Sequence record: NC_008515.1 | Direction: 5' to 3' (one strand) | Source of the DNA: Escherichia phage RB32 | Length of the DNA: 64,000 nucleotides | Shown: positions 1 to 64,000 of the stretch, piece by piece | Position numbering within the stretch: position 1 is the first letter of the stretch | How the letters are laid out: every line of letters starts with the position of its first letter | Translations under genes and position numbers: made by a program | Notes under the pieces: generated by a model | What the model saw: the letters and a program-made list of their open reading frames with translations, nothing else | The model's database searches: none | What the model was told of the DNA's origin: nothing

Positions 1-138
1 CCAATCACGTACGCGTTTACGATAATGTCTTCCTTGATACCAGTATCCTACCCAATTTACAGGTACTAATAAAAATGGAACTATTAATGGAAGAATTAGC
101 ATTAACACAAGTATTTCGCTAGAATCAATATCAGTCAT
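1..138 (-). CDS. Partial ORF at window edge; hydrophobic small protein, start codon uncertain (ATG at 136-138 or further upstream)
   Basis: Open minus-strand frame running off the window start; translation ...MTDIDSSEILVLMLILPLIVPFLLVPVNWVGYW... has a likely TM segment; GGAGG 13 nt upstream of the ATG. Confidence 0.3.
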   Translation of the reverse strand, partial: MTDIDSSEILVLMLILPLIVPFLLVPVNWVGYWYQGRHYRKRVRDW

Positions 139-250
139 AACATCTAAAACACCTCCAATAATCAATAGAATTACAAATGATATGAGTATAACAGGACCTA
201 TTAATACATCAGTAGAAATTAGCTGACGCTTTAGTTCATACTTCAAAGGT

Positions 251-859
251 TTACTTGGAAGGTATAGTGATGGCTTTGACATATTCTCTACATTCCTTAA
301 CAAATTTTTCTAATAATAAATCACTTTCAAAATTAGGATTTTCTACGAATTTATCAAAAAGATCATCAATAATAGTAAAGATATTCTTTTTACTAAGAAT
401 ACGTTTATTTTCATGCTTCGTTTCAGAATCAACTATAAGAGTAAAGAAATATTTCTTGCCCTGAAATTTTACCGTAGTATCAATATAGAATAAATTTGAC
501 TTTTGTAAATTACGTTTAAACCATGCGTCACTTAAACTATAAACACCGAGATAATCATAATCGTCGTTTAAATAACATACTGTCCATTCAGGAGAAATGA
601 AATCAGTAAATTCAACATCAAAATCACACGTCAATAAATGAATTGATTCAATACTGTTAATAAGTATTCCAGGACGTATTAAAGACTTTTTACCTCTGGA
701 AAATCTTCCAGAAAGACTTTCATCAGTTTCATATGAAGAACCCCAATAATAATTACGTCCTTCTGCCATACGTTTAAGAGCATTTAGTAATTGGTCTGGA
801 ACATCAACTTGTCTTTGGAATTCTTCAAACATTGAATTGAAATCACTTTGCATTTTCAT
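251..859 (-). CDS. Hypothetical protein, 202 aa
   Basis: ORF track; compact arrangement with neighbouring minus-strand genes; no motif recognised. Confidence 0.6.
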   Translation of the reverse strand: MKMQSDFNSMFEEFQRQVDVPDQLLNALKRMAEGRNYYWGSSYETDESLSGRFSRGKKSLIRPGILINSIESIHLLTCDFDVEFTDFISPEWTVCYLNDDYDYLGVYSLSDAWFKRNLQKSNLFYIDTTVKFQGKKYFFTLIVDSETKHENKRILSKKNIFTIIDDLFDKFVENPNFESDLLLEKFVKECREYVKAITIPSK

Positions 860-880
860 TCCTATTTACTCCAAGTAATA

Positions 881-894
881 GGGGCCGAAGCCCC
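881..894 (-). terminator. GC hairpin GGGGCCGAAGCCCC just downstream of the 901..1494 gene; terminator or RNA-stabilising hairpin
   Basis: Perfect 5-bp GC stem with tetraloop; same hairpin recurs near 43011 and 63430. Confidence 0.4.
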
Positions 895-900
895 TTATCA

Positions 901-1494
901 TTATTTCAGAGAATTAATATATTCCTGAACATCGGCAGAGGTAGTTTCAACCCCAGAAATATTGCCATTAAAGGTTTCAACTCGAGCAAGAGTATCTTCA
1001 ATATCAACCTTAGTCAGTGCTGCAATTTCAACTACATCATCGGCAGTACTAATTCCAAGTGCATTCGCTGCTCGAGTTTCACGGATATATTCCAATTTAA
1101 CTGCAAGTTCTTGGCGAGCATCATCCAATTCAACTACTTTCTTGGCGATTTCAATTCGCATTTCAGCATACCCATCAGCTTTAGTAGTTAACTGTTCAGC
1201 TGTTCGACGATATAGCAAGCCGAGTTTAGCATGCATTGTTACATCTTGACCTTCGGAAAGAAGCTTGCGAATTTCACGCTCTTTTGATTCGGCCTGCTTA
1301 TTCTTTTCGACAATAAGTTCACGAATACGCTTTTCTTCATTAATAGATTTAACAGAAGCAGTTTTTAGATCTTTAATTTTATCAAGCAATTTTGCTGCTG
1401 CGGCAGTATACTGCTCTTCAACAGATAGATTTTTAGCCATAGCAGAACCAAGTTTAGTGCGAATAAACTCAACAATTTTCTTCAGTGTGTTCAT
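901..1494 (-). CDS. Coiled-coil protein, 197 aa; possible PspA/IM30-like fold (tentative)
   Basis: Charged heptad-like sequence throughout; segments resemble E. coli PspA in spacing ([14 protein letters not shown] vs KLSETRARQQAL) by eye only. Confidence 0.6.
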
Positions 1495-1537
1495 AGTATT
1501 TCCTTAGGTTGATTAGAAATTAAAATCTGCAGAAGAA

Positions 1538-2071
1538 TTATATCATGCTACTTAAGAGATGTAAACTATTTTTAATTTTACAAATTCGTTCAGCTTCTTC
1601 AACAGCGGCAGTGATAATGCTTTTAGCTATAGGAGTACTAATATTAGTAGCTTTTACACTTAACACGATTTCTTTATCTTTACCAGGCCAACCCCACGAT
1701 TTTTCACCATGAGTGCCTTTAATTACAGCAGACACCTCAAGTGAGCATCCATTATCGCATGTTTTTACATTAACAACCCAAGTGTCACTTTTCTCAACCG
1801 GTTTATCCCAGTAAATATTAAGAATACGTGGGACATCAAATTTAGCAGGGCAAATCTTAACCGTAAGACCTTCGCTTTCTAGCCAATTAATAAGAGGGCG
1901 TTCATACATGCGGCGATGTGGGCTTTGAACTCGACAAGCTTTGTACCCATTGCTTGCGGCTTCACTAAGCTCTTCTAATACATGCTTTTGCATTATTGAT
2001 AAGATACCATCAAAAGATTTTTCGGAAGTTTCATTCAGTTCGGTATAAAGAGACATAACAGTTTTCCTCAA
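1538..2071 (-). CDS. Hypothetical protein, 177 aa, several Cys residues
   Basis: ORF track; no recognised motif. Confidence 0.6.
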   Translation of the reverse strand: MRKTVMSLYTELNETSEKSFDGILSIMQKHVLEELSEAASNGYKACRVQSPHRRMYERPLINWLESEGLTVKICPAKFDVPRILNIYWDKPVEKSDTWVVNVKTCDNGCSLEVSAVIKGTHGEKSWGWPGKDKEIVLSVKATNISTPIAKSIITAAVEEAERICKIKNSLHLLSSMI

Positions 2072-2112
2072 ATTATAGGCTCATAATATCTCAATCATGA
2101 GCCTATGTAAAC

Positions 2113-2388
2113 TTATTTCATATTATTGAAATATTCTTCTGCGATTTCGTCGTTATCATGGTAAACTTTAGAAGACAGTTTAACATAACCTTCAGCAGTG
2201 AACATGTTAATCACAACCTTTACAGTATACCACTGACCATCTTCATTACCCATTACTGCGTAAGTTTCAAACATCGGATGATCAGGACCGATAACTTTAA
2301 TATCATTCACTGTACGACCGAAATCTTCTGAAACACATTTCATAAAGAAGTTGAACAGTTCGCCGTAATTATCCATTTCATTCTCCAA
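2113..2388 (-). CDS. Hypothetical small acidic protein, 91 aa
   Basis: ORF track; preceded by an early-promoter-like module (GTTTACA ... TGGTACTAT) and SD-like GGAGAATGAAATG. Confidence 0.6.
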   Translation of the reverse strand: MENEMDNYGELFNFFMKCVSEDFGRTVNDIKVIGPDHPMFETYAVMGNEDGQWYTVKVVINMFTAEGYVKLSSKVYHDNDEIAEEYFNNMK

Positions 2389-2394
2389 ATTGTT

Positions 2395-2455
2395 TTCTGT
2401 ATCAGTAGTTGATAGTTGTATAGTACCATGGAAGAACAGGGATGTAAACAGTTTT
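2395..2455 (-). promoter_or_regulatory. T4 early-type promoter module (-35 GTTTACA, extended -10 TGGTACTAT) upstream of 2113..2388; related to the repeated modules at 6324-7434
   Basis: Reverse complement reads GTTTACATCCCTGTTCTTCCATGGTACTATAC; shares CAGTAGTTGATAG and TGTAAACA..TTTGTGAAA blocks with the other copies. Confidence 0.4.
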
Positions 2456-2587
2456 GTGAAAAAATTTTTAAAAAGTTTTATGGAATTCTAGGGTCAGGAG
2501 GGACAATTAAAAGGTAGGATAATATATTATAAAGGGTATAAACTAAATGATGCCTAGAGAGACAAGGAAAGGCCTAGATACCAAAAA

Positions 2588-2610
2588 GCCCCAACCTTTC
2601 GGCTGGGGCT
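2588..2610 (-). terminator. Intrinsic terminator downstream of the IP-like gene 2618..3091
   Basis: Minus strand reads AGCCCCAGCCGAAAGGTTGGGGCT followed by TTTTT. Confidence 0.6.
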
Positions 2611-2617
2611 AAGAATG

Positions 2618-3091
2618 TTATTTGATTTGTTTAGCAGACCAAATGCGGTCTTTAATAATTTTTTGGATGTCTTCAACATACTCAAGAGAGTGAGCATGTG
2701 GGTTATCTTTGAAACTATAAGCACGAGCTAACTTTTGACCTTCAGTTTTGATTACTAAAAGCTCTTTAAGGATAGCTTCATATCTGGAGATAATTCCTTT
2801 AACGATATTTTTCTCTTGTGTGACTTTAGGATCTGCTTTAGGAGCAGGTTTACCTGAAGCCTTTGCAAAAGCAGCTCCAGTAGCAACTAAACTTTTCCAA
2901 GCCATACTAACTGCATTCCCTGTAAATCCTTCGGCTTTCATATCACGAGCAAATTGGAATCGTGATTCATCGGAAGCATCTTTATAGGAATATTTACCCG
3001 CGGCAATGGCTGCTTTTGCGACAGCTTGAATTTCGGTGCTAGATGCTTCATTTAACACCGCTTCATTTAAAAATTGAGCATATGATTTCAT
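2618..3091 (-). CDS. Internal-protein-like protein with capsid targeting sequence (MKSYAQFLNEA), 157 aa
   Basis: N-terminus matches the T4 IP capsid-targeting/gp21 cleavage pattern (LNE|A); late promoter upstream; flanked by near-identical hairpins. Confidence 0.65.
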   Translation of the reverse strand: MKSYAQFLNEAVLNEASSTEIQAVAKAAIAAGKYSYKDASDESRFQFARDMKAEGFTGNAVSMAWKSLVATGAAFAKASGKPAPKADPKVTQEKNIVKGIISRYEAILKELLVIKTEGQKLARAYSFKDNPHAHSLEYVEDIQKIIKDRIWSAKQIK

Positions 3092-3127
3092 CTTATTTCC
3101 TGTTTTAATTCGGGGTTTTAATATACT

Positions 3128-3135
3128 TATTTATA
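3128..3135 (-). promoter_or_regulatory. T4 late promoter TATAAATA (minus strand) upstream of IP-like gene
   Basis: Plus strand TATTTATA; about 37 nt upstream of the ATG at 3091. Confidence 0.5.
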
Positions 3136-3141
3136 CTAAAA

Positions 3142-3165
3142 AGCCCCAACCTTTCGGTCGGGGCT
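3142..3165 (-). terminator. Intrinsic terminator at the end of the tRNA/stable-RNA transcription unit
   Basis: Minus strand AGCCCCGACCGAAAGGTTGGGGCT + TTTTT; near-identical to hairpin at 2588-2610. Confidence 0.6.
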
Positions 3166-3214
3166 AAGCCTTGCGGCAACCTTGTCGGGGTTCCACCTGC
3201 TAAGGCAAGTGTTT

Positions 3215-3481
3215 GTACGAAACGCCGGGATTCGAACCCGGTTATTAAGCAGTTGACGCTACTCAATATTTTTAAAAGGCCATATCTCGACCATATCCGA
3301 ACGTTCCGTCAAAAACGCTACTCGGCTTACGGCAAAGATATTTCCTCGAATCGATAATTCGGTGCGCCGTTTCTGCTGTGATGTAAGAGGGCATCAACAA
3401 ATCATAAAGATTTATTAACACAATTCCTTACTCAGGGAACATCAGTCCGACGACTTACCGGTAGCGACCCGGTTTCTTGTT
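3215..3481 (-). ncRNA. Stable small RNA region downstream of tRNA-Arg (positional equivalent of T4 species 1/2 RNAs rnaC/rnaD); boundaries approximate
   Basis: No credible ORF; tRNA-like T-arm CCGGGTTCGAATCCCGG near the 3' end (plus 3226-3245); position matches T4 layout. Confidence 0.35.
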
Positions 3482-3558
<77 letters not shown>

Positions 3559-3561
3559 TAA

Positions 3562-4227
3562 TTAAAATTTCATTTTTCGACCTTTAAACCATCCTTCTGG
3601 AATTGGGTCAGTTTTCTTAATACGTTTAGAAACTTTTTCATCTAATGAATGAATCCACATCATACCAAATTGGGAATTCTTTTCGCCCTGTTGGTGTTTA
3701 TTTCTGGCGTGAGATTCTTTCATTTTATTAATAGTTTCAGGAGTATGATGCTTATTTAAAAATCTGCTATTATTTAAAAATTTTTCCCTGTATTCAGGAG
3801 TTGACCACAAGCGTTTAAATACATTTGAACCATGTTTACGATATTTTTCTTGAAGTAAAATATCATTTTTAAAACGTGACTTAAACGATTTAGCTCCTTT
3901 TAAACTAGCGTCTTTCTTCTGGTTTAGCATCCTAGGAATATTTATATGGTCCCATCCACCTTCACCACCAAGTTTTAAATTATACACATCTGGTCTATTT
4001 AAAAACTCTTCTGTGACAATATTTTTCTCGGCTTCAAGCATAGATTCTTTATCATCAAAATACTCTAATATTTCTTTAGAAAAATTTTCTATACCATATT
4101 TATCTTGGGCTCTTTTTAATAATTTACCAGAACCCATATATCCATCATCTAAATTTTCGGTAGAATGCACACCAATATAAATTTTATTATTAATTTTATT
4201 TGTTATTTTATAAGTGTAATGGAACAT
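3562..4227 (-). CDS. segB: GIY-YIG homing endonuclease SegB, 221 aa
   Basis: N-terminal YKITNKINNKIYIGVHS GIY-YIG motif; sits inside the tRNA cluster as in T4; same length as T4 SegB. Confidence 0.85.
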   Translation of the reverse strand: MFHYTYKITNKINNKIYIGVHSTENLDDGYMGSGKLLKRAQDKYGIENFSKEILEYFDDKESMLEAEKNIVTEEFLNRPDVYNLKLGGEGGWDHINIPRMLNQKKDASLKGAKSFKSRFKNDILLQEKYRKHGSNVFKRLWSTPEYREKFLNNSRFLNKHHTPETINKMKESHARNKHQQGEKNSQFGMMWIHSLDEKVSKRIKKTDPIPEGWFKGRKMKF

Positions 4228-4268
4228 AAATATCTCCTATTTCTAAGAGTATTTATGTTCCCAAAATA

Positions 4269-4340
4269 TGGCCCTGGGTGGAATTGAACCACCATCTGGC
4301 GATTATGAGTCGCTTGCTTGAACCTTCCAGCTACAGGGCC
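4269..4340 (-). tRNA. tRNA with anticodon CAT (T4 tRNA-Ile-like, AUA-reading after modification, or Met); no encoded CCA
   Basis: Acceptor GGCCCTG/CAGGGCC, anticodon loop CTCATAA, T-arm GGTGG TTCAATT CCACC. Confidence 0.75.
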
Positions 4341-4341
4341 T

Positions 4342-4417
4342 TGGTGCTGATTGACGGAATCGAACCGCCGACCTTCTCATTACAAGTGAGTTGCTCTACC
4401 TACTGAGCTAAATCAGC
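4342..4417 (-). tRNA. tRNA-Thr (anticodon TGT), CCA encoded
   Basis: Acceptor GCTGATT/AATCAGC, D-arm GCTCAGTAGGTAGAGC, anticodon loop CTTGTAA, T-loop TTCGATT. Confidence 0.85.
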
Positions 4418-4419
4418 AA

Positions 4420-4506
4420 CGGAGGCGATAGGATTTGAACCTATGAGTCGCCGGAGCGACTGCCGGTTTTCAAGACCGGTGCATTAAACCACTCTGCCAC
4501 GCCTCC
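4420..4506 (-). tRNA. tRNA-Ser (anticodon TGA), long variable arm
   Basis: Acceptor GGAGGCG/CGCCTCC, anticodon stem CCGGT/ACCGG with loop CTTGAAA, long variable arm, T-loop TTCAAAT. Confidence 0.85.
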
Positions 4507-4508
4507 AG

Positions 4509-4582
4509 TCTCCATACAAGGATTTGAACCTTGGACCTCCTGATCCCAAATCAGGCGCTCTACCAAACTGAGCTACACGGAG
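4509..4582 (-). tRNA. tRNA-Pro (anticodon TGG)
   Basis: D-arm GCTCAGTTTGGTAGAGC, anticodon stem CCTGA/TCAGG with loop TTTGGGA, T-arm CAAGG TTCAAAT CCTTG. Confidence 0.8.
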
Positions 4583-4592
4583 TAAATTAAAT

Positions 4593-4666
<74 letters not shown>

Positions 4667-4671
4667 AAATT

Positions 4672-4758
4672 TGGTGCGAGAAGTGGGACTCGAACCCACA
4701 AGGAAATCATTCCGCAGCATTTTAAGTGCTGTGCCTTTACCAATTTGACCATTCTCGC
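4672..4758 (-). tRNA. tRNA-Leu (anticodon TAA), long variable arm, CCA encoded
   Basis: Acceptor GCGAGAA/TTCTCGC, anticodon stem CAGCA/TGCTG with loop CTTAAAA, T-arm GTGGG TTCGAGT CCCAC. Confidence 0.85.
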
Positions 4759-4759
4759 G

Positions 4760-4832
4760 CTGGGAATAAAGGACTCGAACCTTTGCATCTAGCAGTCAAA
4801 GTGCTATGCCTTACCAACTTGGCTAATTCCCA
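4760..4832 (-). tRNA. tRNA-Gln (anticodon TTG)
   Basis: Acceptor TGGGAAT/ATTCCCA, anticodon stem TAGCA/TGCTA with loop CTTTGAC, T-arm AAAGG TTCGAGT CCTTT. Confidence 0.85.
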
Positions 4833-4918
4833 ATTATTAACAAAGGCTCTCAAGCAAGAACCCTTGATGATAGAGGGTATTAATCAGTGCGGTATGAGTT
4901 AATAATAACAAATAATTC

Positions 4919-5434
4919 TTAAAGCAAATTAAACATTTTAACAGTCGGCAAAACAATTTCTTTTTCTATATAAGAGTATTTAACACTCTCAACTACACGC
5001 AGAAAATCATAATCATAATATTCAGAAGCACTGCCTAAAATATTAATAAGTCCTTCAAACACTTTATTACCATTCACAAAGAATAAATCAAATACACGTT
5101 CTTCATCTTCTTCGGATTTATTACCAAGGTCAACTTCTATATCAAAGACCTTTTTAATGAATTCTGGATAAAGTTGGTCTGAGAACAGTCCTTCAACCAA
5201 GTATTCATAAATAAAAAGCGATTGCTCGCTGAACAAGCCATTACCACAATAACGTTCAGCTTTAGTACTAGAATGTCTGCTTTTAAACTTCTTTAAAAGA
5301 TATTGAAATTGTAAGATTTCATGCTCTTCTACGCCAAACAGTGTTTTAGTTTTATAGTTGTCACCATCATTTTCCCAGGTAGTGACATCAATTACGTAAC
5401 CCTGCGGAATTGTAGTACCTAAACAAATATTCAT
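4919..5434 (-). CDS. Hypothetical protein, 171 aa (last gene of a 4-gene operon)
   Basis: ORF track; start overlaps the stop of the upstream gene. Confidence 0.6.
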   Translation of the reverse strand: MNICLGTTIPQGYVIDVTTWENDGDNYKTKTLFGVEEHEILQFQYLLKKFKSRHSSTKAERYCGNGLFSEQSLFIYEYLVEGLFSDQLYPEFIKKVFDIEVDLGNKSEEDEERVFDLFFVNGNKVFEGLINILGSASEYYDYDFLRVVESVKYSYIEKEIVLPTVKMFNLL

Positions 5435-5727
5435 TTGCTCACCATATTAATGTAAGTATATTCAATACATTCAAGACCCAAAGGATTTTTGAAAATATCA
5501 TATTCAAGAGGACCTTTTTCCGTTTCAATAAAGAAATCAAAATTTACTGTATTAAATTTACGGTCTTCCTTCACTAATTTAACCTGAGAAGATGAACGAT
5601 CAATGTAAACCTTTTCAACCTCAAAACATGTTAAAACACCATAATCATCAATCAAGGCTTTGGCTGCTTCTTGATCATATTTATATCCATTTTCAACGGA
5701 TGATACTTTCGCATAAAGAATCATCAT
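5431..5727 (-). CDS. Hypothetical protein, 98 aa
   Basis: ORF track; translationally coupled to both neighbours. Confidence 0.6.
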   Translation of the reverse strand: MMILYAKVSSVENGYKYDQEAAKALIDDYGVLTCFEVEKVYIDRSSSQVKLVKEDRKFNTVNFDFFIETEKGPLEYDIFKNPLGLECIEYTYINMVSK

Positions 5728-6137
5728 TAACCTCTATCAACAATAGCATGAGTATGGGCATTTACAATTTGCCACCAGTCGAAACGATTAGAACCATATT
5801 CTGGTTTATTTTCATTTTCTTTAATGATATCACGCAGTTTATCTTCTGTTTCAGCATACGCAATTAAATCATCATACCCACCACAAGGATAATAATTATC
5901 ACCTGCGAATAAAAGAAAATTTACCTTAGATGGATTTACGTAATAATGGTCTTTAGGATATTTAGTTCCTCTCCAATCAGTTACTTCAACATAACGGTAA
6001 GAAAATCCATTTTTACTTTCAATCCAACTCCACGCTTCAAAAGGAGTATTAAAAACTCTATCAGGTATTAAATTACCTTCAAAATGAGAAGGATTTGCAT
6101 AATCCCCGGCATAAACATAATATTCGTTAATACTCAT
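5727..6137 (-). CDS. Hypothetical protein, 136 aa, aromatic-rich
   Basis: ORF track; abuts the upstream 61-aa ORF with no gap. Confidence 0.6.
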   Translation of the reverse strand: MSINEYYVYAGDYANPSHFEGNLIPDRVFNTPFEAWSWIESKNGFSYRYVEVTDWRGTKYPKDHYYVNPSKVNFLLFAGDNYYPCGGYDDLIAYAETEDKLRDIIKENENKPEYGSNRFDWWQIVNAHTHAIVDRG

Positions 6138-6323
6138 TTATTCACCTTTAGAAATTTTATCCATAACGATAGCAATTAAACCAATTAAAAATGCTACTAC
6201 AAGTGAAAACACATTTTCTGCTGTAGTTAATAATCCGCATATAAATCCAACAAACATTGAAAAACTAAAAGCAGAAGCAGAAATTGCAATAGCAACATTT
6301 CGAATTAATTCACAACGTTTCAT
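6138..6323 (-). CDS. Small membrane protein, 61 aa, two predicted TM helices
   Basis: Hydrophobic segments AIAISASAFSFSMFVGFICGLL and FSLVVAFLIGLIAIV; first gene after an early-promoter module. Confidence 0.5.
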   Translation of the reverse strand: MKRCELIRNVAIAISASAFSFSMFVGFICGLLTTAENVFSLVVAFLIGLIAIVMDKISKGE

Positions 6324-6391
6324 TTTATTCTCCTCAGTAGTTGATAGGGTAATAGTATCACTACCCCATCTAAAAGTAAACGGTTTATAAA
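6324..6391 (-). promoter_or_regulatory. Repeated early-promoter module (variant A) with SD, upstream of the 4-gene operon
   Basis: Reverse complement: GTTTACTTTTAGATGGGGTAGTGATACTATTACCCTATCAACTACTGAGGAGAATAAAATG; near-identical copy at 7035-7104. Confidence 0.5.
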
Positions 6392-6700
6392 CTATTTTAT
6401 TCCGCGTGATGCAATTGTGTTCTGCCGTTTAGCACCAGTTTGTTTAAAATCATGATTGTCGATTTGATCGGTACGAGCAACTCCGAATGATGATTTGATT
6501 TTAGCTTTAGATCCTTTAGTTATAGAAATAAACATCTCGGAAGCCCCTTTCTTAAAGTCCGAGGCGATTACTTCAACGCCGTTCTTAGCAAGTGACTTCA
6601 GAATTGCCTCAGCATACTCATCGTCAAGACTCGCCTGAGTATTAATAACGAATGTCTTTGGCGCAGCCGCTTCATTGATAAATTCTTTAAATGTTTTCAT
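6392..6700 (-). CDS. Internal-protein-like protein with capsid targeting sequence (MKTFKEFINEA), 102 aa
   Basis: N-terminal CTS with (I)NE|A cleavage motif; own early promoter; at the T4 ipI locus position. Confidence 0.7.
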   Translation of the reverse strand: MKTFKEFINEAAAPKTFVINTQASLDDEYAEAILKSLAKNGVEVIASDFKKGASEMFISITKGSKAKIKSSFGVARTDQIDNHDFKQTGAKRQNTIASRGIK

Positions 6701-6761
6701 TTTATTTTCCTAATTAATTTTTGATGAGATAATAGTATCACTACCCTATTTAAAAGTAAAC
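6701..6761 (-). promoter_or_regulatory. Repeated early-promoter module (variant B)
   Basis: -35 GTTTAC and TGATACTAT -10 on minus strand; shares AATAGTATCACTACC core; near-identical copy at 7363-7434. Confidence 0.5.
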
Positions 6762-7034
6762 TCATTTTAAATAAATTGCGTATTTTTTATAACCCGCTGA
6801 CTCATGACGAAGACCCTTATCATTAGCAAAACGCTCAATGTTGTTAATTTGATTCTGATCAAGTTCAGAGATGTCAAACACGAAAAAGTTACGTTTGTTA
6901 CCAACTGTTATATAGTCAGTTAAATCAATATCATATAGGTAATTGATGTCAGCAATCAAAGTCTTGACAGCTTTGCTAATTTTTACTTTTTCGTTAAAAG
7001 CAGCTTCAGAAATAAATTCTTGATACGTTTTCAT
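6762..7034 (-). CDS. Internal-protein-like protein with capsid targeting sequence (MKTYQEFISEA), 90 aa
   Basis: N-terminus almost identical to the canonical T4 IP targeting sequence; ISE|A cleavage motif. Confidence 0.7.
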   Translation of the reverse strand: MKTYQEFISEAAFNEKVKISKAVKTLIADINYLYDIDLTDYITVGNKRNFFVFDISELDQNQINNIERFANDKGLRHESAGYKKYAIYLK

Positions 7035-7104
7035 TTTATTCTCCTCAGTAGTTGATAGGGTAATAGTATCACAGCTAAAACCCTATGTAAACAACTTTGT
7101 GAAA
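7035..7104 (-). promoter_or_regulatory. Repeated early-promoter module (variant A copy)
   Basis: CTCCTCAGTAGTTGATAGGGTAATAGTATCAC ... TGTAAACAACTTTGTGAAATTA repeat. Confidence 0.5.
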
Positions 7105-7362
7105 TTACTTTAAATCTTCTAATCGTTTCTTCATCTTAGAACCATTTTTAGCGATTTCTCCTGCATCGGAGCATAATGCTAAAAGCGCTTTAACTTTAGT
7201 TTGGTCTCCTTTAAAAGATGAAGGATCGACTGCAGCAGCAAGTTCTTTAATACGAGAGAAAAGACGCTCAGCTTCAGCTAAAGCCATTCCAAGCTTTACT
7301 TCCATACCGTGGGAAGATTCAGTGATAGTAGTTTTTGTAGCAAACTCTTTGAAAGTTTTCAT
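7105..7362 (-). CDS. Internal-protein-like protein with capsid targeting sequence (MKTFKEFATK...ITE|S), 85 aa
   Basis: CTS-like N-terminus, own early promoter, adjacent to 57B where T4 carries ipI. Confidence 0.65.
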   Translation of the reverse strand: MKTFKEFATKTTITESSHGMEVKLGMALAEAERLFSRIKELAAAVDPSSFKGDQTKVKALLALCSDAGEIAKNGSKMKKRLEDLK

Positions 7363-7434
7363 TTTATTTTCCTAATTAATTTTGATGAGGTAATAGTATC
7401 ACTACCTCATCAGCATGTAAACAACTTTGTGAAA
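7363..7434 (-). promoter_or_regulatory. Repeated early-promoter module (variant B copy)
   Basis: TCCTAATTAATTTTGATGAGGTAATAGTATCACTACC ... TGTAAACAACTTTGTGAAATTA repeat. Confidence 0.5.
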
Positions 7435-8119
<685 letters not shown>

Positions 8120-8120
<1 letters not shown>

Positions 8121-8845
8121 TATAGTACCTTTAGTGTATTTTTAATTTTAGAAAAAAGTTCTTCAAGAGAACCATCGTTTGTAATTACTAAATCGCCATC
8201 ACGAATTGGCAATCCAGCTTCTGTAATATGTGTATCATTGGATTTTTGACCAGGACGAACTACATGAATTACTGTAGCACCCATCGCCCTAGCCGCATCC
8301 ATTTCATGATCTTGACGGGTATCAGGAACGATATAATAATCATAACCTGAGTTAAATTTATCAAGATAATCTAAAGCAAATAATTTTACCCAGTACATGC
8401 GGTCGAAGTTATTAACAATCAAATCCGTACCTAGGGCTTGCATCAGACGACGGACTGACCATTGATCTTCAATATTATTTATAACGTCAATAATCTTGTT
8501 AAATGCTACGGAATTAACTGATTCTTTTCCTTCGTCATCAAAAACAAACACACCTTTAATTGGGCTTTTACCATTAAGATAGCAAAATGCTTGTTCCATA
8601 ATCGTGATTACTTCTAATTTAGTCAGATTTAAATTAGTCTCACGATCATAGTCAATTCCTTCAAACTCTTTACGAGTTAAGCAAGGATAGTCAGTGTTTG
8701 CTGCAAATACTCCCCATGCATAAGCCAATGCATCCTTAATAGGACCAGCAAGTTGGTATTTAACTGCAGAATAATTGCTCATGATAAAATCAGCAGTAGT
8801 ATCTTTTCCACTACGCTTTACACCGCTTAAAAAGATTAGTTTCAT
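8120..8845 (-). CDS. 1: gp1 deoxynucleoside monophosphate kinase
   Basis: P-loop GVKRSGKDTT; start taken at internal ATG with GAGGAG SD, giving 241 aa as in T4 (ORF track has a 13-codon extension). Confidence 0.85.
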
Positions 8846-8894
8846 GTGTTTCTCCTCAAATTTAATTAAGATTATAACACACAAAACTGAAGCA

Positions 8895-9425
8895 TTAAAC
8901 TTCTGCTATAATTTTTCCATCTTTTTCTACTTGAAAATAGGTGTAAGGAATCGTTGCAGTACATACTAAAGCCGGGTCTGAATCTTCTGTGTAGCTAAAT
9001 TCTACTTCAGATAGGTCAGAAACCCAAGGCTTATAAAAATTTATTGACATCACTATTTCAGTTTTGCTATTATCTAAGATGTAAAGCGTAATGTACTCAG
9101 GACCTGTTTTTTGGGCAGTATTTTCACCTGTAAGATAGTTGCTAGTTCCTAGCATCCATTCATACATTCCTATCCACGACTTAAGTTCTTCATCAACTAT
9201 AAATCTCACAATGAGTGGATCATACTCAAATGTAACACCTGGACGTTGTGCTCGGCCCAGTCCAAACGGCCCAGTCACGGTATCAGTAACAGGTATTCTA
9301 ATTCCTGGAATAGGAACTGACTGAGCATTTAAAGTAAAAGCAGATGTAGTATTACTATGTGGTATTGATACTACAAAGTTAGTTGTATTTGCTTGGTTAA
9401 AAATTTGTTGCAGAGCTTGCGACAT
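8895..9425 (-). CDS. 3: gp3 tail completion/sheath stabiliser
   Basis: Start taken at internal ATG (MSQALQQ...) with GAGGA SD, giving 176 aa as in T4. Confidence 0.8.
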   Translation of the reverse strand: MSQALQQIFNQANTTNFVVSIPHSNTTSAFTLNAQSVPIPGIRIPVTDTVTGPFGLGRAQRPGVTFEYDPLIVRFIVDEELKSWIGMYEWMLGTSNYLTGENTAQKTGPEYITLYILDNSKTEIVMSINFYKPWVSDLSEVEFSYTEDSDPALVCTATIPYTYFQVEKDGKIIAEV

Positions 9426-9531
9426 ATATTCCTCATAATGCTTTATAACTGTTGGTGGTATAATGGGTCTAAGTCCCTTCCATTCAATTCCATTTAGAAC
9501 AAACAATAGAAAAGAATGGAAGATAATAGAA

Positions 9532-10191
9532 TTAATTTATTAGACTTCTTAAACGAGCAGAAGTCATAAATGGAAATTTTTCTAAAGTTGGCTTTCGCCA
9601 ATATCTTGGATGACAAGTTGATTTAAAATCAAGAACAATTTTCTTTGCTTCATCAATAGTGTTAACTCCAAAGTTATCTAACATTATTTTCTTTTCTTTT
9701 TCCCACCGTTTATTAGCTAAAGCAGATTGAAGCTTTTTGTTTTTAAATGTGTCATTTTTTCTAGAATGAGTTGTTCCTTGTGTCGGACTCCATCCTCTTC
9801 CTAAAATAAATCCCTCAGGAATTATATCTCCATCATGCAATTTTATACATCTTTTACCATTATTATAATATTTTCGTCCAGTTTGTGTATTTGAAATATT
9901 ATTTGCATGTTTTCTTTTTAACCAACCATAAACTTTATTATTTCTCCTAACATATTTAGTTGAAACCGTCATTTTTATGGCTGCATAAGATAATTTTAAA
10001 GAATTTGGGTGTATTTTTACTAATAGCTGATGTGCAACATAATGCTCTTCTGGAGTTAAATCAACCAAGTTAGAAGCATCATTACTACCGCCTAAACATT
10101 TCGGAATAATATGATGTCTTTCTTTATATCCAGTAAGGGCTCTATTGCGAGCCCTATCAATTAGTGAATTATAAATTTTTTCATAATTCAT
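9532..10191 (-). CDS. Freestanding HNH homing endonuclease, about 219 aa
   Basis: HNH/His-Me motif [29 protein letters not shown]; ATG overlaps the gene 2 stop (ATGA); T4 has no gene between 2 and 3 as I recall. Confidence 0.8.
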
Positions 10192-11015
10192 CGTACATTG
10201 CTCCAAACTTTGTTTGCAGAGAAACGTTTTCCTTTGGAGTAGAAGCTTTGGAGTGGCATTAACACAACGTTCGCCCAGTCTTTCGGGGCGATTTCAACAA
10301 GGCTACCCATAATATTACCAGGTATATATGCCTTAATCATTTGGTCTGCACCCCTAAATCCTTTCACTTGACTCCAATCAATTTTTAATTTCGTTTTATT
10401 AGTAATAGTAGGTGTATTTGCATATTGCTTTAAAAGCTCTTCTAGAAACTGTTGACGAGCTTTAGGTGGAATATAGTGCAAGTTTAATCCATACATTAAA
10501 TTATGCTTACCTAAACCAAGGTAAATTATTAAAGGAAATTTATCCCAGTAAGGAAGAGTTTCCTTGTGTTTAGCATCATAAGCAAAAGCATATATTCGTC
10601 CCGGCTGCGGGCGAACAACTTTATGTCCTTTTACTTGCTTAATAGTTTCAGCAAACCATTTTCTGGTTTTATTATTAATTGCTGCACCTTCATTACGAAT
10701 TTTATCGCGCAATGTTTGTCTGAATGAATTTATCATAAGCAGTTGTCTTTCTTGCTTATTGAGCTTATTCATTGGTTTTGATTCAAGCTTTTGAATCTTT
10801 TCAGCCGTTTTAATTCCCGAAGCATATTTTGACATTGCCGAAGTAAACGTAGAGTATTTGATTCCTCTTTCTTCAGCAAATTGCTTTCCTGTCATTCCTT
10901 TTGCTTTGGCCTTTTTATATTCAAGACCTATCTGAATCCATTTCTTTTCGTTTAATGATTGCTTAACCTTTGGAACTTGGGGTGTGCTTTCATTAATTAT
11001 TTGAAAAATAGCCAT
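10188..11015 (-). CDS. 2: gp2 DNA end-protector protein
   Basis: 275-aa ORF at the conserved position between 4 and 3; basic protein. Confidence 0.85.
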
Positions 11016-11467
11016 TATGCCCCCTTAAAGCCAAGAGCTCGTAATCCATCTTCTGTTAGAATTCTAAATTTTATTCCACGCTTTTCAGCTAAAGCTTGCG
11101 CTGCTTTCCATTTGTCAGTATTAACAGAATATGTATAAATTTCATTCATAAATCTTTTCTTCGCTGCGGTTGTTAGATGTGCTGGTTTAACTGGTGGTTG
11201 TGTTTCTTTTTTAGGCTTTATTTCAATAAAAAATTCTTGTCCAGAAGAATCTTTCATCCAAATATCCATGAAGTATCTACGTTTTTTCCCTTCTGCATTA
11301 CAAAAATAAGGAATTACTGCTGTTTCACTACCCCATGCAATAATTTCTGGATTTTTATCTAACCATTCAAAAAAGAATTTTTCCCAATTTGATCTATACG
11401 TAATTTTTTTAGGGTCACCTCTATATTTTGATATATTTTTAGGAACCCATTTTCCAGAATATGCCAT
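11015..11467 (-). CDS. 4: gp4 head completion protein
   Basis: 150 aa; sequence and position match T4 gp4. Confidence 0.85.
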
Positions 11468-11478
11468 TGGATTCTCCT

Positions 11479-11501
11479 TATAAATAGATAATATATTTAT
11501 A
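11479..11501. promoter_or_regulatory. Divergent late promoters: TATAAATA on plus (11479-11486, gene 53) and on minus (11494-11501, gene 4)
   Basis: Exact T4 late-promoter octamers on both strands between divergent late genes. Confidence 0.55.
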
Positions 11502-11514
11502 AACAGGAGGGCCC

Positions 11515-12105
11515 ATGCTCTTTACATTTTTTGATCCGATTGAATATGCGGCCAAAACGGTGAATAAAAACGCGCCGACTATTCCTATGACAGATATTTT
11601 TAGAAACTATAAAGACTATTTTAAACGCGCTCTTGCGGGATACCGCTTACGTACTTATTATATTAAAGGTTCACCACGCCCGGAAGAATTAGCAAATACT
11701 ATATATGGAAATCCACAGTTGTATTGGGTTTTATTGATGTGTAATGATAATTATGATCCATATTATGGATGGATTACTTCGCAAGAAGCAGCTTATCAAG
11801 CATCTATACAAAAATACAAAAATGTAGGTGGAGACCAAATAGTATATCATGTGAACGAGAACGGTGAAAAATTTTATAATTTAATATCATACGATGATGA
11901 TCCATATGTTTGGTATGACAAAGGCGATAAAGCTAGAAAATATCCTCAATATGAAGGAGCACTTGCTGCTGTTGATACGTATGAAGCGGCTGTTCTTGAA
12001 AATGAAAAACTTCGTCAAATAAAAATAATAGCAAAATCAGACATCAATTCATTTATGAACGACCTTATACGTATAATGGAGAAATCTTATGGAAATGATA
12101 AGTAA
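11515..12105 (+). CDS. 53: gp53 baseplate wedge protein
   Basis: 196 aa; position immediately upstream of gene 5. Confidence 0.9.
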   Translation: MLFTFFDPIEYAAKTVNKNAPTIPMTDIFRNYKDYFKRALAGYRLRTYYIKGSPRPEELANTIYGNPQLYWVLLMCNDNYDPYYGWITSQEAAYQASIQKYKNVGGDQIVYHVNENGEKFYNLISYDDDPYVWYDKGDKARKYPQYEGALAAVDTYEAAVLENEKLRQIKIIAKSDINSFMNDLIRIMEKSYGNDK

Positions 12106-13816
12106 TAACCTTAATTGGTTTGTTGGTGTTGTTGAAGATAGAATGGACCCATTAAAATTAGGTCGTGTTCGTGTTCGTGTGGTTGGTCTGCATCCACCTC
12201 AAAGAGCACAAGGTGATGTAATGGGTATTCCAACTGAAAAATTACCATGGATGTCAGTTATTCAACCTATAACTTCTGCAGCAATGTCAGGAATTGGAGG
12301 TTCTGTTACAGGGCCAGTAGAAGGAACTAGAGTTTATGGTCATTTTTTAGACAAATGGAAAACTAACGGAATTGTCCTTGGCACGTATGGTGGAATAGTT
12401 CGCGAAAAACCGAATAGACTTGAAGGATTTTCTGACCCAACTGGGCAATATCCTAGACGTTTAGGAAATGATACTAACGTACTAAACCAAGGCGGAGAAG
12501 TAGGATATGATTCCTCTTCTAACATTATTCAAGATAGTAACTTAGACACTGCAATAAATCCCGATGATAGACCACTATCAGAGATTCCAACCGATGATAA
12601 TCCAAATATGTCAATGGCTGAAATGCTTCGCCGTGATGAAGGATTAAGATTAAAAGTTTATTGGGATACCGAAGGATATCCGACAATTGGTATTGGTCAT
12701 CTTATCATGAAGCAGCCAGTTCGTGATATGGCTCAAATTAATAAAGTTTTATCAAAACAAGTTGGTCGTGAAATTACAGGAAATCCAGGTTCTATTACAA
12801 TGGAAGAGGCGACGACTTTATTTGAGCGTGATTTGGCTGATATGCAACGTGACATTAAATCGCATTCTAAAGTAGGACCAGTCTGGCAAGCTGTCAACCG
12901 TTCTCGTCAAATGGCATTAGAAAATATGGCATTTCAGATGGGTGTTGGTGGTGTAGCTAAATTTAACACAATGTTAACTGCTATGTTAGCAGGAGATTGG
13001 GAAAAAGCGTATAAAGCCGGTCGTGATTCATTATGGTATCAACAAACAAAAGGCCGTGCATCCCGTGTTACCATGATTATTCTTACGGGAAATTTAGAAT
13101 CATATGGCGTTGAAGTGAAAACCCCAGCTAGGTCTCTATCAGCAATGGCTGCTACTGTAGCTAAATCTTCTGACCCTGCTGACCCTCCTATTCCAAATGA
13201 CTCGAGAATTTTATTCAAAGAACCAGTTTCTTCATATAAAGGTGAATATCCTTATGTGCATACAATGGAAACTGAAAGTGGACATATTCAGGAATTTGAT
13301 GATACCCCTGGGCAAGAACGATACAGATTAGTTCATCCAACTGGAACTTATGAAGAAGTATCACCGTCAGGAAGAAGAACAAGAAAAACTGTTGATAATT
13401 TGTATGATATAACCAACGCTGATGGTAATTTTTTGGTAGCCGGTGATAAAAAGACTAACGTCGGTGGATCAGAAATTTATTACAACATGGATAATCGTCT
13501 TCACCAGATAGATGGAAGCAATACAATATTTGTACGTGGCGACGAAACGAAAACTGTTGAAGGTAATGGAACTATCCTAGTTAAAGGTAATGTTACTATT
13601 GTAGTTGAAGGCAATGCTGACATTACAGTTAAAGGAGATGCTACCACTTTAGTTGAAGGAAATCAAACTAATACAGTAAATGGAAATCTTTCTTGGAAAG
13701 TTGCTGGGACAGTTGATTGGGACGTTGGTGGTGATTGGACAGAAAAAATGGCATCTATGAGTTCTATTTCATCTGGTCAATACACAATTGATGGATCGAG
13801 GATTGACATTGGCTAA
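12089..13816 (+). CDS. 5: gp5 baseplate hub / tail-associated lysozyme
   Basis: 575 aa; central T4-lysozyme-like domain (DEGLRLKVYWDTEGYPTIGIGH); C-terminal VxGxxxxx beta-helix repeats. Confidence 0.95.
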   Translation: MEMISNNLNWFVGVVEDRMDPLKLGRVRVRVVGLHPPQRAQGDVMGIPTEKLPWMSVIQPITSAAMSGIGGSVTGPVEGTRVYGHFLDKWKTNGIVLGTYGGIVREKPNRLEGFSDPTGQYPRRLGNDTNVLNQGGEVGYDSSSNIIQDSNLDTAINPDDRPLSEIPTDDNPNMSMAEMLRRDEGLRLKVYWDTEGYPTIGIGHLIMKQPVRDMAQINKVLSKQVGREITGNPGSITMEEATTLFERDLADMQRDIKSHSKVGPVWQAVNRSRQMALENMAFQMGVGGVAKFNTMLTAMLAGDWEKAYKAGRDSLWYQQTKGRASRVTMIILTGNLESYGVEVKTPARSLSAMAATVAKSSDPADPPIPNDSRILFKEPVSSYKGEYPYVHTMETESGHIQEFDDTPGQERYRLVHPTGTYEEVSPSGRRTRKTVDNLYDITNADGNFLVAGDKKTNVGGSEIYYNMDNRLHQIDGSNTIFVRGDETKTVEGNGTILVKGNVTIVVEGNADITVKGDATTLVEGNQTNTVNGNLSWKVAGTVDWDVGGDWTEKMASMSSISSGQYTIDGSRIDIG

Positions 13817-14345
13817 TATACTTCCAATGAGCGCTGATTTAGGAGAATCCATGGAAGGTTCTTCTATCGACGTCACCTTTACCGCTCAATTAGAAACGGG
13901 TGAAACGTTAGTATCTATAAATATAACTAGTTACGAAGAAACTCCTGGGGTTTTAGTAGAAGAAAATCGCTTATATGGAACATATGAATCTGTATTTGGT
14001 TTCGGAAATGACGCGTTGAAATATCGTTTAGGCGATGAATTTAAAACTGCTGCTTCATGGGAAGAACTTCCTACTGATTCTGATACTCAGTTGTATTTGT
14101 GGAAAGCTCCTCAAAATCTCCAGAAGACATTCACTTACGAAGTAACATTAATATATGACTACCAAGAACAAAGTGAATCTGGGGGTTCTGGCAGTAATTC
14201 TAGGTCATCTTCTGATACTACTGAACCGACGGATCCTCCTGCTCCAGTAAGAAAAACTCTCGTTAAAAATTATACTAAAACTATAGTTGGAAATTGGAGT
14301 CGTTGGGCTAATAAATTGAGAAGCTATGTGTATGAGAGGCCATAA
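13788..14345 (+). CDS. 5.1: gp5.1-like protein (start possibly internal)
   Basis: ORF between 5 and 5.4 as in T4. Confidence 0.7.
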
Positions 14346-14639
14346 ATGTCAGGATTAAGTTATGATAAGTGTGTTACTGCTGGCCATGAAGCGTGGCCTC
14401 CAACAGTTGTGAATGCTACACAAAGCAAAGTATTCACTGGAGGAATTGCTGTTCTAGTAGCAGGCGATCCAATTACAGAACATACAGAAATTAAAAAGCC
14501 ATATGAAACACATGGCGGAGTGACACAACCTAGAACTTCTAAGGTATATGTCACTGGAAAGAAAGCTGTTCAAATGGCTGATCCAATATCATGCGGTGAT
14601 ACTGTGGCTCAGGCATCATCTAAAGTATTCATTAAATAG
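14346..14639 (+). CDS. 5.4: gp5.4 PAAR-repeat spike tip protein
   Basis: 97 aa, position directly after 5.1; matches T4 gp5.4 size. Confidence 0.8.
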
Positions 14640-14647
14640 GATTTAAA

Positions 14648-16630
14648 ATGGCAAATACCCCTGTAAATTATCAATTAACAAGAACAGCAAATGCTATTCC
14701 CGAGATATTCGTCGGGGGTACATTTGCTGAAATAAAACAAAACCTCATTGAATGGCTTAATGGCCAAAATGAATTTTTGGATTATGATTTTGAAGGCTCA
14801 AGATTAAACGTTCTGTGTGACCTTTTGGCTTATAATACGCTGTACATTCAACAGTTTGGTAATGCTGCTGTGTATGAAAGCTTTATGCGTACTGCTAACT
14901 TACGAAGTTCAGTTGTTCAAGCTGCACAAGATAACGGATATTTACCTACTTCAAAATCCGCTGCACAGACCGAAATTATGTTAACGTGTACAGACGCATT
15001 GAATAGAAATTACATTACTATTCCTCGTGGTACTCGCTTTTTAGCATATGCAAAAGATACTTCTGTTAATCCATATAACTTCGTTTCTACCGAAGACGTT
15101 ATTGCTATTCGTGATAAAAATAACCAATATTTTCCACGTTTAAAACTTGCTCAAGGACGTATCGTAAGAACTGAAATCATTTATGATAAATTGACACCTA
15201 TTATCATTTATGATAAAAATATTGATAGAAACCAGGTTAAATTATACGTTGATGGAGCGGAATGGATTAACTGGACAAGAAAGTCAATGGTTCATGCTGG
15301 TTCTACATCAACAATTTACTACATGCGTGAAACTATTGATGGAAATACTGAATTTTATTTTGGTGAAGGTGAGATTTCCGTTAATGCGGCAGAAGGAGCA
15401 TTGACCGCTAATTATATTGGAGGTCTTAAACCTACCCAGAACTCTACAATTGTTATTGAGTACATCAGTACTAACGGTGCAGATGCGAACGGCGCAGTCG
15501 GATTTTCGTATGCAGATACATTAACAAATATAACTGTCATCAATATTAATGAAAATCCAAACGACGACCCAGATTTTGTCGGAGCAGATGGCGGCGGTGA
15601 TCCAGAAGATATTGAGCGTATTCGCGAATTAGGTACTATTAAACGCGAAACCCAGCAACGCTGCGTAACCGCAACTGATTATGATACATTTGTCTCAGAA
15701 AGATTTGGTTCTATTATTCAAGCTGTTCAGACTTTCACTGATTCTACTAAACCTGGGTATGCATTTATTGCTGCTAAACCTAAATCAGGATTGTATTTAA
15801 CTACTGTACAGCGTGAAGATATTAAAAATTATCTCAAAGATTATAATTTAGCGCCTATTACACCGTCAATTATTTCTCCTAATTATCTTTTTATTAAGAC
15901 TAATTTAAAAGTCACATATGCTTTAAATAAACTACAAGAATCCGAACAGTGGCTTGAAGGTCAAATAATTGATAAAATTGATCGTTATTATACCGAAGAT
16001 GTAGAAATTTTTAACTCATCTTTTGCCAAGTCTAAGATGTTAACTTACGTAGATGATGCAGATCATTCTATCATTGGTTCATCAGCGACTATTCAAATTG
16101 TTCGTGAAGTACAAAACTTCTATAAAACACCTGAAGCGGGTATTAAATATAATAATCAAATAAAAGACCGTTCTATGGAATCTAATACGTTTTCATTTAA
16201 TTCTGGACGAAAAGTTGTAAATCCTGATACTGGTTTAGAAGAAGATGTATTATATGACGTTCGTATAGTATCAACAGACCGAGATTCTAAAGGAATTGGC
16301 AAAGTTATTATTGGTCCATTTGCTTCTGGCGATGTTACAGAAAATGAAAACATTCAACCATATACAGGCAACGATTTTAACAAATTAGCAAATTCTGATG
16401 GACGTGACAAATACTATGTTATCGGTGAAATAAATTATCCAGCTGACATGATTTATTGGAATATCGCTAAAATTAATTTAACATCTGAAAAATTTGAAGT
16501 CCAGACTATTGAATTATATTCTGACCCGACCGATGATGTTATCTTTACTCGCGATGGTTCACTGATTGTATTTGAAAATGACTTACGTCCACAATACTTA
16601 ACTATCGATTTGGAGCCTATATCACAATGA
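14648..16630 (+). CDS. 6: gp6 baseplate wedge protein
   Basis: 660 aa, gene order. Confidence 0.9.
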   Translation: MANTPVNYQLTRTANAIPEIFVGGTFAEIKQNLIEWLNGQNEFLDYDFEGSRLNVLCDLLAYNTLYIQQFGNAAVYESFMRTANLRSSVVQAAQDNGYLPTSKSAAQTEIMLTCTDALNRNYITIPRGTRFLAYAKDTSVNPYNFVSTEDVIAIRDKNNQYFPRLKLAQGRIVRTEIIYDKLTPIIIYDKNIDRNQVKLYVDGAEWINWTRKSMVHAGSTSTIYYMRETIDGNTEFYFGEGEISVNAAEGALTANYIGGLKPTQNSTIVIEYISTNGADANGAVGFSYADTLTNITVININENPNDDPDFVGADGGGDPEDIERIRELGTIKRETQQRCVTATDYDTFVSERFGSIIQAVQTFTDSTKPGYAFIAAKPKSGLYLTTVQREDIKNYLKDYNLAPITPSIISPNYLFIKTNLKVTYALNKLQESEQWLEGQIIDKIDRYYTEDVEIFNSSFAKSKMLTYVDDADHSIIGSSATIQIVREVQNFYKTPEAGIKYNNQIKDRSMESNTFSFNSGRKVVNPDTGLEEDVLYDVRIVSTDRDSKGIGKVIIGPFASGDVTENENIQPYTGNDFNKLANSDGRDKYYVIGEINYPADMIYWNIAKINLTSEKFEVQTIELYSDPTDDVIFTRDGSLIVFENDLRPQYLTIDLEPISQ

Positions 16631-19600
16631 CAGTAAAAGCACCTTCAGTCACTAGTCTCAGAATTTCCAAGTTATCCGCTAATCAGGTGCAAGTACGCTG
16701 GGATGACGTTGGTGCTAATTTCTACTACTTTGTAGAAATCGCTGAGACAAAATCAAACTCGGGAGAAAATCTCCCGAGTAATCAATATCGTTGGATTAAT
16801 TTAGGATATACAGCAAATAATAGTTTCTTTTTTGATGATGCTGATCCATTGACATCATACATTATCAGAGTAGCTACAGCTGCGCAAGATTTTGAGCAGT
16901 CTGATTGGATTTATACAGAAGAGTTTGAAACTTTTGCTACAAATGCTTATACATTTCAAAACATGATTGAAATGCAATTAGCCAATAAATTCATTCAGGA
17001 AAAATTTACTCTTAATAATTCTGATTATGTTAATTTTAATAATGACACTATAATGGCTGCATTGATGAATGAATCATTTCAATTCAGCCCATCGTATGTT
17101 GATGTCTCATCAATCAGTAATTTTATTATTGGTGAAAACGAGTATCATGAAATACAAGGTTCTATTCAGCAAGTATGTAAGGATATTAACCGAGTTTATT
17201 TGATGGAATCAGAAGGAATTCTATATCTTTTTGAGCGCTATCAACCTGTAGTTAAAGTGTCCAATGATAAAGGACAAACCTGGAAAGCTGTAAAGCTCTT
17301 CAATGACCGTGTAGGATATCCTTTATCTAAGACTGTATATTACCAATCTGCAAACACAACATACGTTCTAGGATACGATAAGATTTTCTATGGCCGTAAA
17401 TCGACTGACGTTAGATGGTCAGCAGATGATGTCAGATTCAGTTCGCAGGATATAACATTTGCTAAATTAGGAGACCAACTTCATTTAGGATTCGATGTTG
17501 AAATCTTCGCTACTTATGCGACTTTACCAGCGAATGTATACCGCATTGCAGAAGCTATTACTTGCACCGATGATTACATCTATGTTGTCGCCAGAGACAA
17601 AGTTAGATACATAAAAACTAGTAATGCACCTATAGATTCTGATCCATTATCTCCAACATATTCGGAAAGACTTTTTGAACCTGATACAATGACTATAACT
17701 GGAAATCCTAAAGCAGTATGCTATAAAATGGATTCTATCGGTGATAAAGTTTTTGCTCTTATTATTGGTGAAGTTGAAACATTAAATGCCAATCCGAGAA
17801 CTTCAAAAATAATTGATTCTGCCGATAAAGGAATATATGTTTTAAATCATGCCACGAAAACATGGAAAAGAGTTTTTGGCAACACTGAAGAAGAAAGAAG
17901 ACGTATTCAACCTGGATATGCGAATATGTCAACTGACGGTAAATTAGTTTCTCTATCTTCGAGTAATTTTAAATTTTTAAGTGATAACATTGTTAATGAC
18001 CCTGAAACTGCAGCGAAATATCAGTTAATTGGTGCTGTTAAATATGAATTTCCTCGTGAATGGCTAGCTGATAAGCATTATCATATGATGGCATTTATAG
18101 CAGATGAAAAATCTGATTGGGAAACTTTTACGCCTCAGCCGATGAAATACTATGCAGAACCATTCTTTAACTGGTCTAAAAAATCTAACACACGCTGTTG
18201 GATAAACAACTCTGACAGAGCTGTAGTAGTTTATGCTGATTTAAAATACACCAAAGTTATAGAAAATATTCCGGAAACATCACCAGATAGATTAGTTCAT
18301 GAATACTGGGATGATGGTGATTGTACGATAGTAATGCCAAATGTTAAATTCACGGGATTTAAAAAATACGCGTCTGGGATGCTTTTTTATAAGTCTTCTG
18401 GTGAAATAATTTCTTACTATGATTTTAACTATCGAGTGAGAGACACAGTTGAAATAATTTGGAAGCCAACTGGAATATTTTTAAAAGCATTTTTACAAAA
18501 CCAAGAGCGTGAAACTCCTTGGTCCCCGGAAGAAGAGCATGGATTAGCTGATCCTGATTTAAGACCATTGATTGGCACAATGATGCCTGATTCTTATTTG
18601 CTACAGGATTCTAATTTTGAGGCATTCTGCGAAGCATATATTCAGTATCTTTCCGATGGATATGGAACTCAGTATAATAATTTACGAAATTTAATTCGTA
18701 ACCAATATCCGCGAGAAGAGCACGCGTGGGAATATTTGTGGTCAGAGATATATAAAAGAAACATTTATTTAAATGCTGATAAACGTGATGCTGTTGCAAG
18801 ATTTTTTGAATCACGTAGCTATGATTTTTATTCTACTAAAGGAATTGAAGCATCATACAAATTTCTTTTTAAAGTTCTTTATAATGAAGAAGTTGAAATT
18901 GAAATTGAATCTGGGGCTGGTACTGAATATGATATAATCGTTCAATCTGATTCTTTGACCGAAGACTTAGTAGGACAAACGATTTATACAGCCACAGGAA
19001 GATGTAATGTTACTTATATAGAAAGAAGTTATTCTAATGGTAAATTGCAATGGACCGTAACTATTCATAATCTTTTGGGAAGATTAATTGCCGGTCAAGA
19101 AGTTAAAGCAGAAAGACTCCCTAGTTTCGAAGGCGAAATTATTCGCGGGGTTAAAGGAAAGGATTTGCTTCAAAATAATATAGACTATATTAATAGAAGT
19201 AGATCATATTATGTAATGAAAATTAAATCCAATTTACCTTCTTCCCGCTGGAAATCTGACGTTATTCGTTTTATTCATCCAGTAGGATTTGGATTTATAG
19301 CAATTACCCTTTTAACGATGTTTATTAATGTTGGTTTAACTCTTAAACACACAGAGACTATAATTAATAAATACAAAAACTATAAATGGGATTCTGGATT
19401 GCCTACTGAATATGCTGATAGAGTAGCTAAATTGACTCCAACTGGTGAAATTGAGCATGATTCGGTAACAGGCGAAGCAATTTATGAGCCTGGCCCAATG
19501 GCTGGTGTAGAATATCCTCTTCCTGATGACTATAATGCTGAAAATAACAATTCAATATTTCAAGGTCAATTGCCGTCTGAACGACGTAAATTAATGAGTC

Positions 19601-19725
19601 CTTTATTTGATGCATCTGGAACAACATTTGCGCAATTTAGAGATTTAGTTAATAAACGTCTAAAAGACAATATAGGAAATCCAAGAGACCCTGAAAATCC
19701 AACACAGGTTAAAATAGATGAATGA
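16627..19725 (+). CDS. 7: gp7 baseplate wedge protein
   Basis: 1032 aa, gene order. Confidence 0.9.
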   Translation: MTVKAPSVTSLRISKLSANQVQVRWDDVGANFYYFVEIAETKSNSGENLPSNQYRWINLGYTANNSFFFDDADPLTSYIIRVATAAQDFEQSDWIYTEEFETFATNAYTFQNMIEMQLANKFIQEKFTLNNSDYVNFNNDTIMAALMNESFQFSPSYVDVSSISNFIIGENEYHEIQGSIQQVCKDINRVYLMESEGILYLFERYQPVVKVSNDKGQTWKAVKLFNDRVGYPLSKTVYYQSANTTYVLGYDKIFYGRKSTDVRWSADDVRFSSQDITFAKLGDQLHLGFDVEIFATYATLPANVYRIAEAITCTDDYIYVVARDKVRYIKTSNAPIDSDPLSPTYSERLFEPDTMTITGNPKAVCYKMDSIGDKVFALIIGEVETLNANPRTSKIIDSADKGIYVLNHATKTWKRVFGNTEEERRRIQPGYANMSTDGKLVSLSSSNFKFLSDNIVNDPETAAKYQLIGAVKYEFPREWLADKHYHMMAFIADEKSDWETFTPQPMKYYAEPFFNWSKKSNTRCWINNSDRAVVVYADLKYTKVIENIPETSPDRLVHEYWDDGDCTIVMPNVKFTGFKKYASGMLFYKSSGEIISYYDFNYRVRDTVEIIWKPTGIFLKAFLQNQERETPWSPEEEHGLADPDLRPLIGTMMPDSYLLQDSNFEAFCEAYIQYLSDGYGTQYNNLRNLIRNQYPREEHAWEYLWSEIYKRNIYLNADKRDAVARFFESRSYDFYSTKGIEASYKFLFKVLYNEEVEIEIESGAGTEYDIIVQSDSLTEDLVGQTIYTATGRCNVTYIERSYSNGKLQWTVTIHNLLGRLIAGQEVKAERLPSFEGEIIRGVKGKDLLQNNIDYINRSRSYYVMKIKSNLPSSRWKSDVIRFIHPVGFGFIAITLLTMFINVGLTLKHTETIINKYKNYKWDSGLPTEYADRVAKLTPTGEIEHDSVTGEAIYEPGPMAGVEYPLPDDYNAENNNSIFQGQLPSERRKLMSPLFDASGTTFAQFRDLVNKRLKDNIGNPRDPENPTQVKIDE

Positions 19726-20722
19726 TTCAAGTGTTATCTATCGTGCGATAGTTACTTCAAAATTTAGAACAGAAAAAATGTTGAATTTTTATAATTCAAT
19801 TGGAAGTGGTCCGGATAAAAACACTATCTTTATCACATTTGGAAGATCAGAACCGTGGTCATCAAATGAAAATGAGGTGGGCTTTGCCCCACCTTATCCT
19901 ACCGATTCTGTATTAGGTGTAACTGACATGTGGACTCATATGATGGGAACAGTAAAAGTTCTTCCATCTATGCTTGATGCAGTTATTCCTCGTCGAGATT
20001 GGGGAGATACTAGATATCCGGATCCATACACATTTAGAATTAATGATATTGTAGTGTGCAACTCAGCTCCTTACAACGCTACTGAATCAGGCGCGGGATG
20101 GTTAGTGTATCGCTGTTTAGATGTTCCTGATACTGGAATGTGCTCAATAGCATCTTTAACTAATAAGGATGAATGCCTTAAATTAGGTGGAAAATGGACT
20201 CCTTCTGCTAGGTCAATGACTCCTCCTGAAGGCCGAGGAGATGCTGAAGGAACAATTGAACCCGGCGATGGATATGTATGGGAATATCTTTTTGAGATTC
20301 CGCCTGATGTATCTATAAATAGATGCACGAATGAGTATATTGTAGTTCCTTGGCCTGAGGAATTAAAAGAAGACCCGACTAGATGGGGGTATGAAGATAA
20401 TCTCACTTGGCAGCAAGATGATTTTGGGTTAATTTATCGTGTTAAAGCTAATACAATTCGTTTTAAAGCATATTTAGATTCAGTTTATTTTCCTGAAGCT
20501 GCATTGCCGGGAAATAAAGGATTTAGACAAATATCGATAATTACAAATCCTCTTGAAGCTAAAGTTCATCCAAATGATCCAAACGTTAAAGCTGAAAAGG
20601 ATTATTATGATCCTGAAGATTTAATGAGGCATTCGGGTGAAATGATTTATATGGAAAATAGGCCACCTATTATTATGGCAATGGATCAGACAGAAGAAAT
20701 CAATATTCTGTTTACATTTTAA
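19718..20722 (+). CDS. 8: gp8 baseplate wedge protein
   Basis: 334 aa, gene order. Confidence 0.9.
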   Translation: MNDSSVIYRAIVTSKFRTEKMLNFYNSIGSGPDKNTIFITFGRSEPWSSNENEVGFAPPYPTDSVLGVTDMWTHMMGTVKVLPSMLDAVIPRRDWGDTRYPDPYTFRINDIVVCNSAPYNATESGAGWLVYRCLDVPDTGMCSIASLTNKDECLKLGGKWTPSARSMTPPEGRGDAEGTIEPGDGYVWEYLFEIPPDVSINRCTNEYIVVPWPEELKEDPTRWGYEDNLTWQQDDFGLIYRVKANTIRFKAYLDSVYFPEAALPGNKGFRQISIITNPLEAKVHPNDPNVKAEKDYYDPEDLMRHSGEMIYMENRPPIIMAMDQTEEINILFTF

Positions 20723-20727
20723 ATTAA

Positions 20728-20745
20728 GGGAGCCCATGGGCTCCC
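20728..20745 (+). terminator. Hairpin GGGAGCCCATGGGCTCCC + T-run after gene 8
   Basis: Perfect palindrome followed by TTTTTCTTT. Confidence 0.55.
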
Positions 20746-20753
20746 TTTTTCTT

Positions 20754-20761
20754 TATAAATA
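20754..20761 (+). promoter_or_regulatory. Late promoter TATAAATA for gene 9
   Basis: Exact octamer about 25 nt upstream of the ATG. Confidence 0.55.
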
Positions 20762-20785
20762 CTATAAACTCATAAGGAAACCGCT

Positions 20786-21652
20786 ATGTTCATTCAAGAA
20801 CCAAAGAAATTGATTGATACCGGCGAAATTGGTAACGCTTCTACTGGTGATATCTTATTCGACGGTGGTAATAAAATTAATAGTGATTTTAACGCAATTT
20901 ATAACGCGTTTGGCGATCAACGTAAAATGGCAGTAGCAAATGGCACTGGAGCTGATGGTCAAATTATCCATGCTACTGGATATTATCAAAAACACTCTAT
21001 CGCGGAGTACGCAACTCCAGTAAAAGTTGGCACTAGACATGATATTGATACTTCTACCGTAGGTGTTAAAGTTATCATTGAAAGAGGCGAACTTGGCGAC
21101 TGCGTTGAATTTATTAACTCGAATGGATCAATATCAGTTACTAATCCTTTAACGATTCAAGCTATTGATTCAATTAAAGGCGTTTCAGGTAATTTAGTAG
21201 TAACTAGTCCATATAGTAAAGTTACTTTACGTTGTATTTCATCTGATAATTCTACGTCAGTTTGGAATTATTCTATTGAAAGTATGTTTGGGCAAAAGGA
21301 ATCACCAGCTGAAGGTACACGGAATATTTCTACATCTGGATCAGTTGACATTCCACTATTTCATCGCACTGAATACAATATGGCTAAATTGCTAGTTACG
21401 TGCCAATCAGTAGATGGAAGAAAAATTAAAACAGCAGAAATAAATATTCTTGTGGATACTGTTAATTCAGAGGTCATTTCTTCTGAATATGCTGTCATGC
21501 GAGTTGGGAATGAAACCGAAGAAGACGAAATCGCTAATATTGCATTTAGTATTAAAGAAAATTACGTAACGGCGACTATAAGTTCTTCAACTGTCGGTAT
21601 GAGAGCAGCAGTTAAAGTTATCGCTACGCAGAAAATCGGGGTGGCTCAATAA
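20786..21652 (+). CDS. 9: gp9 baseplate protein (long tail fibre socket)
   Basis: 288 aa, gene order. Confidence 0.9.
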   Translation: MFIQEPKKLIDTGEIGNASTGDILFDGGNKINSDFNAIYNAFGDQRKMAVANGTGADGQIIHATGYYQKHSIAEYATPVKVGTRHDIDTSTVGVKVIIERGELGDCVEFINSNGSISVTNPLTIQAIDSIKGVSGNLVVTSPYSKVTLRCISSDNSTSVWNYSIESMFGQKESPAEGTRNISTSGSVDIPLFHRTEYNMAKLLVTCQSVDGRKIKTAEINILVDTVNSEVISSEYAVMRVGNETEEDEIANIAFSIKENYVTATISSSTVGMRAAVKVIATQKIGVAQ

Positions 21653-23457
21653 TGAAACAAAATATTAATATCGGTAATGTTGTAGATGATGGTACAGGTG
21701 ACTACCTGCGTAAAGGTGGTATAAAAATAAATGAAAACTTTGATGAGCTTTATTATGAACTCGGTGATGGTAATGTTCCATATTCAGCCGGTGCTTGGAA
21801 AACTTATAATGCTTCATCTGGGCAAACATTAAAAGCTGAATGGGGAAAATCATACACTATTAATACTTCGTCTGGAAGAGTAACACTGCAACTTCCTAAA
21901 GGAACTGTTAATGATTATAATAAAGTAATTAGAGCTAGGGATGTATTTGCAACATGGAATGTTAATCCAGTTACTTTAGTAGCCGCTTCTGGTGATACTA
22001 TCAAAGGATCATCGTCATCGGTTGAAATTAACGTTCAATTTAGTGATTTAGAGCTAGTTTATTGCGCTCCGGGCCGTTGGGAATATGTCAAAAATAAACA
22101 AATTGACAAAATTATTAGTTCAGACATTAGCAATGTAGCTCGTAAAGAATTTTTAGTCGAAGTTCAAGGACAAACAGACTTTTTAGATATTTTCCGTGGA
22201 ACTAGTTATAATGTTAATAACATCAGAGTAAAACACCGCGGTAATGAATTGTATTACGGCGATGTTTTTAGCGAAAACAGTGACTTTGGCTCTCCAGGGG
22301 AAAATGAAGGAGAATTGGTTCCTCTTGATGGATTTAATATTAGATTAAGACAGCCTTGTAATGTTGGTGACACTGTTCAAATTGAAACATTTATGGATGG
22401 TGTATCGCAGTGGAGAAGTTCATACACAAGACGTCAAATAAAAATATTAGATTCAAAATTAACATCAAAAACTTCTTTGGAAGGAAGTATTTACGTTACT
22501 GATTTATCGGCAATGAAATCAATTCCATTCTCCGCATTTGGATTAATTCCAGGAGAACCTATTAATCCTAATTCTCTTGAAGTTCGTTTTAATGGAATTT
22601 TACAACAACAAGCTGGAACAGCCGGATATCCTCTGTTTTTATGTGAAGGTGCTAATTCAGATACGCAAGAAGGATGTATATCTCTTGGCGGTGAATGGAA
22701 AGAATCAAACACAGATTATTCTATAGAATATGAAGATGGAAAACCGATCAGTCTTTTATTTGATAGAAAATTTGAATCAGGCGATATAATCGTTATAACG
22801 TGGTTCAATAATGATTTAGGAACTCTTTTGGAAAAAGATGACATTATTGAATTAACTGATGAACGCTATGTTAGCAAAGGATCATCTACTGAAGTTACTG
22901 GTGATGTAGCCTTAACTGATTTTGATAAAATCGGTTGGCCAAATGTTGAAAAAGTTGATTCTTATACTAGAACGTATAATTCAATATCATCTATTTTCGA
23001 TAGCATTTATCCCATTGGTTCAATTTATGAAAATGCTATAAACCCAAATAATCCAGTAACTTATATGGGATTTGGTTCATGGAAATTATTTGGTAAAGGG
23101 CAGGTTTTAGTAGGATGGAATGATGATGTCACAGATCCAAACTTTGCATTAAACAATAATGATTTAGATTTTAGCGGAAATCCTTCACATACCGCCGGTG
23201 GAACAGTTGGTACAACATCAGTAACGCTTGAAAACGCAAATCTTCCTGCGACTAAAACTGATGAAAGAGTTTTAATTGAAGACGAAAATGGATCAGTTAT
23301 TATTGGAGGATGTCAATATGACCCAGACGAAACTGGTCCTATATATACAAAATATCGTGAAGACTACGCAACAACAAACTCTTCACATACTCCTCCTGCT
23401 AATATTAGTAATATTCAACCGTCTATTACTGTATACCGTTGGATAAGGATTGCATAA
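21652..23457 (+). CDS. 10: gp10 baseplate wedge protein
   Basis: 601 aa, gene order. Confidence 0.9.
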
Positions 23458-24116
23458 TGAGTTTACTTAATAATAAAGCGGGAGTTATTTCCCGCTTAGC
23501 AGATTTTCTTGGTTTTAGAACTAAGAAAAATGATATTTCGGTTATGAATAATCAGCCAGTAGGTGCTGTAACAATTTCACAAATAGCAAAAGGTTTTTAT
23601 GACCCAAATGTAGAATCTGCTATCAATGATGTTAGAAATATGGCAGAGCAACAGGTTGGAGCTGTATTAGTTAATATAAGTGGCGTATCTCCTACTGGCG
23701 TGCAGCAAACAGACTATTGGTCATTTGAAGGAACTGTTACTGATACTTCAGCCAAACCAGGTGACCCAGTTATTGTTAATATGTTTGGCATTCCTGTTAA
23801 AGCTACTAATGGAATGACTTCAATCGAATTTACCAGTGCCGTTAGAATAGCTCTACAGGAAATGGTTGCAAAATTTATTGCAATTGATTCATTTGAAGAC
23901 CATCCTACCATAGGAAATAAAATACAAGTTAAGTATTTAGATAACCAAGAACATATCTTAGAACAATACTCTGATAAAGGAATTACTTTCAAACAAGAAA
24001 TAATTTCTCCTTCTAAACCTGGATACGGAACTTGGCAATTATTAGGTGCGCAAACTGTCACGCTAGATAGTCACACACAACCTACAGTATTTTATTATTT
24101 TGAGAGAATAGCATGA
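23457..24116 (+). CDS. 11: gp11 baseplate wedge / short tail fibre connector
   Basis: Start at ATG overlapping the gp10 stop (TAATG), giving 219 aa as in T4; ORF track extension starts at TTG. Confidence 0.9.
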
Positions 24117-25663
24117 GTAATAATACATATCAGCACGTATCAAATGAATCAAAATATGTTAAATTCGATCCAGTAGGATCGAATTTTCCTGACACTGTTA
24201 CGACAGTGCAGTCTGCATTATCAAAAATAAGTAATATTGGCGTAAATGGTATTCCTGATGCAACTATGGAAGTTAAAGGAATAGCAATGATTGCGTCAGA
24301 GCAAGAGGTTTTAGATGGAACTAATAATTCTAAAATCGTTACACCCGCTACATTAGCAACAAGATTATTGTATCCAAATGCTACTGAAACTAAATATGGT
24401 TTAACACGCTATTCAACAAATGAAGAAACGTTAGAAGGCTCAGATAATAATTCATCAATAACACCACAAAAACTGAAATACCACACTGACGATGTGTTCC
24501 AAAATAGATATTCGTCTGAGTCGTCAAACGGGGTTATTAAAATATCATCTACACCTGCAGCTTTGGCTGGAGTTGATGATACTACGGCAATGACTCCATT
24601 AAAAACCCAAAAACTTGCAATAAAATTAATTTCACAAATAGCTCCTTCCGAAGATACTGCATCAGAATCTGTGAGAGGTGTAGTTCAATTATCTACTGTT
24701 GCGCAAACTCGTCAAGGAACTCTCCGCGAAGGATATGCAATTTCTCCGTATACCTTTATGAATTCTGTTGCAACACAAGAATATAAGGGTGTTATACGTT
24801 TAGGAACACAATCGGAAATTAACAGTAATTTAGGAGATGTTGCAGTAACAGGTGAAACATTAAATGGTCGAGGAGCTACTAGTTCTATGCGTGGAGTAGT
24901 TAAATTAACGACGCAAGCCGGTATTGCCCCCGAAGGTGATGGCTCTGGAGCATTAGCATGGAACGCAGATGTAATTAATACTCGCGGTGGACAAACTATT
25001 AACGGTTCTTTAAATTTAGACCATCTTACAGCAAATGGAATTTGGTCACGCGGCGGTATGTGGAAAAATGGCGATCAACCTGTTGCCACTGAAAGATATG
25101 CGTCCGAAAGGGTTCCAGTTGGAACTATTATGATGTTTGCGGGTGATTCTGCACCTCCAGGTTGGATTATGTGTCATGGTGGAACTGTGTCAGGAGACCA
25201 ATATCCTGATTATAGAAACACAGTTGGAGCAAGATTTGGTGGTGATTGGAATAACCCCGGCATTCCTGATATGAGAGGTCTTTTCGTTAGAGGAGCTGGA
25301 ACAGGCGGTCATATTTTAAATCAACGAGGACAAGATGGTTACGGGAAGGATAGACTTGGCGTAGGATGTGACGGAATGCATGTTGGTGGTGTCCAGGCAC
25401 AACAAATGTCATACCATAAACACGCTGGTGGATGGGGAGAATACCAAAGACATGAAGCTCCATTTGGCGCGTCCGTTTATCAAGGATATCTTGGAACTAG
25501 AAAATATTCCGACTGGGATAATGCTTCATACTTCACTAATGATGGATTTGAATTAGGTGGACCGAGAGATGCCCTTGGTACACTTAATCGTGAAGGATTA
25601 ATTGGTTATGAAACTAGACCATGGAATATATCATTAAACTATATTATTAAAATTCATTACTAA
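24113..25663 (+). CDS. 12: gp12 short tail fibre
   Basis: 516 aa, gene order; T4 gp12 is a few residues longer as recalled. Confidence 0.9.
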
Positions 25664-25672
25664 GGATTACAA

Positions 25673-27130
25673 ATGATTGAATTAAAAGATTTACCTTTTG
25701 TTGATAGCGTTCCTGGCGAAGGTCAGGAACGTATTTCATGGATTAAAAATGGTGAAGAAATACTAGGAGCTAGTACTAAGTATGGAAACGATGGATCAAT
25801 GAATAGACCAACTGTTTCTGTGTTTAAAAACGTCGAGGTTCTTGATGAAAATGTGGGAATTCTTAAAACTGCCATTGAAACATCACAGAAAGATATTAAA
25901 ACAATTCAAGGAGTTTTAGATGTATCAGGAGATATAGAAGCACTATCGCAGATCAGTGTTAATAAAAATGACATATCAAATTTAAAGACACTTACTAATG
26001 AACACACTGATATATTAACTGGAACTAATAATACAGTTGACAAAATTATTGCTGATATAGGTCCATTTAATGATGAAGAAAATTCTGTTTATAGAACAAT
26101 TAGAAATGATTTATTGTGGATTAAACAGGAATTAGGACAATATTCTGGCCAAGATATTAACGGTCTTCCTGTTGTTGGTAATGCTAGCACAGGAATGAAA
26201 CACAGAATAATAACAAATAGTACATTATTATCTTCACAAGGCATTCGTTTAAGCGAATTAGAAAATAAATTTACTGAATCTGACGTAGGATCATTAACTG
26301 TTGAAGTTGGTAAATTACGTGATGAACTTGGTAATAAACCGGTAGATTTTGGACCAAATATTTATAATAGATTAAACACTATAGATGATAAACAAACTTT
26401 AATAAATTCTGATATAGCAGAAATTAAATCTTCTATTGGATACCCAGAAAATGTTTCTATAATAACAGAAATTAATAATAACAAAAGTAGCATTGAATCT
26501 ATTAATAATGAATTAAATCAGAGTGAAGGTGTTAAACAGCGCTTAACGGCTATTGAAACTTCTATAGGTTCAGATGATATTCCTTCTAGTATTAAAGGAA
26601 AAATTAAAAATCACACAACTTCTATTGAGTCTTTAAACGGAATTGTTGGTGAAAACACTTCGTCTGGTTTAAGAGCGAATGTTTCGTGGTTAAATCAAAT
26701 TGTTGGAACTGACTCCAGCGGAGGACAACCGTCTCCTTCTGGATCTCTATTAAATAAAGTTTCAGTGCTTGAAGGAGAAGTTTCAGTTTTAAACAATAAT
26801 GTTCAAAATATACAAGTTGAAATAGGAAATAATAGAACAGGAATTAAAGGTCAAGTTATTGAACTTACTTCACTTATAAATGGAAATAATCCTGACGGAT
26901 CAACTGTTGAAGAACGAGGATTAACTAATTCTGTAAAAACGAATGAAACCAACATTGCGGCAGTCACACATGAAGTAAATACAGCTAAAGACAATATATC
27001 CTCTTTACAGAGCAGCGTTCAAGCTCTACAAGAAGCAGGTTATATTCCTGAAGCTCCAAAAGATGGCCAAGCTTACGTTCGTAAAGACGGCGAATGGGTA
27101 CTACTTTCTACCTTTTTATCACCAGCATAA
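25673..27130 (+). CDS. wac: Fibritin (whisker antigen control)
   Basis: Long coiled-coil heptads and C-terminal foldon [27 protein letters not shown]. Confidence 0.95.
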
Positions 27131-27162
27131 CATGGGGGCCGCAAGGCCCCAAAGGATTTTAA

Positions 27163-28864
<1,702 letters not shown>

Positions 28865-28905
28865 TAAATATTATAAACTAATTAAAGCCCAGATTAGGAG
28901 AAATC

Positions 28906-32043
<3,138 letters not shown>

Positions 32044-32074
32044 ATATATTAAAGCATATTAAAGAGGATTAAAA

Positions 32075-34054
32075 ATGACTTTATTATCTCCGGGCATTGA
32101 GCTCAAAGAAACTACGGTTCAAAGCACCGTGGTTAATAACTCTACTGGTACAGCAGCTTTGGCCGGTAAATTCCAGTGGGGTCCTGCTTTTCAGATTAAA
32201 CAGGTTACAAATGAAGTAGATTTAGTTAATACTTTTGGTCAACCAACCGCTGAAACTGCTGACTATTTTATGTCTGCGATGAATTTCTTGCAGTACGGAA
32301 ATGACTTACGAGTAGTTCGTGCTGTTGATAGAGATACCGCTAAAAACTCATCTCCGATTGCCGGTAATATTGAATACACAATTTCTACCCCAGGTAGTAA
32401 CTACGCAGTTGGAGATAAAATCACGGTCAAATATGTTTCAGATGCTATTGAAACTGAAGGTAAAATTACTGAAGTAGACACAGATGGAAAAATTAAGAAA
32501 ATTAATATTCCTACTGCAAAAATTATCGCTAAAGCTAAAGAAGTCGGTGAATATCCAACACTAGGTTCTAACTGGACTGCGGAAATTTCTTCATCTTCCT
32601 CTGGTTTAGCTGCAGTAATAACTCTTGGAAAAATTATTACTGATTCTGGTATTTTATTAGCTGAAATTGAAAATGCTGAAGCTGCTATGACAGCGGTTGA
32701 CTTTCAAGCAAATCTTAAAAAATACGGAATTCCAGGAGTAGTAGCGCTTTATCCAGGCGAATTGGGCGATAAAATTGAAATTGAAATCGTATCTAAAGCT
32801 GACTATGCAAAAGGAGCTTCTGCATTACTCCCAATTTATCCGGGCGGTGGTACTCGCGCATCTACTGCTAAAGCAGTGTTTGGATATGGACCACAAACTG
32901 ATTCACAGTACGCTATTATAGTTCGTCGCAATGATGCTATTGTTCAAAGCGTTGTTCTTTCAACTAAGCGTGGTGAAAAAGATATTTACGATAGTAACAT
33001 CTATATCGATGACTTTTTCGCAAAAGGCGGCTCAGAATATATTTTTGCAACTGCACAAAACTGGCCAGAAGGCTTCTCTGGAATTTTAACTCTGTCTGGT
33101 GGATTATCATCAAATGCTGAAGTAACAGCAGGAGATTTGATGGAAGCTTGGGACTTCTTTGCTGACCGTGAATCTGTTGACGTTCAACTGTTTATTGCAG
33201 GTTCTTGTGCCGGTGAATCTTTAGAAACAGCATCTACCGTCCAAAAACACGTCGTTTCAATTGGGGATGCTCGCCAAGATTGCTTAGTATTGTGTTCTCC
33301 TCCGCGTGAAACTGTGGTTGGAATTCCTGTAACTCGTGCAGTTGATAACTTAGTCAATTGGAGAACTGCAGCAGGTTCATACACTGATAATAACTTTAAT
33401 ATCAGTTCAACCTATGCAGCAATTGATGGTAACTACAAGTATCAGTATGACAAATATAATGATGTGAATCGTTGGGTTCCATTAGCAGCTGATATTGCTG
33501 GTTTATGCGCAAGAACTGATAACGTATCTCAGACTTGGATGTCACCAGCTGGTTATAATCGTGGCCAGATTCTTAACGTTATTAAACTTGCTATTGAAAC
33601 TCGCCAAGCTCAGCGCGACCGTTTATACCAAGAAGCTATCAACCCGGTAACCGGTACAGGTGGTGATGGTTACGTATTGTATGGTGATAAAACAGCTACT
33701 TCTGTTCCTTCTCCATTTGATCGTATTAACGTTCGTCGTCTGTTTAATATGTTGAAAACGAATATCGGACGTAGTTCAAAATATCGTTTGTTCGAATTAA
33801 ACAACGCGTTTACTCGTTCATCATTCCGCACAGAAACTGCCCAATACTTACAGGGAATTAAAGCTCTCGGTGGAATTTATGAATATCGTGTAGTTTGCGA
33901 TACAACAAATAACACTCCGTCAGTAATTGATAGAAATGAGTTTGTTGCAACATTCTACATCCAACCGGCTAGAAGCATTAACTACATTACCTTGAACTTC
34001 GTAGCAACTGCTACTGGTGCAGATTTCGATGAGTTAACTGGTCTTGCAGGTTAA
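32075..34054 (+). CDS. 18: gp18 tail sheath protein
   Basis: 659 aa; TATAAATA late promoter at 32039-32046. Confidence 0.95.
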   Translation: MTLLSPGIELKETTVQSTVVNNSTGTAALAGKFQWGPAFQIKQVTNEVDLVNTFGQPTAETADYFMSAMNFLQYGNDLRVVRAVDRDTAKNSSPIAGNIEYTISTPGSNYAVGDKITVKYVSDAIETEGKITEVDTDGKIKKINIPTAKIIAKAKEVGEYPTLGSNWTAEISSSSSGLAAVITLGKIITDSGILLAEIENAEAAMTAVDFQANLKKYGIPGVVALYPGELGDKIEIEIVSKADYAKGASALLPIYPGGGTRASTAKAVFGYGPQTDSQYAIIVRRNDAIVQSVVLSTKRGEKDIYDSNIYIDDFFAKGGSEYIFATAQNWPEGFSGILTLSGGLSSNAEVTAGDLMEAWDFFADRESVDVQLFIAGSCAGESLETASTVQKHVVSIGDARQDCLVLCSPPRETVVGIPVTRAVDNLVNWRTAAGSYTDNNFNISSTYAAIDGNYKYQYDKYNDVNRWVPLAADIAGLCARTDNVSQTWMSPAGYNRGQILNVIKLAIETRQAQRDRLYQEAINPVTGTGGDGYVLYGDKTATSVPSPFDRINVRRLFNMLKTNIGRSSKYRLFELNNAFTRSSFRTETAQYLQGIKALGGIYEYRVVCDTTNNTPSVIDRNEFVATFYIQPARSINYITLNFVATATGADFDELTGLAG

Positions 34055-34170
34055 TACGGTGCATTCTAAAGGCCTGTTTCGGCAGGCCATATAAATACAC
34101 TATATCCTTAATTCTTTAATTCTATATGCCCTAGGTTAAACATAGGGATATAAATACTACAGAGGCTAAT

Positions 34171-34662
34171 ATGTTTGTAGATGATGTAACACGAGCGTTT
34201 GAATCTGGTGATTTTGCTCGACCTAACTTATTCCAAGTAGAAATTTCTTATCTTGGACAAAATTTTACGTTTCAATGTAAAGCCACTGCTTTACCAGCTG
34301 GTATTGTAGAAAAAATTCCAGTCGGATTTATGAACCGTAAAATTAACGTAGCAGGCGATCGTACATTCGATGACTGGACTATTACAGTAATGAATGATGA
34401 GGCGCATGATGCACGCCAGAAGTTTGTTGACTGGCAAAGCATTGCTGCTGGGCAAGGAAACGAAATTACTGGTGGAAAACCAGCAGAGTATAAAAAGAGT
34501 GCTATTGTACGCCAATATGCTCGTGACGCTAAAACTGTAACAAAAGAAGTCGAAATTAAAGGCCTGTGGCCTACTAACGTGGGTGAACTTCAGTTAGATT
34601 GGGATTCAAACAATGAAATCCAAACCTTTGAAGTAACTCTCGCTCTCGATTATTGGGAATAA
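34171..34662 (+). CDS. 19: gp19 tail tube protein
   Basis: 163 aa; two TATAAATA promoters upstream (34090-34097, 34149-34156). Confidence 0.95.
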   Translation: MFVDDVTRAFESGDFARPNLFQVEISYLGQNFTFQCKATALPAGIVEKIPVGFMNRKINVAGDRTFDDWTITVMNDEAHDARQKFVDWQSIAAGQGNEITGGKPAEYKKSAIVRQYARDAKTVTKEVEIKGLWPTNVGELQLDWDSNNEIQTFEVTLALDYWE

Positions 34663-34694
34663 AATGAATGGGGAGAAATCCCCATCCTGCTTAA

Positions 34695-36319
<1,625 letters not shown>

Positions 36320-36320
<1 letters not shown>

Positions 36321-36562
36321 TGGAAGGTTTAATTGAAGCTATTAAATCAAACGACCTCGTAGCCGCTCGTAAATTATTTGCTGAAGCCATGGCTGCAAGA
36401 ACGATTGATTTAATTAAAGAAGAAAAAATCGCTATCGCTCGTAATTTCTTAATCGAAGGTGAAGAACCTGAAGACGAGGATGATGACGAAGATGGTGATG
36501 ATAAAGACGACAAAAAAGACAAAGACTCTGACGAAGATGACGAAGACGAGGATGATGAATAA
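36320..36562 (+). CDS. 67: gp67 prohead core protein with acidic C-terminal tract
   Basis: 80 aa; [11 protein letters not shown]... low-complexity tail. Confidence 0.85.
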
Positions 36563-36987
36563 TGCTTCTGATCCCTGAAACTCATGAATTAGTTCTCGAG
36601 AATGTCGAAGCACTTATTTCTGAAGCACAGGGTCGCTTTGACGAATTGTCTTCTGCTTTAAATAAAGACGATATAAATACAATTGTCGAGAATATGCTTG
36701 ATGATGAAACTGATTTAGCAGTTGCATTAGCTTCTATTAATGAAAACATGCCGTTAAATGAATTCATTGTTAAGCACGTTTCAGCTCGTGGTGAAATTAC
36801 ACGTACTAAAGACCGCAAAACACGTGAACGTAATGCATTTCAAACCACTGGGCTGTCTAAAGCAAAACGTAGACAAATTGCTCGCAAAGCTACCAAAACG
36901 AAGATTGCCAATCCAGCAGGTCAATCTCGTGCTCAGCGTAAGCGTAAAAAAGCTCTTAAACGCCGTAAAGCATTAGGATTAAGCTAA
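36562..36987 (+). CDS. 68: gp68 prohead core protein
   Basis: 141 aa, gene order. Confidence 0.85.
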
Positions 36988-37640
36988 TGAATGAACCCCA
37001 ATTACTAATTGAAACTTGGGGTCAACCTGGCGAAATTATTGATGGTGTGCCAATGCTCGAATCCCACGATGGAAAAGACTTAGGTTTAAAACCGGGTTTA
37101 TACATCGAAGGAATATTCATGCAAGCGGAAGTCGTCAATAGAAATAAACGTCTTTATCCAAAACGCATATTAGAAAAAGCGGTAAAAGACTATATTAATG
37201 AGCAAGTTTTAACTAAACAAGCTCTCGGAGAATTAAATCATCCTCCACGCGCTAATGTTGACCCGATGCAAGCCGCTATCATTATAGAAGATATGTGGTG
37301 GAAAGGAAATGACGTATACGGACGAGCTCGTGTTATTGAAGGTGACCATGGTCCTGGAGATAAATTAGCAGCTAATATTCGTGCCGGATGGATTCCAGGA
37401 GTTTCTTCTCGTGGATTAGGTTCATTGACTGACACAAATAAAGGTTATCGTATCGTAAACGAAGGATTCAAATTAACTGTAGGTGTTGATGCAGTATGGG
37501 GCCCAAGTGCTCCAGATGCATGGGTAACTCCTAAGGAAATTACCGAATCACAGACGGCGGAAGCCGATACAAGTGCCGATGACGCCTATATGGCTCTCGC
37601 AGAGGCCATGAAAAAAAGCGTTATAAATATTATTATCTAA
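36987..37640 (+). CDS. 21: gp21 prohead core protease
   Basis: 217 aa, position between 68 and 22. Confidence 0.9.
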   Translation: MNEPQLLIETWGQPGEIIDGVPMLESHDGKDLGLKPGLYIEGIFMQAEVVNRNKRLYPKRILEKAVKDYINEQVLTKQALGELNHPPRANVDPMQAAIIIEDMWWKGNDVYGRARVIEGDHGPGDKLAANIRAGWIPGVSSRGLGSLTDTNKGYRIVNEGFKLTVGVDAVWGPSAPDAWVTPKEITESQTAEADTSADDAYMALAEAMKKSVINIII

Positions 37641-37656
37641 ACAACAGGACTACAAA

Positions 37657-38466
37657 ATGCTTAAAGAACAACTGATTGCTGAAGCGCAAAAAATTGATGC
37701 TTCCGTTGCTCTTGATAGTATTTTCGAATCAGTTAATATTTCTCCGGAAGCAAAAGAAACTTTCGGCACTGTATTCGAAGCTACCGTCAAGCAGCACGCC
37801 GTTAAATTAGCTGAATCTCATATCGCTAAAATTGCTGAAAAAGCAGAAGAAGAAGTAGAAAAAAATAAAGAAGAAGCCGAAGAAAAAGCTGAGAAGAAAA
37901 TCGCTGAGCAAGCTTCTAAATTCATTGACCATCTTGCGAAAGAATGGCTCGCTGAAAATAAATTAGCAGTTGATAAAGGCATCAAAGCCGAACTGTTTGA
38001 ATCCATGCTTGGTGGATTAAAAGAGCTCTTTGTTGAACACAACGTTGTTGTTCCAGAAGAATCAGTTGATGTTGTGGCTGAAATGGAAGAAGAGTTGCAA
38101 GAACATAAAGAAGAATCAGCTCGTCTGTTCGAAGAACTCAATATGCGCGACGCATATATCAATTATGTGCAGCGTGAAGTGGCATTGAGCGAAAGTACTA
38201 AAGATCTGACTGAGTCTCAAAAAGAAAAAGTCTCTGCTCTGGTCGAAGGTATGGATTATTCAGATGAATTCTCAAATAAATTGAGTGCCATCGTAGAAAT
38301 GGTGAAGAAGTCTAATAAAGATGAAAGCACTATTACTGAGGGTATAAATACTCCTGATACTGAAGCAGCCGGACTGAATTTCGTCACTGAAGCTGTAGAA
38401 GATAAAGCTGCACCTGGTGCAGAAGATATTGTAAGTGTATATGCGAAAGTCGCATCTCGTTTCTAA
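37657..38466 (+). CDS. 22: gp22 major prohead scaffolding core protein
   Basis: 269 aa, coiled-coil, acidic. Confidence 0.9.
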   Translation: MLKEQLIAEAQKIDASVALDSIFESVNISPEAKETFGTVFEATVKQHAVKLAESHIAKIAEKAEEEVEKNKEEAEEKAEKKIAEQASKFIDHLAKEWLAENKLAVDKGIKAELFESMLGGLKELFVEHNVVVPEESVDVVAEMEEELQEHKEESARLFEELNMRDAYINYVQREVALSESTKDLTESQKEKVSALVEGMDYSDEFSNKLSAIVEMVKKSNKDESTITEGINTPDTEAAGLNFVTEAVEDKAAPGAEDIVSVYAKVASRF

Positions 38467-38484
38467 TTTTAAAGGTTAACACAA

Positions 38485-40050
38485 ATGACTATCAAAACTA
38501 AAGCTGAACTTTTGAACAAATGGAAGCCATTACTGGAAGGTGAAGGTTTACCGGAAATTGCTAATAGCAAACAAGCGATTATCGCTAAAATCTTTGAAAA
38601 CCAGGAAAAAGATTTCCAGACAGCTCCAGAGTACAAAGACGAAAAAATCGCTCAGGCGTTCGGTTCTTTCTTAACAGAAGCTGAAATCGGTGGTGACCAC
38701 GGTTACAATGCTACTAACATCGCTGCTGGTCAGACTTCTGGCGCAGTAACTCAGATTGGCCCAGCTGTTATGGGTATGGTACGTCGTGCTATTCCTAACC
38801 TGATTGCTTTCGATATTTGCGGTGTTCAGCCGATGAACAGCCCGACCGGTCAGGTATTCGCACTGCGCGCAGTATATGGTAAAGACCCAATCGCTGCCGG
38901 CGCTAAAGAAGCATTCCACCCAATGTATGGTCCAGATGCAATGTTCTCTGGTCAGGGTGCTGCTAAGAAATTCGCAGCTCTGGCTGCTAGCACACAAACC
39001 ACAGTAGGTGATATCTATACTCACTTCTTCCAGGACACTGGTACTGTGTATCTGCAGGCTTCTGCTCAAGTAACAATTAGTTCTACTGCAGATGATGCAG
39101 CTAAATTAGATGCTGAAATTAAGAAACAAATGGAAGCTGGTGCACTGGTAGAAATCGCTGAAGGTATGGCTACTTCTATCGCTGAACTTCAGGAAAGTTT
39201 CAACGGTTCCACCGATAACCCATGGAATGAAATGGGCTTCCGTATCGATAAACAAGTTATCGAAGCTAAATCGCGCCAGCTGAAAGCTGCTTACTCTATC
39301 GAATTAGCACAAGACCTCCGCGCTGTTCACGGTATGGATGCTGATGCTGAACTGTCTGGTATTCTGGCTACAGAAATCATGCTGGAAATCAACCGTGAAG
39401 TCGTTGATTGGATTAACTACTCAGCTCAGGTTGGTAAATCTGGTATGACCCTGACTCCGGGTTCTAAAGCTGGTGTATTTGACTTCCAGGACCCAATCGA
39501 TATTCGTGGTGCTCGCTGGGCAGGTGAATCCTTTAAAGCTCTGTTGTTCCAGATTGACAAAGAAGCAGTTGAAATTGCTCGTCAGACCGGTCGTGGTGAA
39601 GGTAACTTCATTATCGCTTCCCGTAACGTAGTTAACGTTCTGGCTTCAGTTGATACCGGCATTTCTTATGCTGCACAGGGTCTGGCTACCGGCTTTAACA
39701 CTGATACTACCAAGTCAGTATTTGCTGGTGTTCTGGGTGGTAAATACCGTGTATATATCGACCAGTATGCTAAACAGGATTACTTCACTGTAGGTTATAA
39801 AGGTCCGAACGAAATGGATGCTGGTATTTACTACGCTCCATATGTAGCTCTGACTCCACTGCGTGGTTCTGATCCGAAGAACTTCCAACCAGTAATGGGA
39901 TTCAAAACTCGTTACGGTATCGGTATCAACCCATTTGCAGAATCCGCTGCTCAGGCTCCGGCTTCTCGCATCCAGAGCGGTATGCCTTCTATTCTGAATA
40001 GCCTTGGTAAAAACGCTTACTTCCGCCGTGTATATGTTAAAGGTATCTAA
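38485..40050 (+). CDS. 23: gp23 major capsid protein
   Basis: 521 aa; T4-codon-optimised highly expressed gene. Confidence 0.95.
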   Translation: MTIKTKAELLNKWKPLLEGEGLPEIANSKQAIIAKIFENQEKDFQTAPEYKDEKIAQAFGSFLTEAEIGGDHGYNATNIAAGQTSGAVTQIGPAVMGMVRRAIPNLIAFDICGVQPMNSPTGQVFALRAVYGKDPIAAGAKEAFHPMYGPDAMFSGQGAAKKFAALAASTQTTVGDIYTHFFQDTGTVYLQASAQVTISSTADDAAKLDAEIKKQMEAGALVEIAEGMATSIAELQESFNGSTDNPWNEMGFRIDKQVIEAKSRQLKAAYSIELAQDLRAVHGMDADAELSGILATEIMLEINREVVDWINYSAQVGKSGMTLTPGSKAGVFDFQDPIDIRGARWAGESFKALLFQIDKEAVEIARQTGRGEGNFIIASRNVVNVLASVDTGISYAAQGLATGFNTDTTKSVFAGVLGGKYRVYIDQYAKQDYFTVGYKGPNEMDAGIYYAPYVALTPLRGSDPKNFQPVMGFKTRYGIGINPFAESAAQAPASRIQSGMPSILNSLGKNAYFRRVYVKGI

Positions 40051-40065
40051 TCTTTGACGATTTAA

Positions 40066-40090
40066 GGGACCTTCGGGTCCCTTTAGTTGT
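40066..40090 (+). terminator. Intrinsic terminator after gene 23
   Basis: GGGACCTTCGGGTCCC hairpin followed by TTTAGTTGTTTTT. Confidence 0.7.
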
Positions 40091-40133
40091 TTTTATGGTA
40101 TAAATAAATCATATAAACCAAAAGGAAAGCGCA

Positions 40134-41417
40134 ATGGCTAAAATCAACGAACTTCTGCGCGAATCAACCACAACGAATAGCAACTCAATCGGTCGCCCAA
40201 ATCTCGTTGCTTTGACTCGCGCTACCACTAAATTAATATATTCTGACATTGTAGCAACGCAAAGAACTAATCAACCTGTTGCTGCTTTTTATGGTATCAA
40301 ATACCTTAACCCAGATAACGAATTTACATTTAAAACTGGTGCTACTTACGCTGGCGAAGCTGGATATGTAGATCGAGAACAAATCACGGAATTAACAGAA
40401 GAGTCTAAATTAACTCTCAATAAAGGCGATTTATTCAAATATAATAATATCGTTTATAAAGTATTAGAAGATACACCATTTGCTACCATTGAAGAAAGCG
40501 ATTTAGAATTAGCTCTTCAGATTGCAATTGTTCTTTTAAAGGTTCGTCTATTTTCTGACGCAGCGTCAACAAGCAAATTTGAAAGCTCTGATAGCGAAAT
40601 TGCGGATGCTAGATTCCAGATTAATAAATGGCAAACCGCCGTTAAATCTCGTAAACTTAAAACTGGCATTACAGTTGAATTGGCTCAAGATTTAGAAGCA
40701 AACGGATTCGACGCTCCTAATTTCCTGGAAGATTTGCTTGCAACTGAAATGGCAGATGAAATCAATAAAGATATTCTGCAGTCTTTGATTACAGTATCAA
40801 AACGTTATAAAGTTACAGGAATTACTGATACTGGATTCATTGATTTGAGTTATGCATCTGCTCCTGAAGCAGGTCGTTCATTATACCGAATGGTATGTGA
40901 AATGGTTTCGCATATCCAAAAAGAATCAACTTATACAGCAACGTTCTGTGTTGCTTCAGCTCGTGCTGCTGCGATTCTTGCTGCATCAGGTTGGTTAAAA
41001 CATAAACCAGAAGATGATAAATATCTTTCACAAAATGCCTACGGGTTCTTAGCTAATGGTTTACCGCTTTATTGCGATACTAACAGCCCATTAGATTATG
41101 TAATCGTTGGTGTAGTAGAAAATATTGGCGAAAAAGAAATTGTTGGGTCAATTTTCTATGCTCCGTATACAGAAGGTCTTGACTTAGATGACCCTGAACA
41201 TGTAGGTGCATTTAAAGTTATAGTTGACCCAGAAAGTTTGCAGCCATCTATCGGTTTATTAGTTAGATATGCTTTATCTGCAAATCCTTACACTGTAGCA
41301 AAAGATGAAAAAGAAGCAAGAATAATTGATGGTGGAGACATGGATAAAATGGCGGGTCGTTCAGATTTGTCTGTTTTATTAGGTGTTAAGCTACCAAAAA
41401 TTATTGTTGATGAATAA
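40134..41417 (+). CDS. 24: gp24 capsid vertex protein
   Basis: 427 aa; late promoter TATAAATA at 40099-40106. Confidence 0.95.
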   Translation: MAKINELLRESTTTNSNSIGRPNLVALTRATTKLIYSDIVATQRTNQPVAAFYGIKYLNPDNEFTFKTGATYAGEAGYVDREQITELTEESKLTLNKGDLFKYNNIVYKVLEDTPFATIEESDLELALQIAIVLLKVRLFSDAASTSKFESSDSEIADARFQINKWQTAVKSRKLKTGITVELAQDLEANGFDAPNFLEDLLATEMADEINKDILQSLITVSKRYKVTGITDTGFIDLSYASAPEAGRSLYRMVCEMVSHIQKESTYTATFCVASARAAAILAASGWLKHKPEDDKYLSQNAYGFLANGLPLYCDTNSPLDYVIVGVVENIGEKEIVGSIFYAPYTEGLDLDDPEHVGAFKVIVDPESLQPSIGLLVRYALSANPYTVAKDEKEARIIDGGDMDKMAGRSDLSVLLGVKLPKIIVDE

Positions 41418-41423
41418 AACAAA

Positions 41424-41445
41424 GGGACCTTTCGGTCCCTTTTTA
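41424..41445. terminator. Bidirectional terminator between gene 24 (+) and rnlB (-)
   Basis: GGGACCTTTCGGTCCC hairpin flanked by A-run and T-run. Confidence 0.65.
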
Positions 41446-41446
41446 T

Positions 41447-42451
41447 TTAACTTACCAATTCAATCCAAGCCGGACGAAGTACATCTTGTACCATTTTAAC
41501 TAATTCCTTTTTAATCAAAGAAGGATTATCCGCTTGAGTTAGAGTAATACCTTCACGAGAAGTTTCTTCCAAAATATCTTGAACAGTTAGTCCCATCACC
41601 TTTCCAAAATCTTTTGGACCAATTTCGCCAATTTTAGAAATAACGTTATTTATCCGGTTCAGTGTAACGTAGCAAGCTAAAATTCCCAGCAATTTATTAT
41701 CAGCTTCTGACAGCTCAACTTTAGCTTTAATAGGCTTATCAGACTTTTTCTTTTCGCTAAATTTAGAGTTCTTGCATTTAATCGCTACACGATTGCCATT
41801 AGGCATCCAAGAAGGATAACAAGGTTTCAATACATATCCTTCAGCGGTAAATACTTCGCCTTTTGCTTTGGCATTCCAGACGCATTTATTTGCATCAACT
41901 AATCCAGCATGGTCTACTGTAAAATTATAATCTTGGACGACAGAATCTAAATCATTTGGCAATTTAATAAGCTCTTCAAATTTACCACGACCTAAAAGTG
42001 GAGCCATTTTAAATTTAAATGTATTACAGAATGATTCCATCATATAATCATCGACATAAGTCACATCACCACTTTCTGTAGTGACAATAATGTCAAATAC
42101 ATAAAAATCTTTATCGCCATAATCGACATTCTTCTGAATGCCAGGTCCAGCGAATTCGCCAAAGACTTGATAAGATACAACCGCTGAGGTTTCCATAATA
42201 TCTTGTACTGCTTTAATAGAATCTTTGTAATTCTTTAGAATAATTTCATACCCAAAGAAATCTTCAGCAGGAAGAATCGGTCCAGTACGTTTAGCACAAG
42301 TTGCTTTATCGCGCTCAATAATCAACGAGAAATTTGTACCATGAATCTTTTCACGAGCTACCCATTCGCCGCCAGTCAATCCCAAGCTATAAAGTTTTTC
42401 AATAAATTTAGAGTTGTAATGATTTTCAAGACTGCTATACTTTTTAAACAT
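41447..42451 (-). CDS. rnlB: RNA ligase 2
   Basis: 334 aa; nucleotidyltransferase motif I KIHGTN. Confidence 0.9.
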
Positions 42452-42460
42452 AATTAATCC

Positions 42461-42739
42461 TCAAAATGTAATTTCTAACCAATCACCATCACGCTGATCA
42501 CTATTAACTTTAAAGCTGAATCCTTCTTTTCTCAGCCAATCACCAATTTCTTCAGTAATCAATTTATCACGAGCAGTACAATAATAACTAAAATATGTTT
42601 TACCTTGTTCAGCTGCTTTATTAGCAAGTTCCGAAAAATCTTTAATAAAACACTCTAGCTTAAACTGTTTGCTTTTAAGTGCTTTTTCGCGTAATTGATT
42701 AGCAAAAGATTCATTTTCATAAAGATCATACTGTTCCAT
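42461..42739 (-). CDS. Small conserved protein (T4 24.2 position)
   Basis: 92 aa ORF between rnlB and hoc. Confidence 0.6.
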   Translation of the reverse strand: MEQYDLYENESFANQLREKALKSKQFKLECFIKDFSELANKAAEQGKTYFSYYCTARDKLITEEIGDWLRKEGFSFKVNSDQRDGDWLEITF

Positions 42740-42941
42740 TTTTCACCTTTTTATTAATATGTCTTTTTCTATAGACAACTTTTTCTCGAGTCTCAAATTT
42801 ATTCTTAGCAGTCATAGCTCGAGCCCATAATACAGCCACTTCTTTTGCCTGTAAGTTCAATTCACGAGCAATTTCAATGAATGACTTTCCAGACTCATGA
42901 AGAGTAAACACCACAACCTCAGTTCTCATAATCAATCTCAT
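42726..42941 (-). CDS. Small basic protein with possible HTH (T4 24.3 position)
   Basis: 71 aa; segment SFIEIARELNLQAKEVAVLWARA resembles an HTH. Confidence 0.55.
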   Translation of the reverse strand: MRLIMRTEVVVFTLHESGKSFIEIARELNLQAKEVAVLWARAMTAKNKFETREKVVYRKRHINKKVKNGTV

Positions 42942-43029
42942 GTTATCGAGTTGGTGCCATTATATACATCATTTTCTGATTGTGTTTTGTGTGCTTTCAA
43001 AATGAAGAAAGGGGCCGAAGCCCCTACGA

Positions 43030-44160
43030 TTATGGATAGGTATAGATGATACCAGTTTCTAAAGCAGTTTTATGAATGATGTATCCATTACGCGATTCTT
43101 GGACATCAACTTCTGGATAATCTTTCATCATCTTCTGGAGAGTGTAACGATGCAAGTAGTACTTACTATCTGGATCGTCAGTTTTCCAATCTTTACCTTC
43201 TTCGGTCATTTTTTGGATTTCATCCATAACCCACCAACCGCACCAGATGTAAGCTGAAGTACGATGTGGAAGAGGATGAACATAAGGCAATTCACCTTCT
43301 GGTTCTGGAGCAACTTTATCAGTTACCTGAACTTGACCTTCTGCTGTAATAGTTTTGCTATCATAATCAGTAGCAGTAACAGTTGCAGTAACTTCAATAG
43401 TTTGACTTCCAATAGATGAGGTATCAACTGTATACACATTAGTCGATCCTTCTACAGGAGAAGAGTCTTTCTTCCATGAATAAGTAATTTGCGCTTCTTC
43501 TGGAGCATCAGTGACATTAGCAGTAAATGTAGCCGAAGCATCTTGCTGAACATTAATAGAAGGAGGAGTCAATGTAACCTGTGGATTCATTGTCTTTTTA
43601 TTAACCGTCAATGATACTTCATTGGAAGTAACTTCCTTTTCATTATAATTTTCTGCAGTTACTTGGGCTACACACTTAATTTTTTTAACTCCGCTTGTAG
43701 TAGGAGTATAATTGAATGTAGCAGAAGTTGCTTCGCCCACAGGAGAATCGTCAACGTACCATTGATACGTAGCAGTTGCGCCCGATGGCTGCGAAGCTAA
43801 AGCAGCAGTAAATTCAACAGCTGTTCCGATTACTCCAGCAGCAGGACTATCAGGAGTTACAGCTAAGGTAGTTGTCTGCGTCTTATTTTGAACTGTGATA
43901 GTTGTACTAATTTCAGCTGTTTCAGCTTCAGCTTCTGGAACTGTATTTGTTGCAACCACTTTAATAGTCTTTTGACCAGCAGGTCCTTTTAATACATAAT
44001 TAAAGGTTGCTTCAGCTCCATCCTGTGGAACATTATCTACACTCCAAGCATAGGTAATAGTTCCACCTTCAGTTTGACCACTGGGTGCAGCAGTAAACTG
44101 CTTGGTTTCATCAATAACCCCCGTTGGTGTTTTAGGAGTTATATCAACTGTAAAAGTCAT
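43030..44160 (-). CDS. hoc: Hoc, highly immunogenic outer capsid protein
   Basis: 376 aa; repeated Thr/Val-rich Ig-like modules; GGGGCCGAAGCCCC hairpin downstream. Confidence 0.9.
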   Translation of the reverse strand: MTFTVDITPKTPTGVIDETKQFTAAPSGQTEGGTITYAWSVDNVPQDGAEATFNYVLKGPAGQKTIKVVATNTVPEAEAETAEISTTITVQNKTQTTTLAVTPDSPAAGVIGTAVEFTAALASQPSGATATYQWYVDDSPVGEATSATFNYTPTTSGVKKIKCVAQVTAENYNEKEVTSNEVSLTVNKKTMNPQVTLTPPSINVQQDASATFTANVTDAPEEAQITYSWKKDSSPVEGSTNVYTVDTSSIGSQTIEVTATVTATDYDSKTITAEGQVQVTDKVAPEPEGELPYVHPLPHRTSAYIWCGWWVMDEIQKMTEEGKDWKTDDPDSKYYLHRYTLQKMMKDYPEVDVQESRNGYIIHKTALETGIIYTYP

Positions 44161-44169
44161 AAGTTATCC

Positions 44170-44850
44170 TTATTTTAATGTTACGAAAGAAGAATTACGT
44201 GTTTCACGAATTAGAACTGATCCGTCACGATTAATGTAGTAAATTAAGCTAAATAAAGTTTGGTGTGCCGATGCGTGTTCAAAACTAGTTGGGTGAGATT
44301 TCCAATCTGGAGTTTCAGCAATCCACTGGTAAATCCACCAAGGAACAGTGCAGAATCCTGGATTTTTTCCAATCAGCTGAAGATTCGGGCTAAAGTTTTT
44401 CGGAAGAGTAAATACAGACGGCTTTTCAGATTCAATAATCTCAGCTACAGCCTGTTCGAATTTTTCTTCAACAAAAGGAGTATCTTCAATTAAAACATCG
44501 GTATTTTCAGGAATTTTATCCGTTTCTACTACTTCAATTTTAATGTCAGATTTAACCGGAGAATCAATCAGAAGTGCTGCTTCTGGATTGACTTCTTCAT
44601 CGTCATATTTTAACCCCTCTGCGGCATCAGCAGCATTGATTAAGTCTTTAATAGATAACCCATCAGTCTCTGGCATAGGTTCACTAGCGAGCTTCTGGAG
44701 GGCTTCTTCAATATCAATAACGATATTATCAAAAGATTTATTCTTTTTGACCTTTATACCAAACTGTTCAGCATATTCAGCTAATTTAGCTTTAGCTTCT
44801 TTATTATCATCAAGAGCCTTCAGCTCTGCAATATAATCTTTATCTATCAT
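44170..44850 (-). CDS. inh: Inh, inhibitor of prohead protease gp21
   Basis: 226 aa, position between hoc and uvsW. Confidence 0.85.
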   Translation of the reverse strand: MIDKDYIAELKALDDNKEAKAKLAEYAEQFGIKVKKNKSFDNIVIDIEEALQKLASEPMPETDGLSIKDLINAADAAEGLKYDDEEVNPEAALLIDSPVKSDIKIEVVETDKIPENTDVLIEDTPFVEEKFEQAVAEIIESEKPSVFTLPKNFSPNLQLIGKNPGFCTVPWWIYQWIAETPDWKSHPTSFEHASAHQTLFSLIYYINRDGSVLIRETRNSSFVTLK

Positions 44851-44900
44851 AATATTTCCTCAGTATAAATATAGATATATTTATTACATGGTATTTAGAC

Positions 44901-46412
44901 ATGACTGACATTAAAGTACATTTTTATGATTTTAGTCACGTGAGAATTGATTGTGAAGAAAGTACATTTCATGAACTCCGTGATTTCTTTAGCTTTGAAG
45001 CTGATGGGTATCGTTTTAATCCGAAGTACAGATATGGCCACTGGGATGGACGAATCCGTCTTTTAGATTATAATCGTCTTCTTCCATTCGGCTTAGTCGG
45101 GCAAATTAAAAAGTTCTGTGATAACTTTGGCTATAAAGCCTGGATTGACCCACAAATTAACGAAAAAGAAGAATTATCAAGAAAAGATTTTGATGAATGG
45201 CTTTCTAAATTAGAAATCTATTCAGGAAATAAAAGAATTGAACCACACTGGTATCAAAAAGATGCAGTGTTTGAAGGATTAGTTAATCGTCGTAGAATTC
45301 TTAATCTTCCAACATCCGCTGGTAAATCGTTAATTCAAGCTTTGCTTGCGCGATATTATTTGGAAAATTATGAAGGTAAAATTCTTATCATTGTTCCAAC
45401 AACTGCTCTGACAACTCAGATGGCTGATGACTTTGTTGACTATCGTTTATTCAGTCATGCAATGATAAAGAAAATCGGTGGCGGAGCATCAAAAGATGAT
45501 AAATATAAAAATGATGCACCAGTCGTTGTTGGTACATGGCAAACTGTAGTAAAACAACCGAAAGAATGGTTCTCACAGTTTGGAATGATGATGAATGATG
45601 AATGCCATCTTGCTACAGGAAAAAGTATTTCATCTATCATATCAGGTCTAAATAACTGCATGTTTAAATTTGGTCTATCAGGTTCATTACGTGATGGCAA
45701 AGCCAATATCATGCAGTACGTTGGAATGTTTGGTGAAATATTTAAGCCAGTAACGACTTCTAAATTAATGGAAGATGGACAAGTAACTGAGTTAAAAATT
45801 AATAGTATTTTTCTTCGTTATCCTGATGAGTTTACTACTAAATTAAAGGGAAAAACTTACCAAGAAGAAATAAAAATTATTACTGGGCTTAGTAAAAGAA
45901 ATAAATGGATCGCTAAATTAGCTATTAAGCTTGCGCAAAAAGATGAAAACGCTTTTGTCATGTTTAAACATGTATCGCATGGTAAAGCTATTTTCGATTT
46001 AATTAAAAATGAATACGATAAAGTTTATTACGTATCAGGGGAAGTTGATACCGAAACCCGCAATATAATGAAAACCTTAGCTGAAAATGGTAAAGGAATA
46101 ATTATAGTAGCTAGTTATGGTGTATTTTCTACTGGTATTTCAGTTAAAAATCTGCATCACGTTGTTTTAGCGCACGGTGTTAAATCAAAAATCATTGTAT
46201 TACAAACAATCGGTCGTGTATTACGTAAGCATGGTTCTAAGACAATAGCAACAGTCTGGGACCTCATAGATGATTGTGGTGTTAAGCCAAAATCTGCTAA
46301 TACGAAAAAGAAATATGTTCATTTGAACTATCTTTTAAAACACGGCATTGATCGTATTCAGCGCTACGCAGATGAAAAATTTAATTACGTAATGAAAACA
46401 GTTAATTTATAA
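44901..46412 (+). CDS. uvsW: UvsW RNA-DNA/DNA-DNA helicase
   Basis: 503 aa; Walker A PTSAGKS and DECH box; TATAAATA at 44864-44871. Confidence 0.9.
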   Translation: MTDIKVHFYDFSHVRIDCEESTFHELRDFFSFEADGYRFNPKYRYGHWDGRIRLLDYNRLLPFGLVGQIKKFCDNFGYKAWIDPQINEKEELSRKDFDEWLSKLEIYSGNKRIEPHWYQKDAVFEGLVNRRRILNLPTSAGKSLIQALLARYYLENYEGKILIIVPTTALTTQMADDFVDYRLFSHAMIKKIGGGASKDDKYKNDAPVVVGTWQTVVKQPKEWFSQFGMMMNDECHLATGKSISSIISGLNNCMFKFGLSGSLRDGKANIMQYVGMFGEIFKPVTTSKLMEDGQVTELKINSIFLRYPDEFTTKLKGKTYQEEIKIITGLSKRNKWIAKLAIKLAQKDENAFVMFKHVSHGKAIFDLIKNEYDKVYYVSGEVDTETRNIMKTLAENGKGIIIVASYGVFSTGISVKNLHHVVLAHGVKSKIIVLQTIGRVLRKHGSKTIATVWDLIDDCGVKPKSANTKKKYVHLNYLLKHGIDRIQRYADEKFNYVMKTVNL

Positions 46413-46437
46413 GGGCTTCGGCCCTTTGGAGAAAAAG

Positions 46438-46668
46438 ATGTTACTAGAATTTAAACAATTTCTTTATGAAGCTTCTATTGATGAATTTATGGGTAAAATT
46501 GCCTCTTGTCAAACATTAGAAGGTTTAGAAGAACTTGAAGCTTATTATAAGAAAAGAGTCAAAGAAACTGAATTAAAAGATACTGATGACATCTCTGTGA
46601 GAGATGCTTTGGCAGGAAAAAGAGCTGAATTAGAAGATTCAGACGATGAAGTAGAAGAAAGCTTTTAA
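46438..46668 (+). CDS. uvsW.1: UvsW.1 small acidic protein
   Basis: ATG with GGAGA SD right after the uvsW hairpin; 76 aa (ORF track 80 aa begins at TTG). Confidence 0.75.
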   Translation: MLLEFKQFLYEASIDEFMGKIASCQTLEGLEELEAYYKKRVKETELKDTDDISVRDALAGKRAELEDSDDEVEESF

Positions 46669-46723
46669 ATTAAAAAAGGCCCAACCAAAAAGGAAGGGCC
46701 AAAACTATAGACTAAAGGTCACA

Positions 46724-46891
46724 CTATAGCAAAAGTTGTGTTTCATTTAATTGTTCTTCCGAACTTTCTGAAACTGGTAGTTCTTTAATGTAATTATAAC
46801 AAGGCCCAGGATGTACAGGACCTTTGTCTGTTTCAACAACCAATGCAGAATCGATTGGAGTTTTACAGACAACACAAATCTTATCTGACAT
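46724..46891 (-). CDS. Small Cys-containing protein, 55 aa (T4 uvsY.-2 position)
   Basis: ATG with GGAG SD; MSDKICVVCKTP...PCYNY; TATAAATA (minus) at 46917-46924; below the ORF-track length cutoff. Confidence 0.55.
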   Translation of the reverse strand: MSDKICVVCKTPIDSALVVETDKGPVHPGPCYNYIKELPVSESSEEQLNETQLLL

Positions 46892-46919
46892 GATTGTCTC
46901 CTCTAAATTATATATCTAT

Positions 46920-47216
46920 TTATACAACTCTCATATGCATATCAATGCCCATATCTTTAGAATAAAAATATTCATCAAGATATCCGGCAAATTTTCCTTT
47001 AATATAAAGGACATCTTCACCACATGGATGGTCGGCCAGGATACGAATATCCTGACGCTTAAGATTATGCTTTTTCATTAAGAATTGAATTTCCGTTTCA
47101 AATTCTTCTTCATAATTAAAAGCATCATCAATACTATATCTCTCATTATTTTCCAGCCTCAAATGCTCGCATGTCTTGAATATGCTTAATAGCAAATCCA
47201 CGTGATTTAATAGCAT
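46920..47216 (-). CDS. Small protein downstream of uvsY (T4 uvsY.-1 position); start uncertain
   Basis: ORF track 46920..47273 starts at TTG and overlaps uvsY by 128 nt; internal ATG at 47214-47216 has a GGAG SD. Confidence 0.45.
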   Translation of the reverse strand: MLLNHVDLLLSIFKTCEHLRLENNERYSIDDAFNYEEEFETEIQFLMKKHNLKRQDIRILADHPCGEDVLYIKGKFAGYLDEYFYSKDMGIDMHMRVV

Positions 47217-47559
47217 CAAGAGCTCCGCTACAGAAATCCAATAAAATCCCCCAATACTGTAACGAGGTATCAACCTTTAAAACATCCTTATCAGCTGATA
47301 GAACTGTCTTCATTTCTGATTTCTCGTAACGATCCATACTAAATTCATCACCATCTCCTCGTCCCGAGTAGTAGTCTAATTTAGCTTTAAGAGCAACTTT
47401 TTTCTGTGCGTCAATTCTAAGCATTTCCTTTTTAATACTTGAATGCTTATTAAGCCATTTACTATATAACATCACATTATTAGCTGCTTCATACTGTAAT
47501 TTAGTCGAATCTATAAACACATCTTTCTTCAATTCTTCTTGAAGATCTTCTAATCTCAT
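47146..47559 (-). CDS. uvsY: UvsY recombination mediator protein
   Basis: 137 aa as in T4. Confidence 0.9.
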   Translation of the reverse strand: MRLEDLQEELKKDVFIDSTKLQYEAANNVMLYSKWLNKHSSIKKEMLRIDAQKKVALKAKLDYYSGRGDGDEFSMDRYEKSEMKTVLSADKDVLKVDTSLQYWGILLDFCSGALDAIKSRGFAIKHIQDMRAFEAGK

Positions 47560-47625
47560 ATTGTTCTCTATTCAATTGTTATTGGATGGACTTAGATTCA
47601 TTATACCACGTTTATACGTGAAGCA

Positions 47626-48024
47626 TTATACTCTATTACTAGAAGCCAATTGCAGTTTTATCTGCTCAATATCATCGGGGTTATCGATGACCGAAAAGCG
47701 TATTTCTACTATCAGAGTATAATCATCATAAACGGGTATCACATTAACTGATAATTTATCAATACGCGGCTCATAGTTTCTTACTGCGCTTTCGATATTG
47801 CGCTCAACTGTATCAGCAGTAAGAGGAGTCATATTTTCAAAAAGCTGGTCTGATAAATCACATCCAAATTCAGGGTCAAACGGTCTTGAACCTTTTCTTG
47901 TTGTAATAATTCCCAAAAGACTGTTTTTAATTGACCTTAATCCAAGTGATCTGGAAACATCTTTGTTCCAATCCATTTTCATTTCCGGGTCAATATCAGA
48001 ATAAAGCTTATTAATATTTGCCAT
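47626..48024 (-). CDS. 25: gp25 baseplate wedge protein (lysozyme-like fold)
   Basis: 132 aa as in T4. Confidence 0.9.
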   Translation of the reverse strand: MANINKLYSDIDPEMKMDWNKDVSRSLGLRSIKNSLLGIITTRKGSRPFDPEFGCDLSDQLFENMTPLTADTVERNIESAVRNYEPRIDKLSVNVIPVYDDYTLIVEIRFSVIDNPDDIEQIKLQLASSNRV

Positions 48025-48650
48025 TATAGTAACTCAAAGAACTCTTTGAGGCCTCTTATTACGTGAGCATGGGTTTTTCCACACTCTGGACACTTAATTG
48101 GAACAGCCAAATAAACGGTAGGCTTTAAAAGCATATCTTTTATAGCTACAATATCTGACTCTGTGATGATAGAATATAAATCTTCTAGTTCCTTTTCATT
48201 TAAGTCTTCAACTGGAATGCTTTCCCCGTTAGCATGAATCGTTTCTATACATGATACTATCATGTGGGCTATATTTTTATCATCAAAAATTTTAGGGTAT
48301 CGGAATTTAATTTTAATGTCACCCAGTGTATACCAGAGGTCTTCTGGTGCATCTATTTGTGTGTGTAATAGATTTATATGGGTTGGTATTTCAGTTCCAC
48401 AGGTGCACTTCCAGGAGTTTTCGTGATTAACTTCGCCGAGAGAATGTGCCCATAAATGAATCAACAATAGTTCTGATTCTTGGCGGTTTAAATCTTTTGC
48501 ATTTGTGCAGTCTTTGATTAGCTTTTTAACAATTACTTCTACAGAACCATTATTTTTGGCAGTAATAAGTTCTAGATATTCTTTAAGCGTGAATGCGCGA
48601 CAATTGATTATTTTAGAACCAACTCTCACATCAAATTTGTATTCATACAT
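48024..48650 (-). CDS. 26: gp26 baseplate hub protein
   Basis: 208 aa as in T4. Confidence 0.9.
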
Positions 48651-48671
48651 ATTTAGCTCCTTTATTTATCA

Positions 48672-48683
48672 TATTTATAAATA
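48672..48683. promoter_or_regulatory. Overlapping divergent late promoters (TATTTATAAATA) for genes 26 (-) and 51 (+)
   Basis: TATAAATA readable on both strands within a 12-bp element between divergent late genes. Confidence 0.55.
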
Positions 48684-48700
48684 GAATAAAAGGAGCATCT

Positions 48701-49450
48701 ATGGCAAACATTATTCGTTGTAAATTACCAGATGGTGTTCATCGTTTTAAACCATTTACGGTAGAAGATTATCGAGATTTTTTGTTAGTTCGAAACGATA
48801 TAGAACATCGGTCACCACAAGAACAAAAAGAAATAATTACTGATTTAATTGATGATTATTTTGGAGACTATCCGAAGACTTGGCAACCATTTATATTTTT
48901 GCAGGTATTTGTAGGGTCAATAGGTAAAACAAAAGTACCAGTCACATTCGTATGTCCAAAATGTAAAAAAGAAAAGACAGTTCCATTTGAAATATATCAA
49001 AAAGAATTAAAGGAACCTGTTTTTGATGTAGCTAATGTTAAAATTAAATTAAAGTTTCCTTCTGAGTTTTATGAAAATAAAGCAAAGATGATTACTGAAA
49101 ATATTCATTCTGTTCAAGTAGATGAAATATGGTATGATTGGAAGGAAATTAGCGAATCAAGTCAAATAGAACTTGTTGACGCCATCGAGATAGAAACATT
49201 AGAAAAAATTCTCGATTCAATGAATCCTATTAATTTAACATTGCACATGTCGTGTTGTAATAAGTATGTAAAAAAATACACTGATGTAGTAGATGTGTTT
49301 AAGCTATTAGTTAACCCAGATGAAATATTTACTTTTTATCAAATTAATCACACACTTGTAAAAAGTAATTATAGCTTAAATTCAATAATGAAAATGATTC
49401 CTGCCGAGCGCGGATTCGTATTAAAACTGATTGAGAAGGATAAACAATAA
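48701..49450 (+). CDS. 51: gp51 baseplate hub assembly catalyst
   Basis: 249 aa. Confidence 0.9.
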
Positions 49451-50625
49451 TGAGTATGTTGCAACGCCCCGGATATCCAAATCTCAGCGTTAAATTATTT
49501 GATAGCTACGACGCTTGGAGTAATAATAGATTTGTTGAATTAGCTGCTACTATTACTACATTAACTATGCGGGATTCTCTTTATGGCCGAAATGAAGGAA
49601 TGCTGCAGTTTTATGATTCTAAAAACATCCATACAAAAATGGATGGAAATGAAATAATTCAGATTTCTGTAGCTAATGCAAACGATATTAATAATGTTAA
49701 AACACGAATTTATGGATGTAAGCATTTTTCCGTGTCAGTAGATTCAAAGGGTGATAACATCATTGCTATTGAATTGGGAACTATTCATTCTATAGAAAAT
49801 CTTAAATTTGGCAGACCGTTTTTCCCTGATGCAGGTGAATCTATAAAAGAAATGCTTGGCGTCATTTATCAAGACCGCACATTATTAACTCCAGCAATAA
49901 ATGCTATAAATGCTTATGTTCCTGATATTCCGTGGACTAGCACATTTGAAAACTATTTGTCATATGTAAGAGAAGTTGCTCTAGCTGTAGGAAGCGACAA
50001 ATTTGTATTTGTATGGCAAGACATCATGGGAGTTAACATGATGGACTATGATATGATGATAAATCAAGAACCATATCCAATGATTGTCGGTGAGCCATCT
50101 TTAATAGGTCAATTCATCCAAGAATTAAAATATCCATTAGCATATGATTTCGTTTGGTTGACTAAATCGAATCCTCACAAACGTGACCCAATGAAAAATG
50201 CTACTATCTATGCTCATTCATTTTTAGATTCTTCATTGCCAATGATTACTACAGGAAAGGGCGAAAACTCTATTGTAGTGTCAAGATCAGGTGCTTATTC
50301 TGAAATGACTTATAGGAATGGATATGAAGAAGCTATTCGTCTTCAAACTATGGCACAATATGACGGCTATGCTAAATGTTCTACTGTCGGTAATTTTAAC
50401 TTGACTCCTGGCGTTAAAATTATTTTTAATGATAGTAAAAACCAATTTAAAACAGAATTTTACGTTGATGAAGTTATCCATGAATTATCCAATAATAATT
50501 CAGTAACTCATCTATATATGTTCACTAATGCAACGAAACTGGAAACAATAGACCCAGTTAAGGTTAAAAATGAATTTAAATCTGATACTACCACTGAAGA
50601 AAGTAGTTCTTCCAATAAGCAATAA
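49450..50625 (+). CDS. 27: gp27 baseplate hub protein
   Basis: 391 aa. Confidence 0.9.
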
Positions 50626-51103
50626 AGAAGTTTCTATTCCTAAAATGGGTCTTAAACATTATAATATTTTAAAAGATGTTAAAGGTCCTGATGAAAATTT
50701 AAAACTTCTTATTGATTCTATTTGTCCGAATTTATCACCGGCAGAAGTTGATTTCGTTTCCATTCATTTATTGGAATTTAATGGAAAGATTAAATCTCGT
50801 AAAGAAATAGATGGATATACTTATGACATAAATGATGTTTATGTATGCCAAAGATTAGAGTTTCAATACCAAGGAAATACATTTTATTTTAGACCTCCTG
50901 GAAAATTTGAACAATTTTTAACTGTGAGTGATATGTTATCCAAATGCTTGCTTAAGGTCAATGATGAAGTTAAAGAAATTAATTTTCTTGAGATGCCAGC
51001 ATTCGTTTTAAAATGGGCAAATGATATTTTTACAACTTTAGCAATTCCTGGCCCTAATGGTCCAATAACTGGAATTGGCAATATTATTGGATTATTTGAA
51101 TGA
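50570..51103 (+). CDS. 28: gp28 baseplate hub distal subunit
   Basis: 177 aa; overlaps the end of gene 27. Confidence 0.85.
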
Positions 51104-52872
51104 AAAAGCCACAAGAAATGCAAACGATGCGTAGAAAAGTTATTTCAGATAATAAACCAACACAGGAAGCGGCTAAATCCGCTTCCAACACTTTATCTGG
51201 GCTTAATGACATTTCTACAAAATTGGATGATGCTCAAGCTGCTTCTGAATTAATTGCTCAAACTGTCGAAGAAAAATCGAATGAAATAATTGGAGCAATT
51301 GACAATGTAGAAAGTGCAGTGAGTGATACTACTGCTGGTTCTGAATTAATTGCTGAAACTGTTGAAATTGGCAACAATATTAATAAAGAAATCGGTGAAT
51401 CACTCGGGAGCAAATTAGATAAATTAACAAGTTTACTAGAGCAAAAAATTCAGACAGCTGGAATTCAACAGACTGGGACTAGTTTAGCTACAGTTGAAAG
51501 CGCTATTCCTGTTAAAGTCGTTGAGGATGATACTGCTGAATCTGTGGGTCCTTTATTACCGGCTCCCGAAGCAGTTAATAATGATCCTGACGCTGATTTT
51601 TTCCCTGCCCCTCAGCCAGTTGAGCCAAAGCAAGAATCACCAGAAGAAAAACAGAAAAAAGAAGCATTTAACTTAAAATTATCTCAAGCTTTAGATAAAT
51701 TAACAAAGACTGTTGATTTTGGATTTAAGAAATCCATTTCAATTAGTGATAAAATATCAAGCATGTTATTTAAGTACACCATCAGTGCTGCTATTGAAGC
51801 TGCTAAAATGACTGCAATGATATTGGCTGTTGTTGTTGGAATAGACCTGTTGATGGTTCATTTTAAATACTGGTCAGATAAATTTTCAAAAGCCTGGGAT
51901 TTATTTAATACTGACTTTACTAAATTCTCTAGCGAAACCGGAACATGGGGTCCTTTATTACAGAGCATCTTTGATTCTATTGATGAAATTAAAAAGTTCT
52001 GGGAAGCGGGAGATTGGGGTGGATTGACAGTAGCTATTGTAGAAGGGCTTGGAAAGGTTCTTTATAATTTAGGAGAACTTATTCAGCTTGGAATGGCTAA
52101 ATTATCTGCGGCAATTCTTCGAGTCATTCCTGGCATGAAGGATACCGCTGATGAAGTAGAAGGAAGAGCACTAGAAAATTTCCAAAATACTACAAATGCT
52201 TCTCTTAGCAAAGAAGACCAAGAAAAAGTTGCAAATTATCAATATAAAAGAATGAATGGAGACCTTGGTCCGATAGCAAAAGGGTTAGACAAAATTGCGA
52301 ACTGGAAAACTCGTGCATCTAACTGGATTCGTGGCGTTGATAATAAAGAAGCACTAACGACTGATGAAGAGAGAGCAGAGGAAGAAGAAAAATTAAAGCA
52401 ACTTTCTCCGGAGGAAGCTAAAATTGCTTTAATGAAAGCTAATGAAGCTCGTGCTGCTATGAATCGTTTTGATCAATACGCCGATTCAGCTGATATGAGT
52501 AAAGACTCAACAGTTAAATCAGTTGAAGCTGCCTATGAAGACCTTAAAAAACGGATGGATGACCCGGATTTAAATAATTCACCGGCAGTTAAAAAAGAAC
52601 TTGCTGCTAGATTTTCTAAAATTGATGCTACATATCAAGAGCTCAAGAAAAATCAGCCTAATGCCAAACCTGAAACTTCTGCTAAATCGCCAGAAGCAAA
52701 ACAAGTCCAGGTAATAGAAAAGAACAAAGCACAGCAAGCTCCTGTTCAACAAGCATCTCCTTCAATCAATAATACTAATAATGTTATTAAGAAAAATACT
52801 GTCGTTCATAATATGACACCTGTTACGAGTACAACTGCTCCTGGTGTATTTGATGCGACTGGAGTTAATTAA
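51100..52872 (+). CDS. 29: gp29 tail tape-measure / baseplate hub protein
   Basis: 590 aa, low-complexity Ala/Glu-rich. Confidence 0.9.
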   Translation: MKKPQEMQTMRRKVISDNKPTQEAAKSASNTLSGLNDISTKLDDAQAASELIAQTVEEKSNEIIGAIDNVESAVSDTTAGSELIAETVEIGNNINKEIGESLGSKLDKLTSLLEQKIQTAGIQQTGTSLATVESAIPVKVVEDDTAESVGPLLPAPEAVNNDPDADFFPAPQPVEPKQESPEEKQKKEAFNLKLSQALDKLTKTVDFGFKKSISISDKISSMLFKYTISAAIEAAKMTAMILAVVVGIDLLMVHFKYWSDKFSKAWDLFNTDFTKFSSETGTWGPLLQSIFDSIDEIKKFWEAGDWGGLTVAIVEGLGKVLYNLGELIQLGMAKLSAAILRVIPGMKDTADEVEGRALENFQNTTNASLSKEDQEKVANYQYKRMNGDLGPIAKGLDKIANWKTRASNWIRGVDNKEALTTDEERAEEEEKLKQLSPEEAKIALMKANEARAAMNRFDQYADSADMSKDSTVKSVEAAYEDLKKRMDDPDLNNSPAVKKELAARFSKIDATYQELKKNQPNAKPETSAKSPEAKQVQVIEKNKAQQAPVQQASPSINNTNNVIKKNTVVHNMTPVTSTTAPGVFDATGVN

Positions 52873-52880
52873 GGAATAAT

Positions 52881-53975
52881 ATGGCAATTGTTAAAGAAAT
52901 AACTGCTGATTTAATTAAAAAGTCCGGTGAGAAAATTTCAGCCGGACAGAGTACTAAATCAGAAGTAGGAACTAAAACATACACTGCCCAGTTTCCAACT
53001 GGGCGTGCTAGTGGTAATGACACTACAGGGGACTTCCAGGTAACAGATCTATATAAGAATGGATTATTATTTACTGCATACAATATGTCATCTAGGGATT
53101 CTGGAAGTCTTAGATCGATGAGATCTAACTACTCTTCTTCATCTTCGAGTATTTTACGTACAGCCAGAAACACTATTAGTAGTACAGTATCAAAACTATC
53201 AAATGGATTAATATCAAATAATAATTCAGGAACAATAAGTAAAGCTCCTATCGCAAATATTCTTTTACCGAGATCTAAATCCGATGTTGATACATCATCA
53301 CATAGATTTAATGATGTTCAAGAAAGTCTTATCAGCAGAGGCGGAGGTACTGCTACTGGAGTGCTAAGTAATATTGCTTCAACCGCAGTATTTGGGGCGT
53401 TGGAAAGTATAACACAAGGTATAATGGCTGATAATAATGAACAGATTTATACGACAGCCAGAAGTATGTATGGTGGTGCTGAAAATAGAACTAAAGTGTT
53501 TACATGGGATTTGACTCCACGTTCAACAGAAGATTTAATGGCTATTATTAATATCTATCAATATTTTAACTATTTTTCTTATGGTGAAACGGGTAAATCT
53601 CAATATGCTGCTGAAATAAAGGGGTATTTAGATGATTGGTATCGTTCTACGTTAATTGAACCTTTATCTCCGGAAGACGCAGCTAAAAATAAAACACTAT
53701 TTGAGAAAATGACATCGAGTTTAACTAACGTTCTAGTAGTTTCAAACCCGACAGTTTGGATGGTGAAAAACTTTGGTGCAACATCTAAGTTTGATGGAAA
53801 AACGGAAATATTTGGTCCATGCCAAATACAGAGCATAAGATTTGATAAAACACCTAATGGTAACTTTAACGGATTAGCTATTGCTCCAAACCTCCCTAGT
53901 ACATTTACTCTCGAGATTACTATGAGAGAAATTATCACGTTAAACCGTGCTTCTTTATATGCGGGGACTTTTTAA
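52881..53975 (+). CDS. 48: gp48 baseplate tail-tube cap
   Basis: 364 aa. Confidence 0.9.
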   Translation: MAIVKEITADLIKKSGEKISAGQSTKSEVGTKTYTAQFPTGRASGNDTTGDFQVTDLYKNGLLFTAYNMSSRDSGSLRSMRSNYSSSSSSILRTARNTISSTVSKLSNGLISNNNSGTISKAPIANILLPRSKSDVDTSSHRFNDVQESLISRGGGTATGVLSNIASTAVFGALESITQGIMADNNEQIYTTARSMYGGAENRTKVFTWDLTPRSTEDLMAIINIYQYFNYFSYGETGKSQYAAEIKGYLDDWYRSTLIEPLSPEDAAKNKTLFEKMTSSLTNVLVVSNPTVWMVKNFGATSKFDGKTEIFGPCQIQSIRFDKTPNGNFNGLAIAPNLPSTFTLEITMREIITLNRASLYAGTF

Positions 53976-54940
53976 TGTATTCTTTAGAGGAATTTAATAA
54001 TCAAGCAATAAACGCAGATTTCCAACGTAATAATATGTTTAGCTGCGTTTTTGCAACAACTCCATCAACTAAAAGCTCTTCGTTGATAAGTTCAATTAGC
54101 AACTTTTCTTATAATAACTTGGGCCTAAATTCAGATTGGTTAGGATTAACCCAAGGTGATATTAATCAGGGAATTACCACGCTAATTACAGCTGGCACAC
54201 AAAAACTGATAAGAAAATCAGGGGTTAGTAAATATCTTATTGGTGCCATGAGTCAACGTACAGTTCAAAGTTTATTAGGCTCATTTACAGTTGGTACATA
54301 TTTAATTGACTTCTTTAACATGGCATATAACTCATCTGGATTGATGATATATTCCGTAAAAATGCCAGAGAATAGATTATCCTATGAAACTGACTGGAAC
54401 TATAATTCTCCTAATATTCGTATAACTGGGAGAGAATTAGACCCTTTGGTTATTTCATTTAGAATGGATTCAGAAGCTTGTAACTATCGTGCAATGCAAG
54501 ACTGGGTTAACTCTGTTCAAGACCCAGTAACTGGATTACGTGCTTTGCCACAAGATGTCGAGGCAGATATTCAGGTTAATCTTCATTCTCGTAATGGATT
54601 GCCTCATACTGCGGTGATGTTCACCGGATGCATTCCAGTGTCAGTGAGCGCTCCTGAGTTATCATATGATGGAGATAACCAAATAACTACATTTGATGTT
54701 ACTTTTGCGTATAGAGTCATGCAGGCTGGAGCAGTTGATAGACAAGCTGCGCTTGAATGGCTTGAATCTGCTGCTATAAATGGTATTCAAAGCGTTCTCG
54801 GAAATAGTGGAGGTGTTACTGGACTATCTAATTCGCTTTCACGACTCAGTAGATTAGGGGGAACTGCAGGAAGCATTTCAAACATTAATACTATGACAGG
54901 AATTGTCAATTCGCAAAGTAAAATATTAGGAGCAATATAA
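53975..54940 (+). CDS. 54: gp54 baseplate tail-tube initiator
   Basis: 321 aa. Confidence 0.9.
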   Translation: MYSLEEFNNQAINADFQRNNMFSCVFATTPSTKSSSLISSISNFSYNNLGLNSDWLGLTQGDINQGITTLITAGTQKLIRKSGVSKYLIGAMSQRTVQSLLGSFTVGTYLIDFFNMAYNSSGLMIYSVKMPENRLSYETDWNYNSPNIRITGRELDPLVISFRMDSEACNYRAMQDWVNSVQDPVTGLRALPQDVEADIQVNLHSRNGLPHTAVMFTGCIPVSVSAPELSYDGDNQITTFDVTFAYRVMQAGAVDRQAALEWLESAAINGIQSVLGNSGGVTGLSNSLSRLSRLGGTAGSISNINTMTGIVNSQSKILGAI

Positions 54941-54943
54941 CAA

Positions 54944-54970
54944 TGGGGACCTTTCGGTCCCCATATTTTT
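54944..54970 (+). terminator. Intrinsic terminator after gene 54
   Basis: GGGGACCTTTCGGTCCCC hairpin + ATATTTTTATTT. Confidence 0.65.
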
Positions 54971-55259
54971 ATTTACGGAATGAAATGAAAGCAGCAACTG
55001 AAGCAACTAAACTGTCTTCAATATAAACTTCAATTTTTACCGGAGCTTCTGACTCGAATTTACCTGTTACTACACCCTGAAAAATACTTTCAGTCTGTTC
55101 TGGCTTTGAAAAATTTTCAGAAGGAAAAATTCCGAACTTTTTATCTGTTCCAAAAATTTTAATAAATTCATCGTAAACTGCTTCATTAAAAGCATTATCA
55201 GCAGGAATAACGCCTTCAACTACAAGTTCTTGACCTAAAAAGCGTAAAGAAGATTTCAT
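54969..55259 (-). CDS. Hypothetical protein, 96 aa (last gene of the alt transcription unit)
   Basis: ORF track; position between gene 54 and the Alt paralogs. Confidence 0.6.
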   Translation of the reverse strand: MKSSLRFLGQELVVEGVIPADNAFNEAVYDEFIKIFGTDKKFGIFPSENFSKPEQTESIFQGVVTGKFESEAPVKIEVYIEDSLVASVAAFISFRK

Positions 55260-55319
55260 TTTGTGTTCCTCATGTTATGTCAGTAAGACTACTATAACAC
55301 AACACGAGGGACTTGTAAA

Positions 55320-57377
55320 CTACATTTTGAACTTTTTAGACATTCCGTTGATGTTAACCAAAGAAGCTAAGATTTGAGAAACTTCATTTTCCTCTTCTTT
55401 TGATTCTTCTACAAGGAATTGATTAAATCCAGTCATTGGACGAACTTCACCAGTTTCCATTAGATGGTCGCCATCATATACTGATTCCTCTAATTGTTCA
55501 GAAGGAGGAACGATTGTACCTTCGATTAGATACTTGTTATAAGCAGTTTCTTTCATAAAGTACGTACTTACTTTATTAATCTTCAGTAAAATTCCACGCG
55601 GTAGAATAACTTCAGCTTCTGATGGAAATCCTGATAAATGACCTGGAACGATAACTTTGATTCGCTCAGCTCCTTTAATTACCATACCCACGCTAGTTTC
55701 AGCATCTTCATTGGCATATGTAGAATGACTACCCGTATGCATTAAATCTTCTGCATCAACGGAACCTTCTCCTTCACCAGAAAATACTGCGCCGGAATCA
55801 TCTAGAGCCATATAGTTTTTACCATGCTCACCGAAGATATTTGGTTTAAGCGATGTGGATACGAAGTTCTTGAAATAGAACATTTTATTTTCAATGTTAT
55901 GACGCAAAGTTTTAAAGGTAACTTCTTGTCCACGATAAAGCGTAGTTCCTGGAGGAAGAACCGAACCTTTAGCGAATGCAGAATCCAACGTCTCGATGTG
56001 CTTAATGGCACGTTCCATATATTCTTCACGGGTAGAATCTGGTTTACCCAAAAGGAACGAGTTCATTTCAACATATGAATCTGCACAATAATCTTCAATT
56101 ACATCAGATTCAGCTTGAGTTAATCCTTTTGGAGTTACTTCGGTGCTTGCGTATTCATATGCCTGAGCGGCAGATTCATTAATCAATTTATAAATGCCAT
56201 TCATTACAAATTGAATAATAGCTGTCTTTTCATCTGGCGTAGCTTTAGAACCTTTAACCAAATCATTGATAATTTTCTTAATAACATCAAAGCTATTAGA
56301 AATATTAATATCAGCAAGATCGCTTAAAATTTTATCAGTTTTATAATCAAAGAATTCTTTATTCTTTAAATATTCTTGAGAACCTTGATATGTTATATCG
56401 CTCTGCAACTTGATGGATGGATCACGTAAACGTGCATGGGCTAATGCAATATGATTTCGGAAGTTTTCTAGTTCATAATCGCTAGATTTAAAACGAGAAG
56501 CACTCCTCATACCACCGATAGCTCCTTTGCTGAAGTTTGAACCAATCTGAATAACGCCAGAGTTCATTGGTCCTTCTGCTTTATATACCGGAACTTTAGA
56601 TTCAAACTCTTGATATTTCTTAGCAGCGAAGCTATCACCCTGAAGTGAAGCATCAACAGTAGAATATTGAGCTTGTGCTGCTAATCGACGACTAATTTTA
56701 GTTTTCTGAATAACAGCTTGGTCCGTGCGCTTATCATTTTCTAAAGCAATAGAAGCAGCAACAGCGACAGCTTTAGGAACAGCATTACCTGTTTTAACGT
56801 CTACATAAACATCACCAACCTTTGATTCAACTTTTGTGAATAACTCAGTTGAAATAGGAGGTACACCTGGAATGTCTTCTAAATTGGCATTTTTACGGTA
56901 AACCATAATATATGCATACTTTTTATCATAGTCCCAGATTTCCTTTAAAAGAACATATCGACCTGCTCCTTTAGTACGTACTAAACGGTCAGCAATAACT
57001 TGCATTTGACGAGCAGCGCCATTTGTTTTACTTTTTAGTACGCGGAATAGGCATGCGTCAATTTTATACTGCTTCATTGTTTGAAGAGCAGTATCAAAAA
57101 CAGCATTAATGACACCAATTGGATTTCCACCCAAGTTTCTAAGCTTAACCAGCGATAATTTCTCGTTGACACCTATCATTACGATATGCATCATTTTATC
57201 GCCTGGCTTAACGTTTTTATTCGTATCACCACCAGAGGTGTATGTACAAAATCTAAATCCAGGAAGCACGCTTTCTTCGCCGGCTTGAATAGCAAAAATT
57301 TGTGGTATTTTATGCTTAGGATTTAAGTTAACAACCGGCGCCGAAGCGCCGTCAAATAATTCTGTAATAAGTTCCAT
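55320..57377 (-). CDS. Alt-family ADP-ribosyltransferase paralog, 685 aa
   Basis: N-terminal about 230 aa closely parallels the adjacent alt product (MELITELFD..., KIDAC, GRYVLLKE.WDYDKKYAYI); C-terminal ART motifs YRGQ...STS...EAEVILPRG. Confidence 0.8.
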   Translation of the reverse strand: MELITELFDGASAPVVNLNPKHKIPQIFAIQAGEESVLPGFRFCTYTSGGDTNKNVKPGDKMMHIVMIGVNEKLSLVKLRNLGGNPIGVINAVFDTALQTMKQYKIDACLFRVLKSKTNGAARQMQVIADRLVRTKGAGRYVLLKEIWDYDKKYAYIMVYRKNANLEDIPGVPPISTELFTKVESKVGDVYVDVKTGNAVPKAVAVAASIALENDKRTDQAVIQKTKISRRLAAQAQYSTVDASLQGDSFAAKKYQEFESKVPVYKAEGPMNSGVIQIGSNFSKGAIGGMRSASRFKSSDYELENFRNHIALAHARLRDPSIKLQSDITYQGSQEYLKNKEFFDYKTDKILSDLADINISNSFDVIKKIINDLVKGSKATPDEKTAIIQFVMNGIYKLINESAAQAYEYASTEVTPKGLTQAESDVIEDYCADSYVEMNSFLLGKPDSTREEYMERAIKHIETLDSAFAKGSVLPPGTTLYRGQEVTFKTLRHNIENKMFYFKNFVSTSLKPNIFGEHGKNYMALDDSGAVFSGEGEGSVDAEDLMHTGSHSTYANEDAETSVGMVIKGAERIKVIVPGHLSGFPSEAEVILPRGILLKINKVSTYFMKETAYNKYLIEGTIVPPSEQLEESVYDGDHLMETGEVRPMTGFNQFLVEESKEEENEVSQILASLVNINGMSKKFKM

Positions 57378-57380
57378 GAT

Positions 57381-59474
57381 TTATCCTTGAACGAACTTGT
57401 AAGGCATGTTTGTAATATCTATGCAAGACGCAATAATTCCAAGAGATGATTCTACTTTCTGTTTAACATTTGATGAAACAAATGATGCAAAGTCAACTCT
57501 GTCTTCTACTTCAATATCACCTGTCATTGCAACTACTTCGCCGGTTTCCATTAGACAGTCTCCGTCATAAATTACCGATTCGGTGAGTTCTTCTGTGGTC
57601 ATAACTTCAGCTTGAATGAGTTTTGTATTATTAGATGTTGTTCCGTCATTATTAGAAGCATCAGTTATTTTATTAACTTTGACCATCAACCCGCGCGGTA
57701 GAATAACTTCAGCTTCTGTTGCTATTCCGAGACTTCCTGGATATACAACATTAACTTTATGAGCTCCATCAATTGCCCATCCTATTTGAACTTTAACGTA
57801 TTCAGGATTTTCTTTATACGCTCTTATTTCGTTTGGATTAATAGTTATTCCTTCTTCATTTTTATCAACTGTTAATTCGTTACGAGCTTCTGGTTCTAAA
57901 AGACCAATACCAGCATGTGTAATTCCAAAACGTCCAAAAATGATAGGAGTTAAAGAAGTAGATACAAAATTTCTGAAATAGAACACTTTATTTTTAACTA
58001 GTGCTTCGTATATAGGAGCAGTCATACTTTGAGCACGATAAACTGTAATGCCTTCCGGTATGCGGTCACCATTTTCAAAAGCTGAATCTAAATTATTTAT
58101 AGCAGATTCAATTTCTTTTTCACTCATTACATCATATCGTTCTGGATTGTAACGACCTAAAAGAAGATTATTAATGTCTGTATATCCTGAACCACAATAC
58201 TCTCTAATACCGCGCTTTTGTGATGGAGTATATTTAGAACCATCACGGGCAATAGTAATATCAATCATTGGACCAGCACCAATTCCAGAAAAGCTATAAA
58301 TCATTCGTTTGAGGAATTTAGTTTTTGCTGCATTCCAGGCATTTTTAGTTATTTCTCCCCAGACTTCATCTGGTTGCCCTTTACGAGTTTTATTATGTTT
58401 ATCAAGCCAATTATCTTTATATTCTTCAAAGAATTTATTAACAGCTGCTGCGTATTTCTCTAAACATTTTATTGAAGTAGTTGGCTCATTTTTTATCGCG
58501 TTAAAAATTACATCTTTAATTTTTTCGGAAACTTCATCAACCTCACTTTTTGAAAAGAATTTATAGTCATAGTGAAGTTCATTCGCAGTTCCTTCGGCAA
58601 TAATTTTTGCTGCCTTAGTTTTAGAAGCTAATGAATTAATTCCAAGCTTCATTTCTTCTGCTTCGGGAATTAAAGGAGCGGTAGCAGGTTTATTGAAATT
58701 AGCTGCGGTAGATTCATACTTCTGGAATAATTCACTTTCAAACCTAGAAGATTCCAATGATTGACTTTGCGCAATTGCTCTACGGGAAATTTTAACTTTA
58801 ACGATTACAGCTTGGTCAGAACGTTTATCATTTTCTTGCGCAATAGATGCTGCAATTGCCTCATTTTTAGTTACTTGGGCTCCAGTATCTTTATTGATAT
58901 AAACATCACCGACCTTCGATTCAACTTTAGTAAAGAGCTCGGTACTAATTTCCGGAACTCCTGGAATGTCTTCTAGTGATACATTTTTGCGATGTATAAG
59001 AATATATGCATACTTTTTATCATAATCCCAGAGTTCCTTAAGAAGGACGTATCTACCACCTGAACGACTACGGATAAGTCTATCAGCAATAACTTGAATT
59101 TGTCGAGCTTGGCCAGCAGTTTTAGACTTAAGAATACGAAGCATACAAGCATCAATTTTATACTGACGCATCGTTTGCATTGCAACAGTAAAAACTGAAT
59201 TGATATAATTAATTGGGCTTGGACCAAGACCTTTTAATTTAGCAATTGAACCTTTAGCAGTTAATGTAAAAGGAACAATATGCATCATTTTATCGCCCAT
59301 TTTTAAATCGCGATTAGTATCACCTCCAGATGTATAGGTACATAAACGAAAGCCTGGTTGTTCAATTGCATCATCAACATGAACTGAAAAAATTTGCGGT
59401 ATTTTCTTCTTTGGATTTAAGTTTGTAATCGGAAGAGTAGTATCTTCGTCAAATAATTCTGTAATGAGTTCCAT
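57381..59474 (-). CDS. alt: Alt ADP-ribosyltransferase (injected head protein)
   Basis: Near-identical to T4 Alt as recalled (MELITELFDEDTTLPITNL...); R-S-E ART motifs; start taken at second Met. Confidence 0.85.
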   Translation of the reverse strand: MELITELFDEDTTLPITNLNPKKKIPQIFSVHVDDAIEQPGFRLCTYTSGGDTNRDLKMGDKMMHIVPFTLTAKGSIAKLKGLGPSPINYINSVFTVAMQTMRQYKIDACMLRILKSKTAGQARQIQVIADRLIRSRSGGRYVLLKELWDYDKKYAYILIHRKNVSLEDIPGVPEISTELFTKVESKVGDVYINKDTGAQVTKNEAIAASIAQENDKRSDQAVIVKVKISRRAIAQSQSLESSRFESELFQKYESTAANFNKPATAPLIPEAEEMKLGINSLASKTKAAKIIAEGTANELHYDYKFFSKSEVDEVSEKIKDVIFNAIKNEPTTSIKCLEKYAAAVNKFFEEYKDNWLDKHNKTRKGQPDEVWGEITKNAWNAAKTKFLKRMIYSFSGIGAGPMIDITIARDGSKYTPSQKRGIREYCGSGYTDINNLLLGRYNPERYDVMSEKEIESAINNLDSAFENGDRIPEGITVYRAQSMTAPIYEALVKNKVFYFRNFVSTSLTPIIFGRFGITHAGIGLLEPEARNELTVDKNEEGITINPNEIRAYKENPEYVKVQIGWAIDGAHKVNVVYPGSLGIATEAEVILPRGLMVKVNKITDASNNDGTTSNNTKLIQAEVMTTEELTESVIYDGDCLMETGEVVAMTGDIEVEDRVDFASFVSSNVKQKVESSLGIIASCIDITNMPYKFVQG

Positions 59475-59526
59475 CATATCCTCTCTAGTGTTTATTCTAT
59501 TTATAAAATTAAAGGCCCGAAGGCCT

Positions 59527-59715
59527 TTAATAATCTATTGGTAAGAGAGTACGATATATTTCAAACTTTGGACCTTTTTCATAGGCATCAAATGTTTCTG
59601 TGAATTTATTATAAGCATATGCATCTATAAATTCAATCATGATTTGTGATACAGAAGTAGAAACATCTCCACCTTCTTTTTGAGCCACGACAATTGTTTC
59701 TAAGTAAGCTTTCAT
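59527..59715 (-). CDS. Small hypothetical protein, 62 aa
   Basis: ORF track; overlaps the gene 30 stop by 4 nt. Confidence 0.5.
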   Translation of the reverse strand: MKAYLETIVVAQKEGGDVSTSVSQIMIEFIDAYAYNKFTETFDAYEKGPKFEIYRTLLPIDY

Positions 59716-61172
59716 AGACCAGTTACCTCATGAAAATCACCAAATACATCTTCGAATGTATTAGCTTTAGTTTTATCTTCACGTAAACGAATCGCAATCG
59801 GAAGAAATAATTTAACGTAATCAGTGCGGCCATCAGATTTTAACCAACCGTTGCATTCGCACTCTAGAATTTTTCCAATATAATAATTTTGGTTTTCCAT
59901 GATGCGAGTACGGTCAAGTTCATGTGATTTTACACCGGCTTTATCTTTTAAGCCTGAACCAGCATTTACTTTAATTTTTCCACACTCTGATTCAAGAATA
60001 AATCCACCTGCTTTAGTAGGGTCTTTACGGTGAGGATAAATTCCTACAATTTTTAAATCAACATCAATTACTTCTTTAAATTTATAGAGATTTTTTGAAC
60101 GAGCATTTTCCCACAATCCATCGGTATTTTTGAGAATAATACCTTCAAGACCTTGGTCAATATACTTTTTGTAAATAACCTTAGCTTCATCTAGGTTATT
60201 TACTACCTGGTTTTCAATTAAAATTACTTTATCATAGCCTGATGTCATTTGTTCTAGTTTAGAAAAACGTACATCATATTTTAAACGAAATGCTGGAAGA
60301 CCGTATACTTCTACCAACGGTACATAATCCCAGACCTGAAACTTCATGCATTGAGCTTCTTTTTCTGAAATAGTTCCTTTTAAAGATTTATTAGCGATTC
60401 CATTAGAAGCAGTACGTGATTCAGCTACTTCTGTGAAGTCTTTAGCTTTGCTAATTTCAGGAGTGTCAAAAAGAAAATCTAGGCCTTCTGATTCCTTTTT
60501 AACTTGCTCATGGTATACCAATTCGCCATCAATTAACACACCTTCTGGATGAATCTGGCGGGCTTCAGCAGTCATTTTGATTAACTCTTCCTTAAGAAGA
60601 TCTAATCCTAGGTATTCATTACCAGCTCGTGATAAAAGACGAACATCATCTAATTCATCACCTCTGACTTCAGCAAAGCACCGAGCTCCATCAGCTTTTA
60701 ATTGGGCAAAGGCTGGAAATTTGATATTCTTATTAATGCCTTTTTCATCATAAGAACTTGCCAGCATTTGAGGTTGTTCAGGAATTAAACCTGGCCAAAC
60801 TTTGTTTGCAATAGATACTGATGCACCGCATTCAAGGTCTCGCATCATCACCCGACGCAAAACTTCAACATCATCTTTTTTACCGTCAGTAATATATCCA
60901 GTTAATTCCTCAATTGCCGCATTTCCAGTCAATTTCCGAGTAGCTAACGTGAATTCAATGAAGTCAAGCATATCGGTAAGAGTCAACATTCCAAAACTCT
61001 GGGTAGCAATACCAGGTTTAGGCCATTTCTTGATATAATACTGTAACCCACGAGAATAAGTCAGACGATATACTCGTTTAAGCAATTCATTATCTTTATT
61101 CTTTTCAAGAATTGCTTGCTTCTGCTTAGTTGAACCAATAGATGCTATTTCGTTCAGAATTTTAAGAATCAT
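59712..61172 (-). CDS. 30: ATP-dependent DNA ligase
   Basis: N-terminus MILKILNEIASIGSTKQKQAILEKNK as in T4 ligase; KxDG adenylation motif FAQLKADGARCF. Confidence 0.95.
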   Translation of the reverse strand: MILKILNEIASIGSTKQKQAILEKNKDNELLKRVYRLTYSRGLQYYIKKWPKPGIATQSFGMLTLTDMLDFIEFTLATRKLTGNAAIEELTGYITDGKKDDVEVLRRVMMRDLECGASVSIANKVWPGLIPEQPQMLASSYDEKGINKNIKFPAFAQLKADGARCFAEVRGDELDDVRLLSRAGNEYLGLDLLKEELIKMTAEARQIHPEGVLIDGELVYHEQVKKESEGLDFLFDTPEISKAKDFTEVAESRTASNGIANKSLKGTISEKEAQCMKFQVWDYVPLVEVYGLPAFRLKYDVRFSKLEQMTSGYDKVILIENQVVNNLDEAKVIYKKYIDQGLEGIILKNTDGLWENARSKNLYKFKEVIDVDLKIVGIYPHRKDPTKAGGFILESECGKIKVNAGSGLKDKAGVKSHELDRTRIMENQNYYIGKILECECNGWLKSDGRTDYVKLFLPIAIRLREDKTKANTFEDVFGDFHEVTGL

Positions 61173-61438
61173 TGTTCATCCTTTAGAGTTTGGTTTACAG
61201 CTCTATTATAAATCAATTCATCATTAAGCTCAGTCAAAGACCTGTGGTACGTGGTTCTAACTTTATTTCCTTGCATCCAGTGCTTGACGTAAATGAAACC
61301 TTGCTCTACACATTTTTTAAAAATTCGTTCGTCTTTTTGAGCTCGGAATTCTGGATTGCATCTAAAAAATTGATTTACGTGACCGTAATCACGTGTAGTA
61401 TTACCTTCATTTTCATAAATAGTGTGAACGACAAACAT
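61169..61438 (-). CDS. Small protein (T4 30.1 position)
   Basis: 89 aa ORF coupled to ligase. Confidence 0.6.
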   Translation of the reverse strand: MFVVHTIYENEGNTTRDYGHVNQFFRCNPEFRAQKDERIFKKCVEQGFIYVKHWMQGNKVRTTYHRSLTELNDELIYNRAVNQTLKDEQ

Positions 61439-62277
61439 TAGAATGCTCCTTGGAAAATATTATCACCACTAGTAGGTCTATTATACAAATACTCTATGCC
61501 ACCAGGTTTAATATAGTTCCATGTCTGAAACGGATGTGTCTGATATGGATGATATAGATGATTATAAGGATTAAATCCAGGAGTTCTCCAGGTAGTGTTC
61601 CAAGGAAAAGAATCGTTTTTAATCATCTTTTCAATTACATCTTTTATAGCTTTTTCACTATCAAAACTTTCTTTATTTTCCTTCGATGGAAAAAGCTTAT
61701 TCTCGACATCATTCCATGTATAAACTCGCTGAGCAGTTTTTGGAATACTGTCACGCTCCCCTCGAGCCATCCAATAAACAGGAACATTTAATATTTCACT
61801 CGCATGATCGCAGTGATGAGCGAGATCGTCAATATAACAAATTACGTTATATTTCTCTTTTGCCTTTTTGAACAACTCTTCTTTTGAAGAATCATGACCA
61901 CACATCATTACTTCTGAGAAGGCACCAGGAAAAAGAGCATTCAAATTAAATTGGCGATTCAACAGAGCGTCAATAGAATCACCTAATGCTGTAACAGCTA
62001 CAAAATTATAATCTTCTTTTAATTTGTTAATTACACACAGGGCATCTTTATACGGAGACAAGTAACGAATAAAATCTGAACGATTGTATTTTTCAATTAA
62101 CTTGACGCCAAGTTCTTCGTCACAATTAAAGAGTTTACCTGGAGAAATAAATTTCTCATCTTGGATCATTTTTAAAATATGTTCTAACGGAAGATTATAT
62201 TTCTGGGCAAAATAAGGAAGGCCTGATTGCCAGCTTAAACATACTCCATCAATATCAGTCAAAATAGTTGGCTTCAT
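61438..62277 (-). CDS. HAD-superfamily phosphatase-like protein (T4 30.2 position)
   Basis: N-terminal HAD motif I LTDIDGV; 279 aa. Confidence 0.7.
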   Translation of the reverse strand: MKPTILTDIDGVCLSWQSGLPYFAQKYNLPLEHILKMIQDEKFISPGKLFNCDEELGVKLIEKYNRSDFIRYLSPYKDALCVINKLKEDYNFVAVTALGDSIDALLNRQFNLNALFPGAFSEVMMCGHDSSKEELFKKAKEKYNVICYIDDLAHHCDHASEILNVPVYWMARGERDSIPKTAQRVYTWNDVENKLFPSKENKESFDSEKAIKDVIEKMIKNDSFPWNTTWRTPGFNPYNHLYHPYQTHPFQTWNYIKPGGIEYLYNRPTSGDNIFQGAF

Positions 62278-62738
62278 AGAGAGTCTCTTAATAGATTTAA
62301 CACATCAATAAATTCAGCTTCGGTTAGTATTGTATCATCTTTTGTTAGACCACTAGCCATGCTGTGCTTCAAAACTTTTCCTTTCGAGGCTTGTAATGCA
62401 TCACGAAAGCCCCTGTTTTGGATCGCTGCTTCAAAATATGCATTTGTGTATAATTCTTTCCACGCTGGAGAGTATCTTGAAAATGGAACTCCAAGCCAGA
62501 ACAACGTGCCACGGTCCTGAGCTCTAGCATAAGCTCGTCCAGCTTGTTGGGCGGCAAGCCCGGATAAACCAAATATACGACGTTGTTGTTCAACATTTTT
62601 CACTTTGCATCCTTGGAGGAATCCTTCAAGACCTCCGAATTGAATACCATCCATGACGAAAGGCCATTGGGCGAAATTGCTTAATGCACATGATGGCCAT
62701 CTAAAATTGCTTCTAATCTCTAACTCAGACATTTTCAA
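62274..62738 (-). CDS. NADAR/YbiA-like (DUF1768) protein (T4 30.3 position)
   Basis: 154 aa; WPSCALSNF...FEAAIQNRGFRDAL pattern resembles NADAR domains (by eye). Confidence 0.6.
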   Translation of the reverse strand: MKMSELEIRSNFRWPSCALSNFAQWPFVMDGIQFGGLEGFLQGCKVKNVEQQRRIFGLSGLAAQQAGRAYARAQDRGTLFWLGVPFSRYSPAWKELYTNAYFEAAIQNRGFRDALQASKGKVLKHSMASGLTKDDTILTEAEFIDVLNLLRDSL

Positions 62739-62931
62739 TACTTATAATTTCAACATCAGCCCAATGACCATAGCAAGGAAGACGAAATTCAACTGGCCAG
62801 TTAGGGTCCTTTTCTAATATAATAGACTTAACTTGTGGTTCTTCATGTTCATCGGTATATGGACCTTTATATGTTACTTTATATGTGACCTTAATGTACT
62901 GAATTCCAAAAATCTTATTAATTATATTCAT
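62725..62931 (-). CDS. Small hypothetical protein, 68 aa
   Basis: ORF track; coupled. Confidence 0.5.
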   Translation of the reverse strand: MNIINKIFGIQYIKVTYKVTYKGPYTDEHEEPQVKSIILEKDPNWPVEFRLPCYGHWADVEIISIENV

Positions 62932-63125
62932 ACTAATTCCTTTAATCCGTAAATAGGAGATAATTCATCACCCATACGAATGTCTTCATTTCCATCTACC
63001 CAGGAAACAATATAAGCCTCTTTTATTTGAACACCACACCATTTAAATGGAGGTAGAACCTTAGAAATTAATCCAGGTATACCAACTCCCTTTAATTCAA
63101 CAGTTTGACCTAAAAAGAATTTCAT
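62928..63125 (-). CDS. Small hypothetical protein, 65 aa
   Basis: ORF track; coupled. Confidence 0.5.
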   Translation of the reverse strand: MKFFLGQTVELKGVGIPGLISKVLPPFKWCGVQIKEAYIVSWVDGNEDIRMGDELSPIYGLKELV

Positions 63126-63463
63126 TAGAACCTCATTTGAAAACCGTGCGATTTAACATTACCGCCGCCAATATCAGAAATGTTAATTTCACGCGCAATT
63201 GAAGGGTCAATGTCAATTTCACGATTGAGTTTAGTGATAGCTAAAGTATCACGCCCATTTACTGTACGAAATTCTAAAGGACAAACCACATCAACGTAAT
63301 TTTTAATCGATTCACTGGTAGGTTGCAAATGTGCAGAAAGGTCTTTGGGCGCCTTTGAGAAAACAACTTCACAGAAATTTTTGCGGGTGTCAAAATAAGT
63401 AGTCATAAACATAATGTTTTCCTCAGTAAGGGGCCGAAGCCCCTGTTTTATTTTAAATATCAA
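63125..63463 (-). CDS. Hypothetical protein; true start probably the internal ATG (about 95 aa) downstream of a hairpin
   Basis: GGGGCCGAAGCCCC hairpin and GAGGA SD lie inside the first 17 codons of the ORF-track call, which begins at TTG. Confidence 0.55.
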   Translation of the reverse strand: MIFKIKQGLRPLTEENIMFMTTYFDTRKNFCEVVFSKAPKDLSAHLQPTSESIKNYVDVVCPLEFRTVNGRDTLAITKLNREIDIDPSIAREINISDIGGGNVKSHGFQMRF

Positions 63464-63818
63464 ATTCGTTAAGAACTACATCAAAGATTGCTTCAAGATG
63501 CTCAGGTTTAGCTCTGTTACTCAGAATATGACGAATCCAAGTTTTAACCAAAAGCTTGCGATTAGCACCATTCCAGCAAGGATGAGTCCCTAAATCGCGT
63601 TGACGAAAATCATCATCCAAAGCAATTTTGAAGTTGGAACCTTCCATAGTGATGGAAACTGTAATACCATTTTCAAATCGCATATAAACGTAGTTAGGAG
63701 TCATATACTGTTCAATTTCGCATACTGATCCATTTTGATGTTTCCAAAGGCAGATGGTATCAATAGAACCTGCAATACCATTAGAAACATATTTACGTTC
63801 AAAGTTGATGTAGTTCAT
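63453..63818 (-). CDS. Hypothetical protein, 121 aa
   Basis: ORF track. Confidence 0.55.
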   Translation of the reverse strand: MNYINFERKYVSNGIAGSIDTICLWKHQNGSVCEIEQYMTPNYVYMRFENGITVSITMEGSNFKIALDDDFRQRDLGTHPCWNGANRKLLVKTWIRHILSNRAKPEHLEAIFDVVLNEFDI

Positions 63819-63887
63819 TTTTATTCTCCGAGATGTTTAATTGCAGTACAGGTATATAATATCATATCCTGTACCAAAGTAAACAAT

Positions 63888-64000
63888 TATTTTACTATTT
63901 TCCAATGCTGCATGTCAAGTTTACCAACTTTTTTCATCTTCTCAATCAAACGTTCGGCACGTTGGCGAGCTGTAACATAATGCCATTCGCCTAATTCATT
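63888..64000 (-). CDS. Partial ORF (C-terminal end) running off the window
   Basis: Open minus-strand frame ...ELGEWHYVTARQRAERLIEKMKKVGKLDMQHWKIVK ending about 63888. Confidence 0.3.

What the first reader, a model, noticed from the sequence alone, without database searches (positions are those of the whole stretch)
2113..2388. Small acidic protein with its own early promoter in the accessory block
This 91-aa Asp/Glu-rich protein is expressed from a copy of the repeated early promoter. Small acidic early phage proteins are often DNA mimics or inhibitors of host nucleases or restriction systems. The neighbouring 177-aa Cys-containing ORF and 202-aa ORF are also unassigned.
Basis: inference. 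Interest (0 to 1): 0.4.

Follow-up and report, generated by a model that had tools for sequence, protein, structure and literature searches.

The report
Phage T4 gene e.8 orthologue
This is the RB33 copy of the long-annotated T4 early gene e.8: a small, dispensable, mildly acidic protein of unknown function, real and conserved but with no evidence that it is a DNA mimic.

Summary
The window is phage RB33 (100% match). The ORF at 2113..2388(-) is real and is the orthologue of T4 gene e.8 (98.9% aa identity; old name msp1). Its true start is almost certainly the ATG at 2376 (87 aa, GGAG 6 nt upstream), not the TTG at 2388. It has its own T4-type early promoter, which is conserved in T4, RB51 and a Karamvirus. 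In T4, e.8 is early at both RNA and protein level and is non-essential. dN/dS is 0.04-0.13. The family is confined to Tequatrovirus, Dhakavirus and Karamvirus, and an exhaustive HMMER search found nothing else.

The protein is moderately acidic (D+E 17%, net -8, pI 4.46), almost the same composition as the T4 DNA mimic Arn. However:
- It has no sequence similarity to Arn.
- The Karamvirus orthologue is basic (pI 8.9).

Function remains unknown. The most likely role is an early effector that binds a host macromolecule. The gene is already known, so interest is low. The neighbouring 157-aa ORF looks like an unannotated packaged internal protein.

The parts
2113..2376 (-). e.8 coding sequence: 87 aa plus stop, ATG at 2376..2374 and TAA at 2115..2113.
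   Evidence: ORF list. 98.9% aa identity to T4 e.8 and 100% to RB51/wV7 e.8. phrog_2678 E=2.6e-56 over the full length. dN/dS 0.04-0.13.
2383..2386 (-). Shine-Dalgarno GGAG, 6 nt upstream of the ATG. It overlaps the alternative TTG start.
   Evidence: Sequence read. Conserved in T4 and RB51.
2420..2480 (-). T4-type early promoter: A/T-rich UP-like block 2480..2455, -35 (G)TTTACA 2449..2443, TGn 2428..2426, -10 TACTAT 2425..2420.
   Evidence: Scan. Pattern enrichment and shared flanks with other early promoters. Conserved in T4, RB51 and Karamvirus Pet-CM3-4. The -35 and -10 are annotated in the original T4 record L13089 upstream of msp1 (= e.8). Matches the PST/T4 consensus TTTACW-N17-TAYWAT (PMC4122927). 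No stem-loop (z +0.68).
2582..2610 (-). Intrinsic terminator (AGCCCCAGCCGAAAGGTTGGGGCT plus T-run) that closes the upstream transcription unit. It is a near-copy of the rnaC terminator at 3165..3142.
   Evidence: Aligned with the T4 rnaC terminator.
2075..2111 (-). Promoter-early stem-loop (PeSL) immediately after the e.8 stop: TTTACA-17-TATTAT (2111..2083) overlapping a 13-bp hairpin (2106..2075). It is the likely 3' boundary or stabiliser of the e.8 mRNA and the promoter of the next gene.
   Evidence: z -5.9, 0 of 200 shuffles fold as well. Conserved with compensatory changes in MX01 and a different stem in Karamvirus.

Best explanation
Shown: this is the RB33 orthologue of T4 gene e.8 (old name msp1; UniProt P39226; PHROG 2678; precomputed Pfam PF26879). 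It is a real protein-coding gene under strong purifying selection. It is transcribed as its own unit from a strong sigma-70 'UP/-35/TGn/-10' T4 early promoter, directly after a terminator. In T4 it is made in the first minutes of infection and is dispensable for plaque growth. Predicted: an 87-aa soluble alpha+beta domain (two N-terminal helices, a 4-5-stranded antiparallel meander sheet, a C-terminal helix) with no enzyme signature. Inferred mechanism: it acts stoichiometrically by binding a host macromolecule early in infection, as a host-takeover or counter-defence effector of the 'small inhibitor' type. The binding surface would be the conserved face formed by the beta1-beta3 strands and the GN(E/D)DGxW hairpin together with the C-terminal YH-DD-AE-YF-MK segment, rather than DNA-like charge mimicry. 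Because it is present in essentially every Tequatrovirus while the adjacent gene slot is swapped freely, the target is more likely a widely conserved enterobacterial factor than a sporadic defence system. The target itself is unknown.
For: - Identity: 100% DNA match to RB33, and e.8 annotation in RB51, wV7 and T4.
- Family: phrog_2678 over the full length.
- Coding: dN/dS 0.042 against T4 and 0.08-0.13 against Dhakavirus.
- Promoter. T4 early promoter architecture is described in PMC2988021.
- Expression: e.8 is classed early for RNA and early for protein in T4 (PMC9697503 supplementary files 4 and 6).
- Dispensable: 23 of 23 TA sites hit and classed 'Non-essential' (bioRxiv 10.1101/2025.11.20.689424). 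An e.2-e.8 block deletion was recovered (PMC9825161).
- Fold: AF2 best model pLDDT 86.6, pTM 0.78. An independent BFVD model of an 85%-identical homologue superposes at TM 0.95. The Karamvirus homologue gets the same topology at lower confidence (pLDDT 68.7).
- No Pfam-A, NCBIfam or PADLOC family.
- Distribution: about 509 records at 90% identity or more, against 500 records carrying near-identical e.6.
- The downstream slot is hypervariable.
Against: - No partner, phenotype or structure exists.
- Insertions in T4 e.8 were neutral on K-12, in the delta-rnlA comparison (log2FC 0.46, adjusted p 1.0) and in a uropathogenic-isolate comparison (log2FC 0.17, adjusted p 1.0). No selective advantage has been seen.
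- The charge reversal between Tequatrovirus (pI 4.5) and Karamvirus (pI 8.9) orthologues could mean different targets, or that the surface is not the functional element.
Confidence: 0.4

Rival explanations
1. DNA mimic or anti-restriction protein. Acidic e.8, probably as a dimer, imitates the phosphate backbone and titrates a host DNA-binding protein such as a restriction enzyme or H-NS, as T4 Arn and T7 Ocr do.
For: Size, charge and timing are almost identical to the proven T4 DNA mimic Arn: e.8 is 87 aa, D+E 17.2%, K+R 7, pI 4.46, and Arn is 92 aa, D+E 17.4%, K+R 7, pI 4.55. e.8 is the 4th most acidic of 79 ORFs by net charge density. It lies in an early, dispensable accessory region. The lack of a transposon phenotype is uninformative, because arn itself is also neutral in the same data set (log2FC 0.25).
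Confidence: 0.1
2. Small-molecule or signal sponge. e.8 oligomerises and sequesters an immune second messenger or other metabolite, as Tad1, Tad2 and Acb2 do.
For: Small early proteins of this size often act this way (own knowledge). A very weak Foldseek match to the 3'cADPR-binding protein 'Lockin' (9p8l_A, E 1.1, TM 0.37) appears. Conserved polar and aromatic residues (N24, D25, K27, Y39, N44, D46, W49, Y72, H73) could line a pocket.
Against: The structural match is not significant. No known sponge family was hit by sequence. The near-universal presence in Tequatrovirus does not fit the sporadic distribution of signalling defence systems. The read-out of the CBASS-host comparison for e.8 was not retrieved.
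Confidence: 0.07
3. A phage-internal role. e.8 modulates phage gene expression or RNA metabolism (for example tRNA, rnaC or rnaD processing, or early-to-middle switching) rather than targeting a host factor.
Against: Gene order is conserved throughout these genomes, so the synteny carries little functional information. No RNA-binding motif or family was hit. In RB33 a late-expressed gene cassette separates e.8 from the RNA genes. The protein is dispensable in rich medium.
Confidence: 0.08
4. Not a functional gene: a chance ORF, or a decaying remnant carried along with the promoter cassette.
For: Dispensable. At least one T4 laboratory derivative carries a frameshifted copy (P0004, T4583L_131).
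Against: dN/dS 0.04-0.13, with dS up to about 1.0. The length of 86-87 aa is conserved across three genera. The protein is detected early in T4 infection. A confident compact fold is predicted.
Confidence: 0.01

Closest known systems
T4 gene e.8 (NP_049744.1, UniProt P39226; 'msp1' in GenBank L13089; PHROG 2678; PF26879)
   Same: 98.9% identical protein. Same position, between the rnaC terminator region and the e.7/e.6 genes. Same promoter, SD and length.
   Different: One amino-acid difference from T4 (G63 here, S in T4). In RB33 an extra late-promoter gene (157 aa) sits between rnaC and the e.8 promoter, and the downstream e.7 slot holds an unrelated 172-aa gene.
T4 Arn (DNA mimic; inhibitor of McrBC and H-NS)
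   Same: T4 early, dispensable, about 90 aa, nearly identical charge composition.
   Different: No sequence similarity. Arn is not among the listed structural neighbours of the e.8 model. The acidity of e.8 is not conserved in its Karamvirus orthologues. No experimental link to restriction.
Cystatin/monellin/NTF2-like alpha+beta rolls, including small anti-CRISPRs (AcrIIA13, 7jta)
   Different: Scores are in the range of generic topological resemblance. Sequence identity is 4-16%. No cystatin QxVxG motif or other family motif. Foldseek finds nothing at E<0.1.
PeSL (promoter-early stem-loop) cassettes of T4-like phages (Arbiol 2010; Comeau 2014)
   Same: The e.8 promoter fits the PST/T4 PeSL promoter consensus TTTACW-N17-TAYWAT and shares flanks with the PeSLs of the internal-protein locus.
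   Different: The e.8 promoter itself has no stem-loop (z +0.68), and a separate canonical terminator lies 140 nt upstream. The element just downstream of e.8 (2111..2075) is a full PeSL.

Membership tests
T4 e.8 family (PHROG 2678 / PF26879) | Full-length sequence homology to T4 e.8 | tested here: met
   phrog_2678 E=2.6e-56, positions 1-87 of 87. 98.9% identity to T4. Precomputed PF26879 on all hits.
T4 e.8 family (PHROG 2678 / PF26879) | Syntenic position between the tRNA/stable-RNA cluster and e.6, on the early strand | tested here: met
   RB51, wV7, T4, MX01 and Pet-CM3-4 annotations.
T4 early (sigma-70 UP/-35/TGn/-10) promoter class | -35 TTTACA-like, 17-nt spacer, TGn, -10 TAnnAT, upstream A/T-rich UP-like tract | tested here: met
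   Class definition from PMC2988021. Conserved across genera. Annotated in L13089. Early RNA class in T4.
PeSL (promoter-early stem-loop) cassette | Early promoter overlapped by a stable stem-loop | tested here: not met
   The e.8 promoter region folds no better than shuffles (z +0.68), whereas 2060-2118, 7368-7428 and 6327-6387 fold at z -5.9, -4.1 and -2.6. The promoter part of the consensus is met.
DNA-mimic anti-restriction proteins (Ocr, ArdA, Arn and similar) | Sequence or fold relationship to a known mimic | tested here: not met
DNA-mimic anti-restriction proteins (Ocr, ArdA, Arn and similar) | Strongly negative surface that is conserved among orthologues | tested here: inconclusive
   Net -7 to -10 in Tequatrovirus and Dhakavirus, the same as Arn, but net +2 and pI 8.9 in Karamvirus. 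Only D25, D46 and E80 are invariant.
DNA-mimic anti-restriction proteins (Ocr, ArdA, Arn and similar) | Binds a DNA-binding protein in competition with DNA, and relieves restriction in vivo | not testable with these tools
   Needs biochemistry and plating assays. Published Tn-seq shows no phenotype for e.8, but also none for arn on the same host.
Cystatin-like / NTF2-like fold | Significant structural superposition on family members | tested here: inconclusive

The most novel reading that the evidence does not exclude
e.8 is a previously unrecognised counter-defence or host-takeover inhibitor with a new small alpha+beta fold. It would be conserved in all Tequatroviruses, with a phenotype masked in standard assays by T4's DNA modifications or by redundancy, as for Arn. 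It could include an Arn-like DNA-mimic activity that evolved on an unrelated scaffold.
Probability: 0.25. Interest if true: 0.5.

Novelty: already known. Interest (0 to 1): 0.18.

Why it matters
As it stands it matters little. The gene, its promoter and its early, dispensable character have been in the T4 literature and databases since the 1990s, and only the function is missing. It is one of the few accessory genes in this hyperplastic region that is invariant across about 500 Tequatrovirus genomes while its neighbours are shuffled. That makes it a reasonable candidate for targeted partner-finding, and assigning it a target would fill one of the remaining blanks in the T4 early programme. The analysis narrows the hypothesis space: the protein is not an enzyme, is not related to known mimics, and its charge is not conserved.

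Tried and rejected
- Pfam-A, NCBIfam and PADLOC scans of e.8 and four neighbours gave only sub-threshold noise.
- The exhaustive phmmer search of 1.84 billion representatives found only T-even-type homologues. The two other 'hits' (P0008, a TPR-repeat protein matching 'VLGPDHP'; and P0009, a repeat protein) are summed-repeat artefacts.
- A profile search with the three-subfamily alignment added nothing.
- The PDB sequence-profile search gave nothing below E 0.4.
- BFVD weak structural hits to Moonvirus and Erwinia phage proteins could not be confirmed as orthologues. No e.8-like ORF was detected by HMM in the e-tRNA region of phage Moon.
- No paralogue exists in the window.
- Literature searches for e.8, P39226, NP_049744, T4p131, PF26879 and msp1 gave no functional study.
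- The Arn structure paper (PMC4175342) is not held.

Full report
**What is there**

The window matches Enterobacteria phage RB33 at 100% over 1400-3200 and other Tequatroviruses at 96-97%. On the minus strand the TTG overlaps a GGAG (2386..2383) that lies 6 nt upstream of an ATG at 2376. Every annotated orthologue uses that ATG and is 87 aa. In RB51, wV7 and T4 the gene is called e.8. The RB33 protein differs from T4 e.8 (NP_049744.1) at one residue. The original 1990s T4 deposit L13089 calls it msp1 and already annotates its -35 and -10 signals.

**Is it a real gene?**

Yes.
- Against T4 there are 5 synonymous and 1 non-synonymous differences (dN/dS 0.04).
- Against two Dhakavirus copies dS is about 1.0 and dN about 0.09-0.11 (dN/dS 0.08-0.11).
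- Two Karamvirus copies differ by 11 synonymous and 0 non-synonymous changes.
- In T4, e.8 is classified 'early' for RNA and 'early' for protein in a time-resolved omics study (PMC9697503, supplementary files 4 and 6).

**Promoter and transcription unit**

A sigma-70-type site lies at 2448..2420(-): TTTACA, 17 nt, TACTAT. It carries TGn and an upstream A/T-rich tract, which is the 'UP/-35/TGn/-10' architecture described for T4 early promoters (PMC2988021).

A stricter T4-early pattern occurs 8 times on the minus strand and once on the plus strand, against about 2.1 expected per strand. The e.8 copy shares its flanks with those of the internal-protein locus at 6381-7422 (tttcacaaa..GTTTACA, and CTATCAACTACTGA after the -10). 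The promoter aligns base-for-base in T4 and RB51, and its core elements are kept upstream of the Karamvirus orthologue.

It fits the promoter half of the PeSL (promoter-early stem-loop) consensus for the PST/T4 pair, TTTACW-N17-TAYWAT (PMC4122927). It lacks the stem-loop, however (z +0.68). Instead, a separate intrinsic terminator at 2610..2587(-) closes the upstream unit.

Immediately after the e.8 stop codon lies a complete PeSL: promoter 2111..2083 overlapping a 13-bp hairpin at 2106..2075 (z -5.9). Its stem is kept by compensatory changes in MX01 and replaced by a different stem in Karamvirus.

**Composition**

e.8 has D+E 15/87 (17.2%), K+R 7, net -8 and pI 4.46. By net-charge density it ranks 4th of 79 ORFs in the window, but its D+E fraction is only about 1 SD above the mean. 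The proven T4 DNA mimic Arn has almost the same numbers: 92 aa, D+E 17.4%, K+R 7, net -9, pI 4.55.

**Distribution**

- tblastn finds e.8 in 595 phage records. About 509 are at 90% identity or more (Tequatrovirus), 56 at 80-90% (Dhakavirus, for example MX01 and AnYang) and 29 below 60% (Karamvirus).
- The neighbouring e.6 is found in 1105 records across many more genera. About 500 of these are at 95% or more, and they include Mosigvirus RB69 at 88%.
- e.8 is therefore essentially universal in Tequatrovirus but much narrower than e.6.
- An exhaustive HMMER scan of 1.84 billion representatives, and a profile search, found no further relatives. Two extra hits are repeat artefacts.
- No Pfam-A, NCBIfam or PADLOC family matches. 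The only family hit is phrog_2678, 'unknown function'.

**Structure**

- AlphaFold2 on a five-sequence alignment gave one confident model (pLDDT 86.6, pTM 0.78), with the other four at 52-61.
- The topology is H3-14, H17-20, E23-33, E36-45, E48-57, short E65-67 and E71-73, then H76-85.
- An independent BFVD model of an 85%-identical homologue superposes at TM 0.95.
- The Karamvirus homologue gets the same order of elements at pLDDT 68.7.
- Foldseek against the PDB gives nothing below E 0.1. Cystatin-derived affimers, monellin and designed curved-sheet proteins recur in the list.
- The fold is thus a generic helix-on-antiparallel-sheet roll. No Ocr, ArdA, Arn or Ugi-type mimic is listed.

**Test of the DNA-mimic reading**

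- Against: BLASTP against Arn gives E=19.
- Against: no structural match to any known mimic.
- Against: only D25, D46 and E80 are invariant acidic positions.
- Against: the Karamvirus orthologues are net +2 with pI 8.9.
- For: Arn-like size, charge and timing.
- Published genetics is silent rather than negative. T4 e.8 is 'Non-essential' (23 of 23 TA sites hit) and neutral in the REF versus delta-rnlA comparison (log2FC 0.46, adjusted p 1.0). It is also neutral in the last stored clinical-isolate sheet, where nrdC.1, pseT, cef and cd.4 are depleted (log2FC 0.17, adjusted p 1.0). But arn is neutral there too (0.25), presumably because glucosylated T4 DNA masks such phenotypes.
- A block deletion of e.2-e.8 is viable (PMC9825161), and a T4 derivative with a frameshifted e.8 exists in the databases (P0004).

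**Most likely mechanism (inference)**

A 10-kDa early, soluble, non-enzymatic domain under strong constraint most plausibly acts by stoichiometric binding of a host macromolecule. It is invariant across a genus whose flanking gene slot is freely exchanged: T4 e.7 is unrelated to the RB33 172-aa ORF, and MX01_133 shares only its C-terminal 70 residues.

The conserved residues cluster on beta1-beta3 (N24, D25, K27, I29, Y39, A40, G43, N44, D46, G47, W49, T51) and on the C-terminal K70-Y72-H73...A79-E80-Y82-F83 segment. That is where I would expect the interface.

My estimates are:
- about 0.4 for this host-binder model (which includes protein-level counter-defence);
- about 0.1 for DNA mimicry specifically;
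- under 0.1 each for a signal-sponge role or a phage-internal RNA/transcription role;
- about 0.01 for no function.

**Comparison with what is known, and verdict**

The feature is T4 e.8: already annotated, promoter included, function unknown. Novelty is 'already known' and interest is low.

**Side observations**

The 157-aa ORF just upstream (2618..3091, RB32ORF132c) begins MKSYAQFLNE|AVLNE. This matches the pattern of the two internal-protein-locus ORFs in this window, MKTYQEFISEA and MKTFKEFINEA. It also fits the T4 capsid-targeting sequence with L/I-x-E protease sites (own knowledge).

The ORF is basic (pI 9.5). It is preceded by TATAAATA, the T4 late-promoter consensus, at 3135..3128, right after the rnaC terminator, and followed by a near-identical copy of that terminator. 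T4 lacks this gene. It is 'hypothetical protein' (once 'gp36') in all 30 sampled of 510 records. It looks like an unannotated packaged internal protein and may be a better anti-restriction candidate than e.8.

Noticed in passing
window 2618..3091 (-), with 3128..3135 and 3142..3165: The 157-aa basic ORF (RB32ORF132c, phrog_2280 'unknown') starts MKSYAQFLNE|AVLNE, like the capsid-targeting sequence of T4 internal proteins. It has a TATAAATA late-promoter motif 37 nt upstream of its ATG, directly after the rnaC terminator. It is absent from T4 and carries no functional annotation (29 'hypothetical protein', one 'gp36') in all 30 sampled of 510 records. It is probably an unannotated packaged (injected) internal protein, and so a candidate anti-restriction factor.
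   Followed up: partly
window 2587..2610 (-) and 3142..3165 (-): Two near-identical intrinsic terminators (AGCCCCAGCCGAAAGGTTGGGGCT and AGCCCCGACCGAAAGGTTGGGGCT) flank the 157-aa gene. T4 has a single copy after rnaC. This suggests cassette insertion by recombination at the terminator. RB51's annotation notes a '34 bp imperfect direct repeat'.
   Followed up: partly
window 2075..2111 (-) and 1538..2056 (-): A full PeSL (early promoter plus 13-bp hairpin, z -5.9) sits right after the e.8 stop. Its stem is maintained by compensatory changes in Dhakavirus MX01. The gene slot it drives is hypervariable: T4 e.7 (unrelated), the RB33 172-aa 5-Cys ORF, and MX01_133, which shares only the C-terminal 70 aa. 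The 172-aa ORF also hits separate N- and C-terminal PHROGs, so it looks mosaic.
   Followed up: partly
window 6392..6700 (-), 6762..7034 (-), promoters near 6381, 6761, 7092, 7422: Two small ORFs carry canonical internal-protein N-termini (MKTFKEFINEA, MKTYQEFISEA). They lie among a run of near-identical early promoter/stem-loop cassettes, which is the polymorphic IP locus.
   Followed up: no
P0001 (Escherichia phage vB_EcoM_IME537) and P0004 (T4 strain, T4583L_131): Database copies of e.8 include a mis-called 152-aa version that starts upstream and reads through the promoter. They also include a frameshifted 88-aa version in a T4 derivative on a 151.8-kb contig, which is consistent with dispensability.
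   Followed up: no
window 3562..4227 (-) and 3482..4832: A full-length segB (GIY-YIG homing endonuclease, 221 aa) is embedded in the tRNA cluster (8 tRNAs: Arg, Met/Ile-CAU, Thr, Ser, Pro, Gly, Leu, Gln), as in T4. RB51 carries a truncated segB and a different tRNA set.
   Followed up: no
HIDEN-SEQ Extended Data Table 6, last stored sheet (T4): In the clinical-isolate comparison, uncharacterised T4 genes cd.4 (log2FC -2.93) and vs.1 (-1.20) are significantly depleted along with nrdC.1, pseT and cef. None lies in the e.2-e.8 block, all of whose genes are neutral.
   Followed up: no

Follow-up and report, generated by a model that had tools for sequence, protein, structure and literature searches.

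Near-identical early-promoter blocks stand before the small genes between 57B and tRNA.4, and it is very probable that general homologous recombination in these blocks exchanges whole promoter-plus-gene cassettes. The window, i.e., the whole 64-kb stretch of DNA analyzed here, was treated as phage RB33 (Tequatrovirus), with gene names taken from the RB33 annotation and protein families assigned by PHROG matches. A preliminary description had interpreted the blocks as PeSL-like elements that drive modular gene exchange and mark each small gene as mobile and expressed early. Our findings support this interpretation, except for the mobility of tRNA.4 and e.8.

Anatomy of the promoter modules

All genes near the module array lie on the minus strand. 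The array is bounded by two conserved anchors, 57B (Acb1; 7435..7890 in the RB33 annotation) on the left and tRNA.4 (6138..6323; a 61-aa membrane protein, PHROG 1692) on the right. Between them are three genes for small, injected internal head proteins: Ip5 (7105..7362; 85 aa; PHROG 3499 'internal head protein', E = 1e-49; named 'Ip5' in an RB33 note), Ip9 (6762..7034; 90 aa; PHROG 7673, E = 3.5e-55) and Ip7 (6392..6700; 102 aa; PHROG 2667, E = 2e-41). These belong to three separate PHROG families, and what similarity they have lies mainly in their first ~12-28 residues. Each begins with a capsid-targeting sequence, MKTFKEF... in Ip5 (codons 1-12, 7327-7362) and Ip7, and MKTYQEF... in Ip9. A further module precedes the conserved gene e.8 (2113..2376; minus strand; 87 aa; PHROG 2678).

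The five modules are entire minus-strand intergenic regions, as originally delimited, upstream of Ip5, Ip9, Ip7, tRNA.4 and e.8. All five have the promoter and start signals first ascribed to them: GTTTAC ending in A or T, a 17-nt spacer (counted from TTTACW), TG(A/G)TACTAT, and then a Shine-Dalgarno site and ATG. In the 57B/Ip5 module (7363..7434), the upstream half is of type U1, AATTTCACAAAGTTG, the −35 TTTACA (7421-7416) is followed by the 17-nt spacer, TGA and the −10 TACTAT (7398-7393), and the leader is of type B, AGGAAAATAAA-ATG. The Ip5/Ip9 module (7035..7104) also carries U1, with TTTACA at 7091-7086, the −10 at 7068-7063 and a type A leader, GAGGAGAATAAA-ATG. Type U2 is found in the Ip9/Ip7 module (6701..6761; TTTACT 6760-6755; −10 6737-6732), together with a type B leader, and in the Ip7/tRNA.4 module (6324..6391; TTTACT 6380-6375; −10 6357-6352), together with a type A leader. 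The latter module provides the promoter of tRNA.4-tRNA.3-tRNA.2 and of the tRNA cluster. The suggestion that two variants alternate therefore holds for the leader half only. The upstream half follows another pattern, with U1 at Ip5, Ip9 and e.8, and since the two patterns differ, the modules are mosaics.

A 12-mer core, GTGATACTATTA, occurs exactly four times and is exact in four modules. The core proposed to be common to all five is likewise present in these four (AATAGTATCAC), whereas the e.8 module has ATGGTACTATA in its place. This module (2377..2461, minus strand; intergenic 2395-2455) has a U1-like upstream half, TTTCACAAAACTG, TTTACA at 2448-2443, TGG, TACTAT at 2425-2420 and a leader segment, CTATCAACTACTGA, in common with the type A leader. 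Neither the core 12-mer nor a hairpin (fold z = +0.8) was found in it, and it is a diverged relative of the other modules.

The repeated sequence spreads beyond the limits originally given to the modules. It takes in ~36 nt of Ip coding sequence on one side (the capsid-targeting sequence, repeat family D2) and the 3'-terminal ~12 nt of 57B and Ip5 on the other. Exact runs common to modules before non-homologous genes measure 44, 29, 23 and 17-18 nt, a likeness greater than a promoter's role would demand. The 44-nt perfect direct repeat, GTGATACTATTACCCTATCAACTACTGAGGAGAATAAAATGAAA (repeat family D6, minus strand), has its left copy at 7029..7072 and its right copy at 6318..6361.

Early promoters in the window

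We scanned the 64 kb for TTTACW-N17-TAYWAT, the published PST/T4 PeSL promoter consensus (PMC4122927), with the chance level estimated from Markov simulations. Seven matches were found against a simulated mean of 0.36 (maximum 2), all on the minus strand from 1537 to 7421 and each directly upstream of an ORF. Thus, the five copies are real, but two promoters of the same class (2083-2111 and 1537-1565) had been missed. These two have only the consensus boxes in common with the modules. The promoter upstream of RB33_132 (2057..2112, minus strand; TTTACA 2111-2106, 17-nt spacer, TATTAT) is wrapped around its −10 by a 13-bp hairpin (ATAGGCTCAT.../...ATGAGCCTAT; −18.2 kcal/mol, z = −4.4, with 0 of 200 shuffles equally stable), the same architecture as in the modules built from unrelated arm sequence. 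No hairpin was found at the promoter upstream of e.6 (1537..1565, minus strand; TTTACA, 17 nt, TGATATAAT). Homology to T4 stops at 2061, near the RB33_132 promoter, and homology to T4 and other relatives picks up again at 1511-1542, near the e.6 promoter.

All 77 nt of positions 7029-7105, which contain the Ip9 module of RB33, match the module that precedes trna.4 in T4 (100% identity). The Ip5 module differs by ~2 nt from that of T4 ipI; it is part of a stretch of 787 nt that matches T4 at 95.7% identity and extends from 57B across the module in front of ipI. T4 early promoters are UP/-35/TGn/-10 promoters (PMC2988021), and in T4 early RNA is made from ipI, trna.4 and e.8, but middle RNA from 57B, which lies upstream (PMC9697503 supplement). 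Equivalent sites in phage fPS-90 were annotated by its authors as predicted early promoters. By analogy with the near-identical T4 modules, the modules are probably active early promoters in RB33, and the T4 orthologues agree with the early expression first proposed.

Hairpins across the −10 element

Three of the five modules (Ip5, Ip9 and tRNA.4) contain a strong hairpin spanning the −10, which, together with the fit to the promoter consensus, bears out the PeSL-like reading. The hairpin has 13 bp across the −10 at Ip5 (−20.2 kcal/mol, z = −4.1), a 7-bp outer stem (ATAGGGT/ACCCTAT) at Ip9 and 12 bp at tRNA.4. At Ip7 it is degraded (−4.4 kcal/mol, z = +0.85) because a left arm of the tRNA.4 type is joined to a right arm of the Ip5 type. 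Judging from its arms, this is a recombinant module; an intact version precedes Ip7 in a related phage, L032.

The left and right arms of the hairpins are co-adapted, and this holds for six or more arm sequence types. Native pairs of left and right arms had a mean stability of −9.97 kcal/mol compared to −7.42 ± 0.43 kcal/mol for permuted pairs, and none of 2000 permutations was equally stable. Formal covariation was modest (72.7% of cells paired versus 70.6% in shuffles, a level reached by 6 of 500 shuffles), and the top three stem 'pairs' are set by the TGn and −10 consensus. No U-tract follows any of the hairpins and a terminator scan called none of those in the modules, making classical intrinsic termination unlikely.

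Cassette exchange among related phages

Using 57B as a query, we retrieved 36 related loci, and the cassette survey took in 47. We counted 25 arrangements of the 57B-tRNA.4 interval across these 47 loci, with 0-5 cassettes per locus drawn from at least 19 protein families. Cassette order also differs between phages (Ip7-Ip9 in L005, Ip9-Ip7 in RB33). Breaks were mapped with RB33 as the reference against 16 close relatives, T2 and RB15. The preliminary description had tied gene exchange to the repeats, and all array breaks indeed fell either in a module or in the capsid-targeting codons next to it, with none inside Ip gene bodies in these phages. One mosaic boundary lies away from any module, in the N-terminal part of tRNA.3 (5923-6134), outside the array.

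Phage T2 lacks Ip9 and has a hybrid module in which the left part of the Ip9 module and a type B leader are joined at the 12-nt core. In KMB39 and PP01, which lack both Ip9 and Ip7, the missing segment is bounded exactly by the 44-nt repeats, and L032 lacks Ip5 and Ip9 between repeats consisting of the type B leader and targeting codons. Replacements were also found: IpI takes the place of Ip5 in T4 (breaks 7328 and 7105), and another Ip that of Ip9 and Ip7 in ZCEC15-type phages (breaks 6999 and 6381). RB15 has an extra gene, Ip8, absent from RB33, with the break at 6341, inside a module. Spacer types S2 and S3 were each seen with both leader types. As read from their sequences, the hybrid modules point to crossovers in the core. 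Replacement of whole genes necessarily puts breaks near gene ends, and the coincidence of breaks and modules is therefore weaker evidence than the exact repeat-bounded indels.

Independent mobility, originally ascribed to each small gene, was found for Ip5, Ip9 and Ip7 only. Since tRNA.4 is present in 45 of the 47 loci and the e.8 module had no breakpoint in 13 relatives, these two genes are conserved and are not mobile cassettes.

Alternative explanations

The substrate for recombination might be coding homology only, i.e., the conserved capsid-targeting codons (MKT[FY][KQ]EF...) and conserved '...LK-stop' gene ends, with promoter and hairpin as passengers in Tequatroviruses. Consistent with this, 57B, Ip5 and Ip9 share an LK-stop ending as well as 3' nucleotides, and three breaks (7342, 7328 and 6999) fall in targeting codons. 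Furthermore, Ip genes of distant T4-like phages follow one another with ATGA overlaps or gaps of 1-8 nt: about 30 of 139 array gene starts there have a gap of ≤8 nt (mostly ATGA overlaps) and no promoter, and the arrays still vary, so the promoter part is not required for shuffling in those phages. Nonetheless, we consider this explanation unlikely, as other junctions are non-coding (the 12-nt core in T2, 6361/6364, 6381, 6745 and 6341), tRNA.4 has no targeting sequence and yet the 44-nt perfect repeat it has in common with the Ip9 module bounds an indel, and the promoter module is present at 46 of 46 gene starts in 17 Tequatrovirus arrays. It is still less probable that exchange is site-specific or structure-targeted, as in integrons, with a dedicated protein or structure-specific nuclease recognizing the −10 hairpin or cruciform and cassettes being cut and joined at a fixed point, possibly via excised mini-circles. 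Junctions occupy at least six positions (upstream edge, −35, core, after the right arm, ATG+5, +20 and +35), recombinant modules persist although their hairpins are broken (Ip7), the annotation shows neither an integrase nor a recombinase gene in the 57B-tRNA.4 interval, and distant relatives shuffle cassettes without hairpins. Such a mechanism would fit the co-adapted arms of at least six sequence types and the several junctions at the loop or core, and for RB49/phi1 PeSLs mini-circles have been demonstrated and a specific binding protein suggested (PMC2839356). However, no invariant stretch is longer than the core, so crossovers are expected at this place from homology alone.

Tandem duplication of one ancestral promoter and ip gene, with purifying selection keeping promoters and leader peptides alike while gene bodies diverged and the repeats playing no part in exchange, seems very improbable. 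The modules do have one function and consensus in common, and Ip5 can be aligned weakly with Ip7 over the full length (28.6% over 70 aa, E = 2e-4). Yet modules before unrelated genes agree at every position over 44-77 nt (100% identity), non-functional spacer and leader positions included, a likeness that the other two early promoters, matching in their consensus boxes only, do not have. Indels bounded exactly by repeats, the existence of hybrid modules and the same cassettes in differing orders and combinations also argue against duplication.

Relation to known systems and proposed mechanism

Module-based exchange of IP genes is not new, having been first described for T-even phages in 1994. 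That work reportedly also described an N-terminal leader that is conserved and suggested shuffling by recombination. The T-even IP loci it covered (Repoila, Tetart, Bouet & Krisch 1994, EMBO J 13:4181; Z35082, RB15) include the same locus from 57B to tRNA.4 with the same genes, differing in the Ip8 that RB33 lacks. GenBank Z35082 (RB15 DNA for Ip5, Ip9, Ip7 and Ip8) is 98% identical to 6341-7443 of the window. The PeSL papers refer to Repoila 1994 for the elements of the IP loci, and Arbiol et al. (2010, PMC2839356) credited it with seeing PeSL-like sequences at the two highly variable IP loci.

Like PeSLs (PMC2839356; Comeau et al. 2014, PMC4122927), the RB33 modules are composites of early promoter, stem-loop and Shine-Dalgarno/ATG, situated in a hyperplastic region before small variable genes and close to indel or replacement junctions; stem-loops overlapping the −10 are one published sub-class. 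However, T-even IP elements are analogues, not homologues, of RB49/phi1 PeSLs (Arbiol et al., PMC2839356), from which they differ in their T4-type early promoters and weaker A/T-rich stems without polyG/polyC. Stems are upstream of the promoter in the PST PeSL figure, whereas they wrap the −10 in RB33, and terminator activity and mini-circles were demonstrated for RB49/phi1 PeSLs only. Integron gene cassettes, an analogy drawn by Arbiol et al. themselves (PMC2839356), also form an array of small, swappable single-gene units at one fixed locus with imperfect inverted-repeat borders. In contrast to integrons, the RB33 array has no integrase, each cassette has its own promoter, and junctions are spread over a homologous block rather than confined to one site. 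The modules further resemble Botstein-Campbell 'linker' sequences, conserved flanks that steer module exchange to safe sites, and the cassettes resemble Hendrix 'morons', self-expressed add-on genes. Movement via regulatory sequences is not supposed for morons, whereas in RB33 the regulatory block itself would be the homology.

We propose that each module acts as a strong early promoter of the T4 class (with an A/T-rich block upstream, then −35 GTTTAC, 17-nt spacer, TGn and TACTAT) that would be read by host sigma-70 RNA polymerase right after infection. With the short leader and ribosome-binding site downstream of it and, in Ip genes, the ~11 capsid-targeting codons that follow, the promoter constitutes a 45-110-nt block that is near-identical before otherwise unrelated genes. 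T4 recombines at very short homologies (PMC9391042; PMC2839356), and general homologous recombination by the phage very probably crosses over in these blocks, within one genome or between co-infecting T-even phages. Whole promoter-plus-gene cassettes would in this way be deleted, inserted, replaced or reordered, with 57B and tRNA.4 as fixed anchors on either side. Only in transcripts coming from upstream can the inverted repeat wrapping the −10 fold, and the hairpin most likely attenuates or punctuates upstream read-through, so that each cassette would be expressed from its own promoter.

Results

We placed the window on record KM607001.1 (Enterobacteria phage RB33, Tequatrovirus RB32), to which it is 100% identical, a window position being the record position minus 64119; every gene in 1-12000 lies on the minus strand. 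The five modules reported in the preliminary description, each with a -35 box, an extended -10 box, a Shine-Dalgarno site and an ATG, are all present at their places, on the minus strand. Each makes up a whole intergenic region: four lie between 57B and Ip5 (P_Ip5, 7363-7434), Ip5 and Ip9 (P_Ip9, 7035-7104), Ip9 and Ip7 (P_Ip7, 6701-6761), and Ip7 and tRNA.4 (P_tRNA.4, 6324-6391), and the fifth 5' of e.8 (2395-2455). All five carry GTTTAC(A/T), a spacer of 17 nt (measured from TTTACW), TG(A/G) followed by TACTAT, and then a Shine-Dalgarno leader and ATG. The pattern TTTACW-N17-TAYWAT, the published consensus for the promoters of promoter-early stem-loop elements (PeSLs) in the PST/T4 pair (PMC4122927), matched seven times in the 64-kb window, on the minus strand only, between 1537 and 7421 and each time directly 5' of an ORF; Markov-chain simulations gave a mean of 0.36 matches and a maximum of 2. 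The modules are real and far above chance expectation. Two of the seven promoters had been missed previously: 2083-2111, 5' of RB33_132, and 1537-1565, 5' of e.6, both on the minus strand. The A+T content of the 25 nt 5' of the -35 box was 68-84% (manual count on the promoter-match sequences). T4 early promoters are characterized by a GTTTAC/TTTACW -35 box, a 17-nt spacer, TGn, a TAnnAT -10 box and an A/T-rich, UP-like region (PMC2988021), and all seven promoters, the five modules and the two others, have these features. The modules also have the promoter part of a PeSL, in which an early promoter of sigma-70 type leads at its 3' end into a Shine-Dalgarno site and a start codon.

The three genes between 57B and tRNA.4 belong to different PHROG families (Ip5, 3499; Ip9, 7673; Ip7, 2667), all annotated as 'internal head protein', and are alike mainly in their first ~12-28 residues, which include the targeting leader MKT[FY][KQ]EF (Ip5 MKTFKEFATK, Ip9 MKTYQEFISE, Ip7 MKTFKEFINE). 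As small proteins with an ~11-residue leader of the form MKT[FY][KQ]EF..E, encoded between 57B and tRNA.4, they are putatively packaged and injected internal proteins of the T-even type; the notes of the RB33 record give them these names, and an RB15 record names the same genes. A Pfam search with seven proteins gave no match. The targeting leader is absent from e.8 and from tRNA.4, a conserved 61-aa membrane protein at the head of the tRNA.4-tRNA.3-tRNA.2-tRNA cluster.

Similarity among the modules goes well beyond promoter boxes. The core GTGATACTATTA is exact in the four modules of the ip locus, as had been described, whereas the e.8 module, said to share it, has ATGGTACTATA in its place. 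The longest exact run, 44 nt, is between the Ip9 and tRNA.4 modules; the Ip5 module shares 29 nt with that of Ip7 and 23 nt with that of Ip9, and runs of 17-18 nt link tRNA.4 with either Ip7 or Ip5. Copies of the 44-nt repeat are 711 nt apart and copies of the core 331 nt apart, spacings at which recombination between neighbouring elements would be predicted to release mini-circles of 711 and 331 bp. The two other early promoters of the window share only the consensus boxes with the modules, and the runs of 17-44 nt led us to reject promoter consensus alone as the source of the likeness within the ip locus. Because it has TTTCACAAA..TGTTTAC and CTATCAACTACTGA in common with the ip-locus modules, the e.8 module is, by sequence, best described as a diverged relative of them and not just a member of the same promoter class. 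The repeat reaches ~36 nt into the coding part of the Ip genes and covers ~12 nt at the 3' ends of both 57B and Ip5; the capsid-targeting codons belong to the homology block.

Two sequence variants had been thought to alternate along the series, but the modules are instead mosaics of exchangeable upstream, spacer and leader pieces. The upstream block U1 (AATTTCACAAAGTTG) is found in the Ip5, Ip9 and, approximately, e.8 modules, and a block of differing sequence, U2, in the Ip7 and tRNA.4 modules. The spacer, which forms the left hairpin arm, is S1 at Ip5, S2 at Ip9 and S3 at Ip7 and tRNA.4. The right hairpin arm is part of the leader, which is of type B (TA[C/T]CTCATCAAAATTAATTAGGAAAATAAA) at Ip5 and Ip7 and of type A (TACCCTATCAACTACTGAGGAGAATAAA) at Ip9 and tRNA.4. 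In relatives S2 combines with both leader types, and so does S3; such combinations cannot arise without crossovers in the invariant core. The RB33 Ip7 module joins S3 to a type-B leader, so that its arms are mismatched and its hairpin is weak; in one related locus (L032) Ip7 is preceded by an intact module of S1 and type B.

For comparison with RB33 we drew 36 loci surrounding 57B from IMG/VR; a further 15, with annotation, came from GenBank phages, among them T4, T2, PP01 and RB15. Counted over 47 loci, the stretch between 57B and tRNA.4 contains 0-5 cassettes, which belong to at least 19 protein families and form 25 arrangements. Order is variable (Ip7-Ip9 in L005 versus Ip9-Ip7 in RB33), as is the position of Ip5, first in RB33 and third in L014. 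KMB39 and PP01 are without Ip9 and Ip7 (breaks at 7029 and 6364), the gap falling exactly between the perfect 44-nt repeats at 7029-7072 and 6318-6361. T2 is without Ip9, and its Ip7 module consists of the left half of P_Ip9 and a type-B leader joined at the 12-nt core. L032 is without Ip5 and Ip9 (7342/6745), the junction lying between repeats of type-B leader and targeting codons. In T4, 235Ecol030PP and KAW1E185, IpI replaces Ip5, with one break at 7328, after 34 nt of the targeting codons, and the other at 7105, where the Ip5 stop codon meets the start of U1. A 77-aa Ip replaces Ip9 and Ip7 in ZCEC15-type phages (breaks at 6999 and 6381), and RB15 has an additional Ip8 (break at 6341, directly after the right arm). 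When homology-block ends were determined between RB33 and each relative, no junction fell inside any Ip gene body, and all junctions of the array lay within modules or the adjoining targeting codons. The PeSL-like modular exchange proposed earlier had been made to depend on a correspondence between breakpoints and repeats across relatives and on early transcripts from these sites. The array junctions do coincide with modules or targeting codons, the T4 orthologues give early RNA (see below), and this reading is essentially right. Indel and replacement junctions of the kind expected of PeSLs in a hyperplastic region are thus found in the array but not at the e.8 module, where 13 relatives show no break. 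The description of each small gene as a mobile cassette therefore holds for Ip5, Ip9 and Ip7 only, tRNA.4 and e.8 being conserved genes with related promoters.

A promoter module precedes all 46 gene starts in the Tequatrovirus arrays (n=17). In more distant T4-like phages (57B 74-88% identical), ~30 of 139 starts follow a gap of ≤8 nt, mostly as ATGA overlaps, and have no promoter. These arrays vary despite their promoterless starts, so that in them the coding leader and gene ends provide enough homology, and shuffling can do without the promoter. At ~6453 in each of the distant loci L003, L008, L012, L015, L019-L021, L023-L029, L034, L035 and L037, the start of the first Ip gene and the stop codon of 57B overlap (...AAAATGAAAAC, ATGA); successive Ip genes there are 1-8 nt apart, giving compact arrays without internal promoters. 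In RB33, 57B, Ip5 and Ip9 all end in ...LK-stop, which looks like a remnant of such an ATGA-overlap junction. IME537 (L046) and JLBYU24 (L049) have a 300-nt CDS beside Ip5 that is annotated ~66 nt too far upstream, leaving a 10-nt gap; we rejected this CDS as an upstream-start artefact that swallows the module, the gene being a 77-aa one with an MKTFKEF leader and a normal module, a reading in line with the other phages. A further mosaic boundary, in the N-terminal part of tRNA.3 (5923-6134), has no promoter module; nucleotide similarity to RB33 is undetectable there in KMB39, 235Ecol030PP, IME537, JLBYU24 and L032 and is 87-98% on either side.

Folding placed an inverted repeat around the -10 box in the hairpin-bearing modules. 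The stem is 13 bp at Ip5 (-20.2 kcal/mol, z = -4.1) and 12 bp at tRNA.4 (z = -1.6), with a 7-bp outer stem plus an inner stem at Ip9 (z = -2.1); the hairpin is degraded at Ip7 (z = +0.85) and there is none in the e.8 module (z = +0.8). A PeSL-type stem-loop is hence present in three to four of the five reported modules. Promoter 2083-2111 has the same architecture with a perfect but unrelated 13-bp stem (2057-2112; z = -4.4), and none of 200 shuffles was as stable. For the 43 unique modules out of 47 loci, taken in gapless register, the column-wise pair count was 72.7% versus 70.6% in shuffles (reached by 6 of 500), a modest signal that reflects at least two stem registers and natural hybrids among the modules. 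More informative was a permutation of arms, in which native pairs folded at -9.97 versus -7.42 ± 0.43 kcal/mol for permuted pairs, with 0 of 2000 permutations as stable. Of the 43 modules, 39 fold better on the sense than on the antisense strand, a gap due partly to G-U pairs imposed by TGn and the -10 consensus. Since transcripts from a module's own promoter begin inside the right arm or past it, the hairpin is possible only in read-through RNA or single-stranded DNA.

The T4 counterparts of these genes bear on the timing of expression. P_Ip9 and the T4 trna.4 module match at every position over 77 nt (100% identity), and P_Ip5 differs from the T4 ipI module by ~2 nt. In T4 time-course omics, ipI yields early RNA and late protein, trna.4 early RNA, and trna.2, trna.3, e.7 and e.8 early RNA and early protein, while 57B, upstream of ipI, yields middle RNA (PMC9697503); middle 57B and early ipI are as predicted by an independent early promoter between the two. 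With identical or near-identical T4 modules as indirect support, the RB33 modules are predicted early promoters, which would fire immediately after infection, before any phage protein is made; equivalent sites in phage fPS-90 were annotated by its authors as predicted early promoters. No late-promoter motif (TATAAATA) was found within the array, the nearest upstream on the minus strand being at 8476-8483, so a late supply of packaged proteins would need continued or read-through transcription. The T4 RegB endoribonuclease cuts GGAG in early mRNAs. Type-A leaders (Ip9, 7035-7056; tRNA.4, 6324-6345) have GAGGAG, which contains GGAG, and type-B leaders (Ip7, 6701-6726; Ip5, 7363-7387) have AGGAAA, without GGAG; the speed of mRNA inactivation may differ between type-A and type-B cassettes. 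In the fold of the Ip9 module, the U1 block can pair with GGAG in read-through RNA. Elsewhere in the window, two tandem paralogues of the Alt RNA-polymerase ADP-ribosyltransferase (PHROG 802; 55320-57377 and 57381-59477, minus strand) lie 2.09 kb apart with ~71-78% nucleotide identity in repeated stretches. Alt is injected and reportedly stimulates some of the early promoters of T4.

Outside the array, RB33_132 (172 aa, PHROG 6869; 1538-2112, minus strand) replaces T4 e.7, and the replacement is bounded by promoters 2083-2111 (break at 2061) and 1537-1565 (breaks at 1511-1542). RB33_134 (CDS 2618-3091) is bracketed by a 36-nt direct repeat (2578-2613 and 3133-3168, minus strand, 92% identical) that is a strong terminator hairpin, AGCCCC..GGGGCT followed by a T-run. 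The gene encodes 157 aa with an Ip-like leader, MKSYAQFLNEA, and has the late-promoter motif TATAAATA at 3128-3135. T4 has one hairpin copy and no gene at this site; two genes of this kind are present in OMNI12, fPS-90 and UGKSEcP2, and a different one in Killian. To judge by sequence, the site looks like a second cassette locus, late-expressed, with a terminator and not a promoter as its boundary repeat. The tRNA at 4269-4340 (minus strand, anticodon CAU) is tRNA-Met according to ARAGORN and the RB33 record; the T4 gene at its position is annotated as tRNA-Ile.

Discussion

The RB33 modules are a rediscovery of a described, already known feature of T-even genomes. PeSLs were defined in RB49/phi1 by Arbiol et al. 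(2010), who reported promoter and terminator activity and mini-circles and proposed inter-PeSL recombination as a shuffling mechanism (PMC2839356); the same paper credits Repoila et al. with the observation of PeSL-like sequences at the two highly variable T-even IP loci and treats these as analogues with T4 early promoters and weaker, A/T-rich stems (PMC2839356). The PST/T4 pair was added to the PeSL-bearing phages by Comeau et al. (2014), who made the same remark on the IP locus (PMC4122927). A sequence record entitled 'Bacteriophage RB15 DNA for Ip5, Ip9, Ip7, Ip8' (Z35082.1) is 98% identical to window 6341-7443.

Our combined findings argue against several other explanations of the array. 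Simple tandem paralogy is rejected, since the three Ip proteins belong to different PHROG families and the junctions and hybrid modules speak against it. Integron cassettes with attC sites have an adjacent tyrosine-recombinase integrase, promoterless cassettes and a fixed site, whereas the RB33 array has no recombinase in the annotated interval, a promoter for each cassette and variable junctions. Relative to the module, junctions take up at least six distinct positions; such a spread is more in keeping with general homologous recombination than with cutting at a specific site, and we reject site-specific exchange as the main mechanism.

The hairpin itself was also weighed. It does not qualify as an intrinsic (Rho-independent) terminator, which has a G+C-rich stem and a U-tract after it: the module stems have no U-tract 3' of them, being followed by TCAAAATTAATT or TCAACTACTGAG, and a terminator scan found none in the modules, with matches at 3142-3165 and 2587-2610 instead. 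Rfam 15 covariance models (1-12000, E ≤ 1) matched tRNAs only and nothing in the modules. The module hairpins may have a terminator or attenuator role, which is putative; terminator activity has been measured for one RB49/phi1 PeSL only (PMC2839356). Another reading is that the -10 hairpin is itself under selection as a structural element, either as a folded recombination hotspot or as an RNA device by which read-through transcripts are silenced. Such a hairpin is formed by at least six unrelated arm sequences, promoter 2083-2111 included, it is more stable on the sense strand, and crossovers map to its loop; as a hotspot, it could be recognized by a binding protein or a structure-specific nuclease, with mini-circles as intermediates, and the IP array would then be a recombinase-free, integron-like cassette system. 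We nonetheless regard this reading as improbable, and homologous recombination within the modules and adjoining targeting codons as the better account of the junctions.

The finding opens no new question, and its practical value is in annotation: seven early promoters are placed in the window, repeats likely to cause deletions are identified, and the Ip5-Ip9-Ip7 array is explained as one of the states that a well-known hyperplastic locus can take. Internal proteins enter the host by injection along with the DNA, and the ones characterized to date disarm its defences, Ip1, Ip2 and Ip3 countering GmrSD-type restriction (PMC12373910, PMC9391042). A block of promoter and leader through which whole anti-defence genes can be swapped between co-infecting phages explains the quick retuning of host range in T-even phages.

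Follow-up and report, generated by a model that had tools for sequence, protein, structure and literature searches.

Phage RB33 carries, downstream of its stable-RNA genes, a gene that likely encodes an unrecognized internal protein (Ip) of the T-even type. The 157-aa product (ORF157, RB33_134) is listed as a "hypothetical protein" in the RB33 annotation. We consider it likely that this protein is made late in infection, packaged with the aid of an N-terminal leader, trimmed by the prohead protease gp21, and injected, and that its gene is a cassette with hairpin joints at a third Ip locus. The features of the region, with their positions in the window (the whole 64-kb stretch of DNA that was analyzed), are the following:

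2113-2376, minus strand: gene e.8, the conserved right flank of the site
2420-2448, minus strand: sigma-70-like early promoter of e.8
2578-2613, minus strand: downstream copy of a 36-nt repeat, the right cassette joint, holding a terminator-type hairpin
2587-2610, minus strand: downstream stem-loop GCCCCAGCC-GAAA-GGTTGGGGC, with a T-run at 2582-2586
2618-3091, minus strand: ORF157 (RB33_134), 157 aa, pI 9.5
3062-3091, minus strand: leader resembling a capsid targeting sequence (CTS), codons 1-10 of ORF157, with an L-x-E motif at its end
3096-3101, minus strand: Shine-Dalgarno-like AGGAAA, 4 nt ahead of the ORF157 ATG, read from the sequence
3128-3135, minus strand: T4-type late promoter octamer TATAAATA (predicted), with 36 nt between octamer and ATG
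3133-3168, minus strand: upstream copy of the 36-nt repeat, the left cassette joint, holding an intrinsic-terminator-type hairpin
3142-3165, minus strand: upstream stem-loop GCCCCGACC-GAAA-GGTTGGGGC, with a T-run at 3137-3141
3216-3354, minus strand: rnaC, stable RNA gene (RB33 annotation)
3360-3480, minus strand: rnaD, stable RNA gene (RB33 annotation)
3482-3558, minus strand: tRNA-Arg, next after rnaD

A gene module between two copies of a hairpin-containing repeat

The module lies about 50 nt downstream of the 3' end of rnaC, and its position directly behind the stable-RNA genes agrees with the original prediction, as does the presence of a 157-aa ORF with the N-terminus MKSYAQFLNE|A at 2618-3091 of the minus strand. 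The ORF opens with MKSYAQFLNEAVLNEASS, and the downstream repeat with its hairpin starts 8 nt past the stop codon. The two repeat copies are direct, are identical at 33 of 36 positions, and have a spacing of 555 bp. Both hairpins have 10-bp stems with seven GC pairs and a GAAA loop, and are followed by TTTTT on the minus strand. The stems differ at two positions, GCCCCAGCC versus GCCCCGACC, and each pairs with the same 3' arm. Thus, the near-identity that had been claimed for the flanking hairpins and their T-runs was confirmed and extends over a 36-nt repeat.

RNA folding was predicted to yield -20.8 kcal/mol for 2587-2610 (z = -3.9) and -20.3 kcal/mol for 3142-3165 (z = -3.6), and none of 200 shuffled sequences folded as well as either hairpin. 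Both are GC-rich stem-loops followed by a U-run and are, therefore, predicted Rho-independent terminators. The upstream hairpin carries a terminator annotation in fPS-90 and vB_EcoM_112, and it would form the end of the tRNA/rnaD/rnaC transcription unit. Rfam returned only tRNAs, and no family over the hairpins or over rnaC and rnaD.

T4 late promoters are characterized by an octamer at about -10 upstream of a late gene, and they lack a -35 element. The octamer TATAAATA upstream of ORF157 has this arrangement and is a predicted late promoter; its distance of 36 nt from the ATG is very close to the roughly 37 nt given in the original prediction. The last bases of the repeat are also the first three of the octamer (…TTTTTAGTAT|AAATA), and between the hairpin and the ORF157 ATG no site resembling a sigma-70 promoter was called. 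The window contains 24 copies of TATAAATA versus about 16 expected according to a rough estimate from base composition. Because the octamer alone is not rare in this AT-rich window, its weight comes from its position and from its conservation in relatives. The order of hairpin, T-run, and TATAAATA is kept in fPS-90, JEP6, SH-2, phiD1, AV121, LF82-7 (Mosigvirus), and phiKp_22 (Jiaodavirus). The octamer at the promoter site is TATAAATA in the Tequatrovirus loci, LF82-7, and phiKp_22, and AATAAATA in O157tp3.

ORF157 shares its leader with known internal proteins

The first ten residues of ORF157 follow a frame, M-K-[ST]-[YF]-x-[EQ]-F-[IL]-x-E, that is common to T4 IPII and IPIII, PST IpIII-VI, and RB33 Ip4 and Ip7. 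Six of the ten residues are identical to the validated leader of T4 IPII/IPIII (of the type MKTYQEFIAE), and three of the four exchanges, T3S, E6Q, and I8L, are conservative, the fourth being Q5A. Relative to the internal proteins used for comparison, the leaders of the ORF157 family differ in having Leu8 instead of Ile or Ala, and the leader of RB33 ORF157 additionally has Ser3, Ala5, and Gln6. Two motifs of the gp21 type, L/I-x-E with a small residue behind it, are predicted cleavage sites, i.e., L8-N-E10|A11 and the duplicate L13-N-E15|A16, which forms a second site VLNE|A after residue 15. Read from Ala11, the sequence begins with AVLNEASSTEIQAVAK, and from Ala16 with ASSTEIQAVAK.

The leader is followed by a conserved N-domain of three helices (about residues 18-71), a linker rich in Pro, Lys, and Ala (about residues 72-87), and a C-terminal helical hairpin (residues 88-155). 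An AlphaFold2 model of the protein was all-helical with a pLDDT of 75.6. The coding frame is constrained. Differences at codon positions 1, 2, and 3 numbered 3, 3, and 21 in comparison with the fPS-90 homologue and 23, 20, and 68 in comparison with the Mosigvirus homologue, and this predominance of third positions indicates purifying selection on the minus-strand frame.

The body of ORF157 did not reveal a connection to other internal proteins. Alignments of the ORF157 family with T4 IPII, T4 IPIII, and RB33 Ip4 by hhalign covered residues 1-10 only. Identity with Ip4 had been suspected from the PST "ipIV", which has 157 aa and the ipII position, and was rejected because BLASTP found no relation and because the match to the Ip4 of RB33 itself is confined to the leader. 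Judged from these comparisons, the ORF157 body is unrelated to those of other Ips and the common part is the 10-residue leader, as among the known Ips. ORF157 is not named an internal protein in the database records or literature examined.

Searches for other relatives gave few matches. Nothing above threshold was found in Pfam, in NCBIfam, or in a sequence search of the PDB with the family profile. Foldseek with the ORF157 model had a best match of only E = 1.7 in the PDB, and in BFVD it found only family members, Serratia phage PS2 among them. An exhaustive phmmer search with ORF157 against 1.84 billion representatives produced 12 matches. Four of these were proteins of 753-2315 aa with four to five matching stretches each; they are Ig/cadherin-type repeat proteins with 28-33% identity over about 54 residues of the repeated unit, and a domain common to ORF157 and these giant proteins was rejected as spurious. 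As neither fold nor sequence gives a clue to the function of ORF157, an anti-defense role is proposed purely by analogy.

Possible packaging and roles in the virion

ORF157 resembles the T-even internal proteins in being small, basic, and dispensable, in having a leader with a gp21-type end, and in varying in presence among close relatives. It might instead be a structural or DNA-associated component of the core that is packaged via the leader and serves in charge neutralization or as a scaffolding core filler, without a part in anti-defense. To this reading we assign a minor, though appreciable, probability. The pI of 9.5, which resembles that of IPII, the Lys/Pro/Ala-rich linker, and the long helices are in its favor, as is the result that no similarity to known inhibitors was found in Pfam, NCBIfam, the PDB, or with Foldseek. 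In addition, the N-domain has 55-58% identity across genera over the first ~90 residues, and is thus less diversified than an arms-race gene might be. Against it, ORF157 is dispensable, being absent from T4, T2, PST, and Manna, and varies combinatorially between close relatives, and specific anti-restriction activity has been found for all three T4 Ips put to the test (PMC12373910).

A homologue of ORF157 is on a list of virion-associated proteins. The 157-aa homologue g140 of phage fD1/phiD1 was flagged as particle-associated (PPAP) by LC-MS/MS of purified virions, with thresholds of two or more peptides and a mean spectral count no lower than 2 (PMC8309999 Table S3). This list is permissive: of about 277 gene products, 113 are on it, DenV, lysozyme, and NudE among them, and it gives no abundances; therefore, the g140 entry raises the odds of packaging only modestly. 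The fPS-2/fPS-90 paper includes no proteomics.

The many non-structural proteins on the fD1 list, together with the four positions at which the ORF157 leader departs from the T4 CTS, would also be compatible with an ordinary late or early-and-late cytoplasmic protein, the leader-like end of which is a by-product of shuffling of 5' gene ends. We regard this as improbable for several reasons. Homologues from three genera retain the leader at only 27-42% identity, and the gp21-type motif is kept in diverged homologues as LTE|Q, LAE|A, LAE|G, or LAE|T. The survival of the leader frame including its L-x-E end at such low identity argues for selection on the leader. Moreover, among the 563 ORFs in the window that start with ATG and have 40 aa or more, only four open with the pattern MK.[YF]..F, and these are the three annotated Ip genes and ORF157. 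Lastly, the predicted promoter is of the late type, which suits head proteins, and the predicted terminator would shield ORF157 from upstream early transcription.

Taken as an internal protein, ORF157 would be expressed at the late stage from a dedicated TATAAATA promoter, and the 10-residue N-terminal leader would take it into the assembling prohead. Trimming by gp21 would occur after L-N-E at residue 10 and/or 15, and the remaining basic protein of roughly 15.5-16 kDa would stay in the head and enter the host with the DNA. The designation as a fourth injected protein in the original prediction is appropriate as a count within the window; for the phage as a whole ORF157 would be the fifth, since an Ip4 at the ipII/III locus is annotated in RB33 as well.

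A candidate third Ip locus

In 2025, the internal proteins of T-even phages ceased to be curiosities when they were shown to form an arsenal of injected anti-restriction proteins with high specificity (PMC12373910). Ip1, Ip2, and Ip3 act as inhibitors of three different GmrSD Type IV restriction enzymes, one each, and have only the leader in common (PMC12373910). Besides Ip1/IPI*, Ip2/IPII, and Ip3/IPIII, there are the named variants Ip4-Ip7 and beyond (Silas et al. 2025, PMC12373910). The literature counts "two Ip loci" (PMC12373910). Both recognized loci, 57B-tRNA.4 and vs.8/denV-e, were defined from T4, whereas ORF157 lies between rnaC and e.8, a site that is empty in T4 and T2. No Ip gene adjoining rnaC was found in the literature searched, a set without Repoila et al. 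1994 or the supplementary table on PST. The rnaC-e.8 site is probably a third polymorphic Ip locus beside ipI and ipII/ipIII, and is probably common to several Tevenvirinae genera.

By analogy with Ip1, Ip2, and Ip3, the most likely role of an injected ORF157 would be the neutralization of a host defense. A more far-reaching and rather tentative proposal, which we consider to have less than an even chance of being correct, is that the cargo of the rnaC-e.8 hotspot (PHROG 2280 and relatives) generally consists of specific inhibitors of host defenses, either of GmrSD/Type IV variants or of new ones. If so, the hotspot would hold a diversifying cargo built from leader, variable N-domain, Pro/Lys linker, and C-terminal helical hairpin, and the joint would have been retained because modules can be swapped, stacked, or dropped without disturbing the neighboring transcription units. 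The commonest Ip family of T4-like phages would then have been missed because T4 and T2 are empty here.

In practical terms, annotation is improved and a small set of proteins is offered for testing. ORF157 and a second ORF at the site, ORF187, are labeled "hypothetical protein" in the records examined and are ready candidates for new injected anti-defense factors in phages under development for therapy, and the site, with its presence, absence, and stacking of modules, is a simple natural system in which to study the exchange of such factors. Conceptually, the advance is modest, as neither the protein class nor modular shuffling via repeats is new.

States of the site among relatives

T4, T2, PST, and Manna do not contain ORF157, have one hairpin at the site, and lack exactly 555 bp; the empty junction is identical in all four phages. 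In an alignment of T4 and RB33, the 555-bp difference begins and ends in the hairpin and is equal to the spacing of the repeats, and e.8 and rnaC are 284 bp apart in T4 versus 839 bp in RB33. Hence, the module is a self-contained cassette, as had been proposed, with boundaries that match the hairpins to the base, and the empty site with a single hairpin that the original prediction had suggested looking for was found.

An even sample of 768 records contained sites with about 0, +555, +685, and +1235 bp. The cargo of the site among relatives is either ORF157, a second CTS-bearing ORF of 187 aa (ORF187), both, or neither. Homologues of ORF157 are present in 510 phage records and those of ORF187 in 165, and the site is occupied in roughly 85-90% of the sampled T4-like genomes. 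At the junctions, the left flanks are the rnaC side and the ORF157 3' end, and they are joined via the same hairpin to three right flanks, i.e., the ORF157 promoter, the ORF187 upstream region, and the e.8 side; five of the six combinations of left and right flanks were observed.

ORF157 and ORF187 could be aligned only in the leader when BLASTP and a narrow profile were used. With a broader profile, which included the 208-aa cargo of Mosigvirus, their C-terminal domains were linked with an hhalign probability of 74% (E = 2.8e-5). The two are probably very distant relatives, in line with their common assignment to phrog_2280.

Behind the tRNA/stable-RNA cluster, Mosigvirus and a Klebsiella Jiaodavirus likewise have the layout of hairpin, late promoter, and CTS-bearing ORF, and in three genera every cargo found at the site has a CTS-like leader, after a hairpin and a late-type octamer. 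Because a related CTS-bearing ORF is present at the same site in Mosigvirus and Jiaodavirus, occupancy looks ancestral and empty sites look like deletions. The site is probably old and the empty state of T4 is probably a deletion, so that the term "inserted" in the original prediction seems to have the direction wrong.

The module, consisting of predicted late promoter, SD motif, ORF, and terminator hairpin, is placed straight after the predicted terminator of the tRNA/rnaD/rnaC operon, and the operon hairpin and the module hairpin are copies of one sequence. We propose that homologous recombination across the repeat of roughly 30-36 nt deletes, adds, and re-joins modules, which would yield the four states empty, ORF157, ORF187, and both. 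Co-infecting phages could also have spread presence and absence simply by homologous exchange in the conserved flanks, with no new events at the hairpin.

Relation to known shuffling systems

Repoila et al. reportedly described, in 1994, shuffling of T-even internal protein genes at the ipI locus via repeated promoter/leader sequences between the ip genes. The rnaC-e.8 site is similar in having tandem, interchangeable ip-type ORFs, common leader codons, and short conserved intergenic joints. However, the ipI joints in the window are hairpin-less early-promoter modules of roughly 60 nt (GTTTACAT…GTGATACTATTA), whereas the joint at the ORF157 site is a terminator-type hairpin. Repeated early-promoter modules of the sigma-70 type precede the ip genes in the window and in T4, in contrast to ORF157, where a predicted late promoter comes immediately after a predicted terminator.

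A second system for comparison is the PeSL (promoter-early stem-loop), which forms modular shuffling cassettes in T4-type phages (Arbiol et al. 2010, PMC2839356; Comeau et al. 2014, PMC4122927). In both cases, an ORF that is non-essential lies between repeated composites of terminator stem-loop and promoter, the place of this ORF is taken by a single motif copy in a close relative, the indel is accounted for by recombination between the copies, and the indel boundaries between close relatives lie inside the motif. The ORF157 module differs in that its promoter is of the TATAAATA late type and not of the sigma-70 early type, that its hairpin is found at a single locus instead of throughout hyperplastic regions, and that every cargo at the rnaC-e.8 site is an ORF with a CTS.

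In RB49 and phi1, ORFs between PeSLs are excised in the form of circles (PMC2839356). The direct repeats of a composite terminator/promoter around ORF157 are shared with these circle-excising ORFs and might suggest an autonomous mobile cassette of the mini-circle type, which moves among genomic sites wherever the hairpin occurs. The distribution of the hairpin makes this very unlikely. The window holds two copies, and a 41-nt query of hairpin plus promoter matched 715 phage records, which contain 1168 hairpin copies, with one or two in a typical genome and three in rare cases. Copies were located at the rnaC-e.8 site in every locus inspected, and none was seen flanking other genes. The late type of the promoter, in contrast to the sigma-70 early type that defines PeSLs, is a further argument against mobility of this kind.

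That the two hairpins are unrelated ordinary terminators with coincidental likeness and position, a reading that would draw on the abundance of GC-rich GNRA-loop terminators in T4-type genomes, can practically be dismissed, because the 33/36 identity runs past the stem into both flanks, the 27-nt core pattern of the repeat has two sites in the 64-kb window versus none expected from shuffles and is absent elsewhere in it, the indel boundaries coincide exactly in the comparative alignment, contrary to what terminators without a cassette boundary would give, and both copies have lineage-specific variants in common. These variants are TTCC in Mosigvirus and [GA][AG]CC in Tequatrovirus, and their sharing by both copies points to common descent or gene conversion.

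A conserved gene with a putative capsid targeting leader

ORF157 is a minus-strand gene flanked by e.8 on one side and by rnaC and rnaD, two stable RNA genes, on the other. Upstream, the order in RB33 is a seven-tRNA cluster, segB, tRNA-Arg and then rnaC/rnaD. Annotations were taken from the phage RB33 record (KM607001.1), which is 100% identical to the window (window coordinate = record coordinate - 64119).

Features of the ORF157 site
2618-3091, minus: ORF157 (RB33_134), 157 aa, start MKSYAQFLNEAVLNEASS, annotated 'hypothetical protein'
3128-3135, minus: late promoter octamer TATAAATA, separated from the ORF157 ATG by 36 nt
3165-3142, minus: upstream terminator-like hairpin, 10 pairs, GAAA loop, then TTTTT
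2610-2587, minus: downstream terminator-like hairpin, 10 pairs, GAAA loop, then TTTTT

The original prediction of a 157-aa ORF with a leader resembling a capsid targeting sequence (CTS), a late promoter about 37 nt upstream, and two near-identical hairpins with T-runs is borne out by these features, the hairpins showing two stem differences. A Shine-Dalgarno motif, AGGAAA, is located 4 nt ahead of the ATG. The bare octamer is not rare (24 copies in the window versus a rough expectation of about 16 from base composition), and therefore the promoter was weighted solely by its position and conservation. By codon position, ORF157 differs from its fPS-90 counterpart at 3/3/21 nucleotides and from that of a Mosigvirus at 23/20/68; in the latter comparison, 49 of the codon changes are synonymous and 32 non-synonymous. 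Because relatives differ mostly at third codon positions, the minus-strand frame is a real gene under purifying selection.

Homologues were found in 510 phage records and were called 'hypothetical protein' wherever annotated among the matches listed. ORF157 and ORF187, a second CTS-bearing ORF in some relatives (N-terminus MKTYAEFLTE|AAK), both belong to PHROG 2280 ('unknown function'). In the 14 clusters from a collection of 5.8 billion sequences, as in the 12 representatives from an exhaustive search, all named members were T4-type phage proteins and the rest were metagenome sequences. The predicted structure is all-helical: an N-domain of three confidently modelled helices is followed by a Pro/Lys/Ala linker of low confidence and then by a long helical hairpin; structure and sequence searches found no neighbour of known function. 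The pI of 9.5 is about that of IPII.

The leader links the protein to the T-even internal proteins (Ips). In the alignment to IPII and IPIII that had been proposed as a check, the family profile matched T4 IPII, T4 IPIII and RB33 Ip4 at residues 1-10 only. The window has 563 ATG-ORFs of 40 aa or more, and only four of them start with MK.[YF]..F, namely ORF157 and three annotated Ip genes of the ipI locus:

7105-7362, minus: annotated Ip gene
6762-7034, minus: annotated Ip gene
6392-6700, minus: annotated Ip gene

The leader frame M-K-[ST]-[YF]-x-[EQ]-F-[IL]-x-E plus a small residue is common to ORF157, the validated T4 leaders and the annotated Ip4-Ip7. As established in T4 by Black, Showe, Mullaney and co-workers, the prohead protease gp21 is specific for L/I-x-E, and the IPIII leader is sufficient for packaging. 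RB33-type proteins carry a tandem duplication of five residues (FLNEA-VLNEA; codons 6-15, window 3047-3076), which gives two putative L-N-E|A cleavage sites, after residues 10 and 15. Only one putative site is present in the homologues from Mosigvirus and Jiaodavirus.

Phage fD1 (phiD1, HE956711) contains the cassette, and its ORF157 homologue g140 is on the list of virion proteins, marked as lacking a T4 counterpart (PMC8309999 Table S3). This list is permissive: DenV, lysozyme and NudE are among its 113 proteins. It was counted as modest support for packaging, not proof; the small neighbours g138 and g139 (e.8) are absent from it (PMC8309999 Table S3). The ORF157 product is probably a packaged and processed internal protein. 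The earlier reading as a 'fourth injected protein' is supported as to the internal-protein character but not as to the count, as it would be the fifth Ip in RB33; packaging is inferred, with weak proteomic support. By analogy, the product may counter a host defence.

Hairpins as probable joints of a cassette

Predicted folding energies were -20.3 kcal/mol (z = -3.6) for 3165-3142 and -20.8 kcal/mol (z = -3.9) for 2610-2587, and 0 of 200 shuffles folded as well as either hairpin. The stems differ as AG versus GA, and pairing to an unchanged UU in the 3' arm is kept in both. A 36-nt direct repeat is built around the hairpins (2578-2613 and 3133-3168; 33 of 36 positions identical), with a start-to-start spacing of 555. 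No further copy of the 27-nt repeat core was found in the 64-kb window, where shuffles predicted zero.

The spacing between e.8 and rnaC is 284 bp in T4 versus 839 bp in RB33, a difference of 555 bp that matches the spacing of the repeat, in line with the self-contained cassette proposed behind the stable RNA genes. In the pairwise alignment, T4 passes from rnaC through a single hairpin directly to the e.8 flank, whereas RB33 has hairpin, promoter, ORF and hairpin. The single-hairpin junction, anticipated as an empty site, also occurs in T2, PST and Manna. Occupancy was surveyed in 60 records sampled evenly from the 768 that matched, the state being judged by insertion size relative to T4.

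Cassette states and insertion size versus T4
Empty: about 0 bp; T4, Manna, ACG-C40
ORF157 only: about +555 bp; PP01, RB18, phiD1; most frequent state
ORF187 only: about +685 bp; P922, Pu-Krd-SF5
Both ORFs: about +1235 bp; fPS-90, pSs-1, HP3, UFV13

The joints were read in 14 loci. To the left of the hairpin stands either the rnaC side or the 3' end of ORF157, and to the right the ORF157 promoter, the region upstream of ORF187 or the e.8 side; of the six possible pairings through this same hairpin, five were observed. This pattern is expected if the crossover point is the hairpin with its T-run, and the hairpins are very probably the joints of the cassette.

The upstream copy (window 3142-3165) is GCCCCGACCGAAAGGTTGGGGC in all Tequatrovirus loci read except Manna, which has GCCCCAACC. 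The downstream copies vary in stem or loop: RB33 (2587-2610) has the AG/GA swap, phiD1 an AAAA loop, JEP6 a C-to-T stem mismatch, and SH-2 has lost one C (variants beyond RB33 from the compared loci L003, L005 and L011). The near-invariant upstream and variable downstream copies suggest that the hairpin ending the tRNA/rnaC operon is under stronger constraint.

About 400 bp separate the cassette from segB (window 3562-4227), a GIY-YIG homing endonuclease gene. In mixed infections, SegB could drive the co-conversion of flanking markers and so skew the inheritance of cassette states. Among segB-carrying phages of the sample, all cassette states are represented.

Age of the site

O157 typing phage 3 (Mosigvirus) has a 154-aa homologue at the same place (75% identity, MKSYAEFLTE|Q), with GCCCCTTCCGAAAGGTCGGGGC-TTTTT and AATAAATA ahead and a related hairpin behind. 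LF82-7 (Mosigvirus) instead carries a 208-aa cargo (MYTFNEFLAE|T) immediately after hairpin, T-run and TATAAATA; this cargo is distantly related to the ORF157 family over its full length (E = 2e-14 to P0016). In phiKp_22 (Klebsiella Jiaodavirus), a 177-aa homologue (MKFKEFLAE|A) sits behind GCCCCGTC-TTCG-GACGGGGC-TTTTT-AG-TATAAATA. The layout of operon terminator, late promoter and CTS-ORF therefore predates these genera. Contrary to the proposal of an inserted cassette, the site was probably occupied in the ancestor and the T4-type empty state probably arose by deletion, although the reverse reaction may have occurred instead.

Lineage-specific variants common to both hairpin copies (TTCC in Mosigvirus, [GA][AG]CC in Tequatrovirus) suggest that the copies are still exchanging sequence.

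Comparison with known systems

ORF157 agrees with the T-even internal proteins at the level of sequence, but lies outside both recognised loci; recent literature counts 'two Ip loci' (PMC12373910). Among the papers and records that could be read, none was found to name ORF157 or its site as an Ip gene or locus. ORF157 represents a widespread, unannotated family of CTS-bearing proteins at a probable third, cassette-organised Ip locus.

Repeated sigma-70-type early-promoter modules, with no hairpin, lie ahead of the ipI-locus genes of the window and of T4 ipII/ipIII, whereas ORF157 has a predicted late promoter that a terminator would shield. In the ipI locus (window 6300-7480, minus), a near-identical module of about 60 nt (GTTTAC[AT]T…GTGATACTATTA…ATCAA) precedes each of the three Ip genes; the same type precedes tRNA.4 and e.8 (e.8: window 2420-2448). 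The hairpin/late-promoter joint of ORF157 is of a different kind.

As in the promoter-early stem-loop (PeSL) shuffling model, ORF157 is bracketed by a repeated terminator/promoter composite that is single-copy in a relative (PMC2839356, PMC4122927). Of the defining PeSL features tested, neither an early promoter nor dispersed copies were found. The hairpin census gave 1168 copies over 715 phage records; a genome usually has one or two, seldom three, and in every locus read they were confined to the rnaC-e.8 site; the element is therefore neither dispersed nor mobile in the PeSL sense.

Other features nearby

In JEP6 and SH-2, a 351-nt ORF (116 aa, MKGNVYLVVHDL…, phrog_3355, unknown function) separates tRNA-Arg from rnaD. 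An ORF is annotated at this position in P922, AV121 and LF82-7, the CDS annotated there in O157 typing phage 3 is shortened by a stop codon, and RB33 and T4 lack the ORF. It is a second indel less than 400 bp from the cassette.

The tRNA-Arg/rnaD ORF in the compared loci
L003: 1931-2281
L005: 2612-2962
L006: 1792-2092 (cut)
L013: 2268-2568 (cut)
L014: 1854-2198
L008: 1072-1410

The neighbouring rnaC/rnaD (window 3216-3480) are annotated as stable RNAs in both RB33 and T4, and no matching Rfam family was found for them, even at permissive thresholds. RB33_132 (519 nt, window 1538-2056) occupies the place of T4 e.7 (336 nt), with another length and no e.7 note in the RB33 annotation, and a hairpin with 13-bp arms (ATAGGCTCATAAT…ATCATGAGCCTAT; window 2075-2106) separates it from e.8; this region may be another replaceable module. 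The tRNA at window 4269-4340 is Met(CAU) according to ARAGORN and the RB33 record, and the syntenic T4 gene is annotated tRNA-Ile.

Follow-up and report, generated by a model that had tools for sequence, protein, structure and literature searches.

The early genes trna.4, trna.3, trna.2 and orf171, between the internal-protein and tRNA genes of T-even phages, are present or absent independently of one another

ORFan cassettes associated with PeSL promoters (Arbiol et al. 2010; Comeau et al. 2014) are among the closest described counterparts of the locus analyzed here. In these cassettes a consensus early promoter overlaps a stem-loop, the promoter is repeated before neighbouring small genes, and gene content varies between close relatives. 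The PeSL consensus in T4/PST is TTTACW-N17-TAYWAT, and these promoters have been tied to the modular shuffling of ORFans (PMC4122927). Three small genes of phage T4, trna.4, trna.3 and trna.2 (UniProt P13322, P13323 and P13324), have long been catalogued and are functionally uncharacterised; trna.2 and trna.3 are early at the RNA and protein level, trna.4 is early at the RNA level, and the T4 tRNAs are likewise classed as early (supplement of PMC9697503). No paper on the function of trna.3 or trna.4 was found in a literature search, and Trna.2 has been recorded as enriched together with the defence protein DRT1 in T4-infected cells (PMC13275509). The T4 internal proteins Ip1-3 inhibit GmrSD restriction enzymes (PMC12373910). 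Phage RNA-repair clusters, comprising RNA ligase, RlaP, PNK and Thg1 in the framework of Burroughs & Aravind, provide a further system for comparison.

In this study, we analyzed a four-gene block in a 64,000-nucleotide stretch of Escherichia phage RB32 DNA (NC_008515.1), referred to as the window, which is 100% identical to the RB33 record; the locus is named after RB33 below. The four ORFs are all encoded on the minus strand, in the order trna.4 (6138..6323, read 6323..6138; 61 aa), trna.3 (5727..6137, read 6137..5727; 136 aa), trna.2 (5431..5727, read 5727..5431; 98 aa) and orf171 (RB33_136; 4919..5434, read 5434..4919; 171 aa), with trna.4 as the first gene behind the promoter. Coordinates and lengths agree with the initial annotation, and an SD-like sequence (GGAG, AGGTG, GAGGT or GGTGAG) stands upstream of each start. 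They are genuine genes: they are annotated in the RB33 record, have homologues in 572-798 phage records per gene, and the T4 orthologues of three of them are classed as early. The RB33 annotation likewise places the block between the tRNA cluster and the ip genes, the adjoining genes encoding internal proteins. The surroundings had been regarded as a counter-defence neighbourhood, and this view was borne out by the internal-protein genes nearby and by 57B, which was identified as Acb1 (PF23474, E 2.6e-60).

The junctions, read from the sequence in gene order, are TAA-ATG (0 nt), TAATG (1-nt overlap) and ATGA (4-nt overlap), so the abutting and overlapping stop and start codons noted earlier are real, and the block has the layout of an operon, with one strand, one PeSL-type promoter and no gaps between genes. 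Since each ORF has its own SD-like sequence, independent initiation is as possible as translational coupling. A hand count from the annotation over the first 50 kb of the window found abutting or overlapping junctions at 22 of 53 same-strand adjacent CDS pairs (42%), and two other runs of three such junctions are present there, 20/67/68/21 and 9/10/11/12. The tight packing of the block is thus not special; coupling-like junctions are the genome-wide norm and re-form with whatever neighbour is present. Two weak terminator-like hairpins were seen within orf171 (5238-5224 and 5230-5217, stems of 5-6 bp), and they were discounted as terminators because the number of such sites over the scanned region (4) is near that expected by chance (2.8). 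An Rfam scan of 3000-7600 matched only tRNAs and nothing within the four-gene block.

Upstream of the block, at 6352..6381 on the minus strand, lies an early promoter of the PeSL type, GTTTACT-N17-TGATACTAT (equivalent to GTTTAC-N18-TACTAT), with a 12-bp stem-loop across its -10 element in the fold of this region. It fits the PeSL consensus and is one of five copies in the window, where chance alone would give 0.01, in agreement with the single copy of a repeated early promoter that had been placed there. The copy was missed by a generic promoter scan because it scores just 8/12 against the sigma-70 consensus. The block thus resembles the PeSL cassettes in its promoter with overlapping stem-loop, in the repetition of that promoter before neighbouring small genes and in its variable gene content, but it differs from them in that only the first gene has its own PeSL, and in that trna.3 and orf171 are gained and lost at SD/start-codon junctions rather than at PeSL repeats. 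Downstream, an 86-bp spacer (4833..4918, minus strand) is followed directly by seven tRNA genes (Gln, Leu, Gly, Pro, Ser, Thr and Met/Ile; 4269..4832, minus strand; ARAGORN and Rfam), of which tRNA-Gln comes first. No canonical terminator was called in the spacer by the terminator scan, and the spacer is 97% identical to that of T4; the four ORFs and the seven tRNA genes are probably carried on one early transcript. The spacer also holds an 11-bp hairpin followed by UUUGUU (fold z = -1.96), which could attenuate read-through into the tRNA genes.

The RB33 and T4 loci are collinear at 97.8% identity (blastn), and trna.4, trna.3 and trna.2 share in both phages the order, the strand, the early promoter and the position between the ip gene(s) and tRNA-Gln. 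The RB33 proteins are 100% (Trna.4), 98.5% (Trna.3) and 96.7% (Trna.2) identical in amino acids to their T4 orthologues (local tblastn) and match PHROG families 1692, 1411 and 2023, respectively (E 6e-35 to 9e-51). The loci differ in the fourth gene, orf171, an additional conserved gene that has been removed from T4 by a clean 514-bp deletion, which also altered the final residues of T4 Trna.2. The initial annotation had considered that the genes might turn out to be homologues of characterised T4 ORFs; three of them are indeed orthologues of named T4 genes, but those T4 genes are themselves uncharacterised.

Searches for function gave no recognisable motif, as had been remarked from the sequence. 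None of the four proteins matched Pfam or NCBIfam above the cut-offs, PADLOC returned nothing from known defence or anti-defence families at E<=1, and PHROGs matched only families of unknown function, Trna.4 belonging to phrog_1692. A PDB sequence search with the three soluble proteins, Trna.3, Trna.2 and the orf171 product, yielded nothing usable. Structure prediction and fold search, which had been suggested for every protein, covered the orf171 and Trna.3 models, and neither model gave a functional match. The hydropathy profile of Trna.4 shows two hydrophobic stretches, at about residues 9-33 and 37-54, and the ends are basic or charged, in line with the two-TM membrane protein described before; the protein is a membrane hairpin, probably with both termini cytoplasmic. 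The other three products are acidic (pI 4.6-4.9). Trna.3 consists of a hypervariable N-domain, which diverges fast, and a conserved C-domain; its alleles are mosaic, and the C-domain occurs on its own in a Bacillus phage. Trna.2 forms a small family of 22 clusters at 50% identity (exhaustive phmmer). Two long proteins matching Trna.2 (1225 and 821 aa, one with an NYN domain) were rejected as artefacts of repeated, compositionally biased stretches. Although this is quite doubtful, Trna.2 could be the T4 factor that engages the DRT1 reverse-transcriptase defence.

The distribution of the four genes was examined by tblastn with the concatenated proteins. At least one of them was found in 1113 records, and at least 80% of the block was covered in 263. 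Gene combinations were profiled in an evenly spaced sample of 60 of the 1113 rows, among which 18 held all four genes, 18 the T4-type three and 15 orf171 only; the remainder held trna.4, trna.3 and orf171 (2), the T4-type three with a remnant of orf171 (2), trna.4 and trna.2 (1), trna.4 and trna.3 (1), trna.2 only (2), or a weak partial match (1). The sampled patterns were confirmed on retrieved loci. Within Tequatrovirus, trna.3 and orf171 are found in every one of the four possible combinations, with identical breakpoints: both genes in RB33, trna.3 alone in T4, orf171 alone in T2 and neither in RPN226. Accordingly, T2 and RPN226 have trna.4 with trna.2 rather than trna.3, while VR26 has trna.4 with trna.3 rather than trna.2, the latter gene being missing from the Gapriverviruses VR20 and VR26. 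Elsewhere, trna.2 stands alone in Mydovirus phages, and orf171 occurs by itself in the genomes of Klebsiella, Aeromonas and Xanthomonas phages, jumbo phages and podophages. The breakpoints of gene gain and loss fall at gene junctions, and the trna.3 indel is flanked by two A[A/G]AGGT SD-like repeats located at the coupling junctions. Related phages therefore carry nearly all gene combinations, which argues for separate accessory genes and not for one four-part machine. The initial annotation had put the block forward as an undescribed multi-component system and had named independent occurrence across genomes as the observation that would speak against it; such occurrence, in nearly every subset of the genes, is what was found, and in natural genomes the loss of one gene is not accompanied by loss of the others.

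We therefore favour, as a reasonably probable reading, that the block is made up of individually acting, exchangeable early accessory genes. Under such an arrangement, up to four self-contained cassettes, each equipped with an SD, an ATG and a stop of its own, would follow an early promoter of the PeSL type in the hyperplastic interval between the ip and tRNA genes, and host RNA polymerase would transcribe them in the first minutes of infection, with probable read-through into the tRNA cluster. The stop/start overlaps would then be the compact packing usual for T4-type genomes. Each of these small products would most likely work on its own by binding a host component stoichiometrically, Trna.4 as a near-invariant inner-membrane hairpin, and Trna.3, Trna.2 and the orf171 product as acidic soluble proteins with no apparent catalytic signature. 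The genes would not be needed on laboratory hosts and would help on other hosts under certain conditions, in host takeover or counter-defence, and the cassettes would be gained, lost and re-assorted via recombination among co-infecting T-even phages. That the products act as single binders is probable, considering the lack of enzymatic motifs, the acidity, the early timing and the neighbourhood, and they may serve in counter-defence.

One alternative concerns orf171, whose product belongs to phrog_2290 (E 6.6e-68 over residues 1-170), together with RB69 ORF151c, JS98 orf138, T2 EcT2_00149 and A0A0K1Y4S9 of Klebsiella phage JD18. This widespread, phage-only family extends over phages of Enterobacteria, Aeromonas and Xanthomonas and marine phages; outside Tevenvirinae it was found without trna.2, trna.3 and trna.4, and no member has an assigned function. 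Homology is full-length, with a conserved GY...TWENDGDNYKT hairpin whose tip (W-E-N-D-G-D-N-Y-K-T) is near-invariant, F-x-S and G-N motifs and an RVxE strand; G12, E21, D23, D25 and R146 are invariant in an alignment of 106 sequences with a mean column identity of about 19%. The median net charge of the family is -14, and 99% of its members are negative. The alpha/beta structure model is confident (pLDDT 91), and the fold search gave no structural relative. From the residue pattern, the E-x-D-x-D hairpin and the Arg could form a putative catalytic or metal-binding site rather than a binding surface. An EF-hand-like calcium site at the E-x-D-x-D loop was considered and rejected, its only support being a non-significant PDB match to a calcium-sensor construct (E 0.42). 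A DNA-mimic inhibitor of the type of p56, the uracil-DNA glycosylase inhibitor of phi29, was likewise rejected, since similarity over the whole protein is not significant: identity is 8-10%, the match covers only a small beta-hairpin/helix core of the 171 aa, and its score is within the chance range for such motifs; Ocr/Arn-type mimics and Dmd belong to the same comparison class. In unrelated large phages, orf171 homologues lie amid arrays of small early-type genes and have no conserved partner. In Klebsiella, Aeromonas and Xanthomonas phages, a search next to orf171 gave no remote homologues of trna.2, trna.3 or trna.4, and a Klebsiella neighbour matched in Pfam only Phage_30_3 (T4 gp30.3-like family).

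The slot of orf171 immediately upstream of the tRNA genes is shared by T4-type phages, and this location in front of them would be explained if orf171, possibly with the whole block, took part in a conflict over tRNA integrity, for example by serving as an acidic decoy for a host nuclease that cleaves tRNA, by inhibiting such a nuclease, or by acting as an accessory to the RNA-repair enzymes of the phage. We consider this explanation unlikely. Of the 25 family contexts examined, 10 place an orf171 homologue no more than 1.6 kb from tRNA genes, among them seven Straboviridae or T4-like loci and three jumbo phages, K64-1 (171 bp), SE_PL and CBB, all of which we take to be RaK2-like; on an unrelated 122-kb contig the homologue starts 20 bp after tRNA-Lys. 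However, no tRNA occurs within about 5 kb in 13 of the 25 contexts, the Straboviridae cases amount to a single observation by descent, and the null expectation for such proximity is poorly known because small accessory ORFs pile up in tRNA islands anyway. Many homologues sit in tRNA clusters, and one homologue, P0047 on a 211-kb phage contig, is embedded in an RNA-repair cluster, between RNA ligase and RlaP (an RNA-ligase-associated tRNA-repair nucleotidyltransferase) with 4-nt overlaps, in a gene string that further encodes a PNK-like kinase, an HD domain and Thg1. Ligases were found less than 4 kb away in two more contexts (a T4 Rnl1-type RNA ligase and a DNA/RNA-ligase-domain protein). In contrast, no repair enzyme adjoins the block in the window, where the nearest RNA ligase in RB33 (rnlB) is 36 kb away; P0047 is the only case of adjacency to a repair module, most orf171 contexts are free of such genes, and orf171 contains no repair-enzyme domain and has no match to an RNA-binding or nuclease-inhibitor fold. 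T4, which repairs PrrC-cleaved tRNA, lacks orf171 entirely. The repeated placement at tRNA clusters and, once, between RNA ligase and RlaP would also be explained by a more specific proposal, in which orf171 founds a structurally new, widespread phage family of acidic alpha/beta proteins that take part in the arms race over tRNA damage, either neutralising a host nuclease directed at tRNA or assisting RNA-ligase/RlaP repair; we regard it as quite doubtful.

The three remaining genes occur together in most Tevenvirinae (778, 763 and 798 records for trna.4, trna.3 and trna.2, respectively), so a looser functional relation among them is possible. A smaller module, in which the Trna.4 hairpin pairs with a single soluble protein (either Trna.3 or Trna.2), for instance by tethering it to the inner membrane, and orf171 is unrelated cargo, is rather unlikely. 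In every Tevenvirinae locus examined trna.4 is present and comes first, the record counts and genus distributions of the three genes are near-equal, and every Tevenvirinae variant seen combines trna.4 with at least one of the other two. However, the partner varies (only trna.2 in RPN226 and T2, only trna.3 in VR26), Mydoviruses have trna.2 but no trna.4, and the C-domain of Trna.3 is solitary in the Bacillus phage. A near-invariant Trna.4 beside a hypervariable Trna.3 N-domain would also be unusual for co-evolving partners. Among Salmonella phages, trna.4 was counted in 14 records, trna.3 in 27 and trna.2 in 31; the data suggest that phages with other genes of the block and without trna.4 exist outside the Tevenvirinae set examined.

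It is very unlikely that the genes are evolutionary filler, that is, ORFans of the hyperplastic region, whether neutral or selfish, that do nothing for the phage. The dispensability of each gene in some natural phage, the absence of recognisable domains and the known ORFan turnover of the region would fit this explanation, but it is opposed by strong long-range conservation (Trna.4 at >=99% identity in 427 records; the orf171 invariant residues across 106 sequences), by the confident orf171 fold prediction and by the early expression of the three T4 orthologues. Finally, one multi-component system, with a membrane anchor and three soluble subunits co-translated in fixed stoichiometry, is extremely unlikely, since the single promoter, the three coupling-type junctions, the gene order common to RB33 and the distant Dhakavirus JS98 and the 263 records keeping the whole block are outweighed by viable classical phages that lack members (T4, T2, RPN226, VR20 and VR26), by solitary orf171 genes next to which none of the other three had a detectable homologue, and by similar junctions throughout the window.

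As the multi-component claim fails, the block should not be ranked among true candidate systems, and the general lesson is that, in T4-type genomes, overlapping stop and start codons do not indicate functional linkage. Its remaining value is that of a target list of four early, conserved and non-essential T-even genes in a counter-defence neighbourhood, for which natural knock-outs are at hand in T4 (without orf171) and T2 (without trna.3). Two leads follow from the analysis, Trna.2 against DRT1, and orf171 against tRNA-targeting defences or in RNA repair.

Reading of the minus strand at 4919-6323 yielded exactly the four ORFs of the initial annotation, namely trna.4 (6323..6138, 61 aa), trna.3 (6137..5727, 136 aa), trna.2 (5727..5431, 98 aa) and orf171 (5434..4919, 171 aa), with abutting or overlapping junctions of 0, -1 and -4 nt (TAA/ATG, TAATG and ATGA, respectively) and an SD-like sequence before every start, within the 3' tail of the preceding ORF. 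The observation of four genes holds, and all of them are genuine. Positions 4700-6700 match Enterobacteria phage RB33 (Tequatrovirus; KM607001.1, 68819-70819) at 100% identity; the RB33 record calls three of the ORFs tRNA.4, tRNA.3 and tRNA.2, and RB33_136, the 171-aa ORF, has no name there. T4 has, in order, ipI, trna.4, trna.3, trna.2, 97 bp and tRNA-Gln, the fourth gene being absent, and the three proteins show 100%, 98.5% and 96.7% identity to their T4 counterparts (local tblastn). T4 trna.2 and trna.3 are early in both RNA and protein, and trna.4 and the tRNAs are classed as early RNA (transcriptome/proteome, supplement of PMC9697503), so trna.4, trna.3 and trna.2 are real, expressed genes. 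They have stood for decades in T4 catalogues without assigned function. The only functional mention of the block genes found in the literature is that of Neville et al. 2026 (PMC13275509), in which Trna.2 and Inh, alone among T4 proteins, were enriched in T4-infected cells with wild-type DRT1 relative to the RT-dead control; the authors took the finding no further.

Independent occurrence of the genes across phages, which the initial annotation itself had named as a refuting outcome, contradicts its proposal of a single undescribed multi-component system built from the four genes; the block is best explained as several early accessory cassettes, each inherited independently, that lie in a hyperplastic region driven by PeSL (promoter-early stem-loop) elements. 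When each protein was searched by tblastn against 50,697 phage records, trna.4 was found in 778 (427 at ≥99% identity), trna.3 in 763 (449 below 60% identity), trna.2 in 798 and orf171 in 572 (228 Escherichia, 141 Klebsiella and 53 Aeromonas, as well as jumbo and Xanthomonas phages). With the four proteins concatenated, at least one gene was detected in 1113 records, among which only 263 spanned ≥80% of the block. Sixty rows sampled at even spacing from the latter search comprised all four genes (18), the T4-type trna.4, trna.3 and trna.2 (18), orf171 alone (15), trna.4, trna.3 and orf171 (2), three genes with an orf171 remnant (2), trna.2 alone (2), trna.4 and trna.2 (1), trna.4 and trna.3 (1) and a weak match (1). 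The unusual patterns were verified on retrieved loci: VR20 carries trna.4, trna.3 and orf171, VR26 trna.4 and trna.3, RPN226 trna.4 and trna.2, and T2 trna.4, trna.2 and orf171.

Comparison with the RB33 block by blastn revealed clean indels, with 514 bp missing from T4 (orf171), 401 bp missing from T2 (trna.3) and both absent from RPN226 at the same breakpoints, so that a single genus contains all four trna.3/orf171 combinations. The trna.3 indel is bounded by SD-like repeats (AAAGGT and AGAGGT at the trna.4 and trna.3 ends), and its removal yields a fresh trna.4/trna.2 junction. Because the indels are clean and the new junction is again tightly packed, each ORF behaves like a self-contained cassette. 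Since Dhakavirus and Gaprivervirus both have orf171 in this slot, its absence from T4 represents a loss. Tight packing itself is not evidence of linkage, as in the first 50 kb of the window 22 of the 53 pairs of adjacent same-strand CDSs touch or overlap (manual count, RB33 annotation); runs of three such junctions also occur among head genes (20/67/68/21) and baseplate genes (9/10/11/12). The Trna.4 protein (6138-6323) is 100% identical in hundreds of Escherichia, Shigella, Yersinia and Citrobacter phages, although its gene lies between the ip array and trna.3, which are among the most variable parts of the genome; besides coding a protein, trna.4 may offer a stretch of homology that anchors the exchange of cassettes.

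The repeated early promoter was found upstream of trna.4 as described (GTTTACTTTTAGATGGGGTAGTGATACTAT, 6352-6381), GTTTAC-N18-TACTAT occurring five times in the window where chance alone would give 0.01, and a 12-bp stem-loop covers its -10 element. It fits the published T4/PST consensus of PeSL, TTTACW-N17-TAYWAT, a composite promoter/stem-loop linked to ORFan modular shuffling in hyperplastic regions (PMC4122927). Upstream of the block lie Ip7, Ip9, Ip5 and then 57B (7435-7890, minus), whose assignment as the anti-CBASS gene was confirmed (Acb1 family PF23474, E 2.6e-60, Pfam). The T4 Ip1-3 proteins inhibit distinct GmrSD restriction enzymes (PMC12373910). Ip7, Ip9 and Ip5 (6392-7362) all begin MKT[FY][KQ]EF, and each ip gene has a near-identical PeSL-type early promoter (6732-6761, 7063-7092 and 7393-7422), that before Ip7 differing from that before trna.4 at 2 of 30 bases. 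Further along, RB33_147, an intron-like site-specific DNA endonuclease gene, lies between genes 3 and 2 (9532-10191, minus) and overlaps gene 2 by 4 nt, where T4 has only a 106-bp gap.

Downstream of the block are an 86-bp spacer, seven tRNA genes, segB, tRNA-Arg, rnaD and rnaC. The T4 tRNA precursor reportedly begins some 1 kb before the first tRNA, a start that the promoter at 6352-6381 fits, from which we infer that the block and the tRNA cluster are co-transcribed. A terminator scan of the orf171/tRNA-Gln spacer (4833-4918, minus) called none, but the spacer can form an 11-bp hairpin with UUUGUU after it. In the same spacer a MotA-box-like TGCTTGA precedes TAATAAT by about 10 nt. The spacer may act as a middle-mode promoter/stem-loop (PmSL-like) element that serves the tRNA cluster, or as an attenuator. 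The gene at 4269-4340 was called tRNA-Met (CAT) by ARAGORN and its equivalent is tRNA-Ile in the T4 record; both names refer to one gene, whose CAU anticodon is presumably modified.

The initial annotation saw no recognisable motif in the proteins, which was borne out by Pfam, NCBIfam and PADLOC, with zero family matches for all four; PHROGs placed all four in unknown-function families, and a PDB sequence search with the three soluble proteins was empty. Trna.4 is a two-TM membrane protein by hydropathy, with two hydrophobic spans and charged ends. Among Trna.3 alleles, near-identical ones aside, identity is 23-51% in the N-domain and 70-86% in the C-domain, and the alleles are mosaics combining N- and C-domain types differently (e.g. 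homologues P0019 and P0029 in the allele alignment); the C-domain is found alone in a Bacillus phage. In these alignments the N-domain diverges much faster than the C-domain, a pattern typical of arms-race proteins. The Trna.2 family is small (~22 clusters, proteins of 78-115 aa plus one 44-aa fragment), two long matches having been rejected as repeat artefacts. The orf171 profile search returned 268 clusters, every one unnamed, and the family is acidic throughout (median net charge -14; 99% of members negative). In the family alignment, residues G12, E21, D23, D25 and R146 are invariant, and Y13, W20, N22, T29, F50, G64, N65 and V147 nearly so. The confident AlphaFold2 model (pLDDT 90.9, pTM 0.85) predicts a beta-hairpin with a WENDGDNYKT tip, after which come a helical region and then a closing strand, and a fold search of BFVD retrieved only uncharacterised phage proteins.

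That orf171 acts in tRNA-damage or RNA-repair conflicts is a suggestive but weak reading. Among the 25 family contexts examined, tRNA genes lie within 1.6 kb of the homologue in 10, namely RB33, T2, JS98, VR20, Klebsiella KP1079, Enterobacter SonariX, the three jumbo phages K64-1, SE_PL and CBB, which we take to be RaK2-like, and an unrelated 122-kb contig on which the homologue begins 20 bp after tRNA-Lys. However, the T4-type cases are one observation by descent, small ORFs gather in tRNA islands anyway, T4 manages without orf171, and the majority of contexts lack such a link, tRNAs being 2.7-4.5 kb away in two and absent nearby in 13. For RNA repair, the homologue P0047 (211-kb contig) is flanked, with 4-nt overlaps, by an RNA ligase and RlaP, a nucleotidyltransferase associated with RNA ligases that has been proposed to add nucleotides back to damaged tRNA, in a gene string that also has a PNK-like kinase, an HD domain and Thg1. 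Other contexts were also recorded. On a 604-kb metagenomic contig (L013) a second ORF with the N-terminal hairpin motif (8143-8601) lies 2 kb downstream of the first, indicating paralogues inside one jumbo-phage-like genome, and an ArdA-type antirestriction gene is near it. A ~455-aa SPFH/Band-7 protein directly follows the homologue in the BUDD-like lineage, a pairing kept in two loci (Xanthomonas phage BUDD, L007 4570-5934; L029 5556-6926). On a 68-kb contig (L026 2277-5857) the homologue stands after phosphoribosyl-pyrophosphate synthetase and NAPRTase, a pair of NAD-salvage genes, and before a MazG gene.

In this best-supported picture the cassettes would be transcribed ahead of the phage tRNAs, and each product probably acts singly on a host target. 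Two leads can be put to the test, namely Trna.2 with DRT1, and orf171 with conflicts over tRNA damage or RNA repair.

Follow-up and report, generated by a model that had tools for sequence, protein, structure and literature searches.

Three internal-protein genes, ip5, ip9 and ip7, in the ipI slot of Escherichia phage RB32: a known cassette array of candidate injected anti-defence proteins

The three adjacent small genes at positions 6392–7362 of the window (the whole stretch of 64,000 nucleotides of Escherichia phage RB32, record NC_008515.1, that was analysed) are ip5, ip9 and ip7. The array is a named and published locus of the T-even 'internal protein' class and was already known. The ip5/ip7/ip9 gene set of T-even phages was reportedly first described by Repoila and colleagues in 1994. 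That the array exists, what its genes are called, how it is built and what role it is presumed to have are already established; the original prediction, which picked it out from the sequence, was a correct reading and added no new biology. Our preferred reading, to which we give a probability of roughly 70%, is that these T-even internal proteins are packaged, cleaved and injected, that they most likely act as binding inhibitors of host nucleases, and that the array has been rebuilt by cassette recombination.

Open reading frames of 102, 90 and 85 amino acids were found on the minus strand, just where the prediction had placed three adjacent small genes. The genes and the two conserved borders of their slot are as follows.

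Positions 7435–7890, minus strand: 57B, encoding the anti-CBASS phosphodiesterase Acb1 (Pfam PF23474, 2.6e-60; '57B' in the RB33 notes); conserved upstream border.
Positions 7105–7362, minus strand: ip5, 85 aa, 'Ip5' in the RB33 notes; 100% identical to RB15 Ip5; PHROG 3499, 1.2e-49.
Positions 6762–7034, minus strand: ip9, 90 aa, 'Ip9' in the RB33 notes; 98% identical to RB15 Ip9; PHROG 7673, 3.5e-55.
Positions 6392–6700, minus strand: ip7, 102 aa, 'Ip7' in the RB33 notes; 99% identical to RB15 Ip7; PHROG 2667, 2.1e-41.
Positions 6138–6323, minus strand: trna.4, encoding a predicted membrane protein of 61 aa; conserved downstream border of the slot.

The segment was 100% identical to phage RB33 (KM607001), whose record notes name Ip7, Ip9 and Ip5 and give 57B and trna.4 as the flanking genes. 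The RB15 record "DNA for Ip5, Ip9, Ip7, Ip8", which accompanies Repoila et al. 1994 in GenBank, matched the same stretch with 98% DNA identity. Downstream of 57B, RB15 has the three genes in the order seen here (protein identity 98–100%) and then, before trna.4, a fourth gene, ip8, which RB33 lacks. The three proteins matched the PHROG 'internal head protein' families 3499 (Ip5), 2667 (Ip7) and 7673 (Ip9) from end to end, and their identities to the RB15 type proteins hold over the full length, which assigns each of them to its family. The Pfam search with the three proteins gave sub-threshold noise only, the PDB sequence search gave nothing below an E-value of 0.02, and word-indexed homology searches gave close Tequatrovirus-type relatives only. 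The full ip5-ip9-ip7 trio was found in about three of 50,697 records (RB33, VEc74, and RB15). The slot between 57B and trna.4 is one of two variable internal-protein (IP) loci, the other lying in the denV-e region. It had been predicted that this is the ipI slot and that T4 carries a single ipI here; the RB33 annotation and the T4 gene order, with ipI between 57B and trna.4, confirm both points.

Each gene was expected to open with the capsid targeting sequence (CTS) of the T4 internal proteins, and this was borne out by alignment with the leaders of T4 IPI, IPII, and IPIII. The starts are MKTFKEFINEA in ip7, MKTYQEFISEA in ip9, and MKTFKEFATKTTITES in ip5. When T4 IPI, IPII, IPIII and RB15 Ip8 were aligned with the three proteins, the columns M1, K2, T3, and F7 were invariant, and no similarity was found past the leader. 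A degenerate leader DNA pattern, ATGAARACNTWYMARGARTTY, searched with up to one mismatch, hit the three starts and nothing else in the 64 kb window, and zero matches were obtained in the control of 100 dinucleotide-preserving shuffles. A gp21-type (L/I)xE site, also part of the prediction, is present as a motif at the end of all three leaders (INE at residues 8–10 of Ip7, ISE at 8–10 of Ip9, and ITE at 13–15 of Ip5). The leaders of Ip7 (MKTFKEFINE) and Ip9 (MKTYQEFISE) are of the IPII/IPIII type with 10 residues. That of Ip5, MKTFKEFATKTTITE, is of the IPI type with 15 residues and a predicted cut after E15. It resembles the longer MKTFKEF... leader of T4 IPI, which likewise ends in ITE; mature IPI* has 76 residues (PMC3012670), and the leader of T4 IPI therefore has 19. 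The predicted Ip5 cut is supported by a natural Ip5 variant (P0034), whose leader of 10 residues likewise has ITE at its end, with the same SSHG after it.

The leader suggests a path into the virion by analogy with T4 IPI–III. For the packaging of IPIII its first 10 residues are enough, foreign proteins have been packaged with a 10-residue CTS, and within the CTS positions 4 and 7 matter for targeting and positions 8 and 10 for processing (review PMC9026906). The N-terminal CTS would steer Ip5, Ip7 and Ip9 into the scaffolding core of the prohead. There the prohead protease gp21 would cut off the leader behind its last residue, Glu10 of Ip7 and Ip9 and Glu15 of Ip5. The mature proteins, small and basic, would reside in the packed DNA and would be ejected with it into the cell. 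Each of them most likely is a stoichiometric binding inhibitor of one host nuclease that attacks the incoming glucosyl-hmC DNA, and the likeliest kind of target would be a modification-dependent type IV restriction enzyme.

The predicted mature proteins comprise 70 residues with a pI of 9.2 for Ip5, 80 residues with a pI of 8.2 for Ip9, and 92 residues with a pI of 9.65 for Ip7. Their bodies are mutually unrelated, as had been proposed: the best pairwise blastp E-values were 0.2–1.2, and the proteins fall into three separate PHROG families. Homology of the bodies to IPI*, Ip2 or Ip3 was not detected either, since the alignments were confined to the leader and no PDB match fell below 0.02. AF2 models of Ip7 and Ip9 were built from shallow alignments of 12–16 close sequences and are of moderate confidence. 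The Ip7 model (mean pLDDT 64) has a beta-alpha-beta-beta core at residues 15–60 with a pLDDT of about 84 and a basic tail at 76–102 of low confidence. The Ip9 model (mean pLDDT 74) has the topology alpha-beta-beta-alpha-beta-beta. Both proteins are predicted to be small alpha/beta folds of a non-enzymatic kind. A Foldseek search of BFVD returned one significant match for Ip9, a viral protein of 535 aa. An exhaustive profile search with Ip9 collected 14 proteins. Some relatives carry CTS-like leaders (P0041, P0043, P0044), and remote relatives of the body are without a CTS (P0038, P0039, P0045–P0048). One relative, at residues 663–733, forms a domain within a phage protein of 861 aa that belongs to PHROG 3867 and is encoded on a phage-like contig. 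As a weaker thread, this wider and partly leaderless family of the Ip9 body suggests that anti-defence modules already in existence are captured by acquiring the CTS.

Each gene was also claimed to have its own early promoter, and the motif upstream of each agrees with this. The sequence TTTAC(A/T)-N17-TACTAT stands before ip5, ip9, ip7, and trna.4, in four copies, and fits the T4/PST early-promoter consensus TTTACW-N17-TAYWAT (PMC4122927). The gene trna.4 has the promoter cassette in common with the array and is without a capsid targeting sequence. Four of the eight early-promoter motifs on the minus strand of the window fall in this 1.1 kb. A generic sigma-70 scan was tried as well; its promoter-like sites were no commoner than in shuffles, and the T4-specific consensus was used instead. 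The four intergenic regions have a mean column identity of 78%, and each holds the promoter motif followed by a ribosome-binding site (RBS) and ATG.

Positions 7363–7434, minus strand: cassette upstream of ip5; -35 TTTACA from 7421, -10 TACTAT to 7393; 13-bp stem-loop over the -10 at 7383–7412 (-17.4 kcal/mol, z -3.7); RBS AGGAAAATAAA.
Positions 7035–7104, minus strand: cassette upstream of ip9; early promoter 7091–7063; stem-loop at about 7055–7086 (z -2.5); RBS GAGGAGAATAAA.
Positions 6701–6761, minus strand: cassette upstream of ip7; early promoter 6760–6732; RBS; degraded stem-loop, folding no better than shuffles (z +0.31).
Positions 6324–6391, minus strand: cassette upstream of trna.4, the downstream border of the array; early promoter 6380–6352; stem-loop 6343–6370 (z -2.35).

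The stem-loop over the -10 therefore folds better than shuffles in three of the four cassettes, as their z values show. The ip5 cassette is nearly identical to the one upstream of T4 ipI, and the ip9 cassette shares 77 nt at 100% identity with the cassette that stands before trna.4 in T4. Each of ip5, ip9, and ip7 would be transcribed from its own T4-type early promoter. The late-promoter consensus TATAAATA was absent from both strands between 5800 and 8200; the nearest upstream copy on the minus strand is at 8483, inside gene 1.

The early-type character of the promoters immediately upstream bears on the idea that one or more of the genes is not packaged, the leader being a passenger of the cassette and the protein acting, or idling, in the cytoplasm of the producing cell. 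The promoter arrangement of T4 ipI is equally early-only and its product is packaged, so the missing late promoter is no argument against packaging. The leader does belong to the repeated recombination cassette and could be inherited without selection for packaging. However, all three leaders are complete and in frame, the targeting positions (4 and 7) and the processing positions (8 and 10) are conserved in them, and a CTS of their length has been enough to package foreign proteins. The leaderless relatives of the Ip9 body and a chimera without a CTS (P0014) fit a cytoplasmic role. Overall, we regard such a role as very improbable.

Comparison with related phages places the recombination breakpoints in the repeats. 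T2 has the same slot and cassettes and carries ip5 and ip7 at 95–97% DNA identity, without ip9. Homology with T2 runs from 57B through ip5 to the first codons of ip9 and picks up again in the cassette before ip7. As the repeat is covered by both alignments, T2 differs by exactly one ip9 unit, with the deletion/insertion junction inside the repeated promoter/RBS/leader cassette. Homology with T4 is lost within the ip5 leader, after about 35 nt of it, and returns with 99.6% identity in the trna.4 cassette; between leader and last cassette, T4 has ipI in place of all three genes. The T4 locus is the same, with almost the same promoter/stem-loop cassette, but it holds a single gene, and the body of its product IPI* bears no relation to those of Ip5, Ip7 and Ip9. 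The breakpoints against both T2 and T4 fall in the promoter/stem-loop/RBS/leader cassettes. The array is likely to have been made and remade by recombination between these near-identical units. The arrangement is similar to the PeSL cassettes (Arbiol et al. 2010; Comeau et al. 2014), in which an early promoter with an overlapping stem-loop is likewise repeated between small accessory genes and the stem-loop repeats coincide with indel breakpoints. The repeat in the window differs from a PeSL in that the RBS and the leader codons are included and one of the four stem-loops is degraded. Arbiol et al. 2010 (PMC2839356) described 'PeSL-like' elements at the two IP loci together with more than 30 IP variants, and considered these elements as analogues, not homologues, of the RB49 PeSLs, being AT-richer and based on T4 early promoters.

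The content of the slot is polymorphic among related phages. Retrieval via 57B gave 36 loci; the counts cover 35 loci, namely the window and 34 of those retrieved. Slots with 0, 1, 2, and 3 CTS genes occurred in 5, 15, 12, and 3 loci, respectively. These genes belong to 14 families with unrelated bodies, among which Ip9 occurs 10 times, Ip7 8 times, and Ip5 3 times. In three contigs (L005, L035, L036) the 57B and trna.4 proteins are identical to those of the window, yet the gene sets differ: Ip5 with a 77-aa protein, Ip7 alone, and the 77-aa protein alone. The presence or absence of ip5, ip7 and ip9 thus varies among related phages, which points to dispensability. Within the families, the homologues of Ip5, Ip7 and Ip9 are 67–100% identical, and diversification has therefore proceeded by gene swapping rather than by fast point substitution. 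The description of the array as 'rapidly evolving' holds for gene content, where whole cassettes are swapped, but does not hold for sequence.

A dispensable slot of this kind could be filled by generic DNA-associated proteins, basic in nature, which neutralise charge and help to pack or eject the DNA, their diversity being neutral drift. The basic pI of all three mature bodies (8.2–9.7) is in line with this, and a T4 head contains about 1000 internal protein molecules with lysines touching DNA phosphates (PMC3012670). The conservation within families and the invariant motifs, such as NNIxRFANDKGLRHE at the C-terminus of Ip9, are unexpected for such filler, and five of the 35 slots are without any CTS gene. 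We consider this explanation quite unlikely; the functional data on relatives bear on it further.

T4 IPI* is an injected inhibitor of GmrSD from E. coli CT596, an activity that was shown for IPI* and not for the three proteins of the window. Of the T4 proteins Ip1, Ip2 and Ip3, each blocks a GmrSD type IV nuclease that differs from those blocked by the other two (Silas et al. 2025, PMC12373910). The Ip2 and Ip3 targets were identified by screening host transposon mutants. Bas37_0260, a 77-aa CTS protein of the same slot, inhibits McrBC (bioRxiv 10.1101/2025.11.20.689424). All four characterised relatives (Ip1, Ip2, Ip3, and Bas37_0260) therefore have specific nuclease targets, which argues against a mere role in packing DNA. 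In the standard view of the field, these injected proteins are an anti-defence arsenal that is shuffled (PMC3012670, PMC2839356, PMC12373910). The reading has been held since 1994 and is partly proven for sister proteins; for Ip5, Ip7 and Ip9, 'candidate injected anti-defence effectors' is still the state of knowledge.

The ip4–10 genes were tested against five further active GmrSD systems without any reproducible inhibition; apparent hits of ip7 (with CLS_011) and ip8 were irreproducible (PMC12373910, Supplementary Fig. 9 legend). That this screen yielded no target agrees with the generic packing role. It agrees as well with another explanation, in which the proteins are injected effectors against a different immediate-early defence (abortive infection, toxin-antitoxin or nucleotide-signalling) or against a host process, not against type IV restriction. 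GmrSD diversity, however, far exceeds the panel tested (PMC12373910). Although T2 carries ip5 and ip7, it is restricted by the GmrSD of ECOR21 and ECOR17 (PMC12373910) and by the UTI89 GmrSD enzyme (PMC4437046), and these three enzymes are therefore probably not targets of Ip5 or Ip7. This result, too, favours a different target, as does the position of the array next to Acb1, an anti-CBASS enzyme. Alt, a packaged ADP-ribosyltransferase of the CTS type, takes part in evading Mokosh. On the other hand, all Ips with a known target act on modification-dependent nucleases, the predicted folds of Ip7 and Ip9 are without enzymatic features, and the host where Ip5 appears to matter, CFT073, has a GmrSD homologue, c5421. 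A target outside type IV restriction is, on balance, rather unlikely, and inhibition of modification-dependent nucleases is still the preferred reading.

The evidence on that host comes from phage Bas37 (KarlGJung, MZ501089). Its Bas37_0261 is 100% identical to the Ip5 of the window, and Bas37_0261 and Bas37_0260 are both CTS-bearing and lie between 57B and trna.4. Bas37_0260 (annotated ipVI in phage PST) is not in the window, which has ip9 and ip7 in that place. In the supplementary resampling tables of the HIDEN-SEQ preprint (10.1101/2025.11.20.689424), insertions in Bas37_0261 were about 4-fold depleted on CFT073 compared with K-12 (log2FC -2.09, adjusted p printed as 0.00000). The corresponding values were -0.01 for CFE299, -0.01 for CFE303, and +0.26 for CFE336, none of them significant. 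The depletion goes unmentioned in the main text of the preprint. On K-12 itself the gene, with its protein identical to Ip5, is non-essential, with 18 of 18 TA sites hit. Dispensability on K-12 would suit a generic packing protein, but the host-specific defect of the mutants would not. On CFT073 the neighbouring 57B was depleted too (-1.56). The depletion of Ip5 mutants may therefore reflect a local or polar effect, and it is a lead, not a result. As uropathogenic CFT073 has the GmrSD homologue c5421 (PMC4437046), Ip5 might be an injected countermeasure to a specific CFT073 defence such as this one, which we put forward as a tentative possibility. If true, Ip5 would be the first of the three proteins with an assigned target.

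Injected internal proteins are the first phage molecules that face host immunity, and the ipI slot can be seen as a natural collection of them. Four of its members or relatives proved to be specific inhibitors of modification-dependent nucleases. Identifying the targets of Ip5, Ip7, and Ip9 would probably bring novel nuclease variants or defence systems to light and aid in predicting the host range of therapeutic T4-like phages.

The mature body of Ip9 also exists as a domain of a much larger protein.

6762-7034, minus strand: ip9; a relative, the database protein P0042, is encoded at 8001-10586 of its contig (L043)

The domain corresponds to residues 663-733 of P0042, a phage protein of 861 aa that belongs to PHROG 3867. 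Some remote relatives of the Ip9 body carry the capsid targeting leader and some do not, and the motif NIER...G.R.EP.G.KK.A is conserved. Because the body is found with the leader, without it and inside the 861-aa protein, the result suggests that the leader captured a module that was already in existence. The database protein P0014 (77 aa, Escherichia phage OLB35, annotated as 'ip7 protein') is chimeric. It joins the central part of Ip7 to the C-terminus of Ip9 and lacks the leader. P0014 seems to have arisen by unequal recombination within the array.

The promoter/stem-loop cassette preceding ip9 (7029-7105) shares 77 nt, at 100% identity, with the T4 cassette preceding trna.4. Apparently, ip9 and ip7 have been inserted between this cassette and trna.4. 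Two other ORFs of the window were also compared with T4 and T2.

9532-10191: 'putative site-specific intron-like DNA endonuclease' (RB33 annotation), between genes 3 and 2
4919-5434: RB33_136, a 171-aa ORF between the tRNA cluster and trna.2

In the genes 3-2 interval of T4 and T2, there is no gene at the site of the endonuclease, which is probably an inserted free-standing homing endonuclease. RB33_136 has a T2 copy, T2_138, and is missing from the T4 annotation.

RB33, to which the window is 100% identical, has a second internal-protein locus outside the window.

RB33 KM607001 62124-62597 (L041 4125-4598): Ip4 gene, 157 aa, adjoining gene e (RB33 record note)

Ip4 is the sole occupant of this locus, and none of denV, ipII and ipIII is annotated there. 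Therefore, the annotated RB33 set is composed of Ip4, Ip5, Ip7 and Ip9, whereas T4's three internal proteins are all absent from it.

For Ip5, transposon data are available from an identical gene in phage Bas37 (KarlGJung).

7105-7362, minus strand: ip5; Bas37 counterpart at MZ501089 145863-146120 (L042 677-934)
7435-7890: 57B, directly upstream of the array; Acb1, an anti-CBASS phosphodiesterase (Pfam 2.6e-60)

In the HIDEN-SEQ supplementary data (10.1101/2025.11.20.689424), insertions in the Bas37 gene showed a roughly 4-fold depletion on UPEC CFT073 (adjusted p printed as 0.00000), and no depletion was recorded on CFE299, CFE303 and CFE336. This result was not discussed by the preprint's authors. 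CFT073 encodes a GmrSD homologue, c5421 (PMC4437046). Since 57B is Acb1 and lies just upstream of the array, a known anti-defence enzyme adjoins the injected-protein slot.
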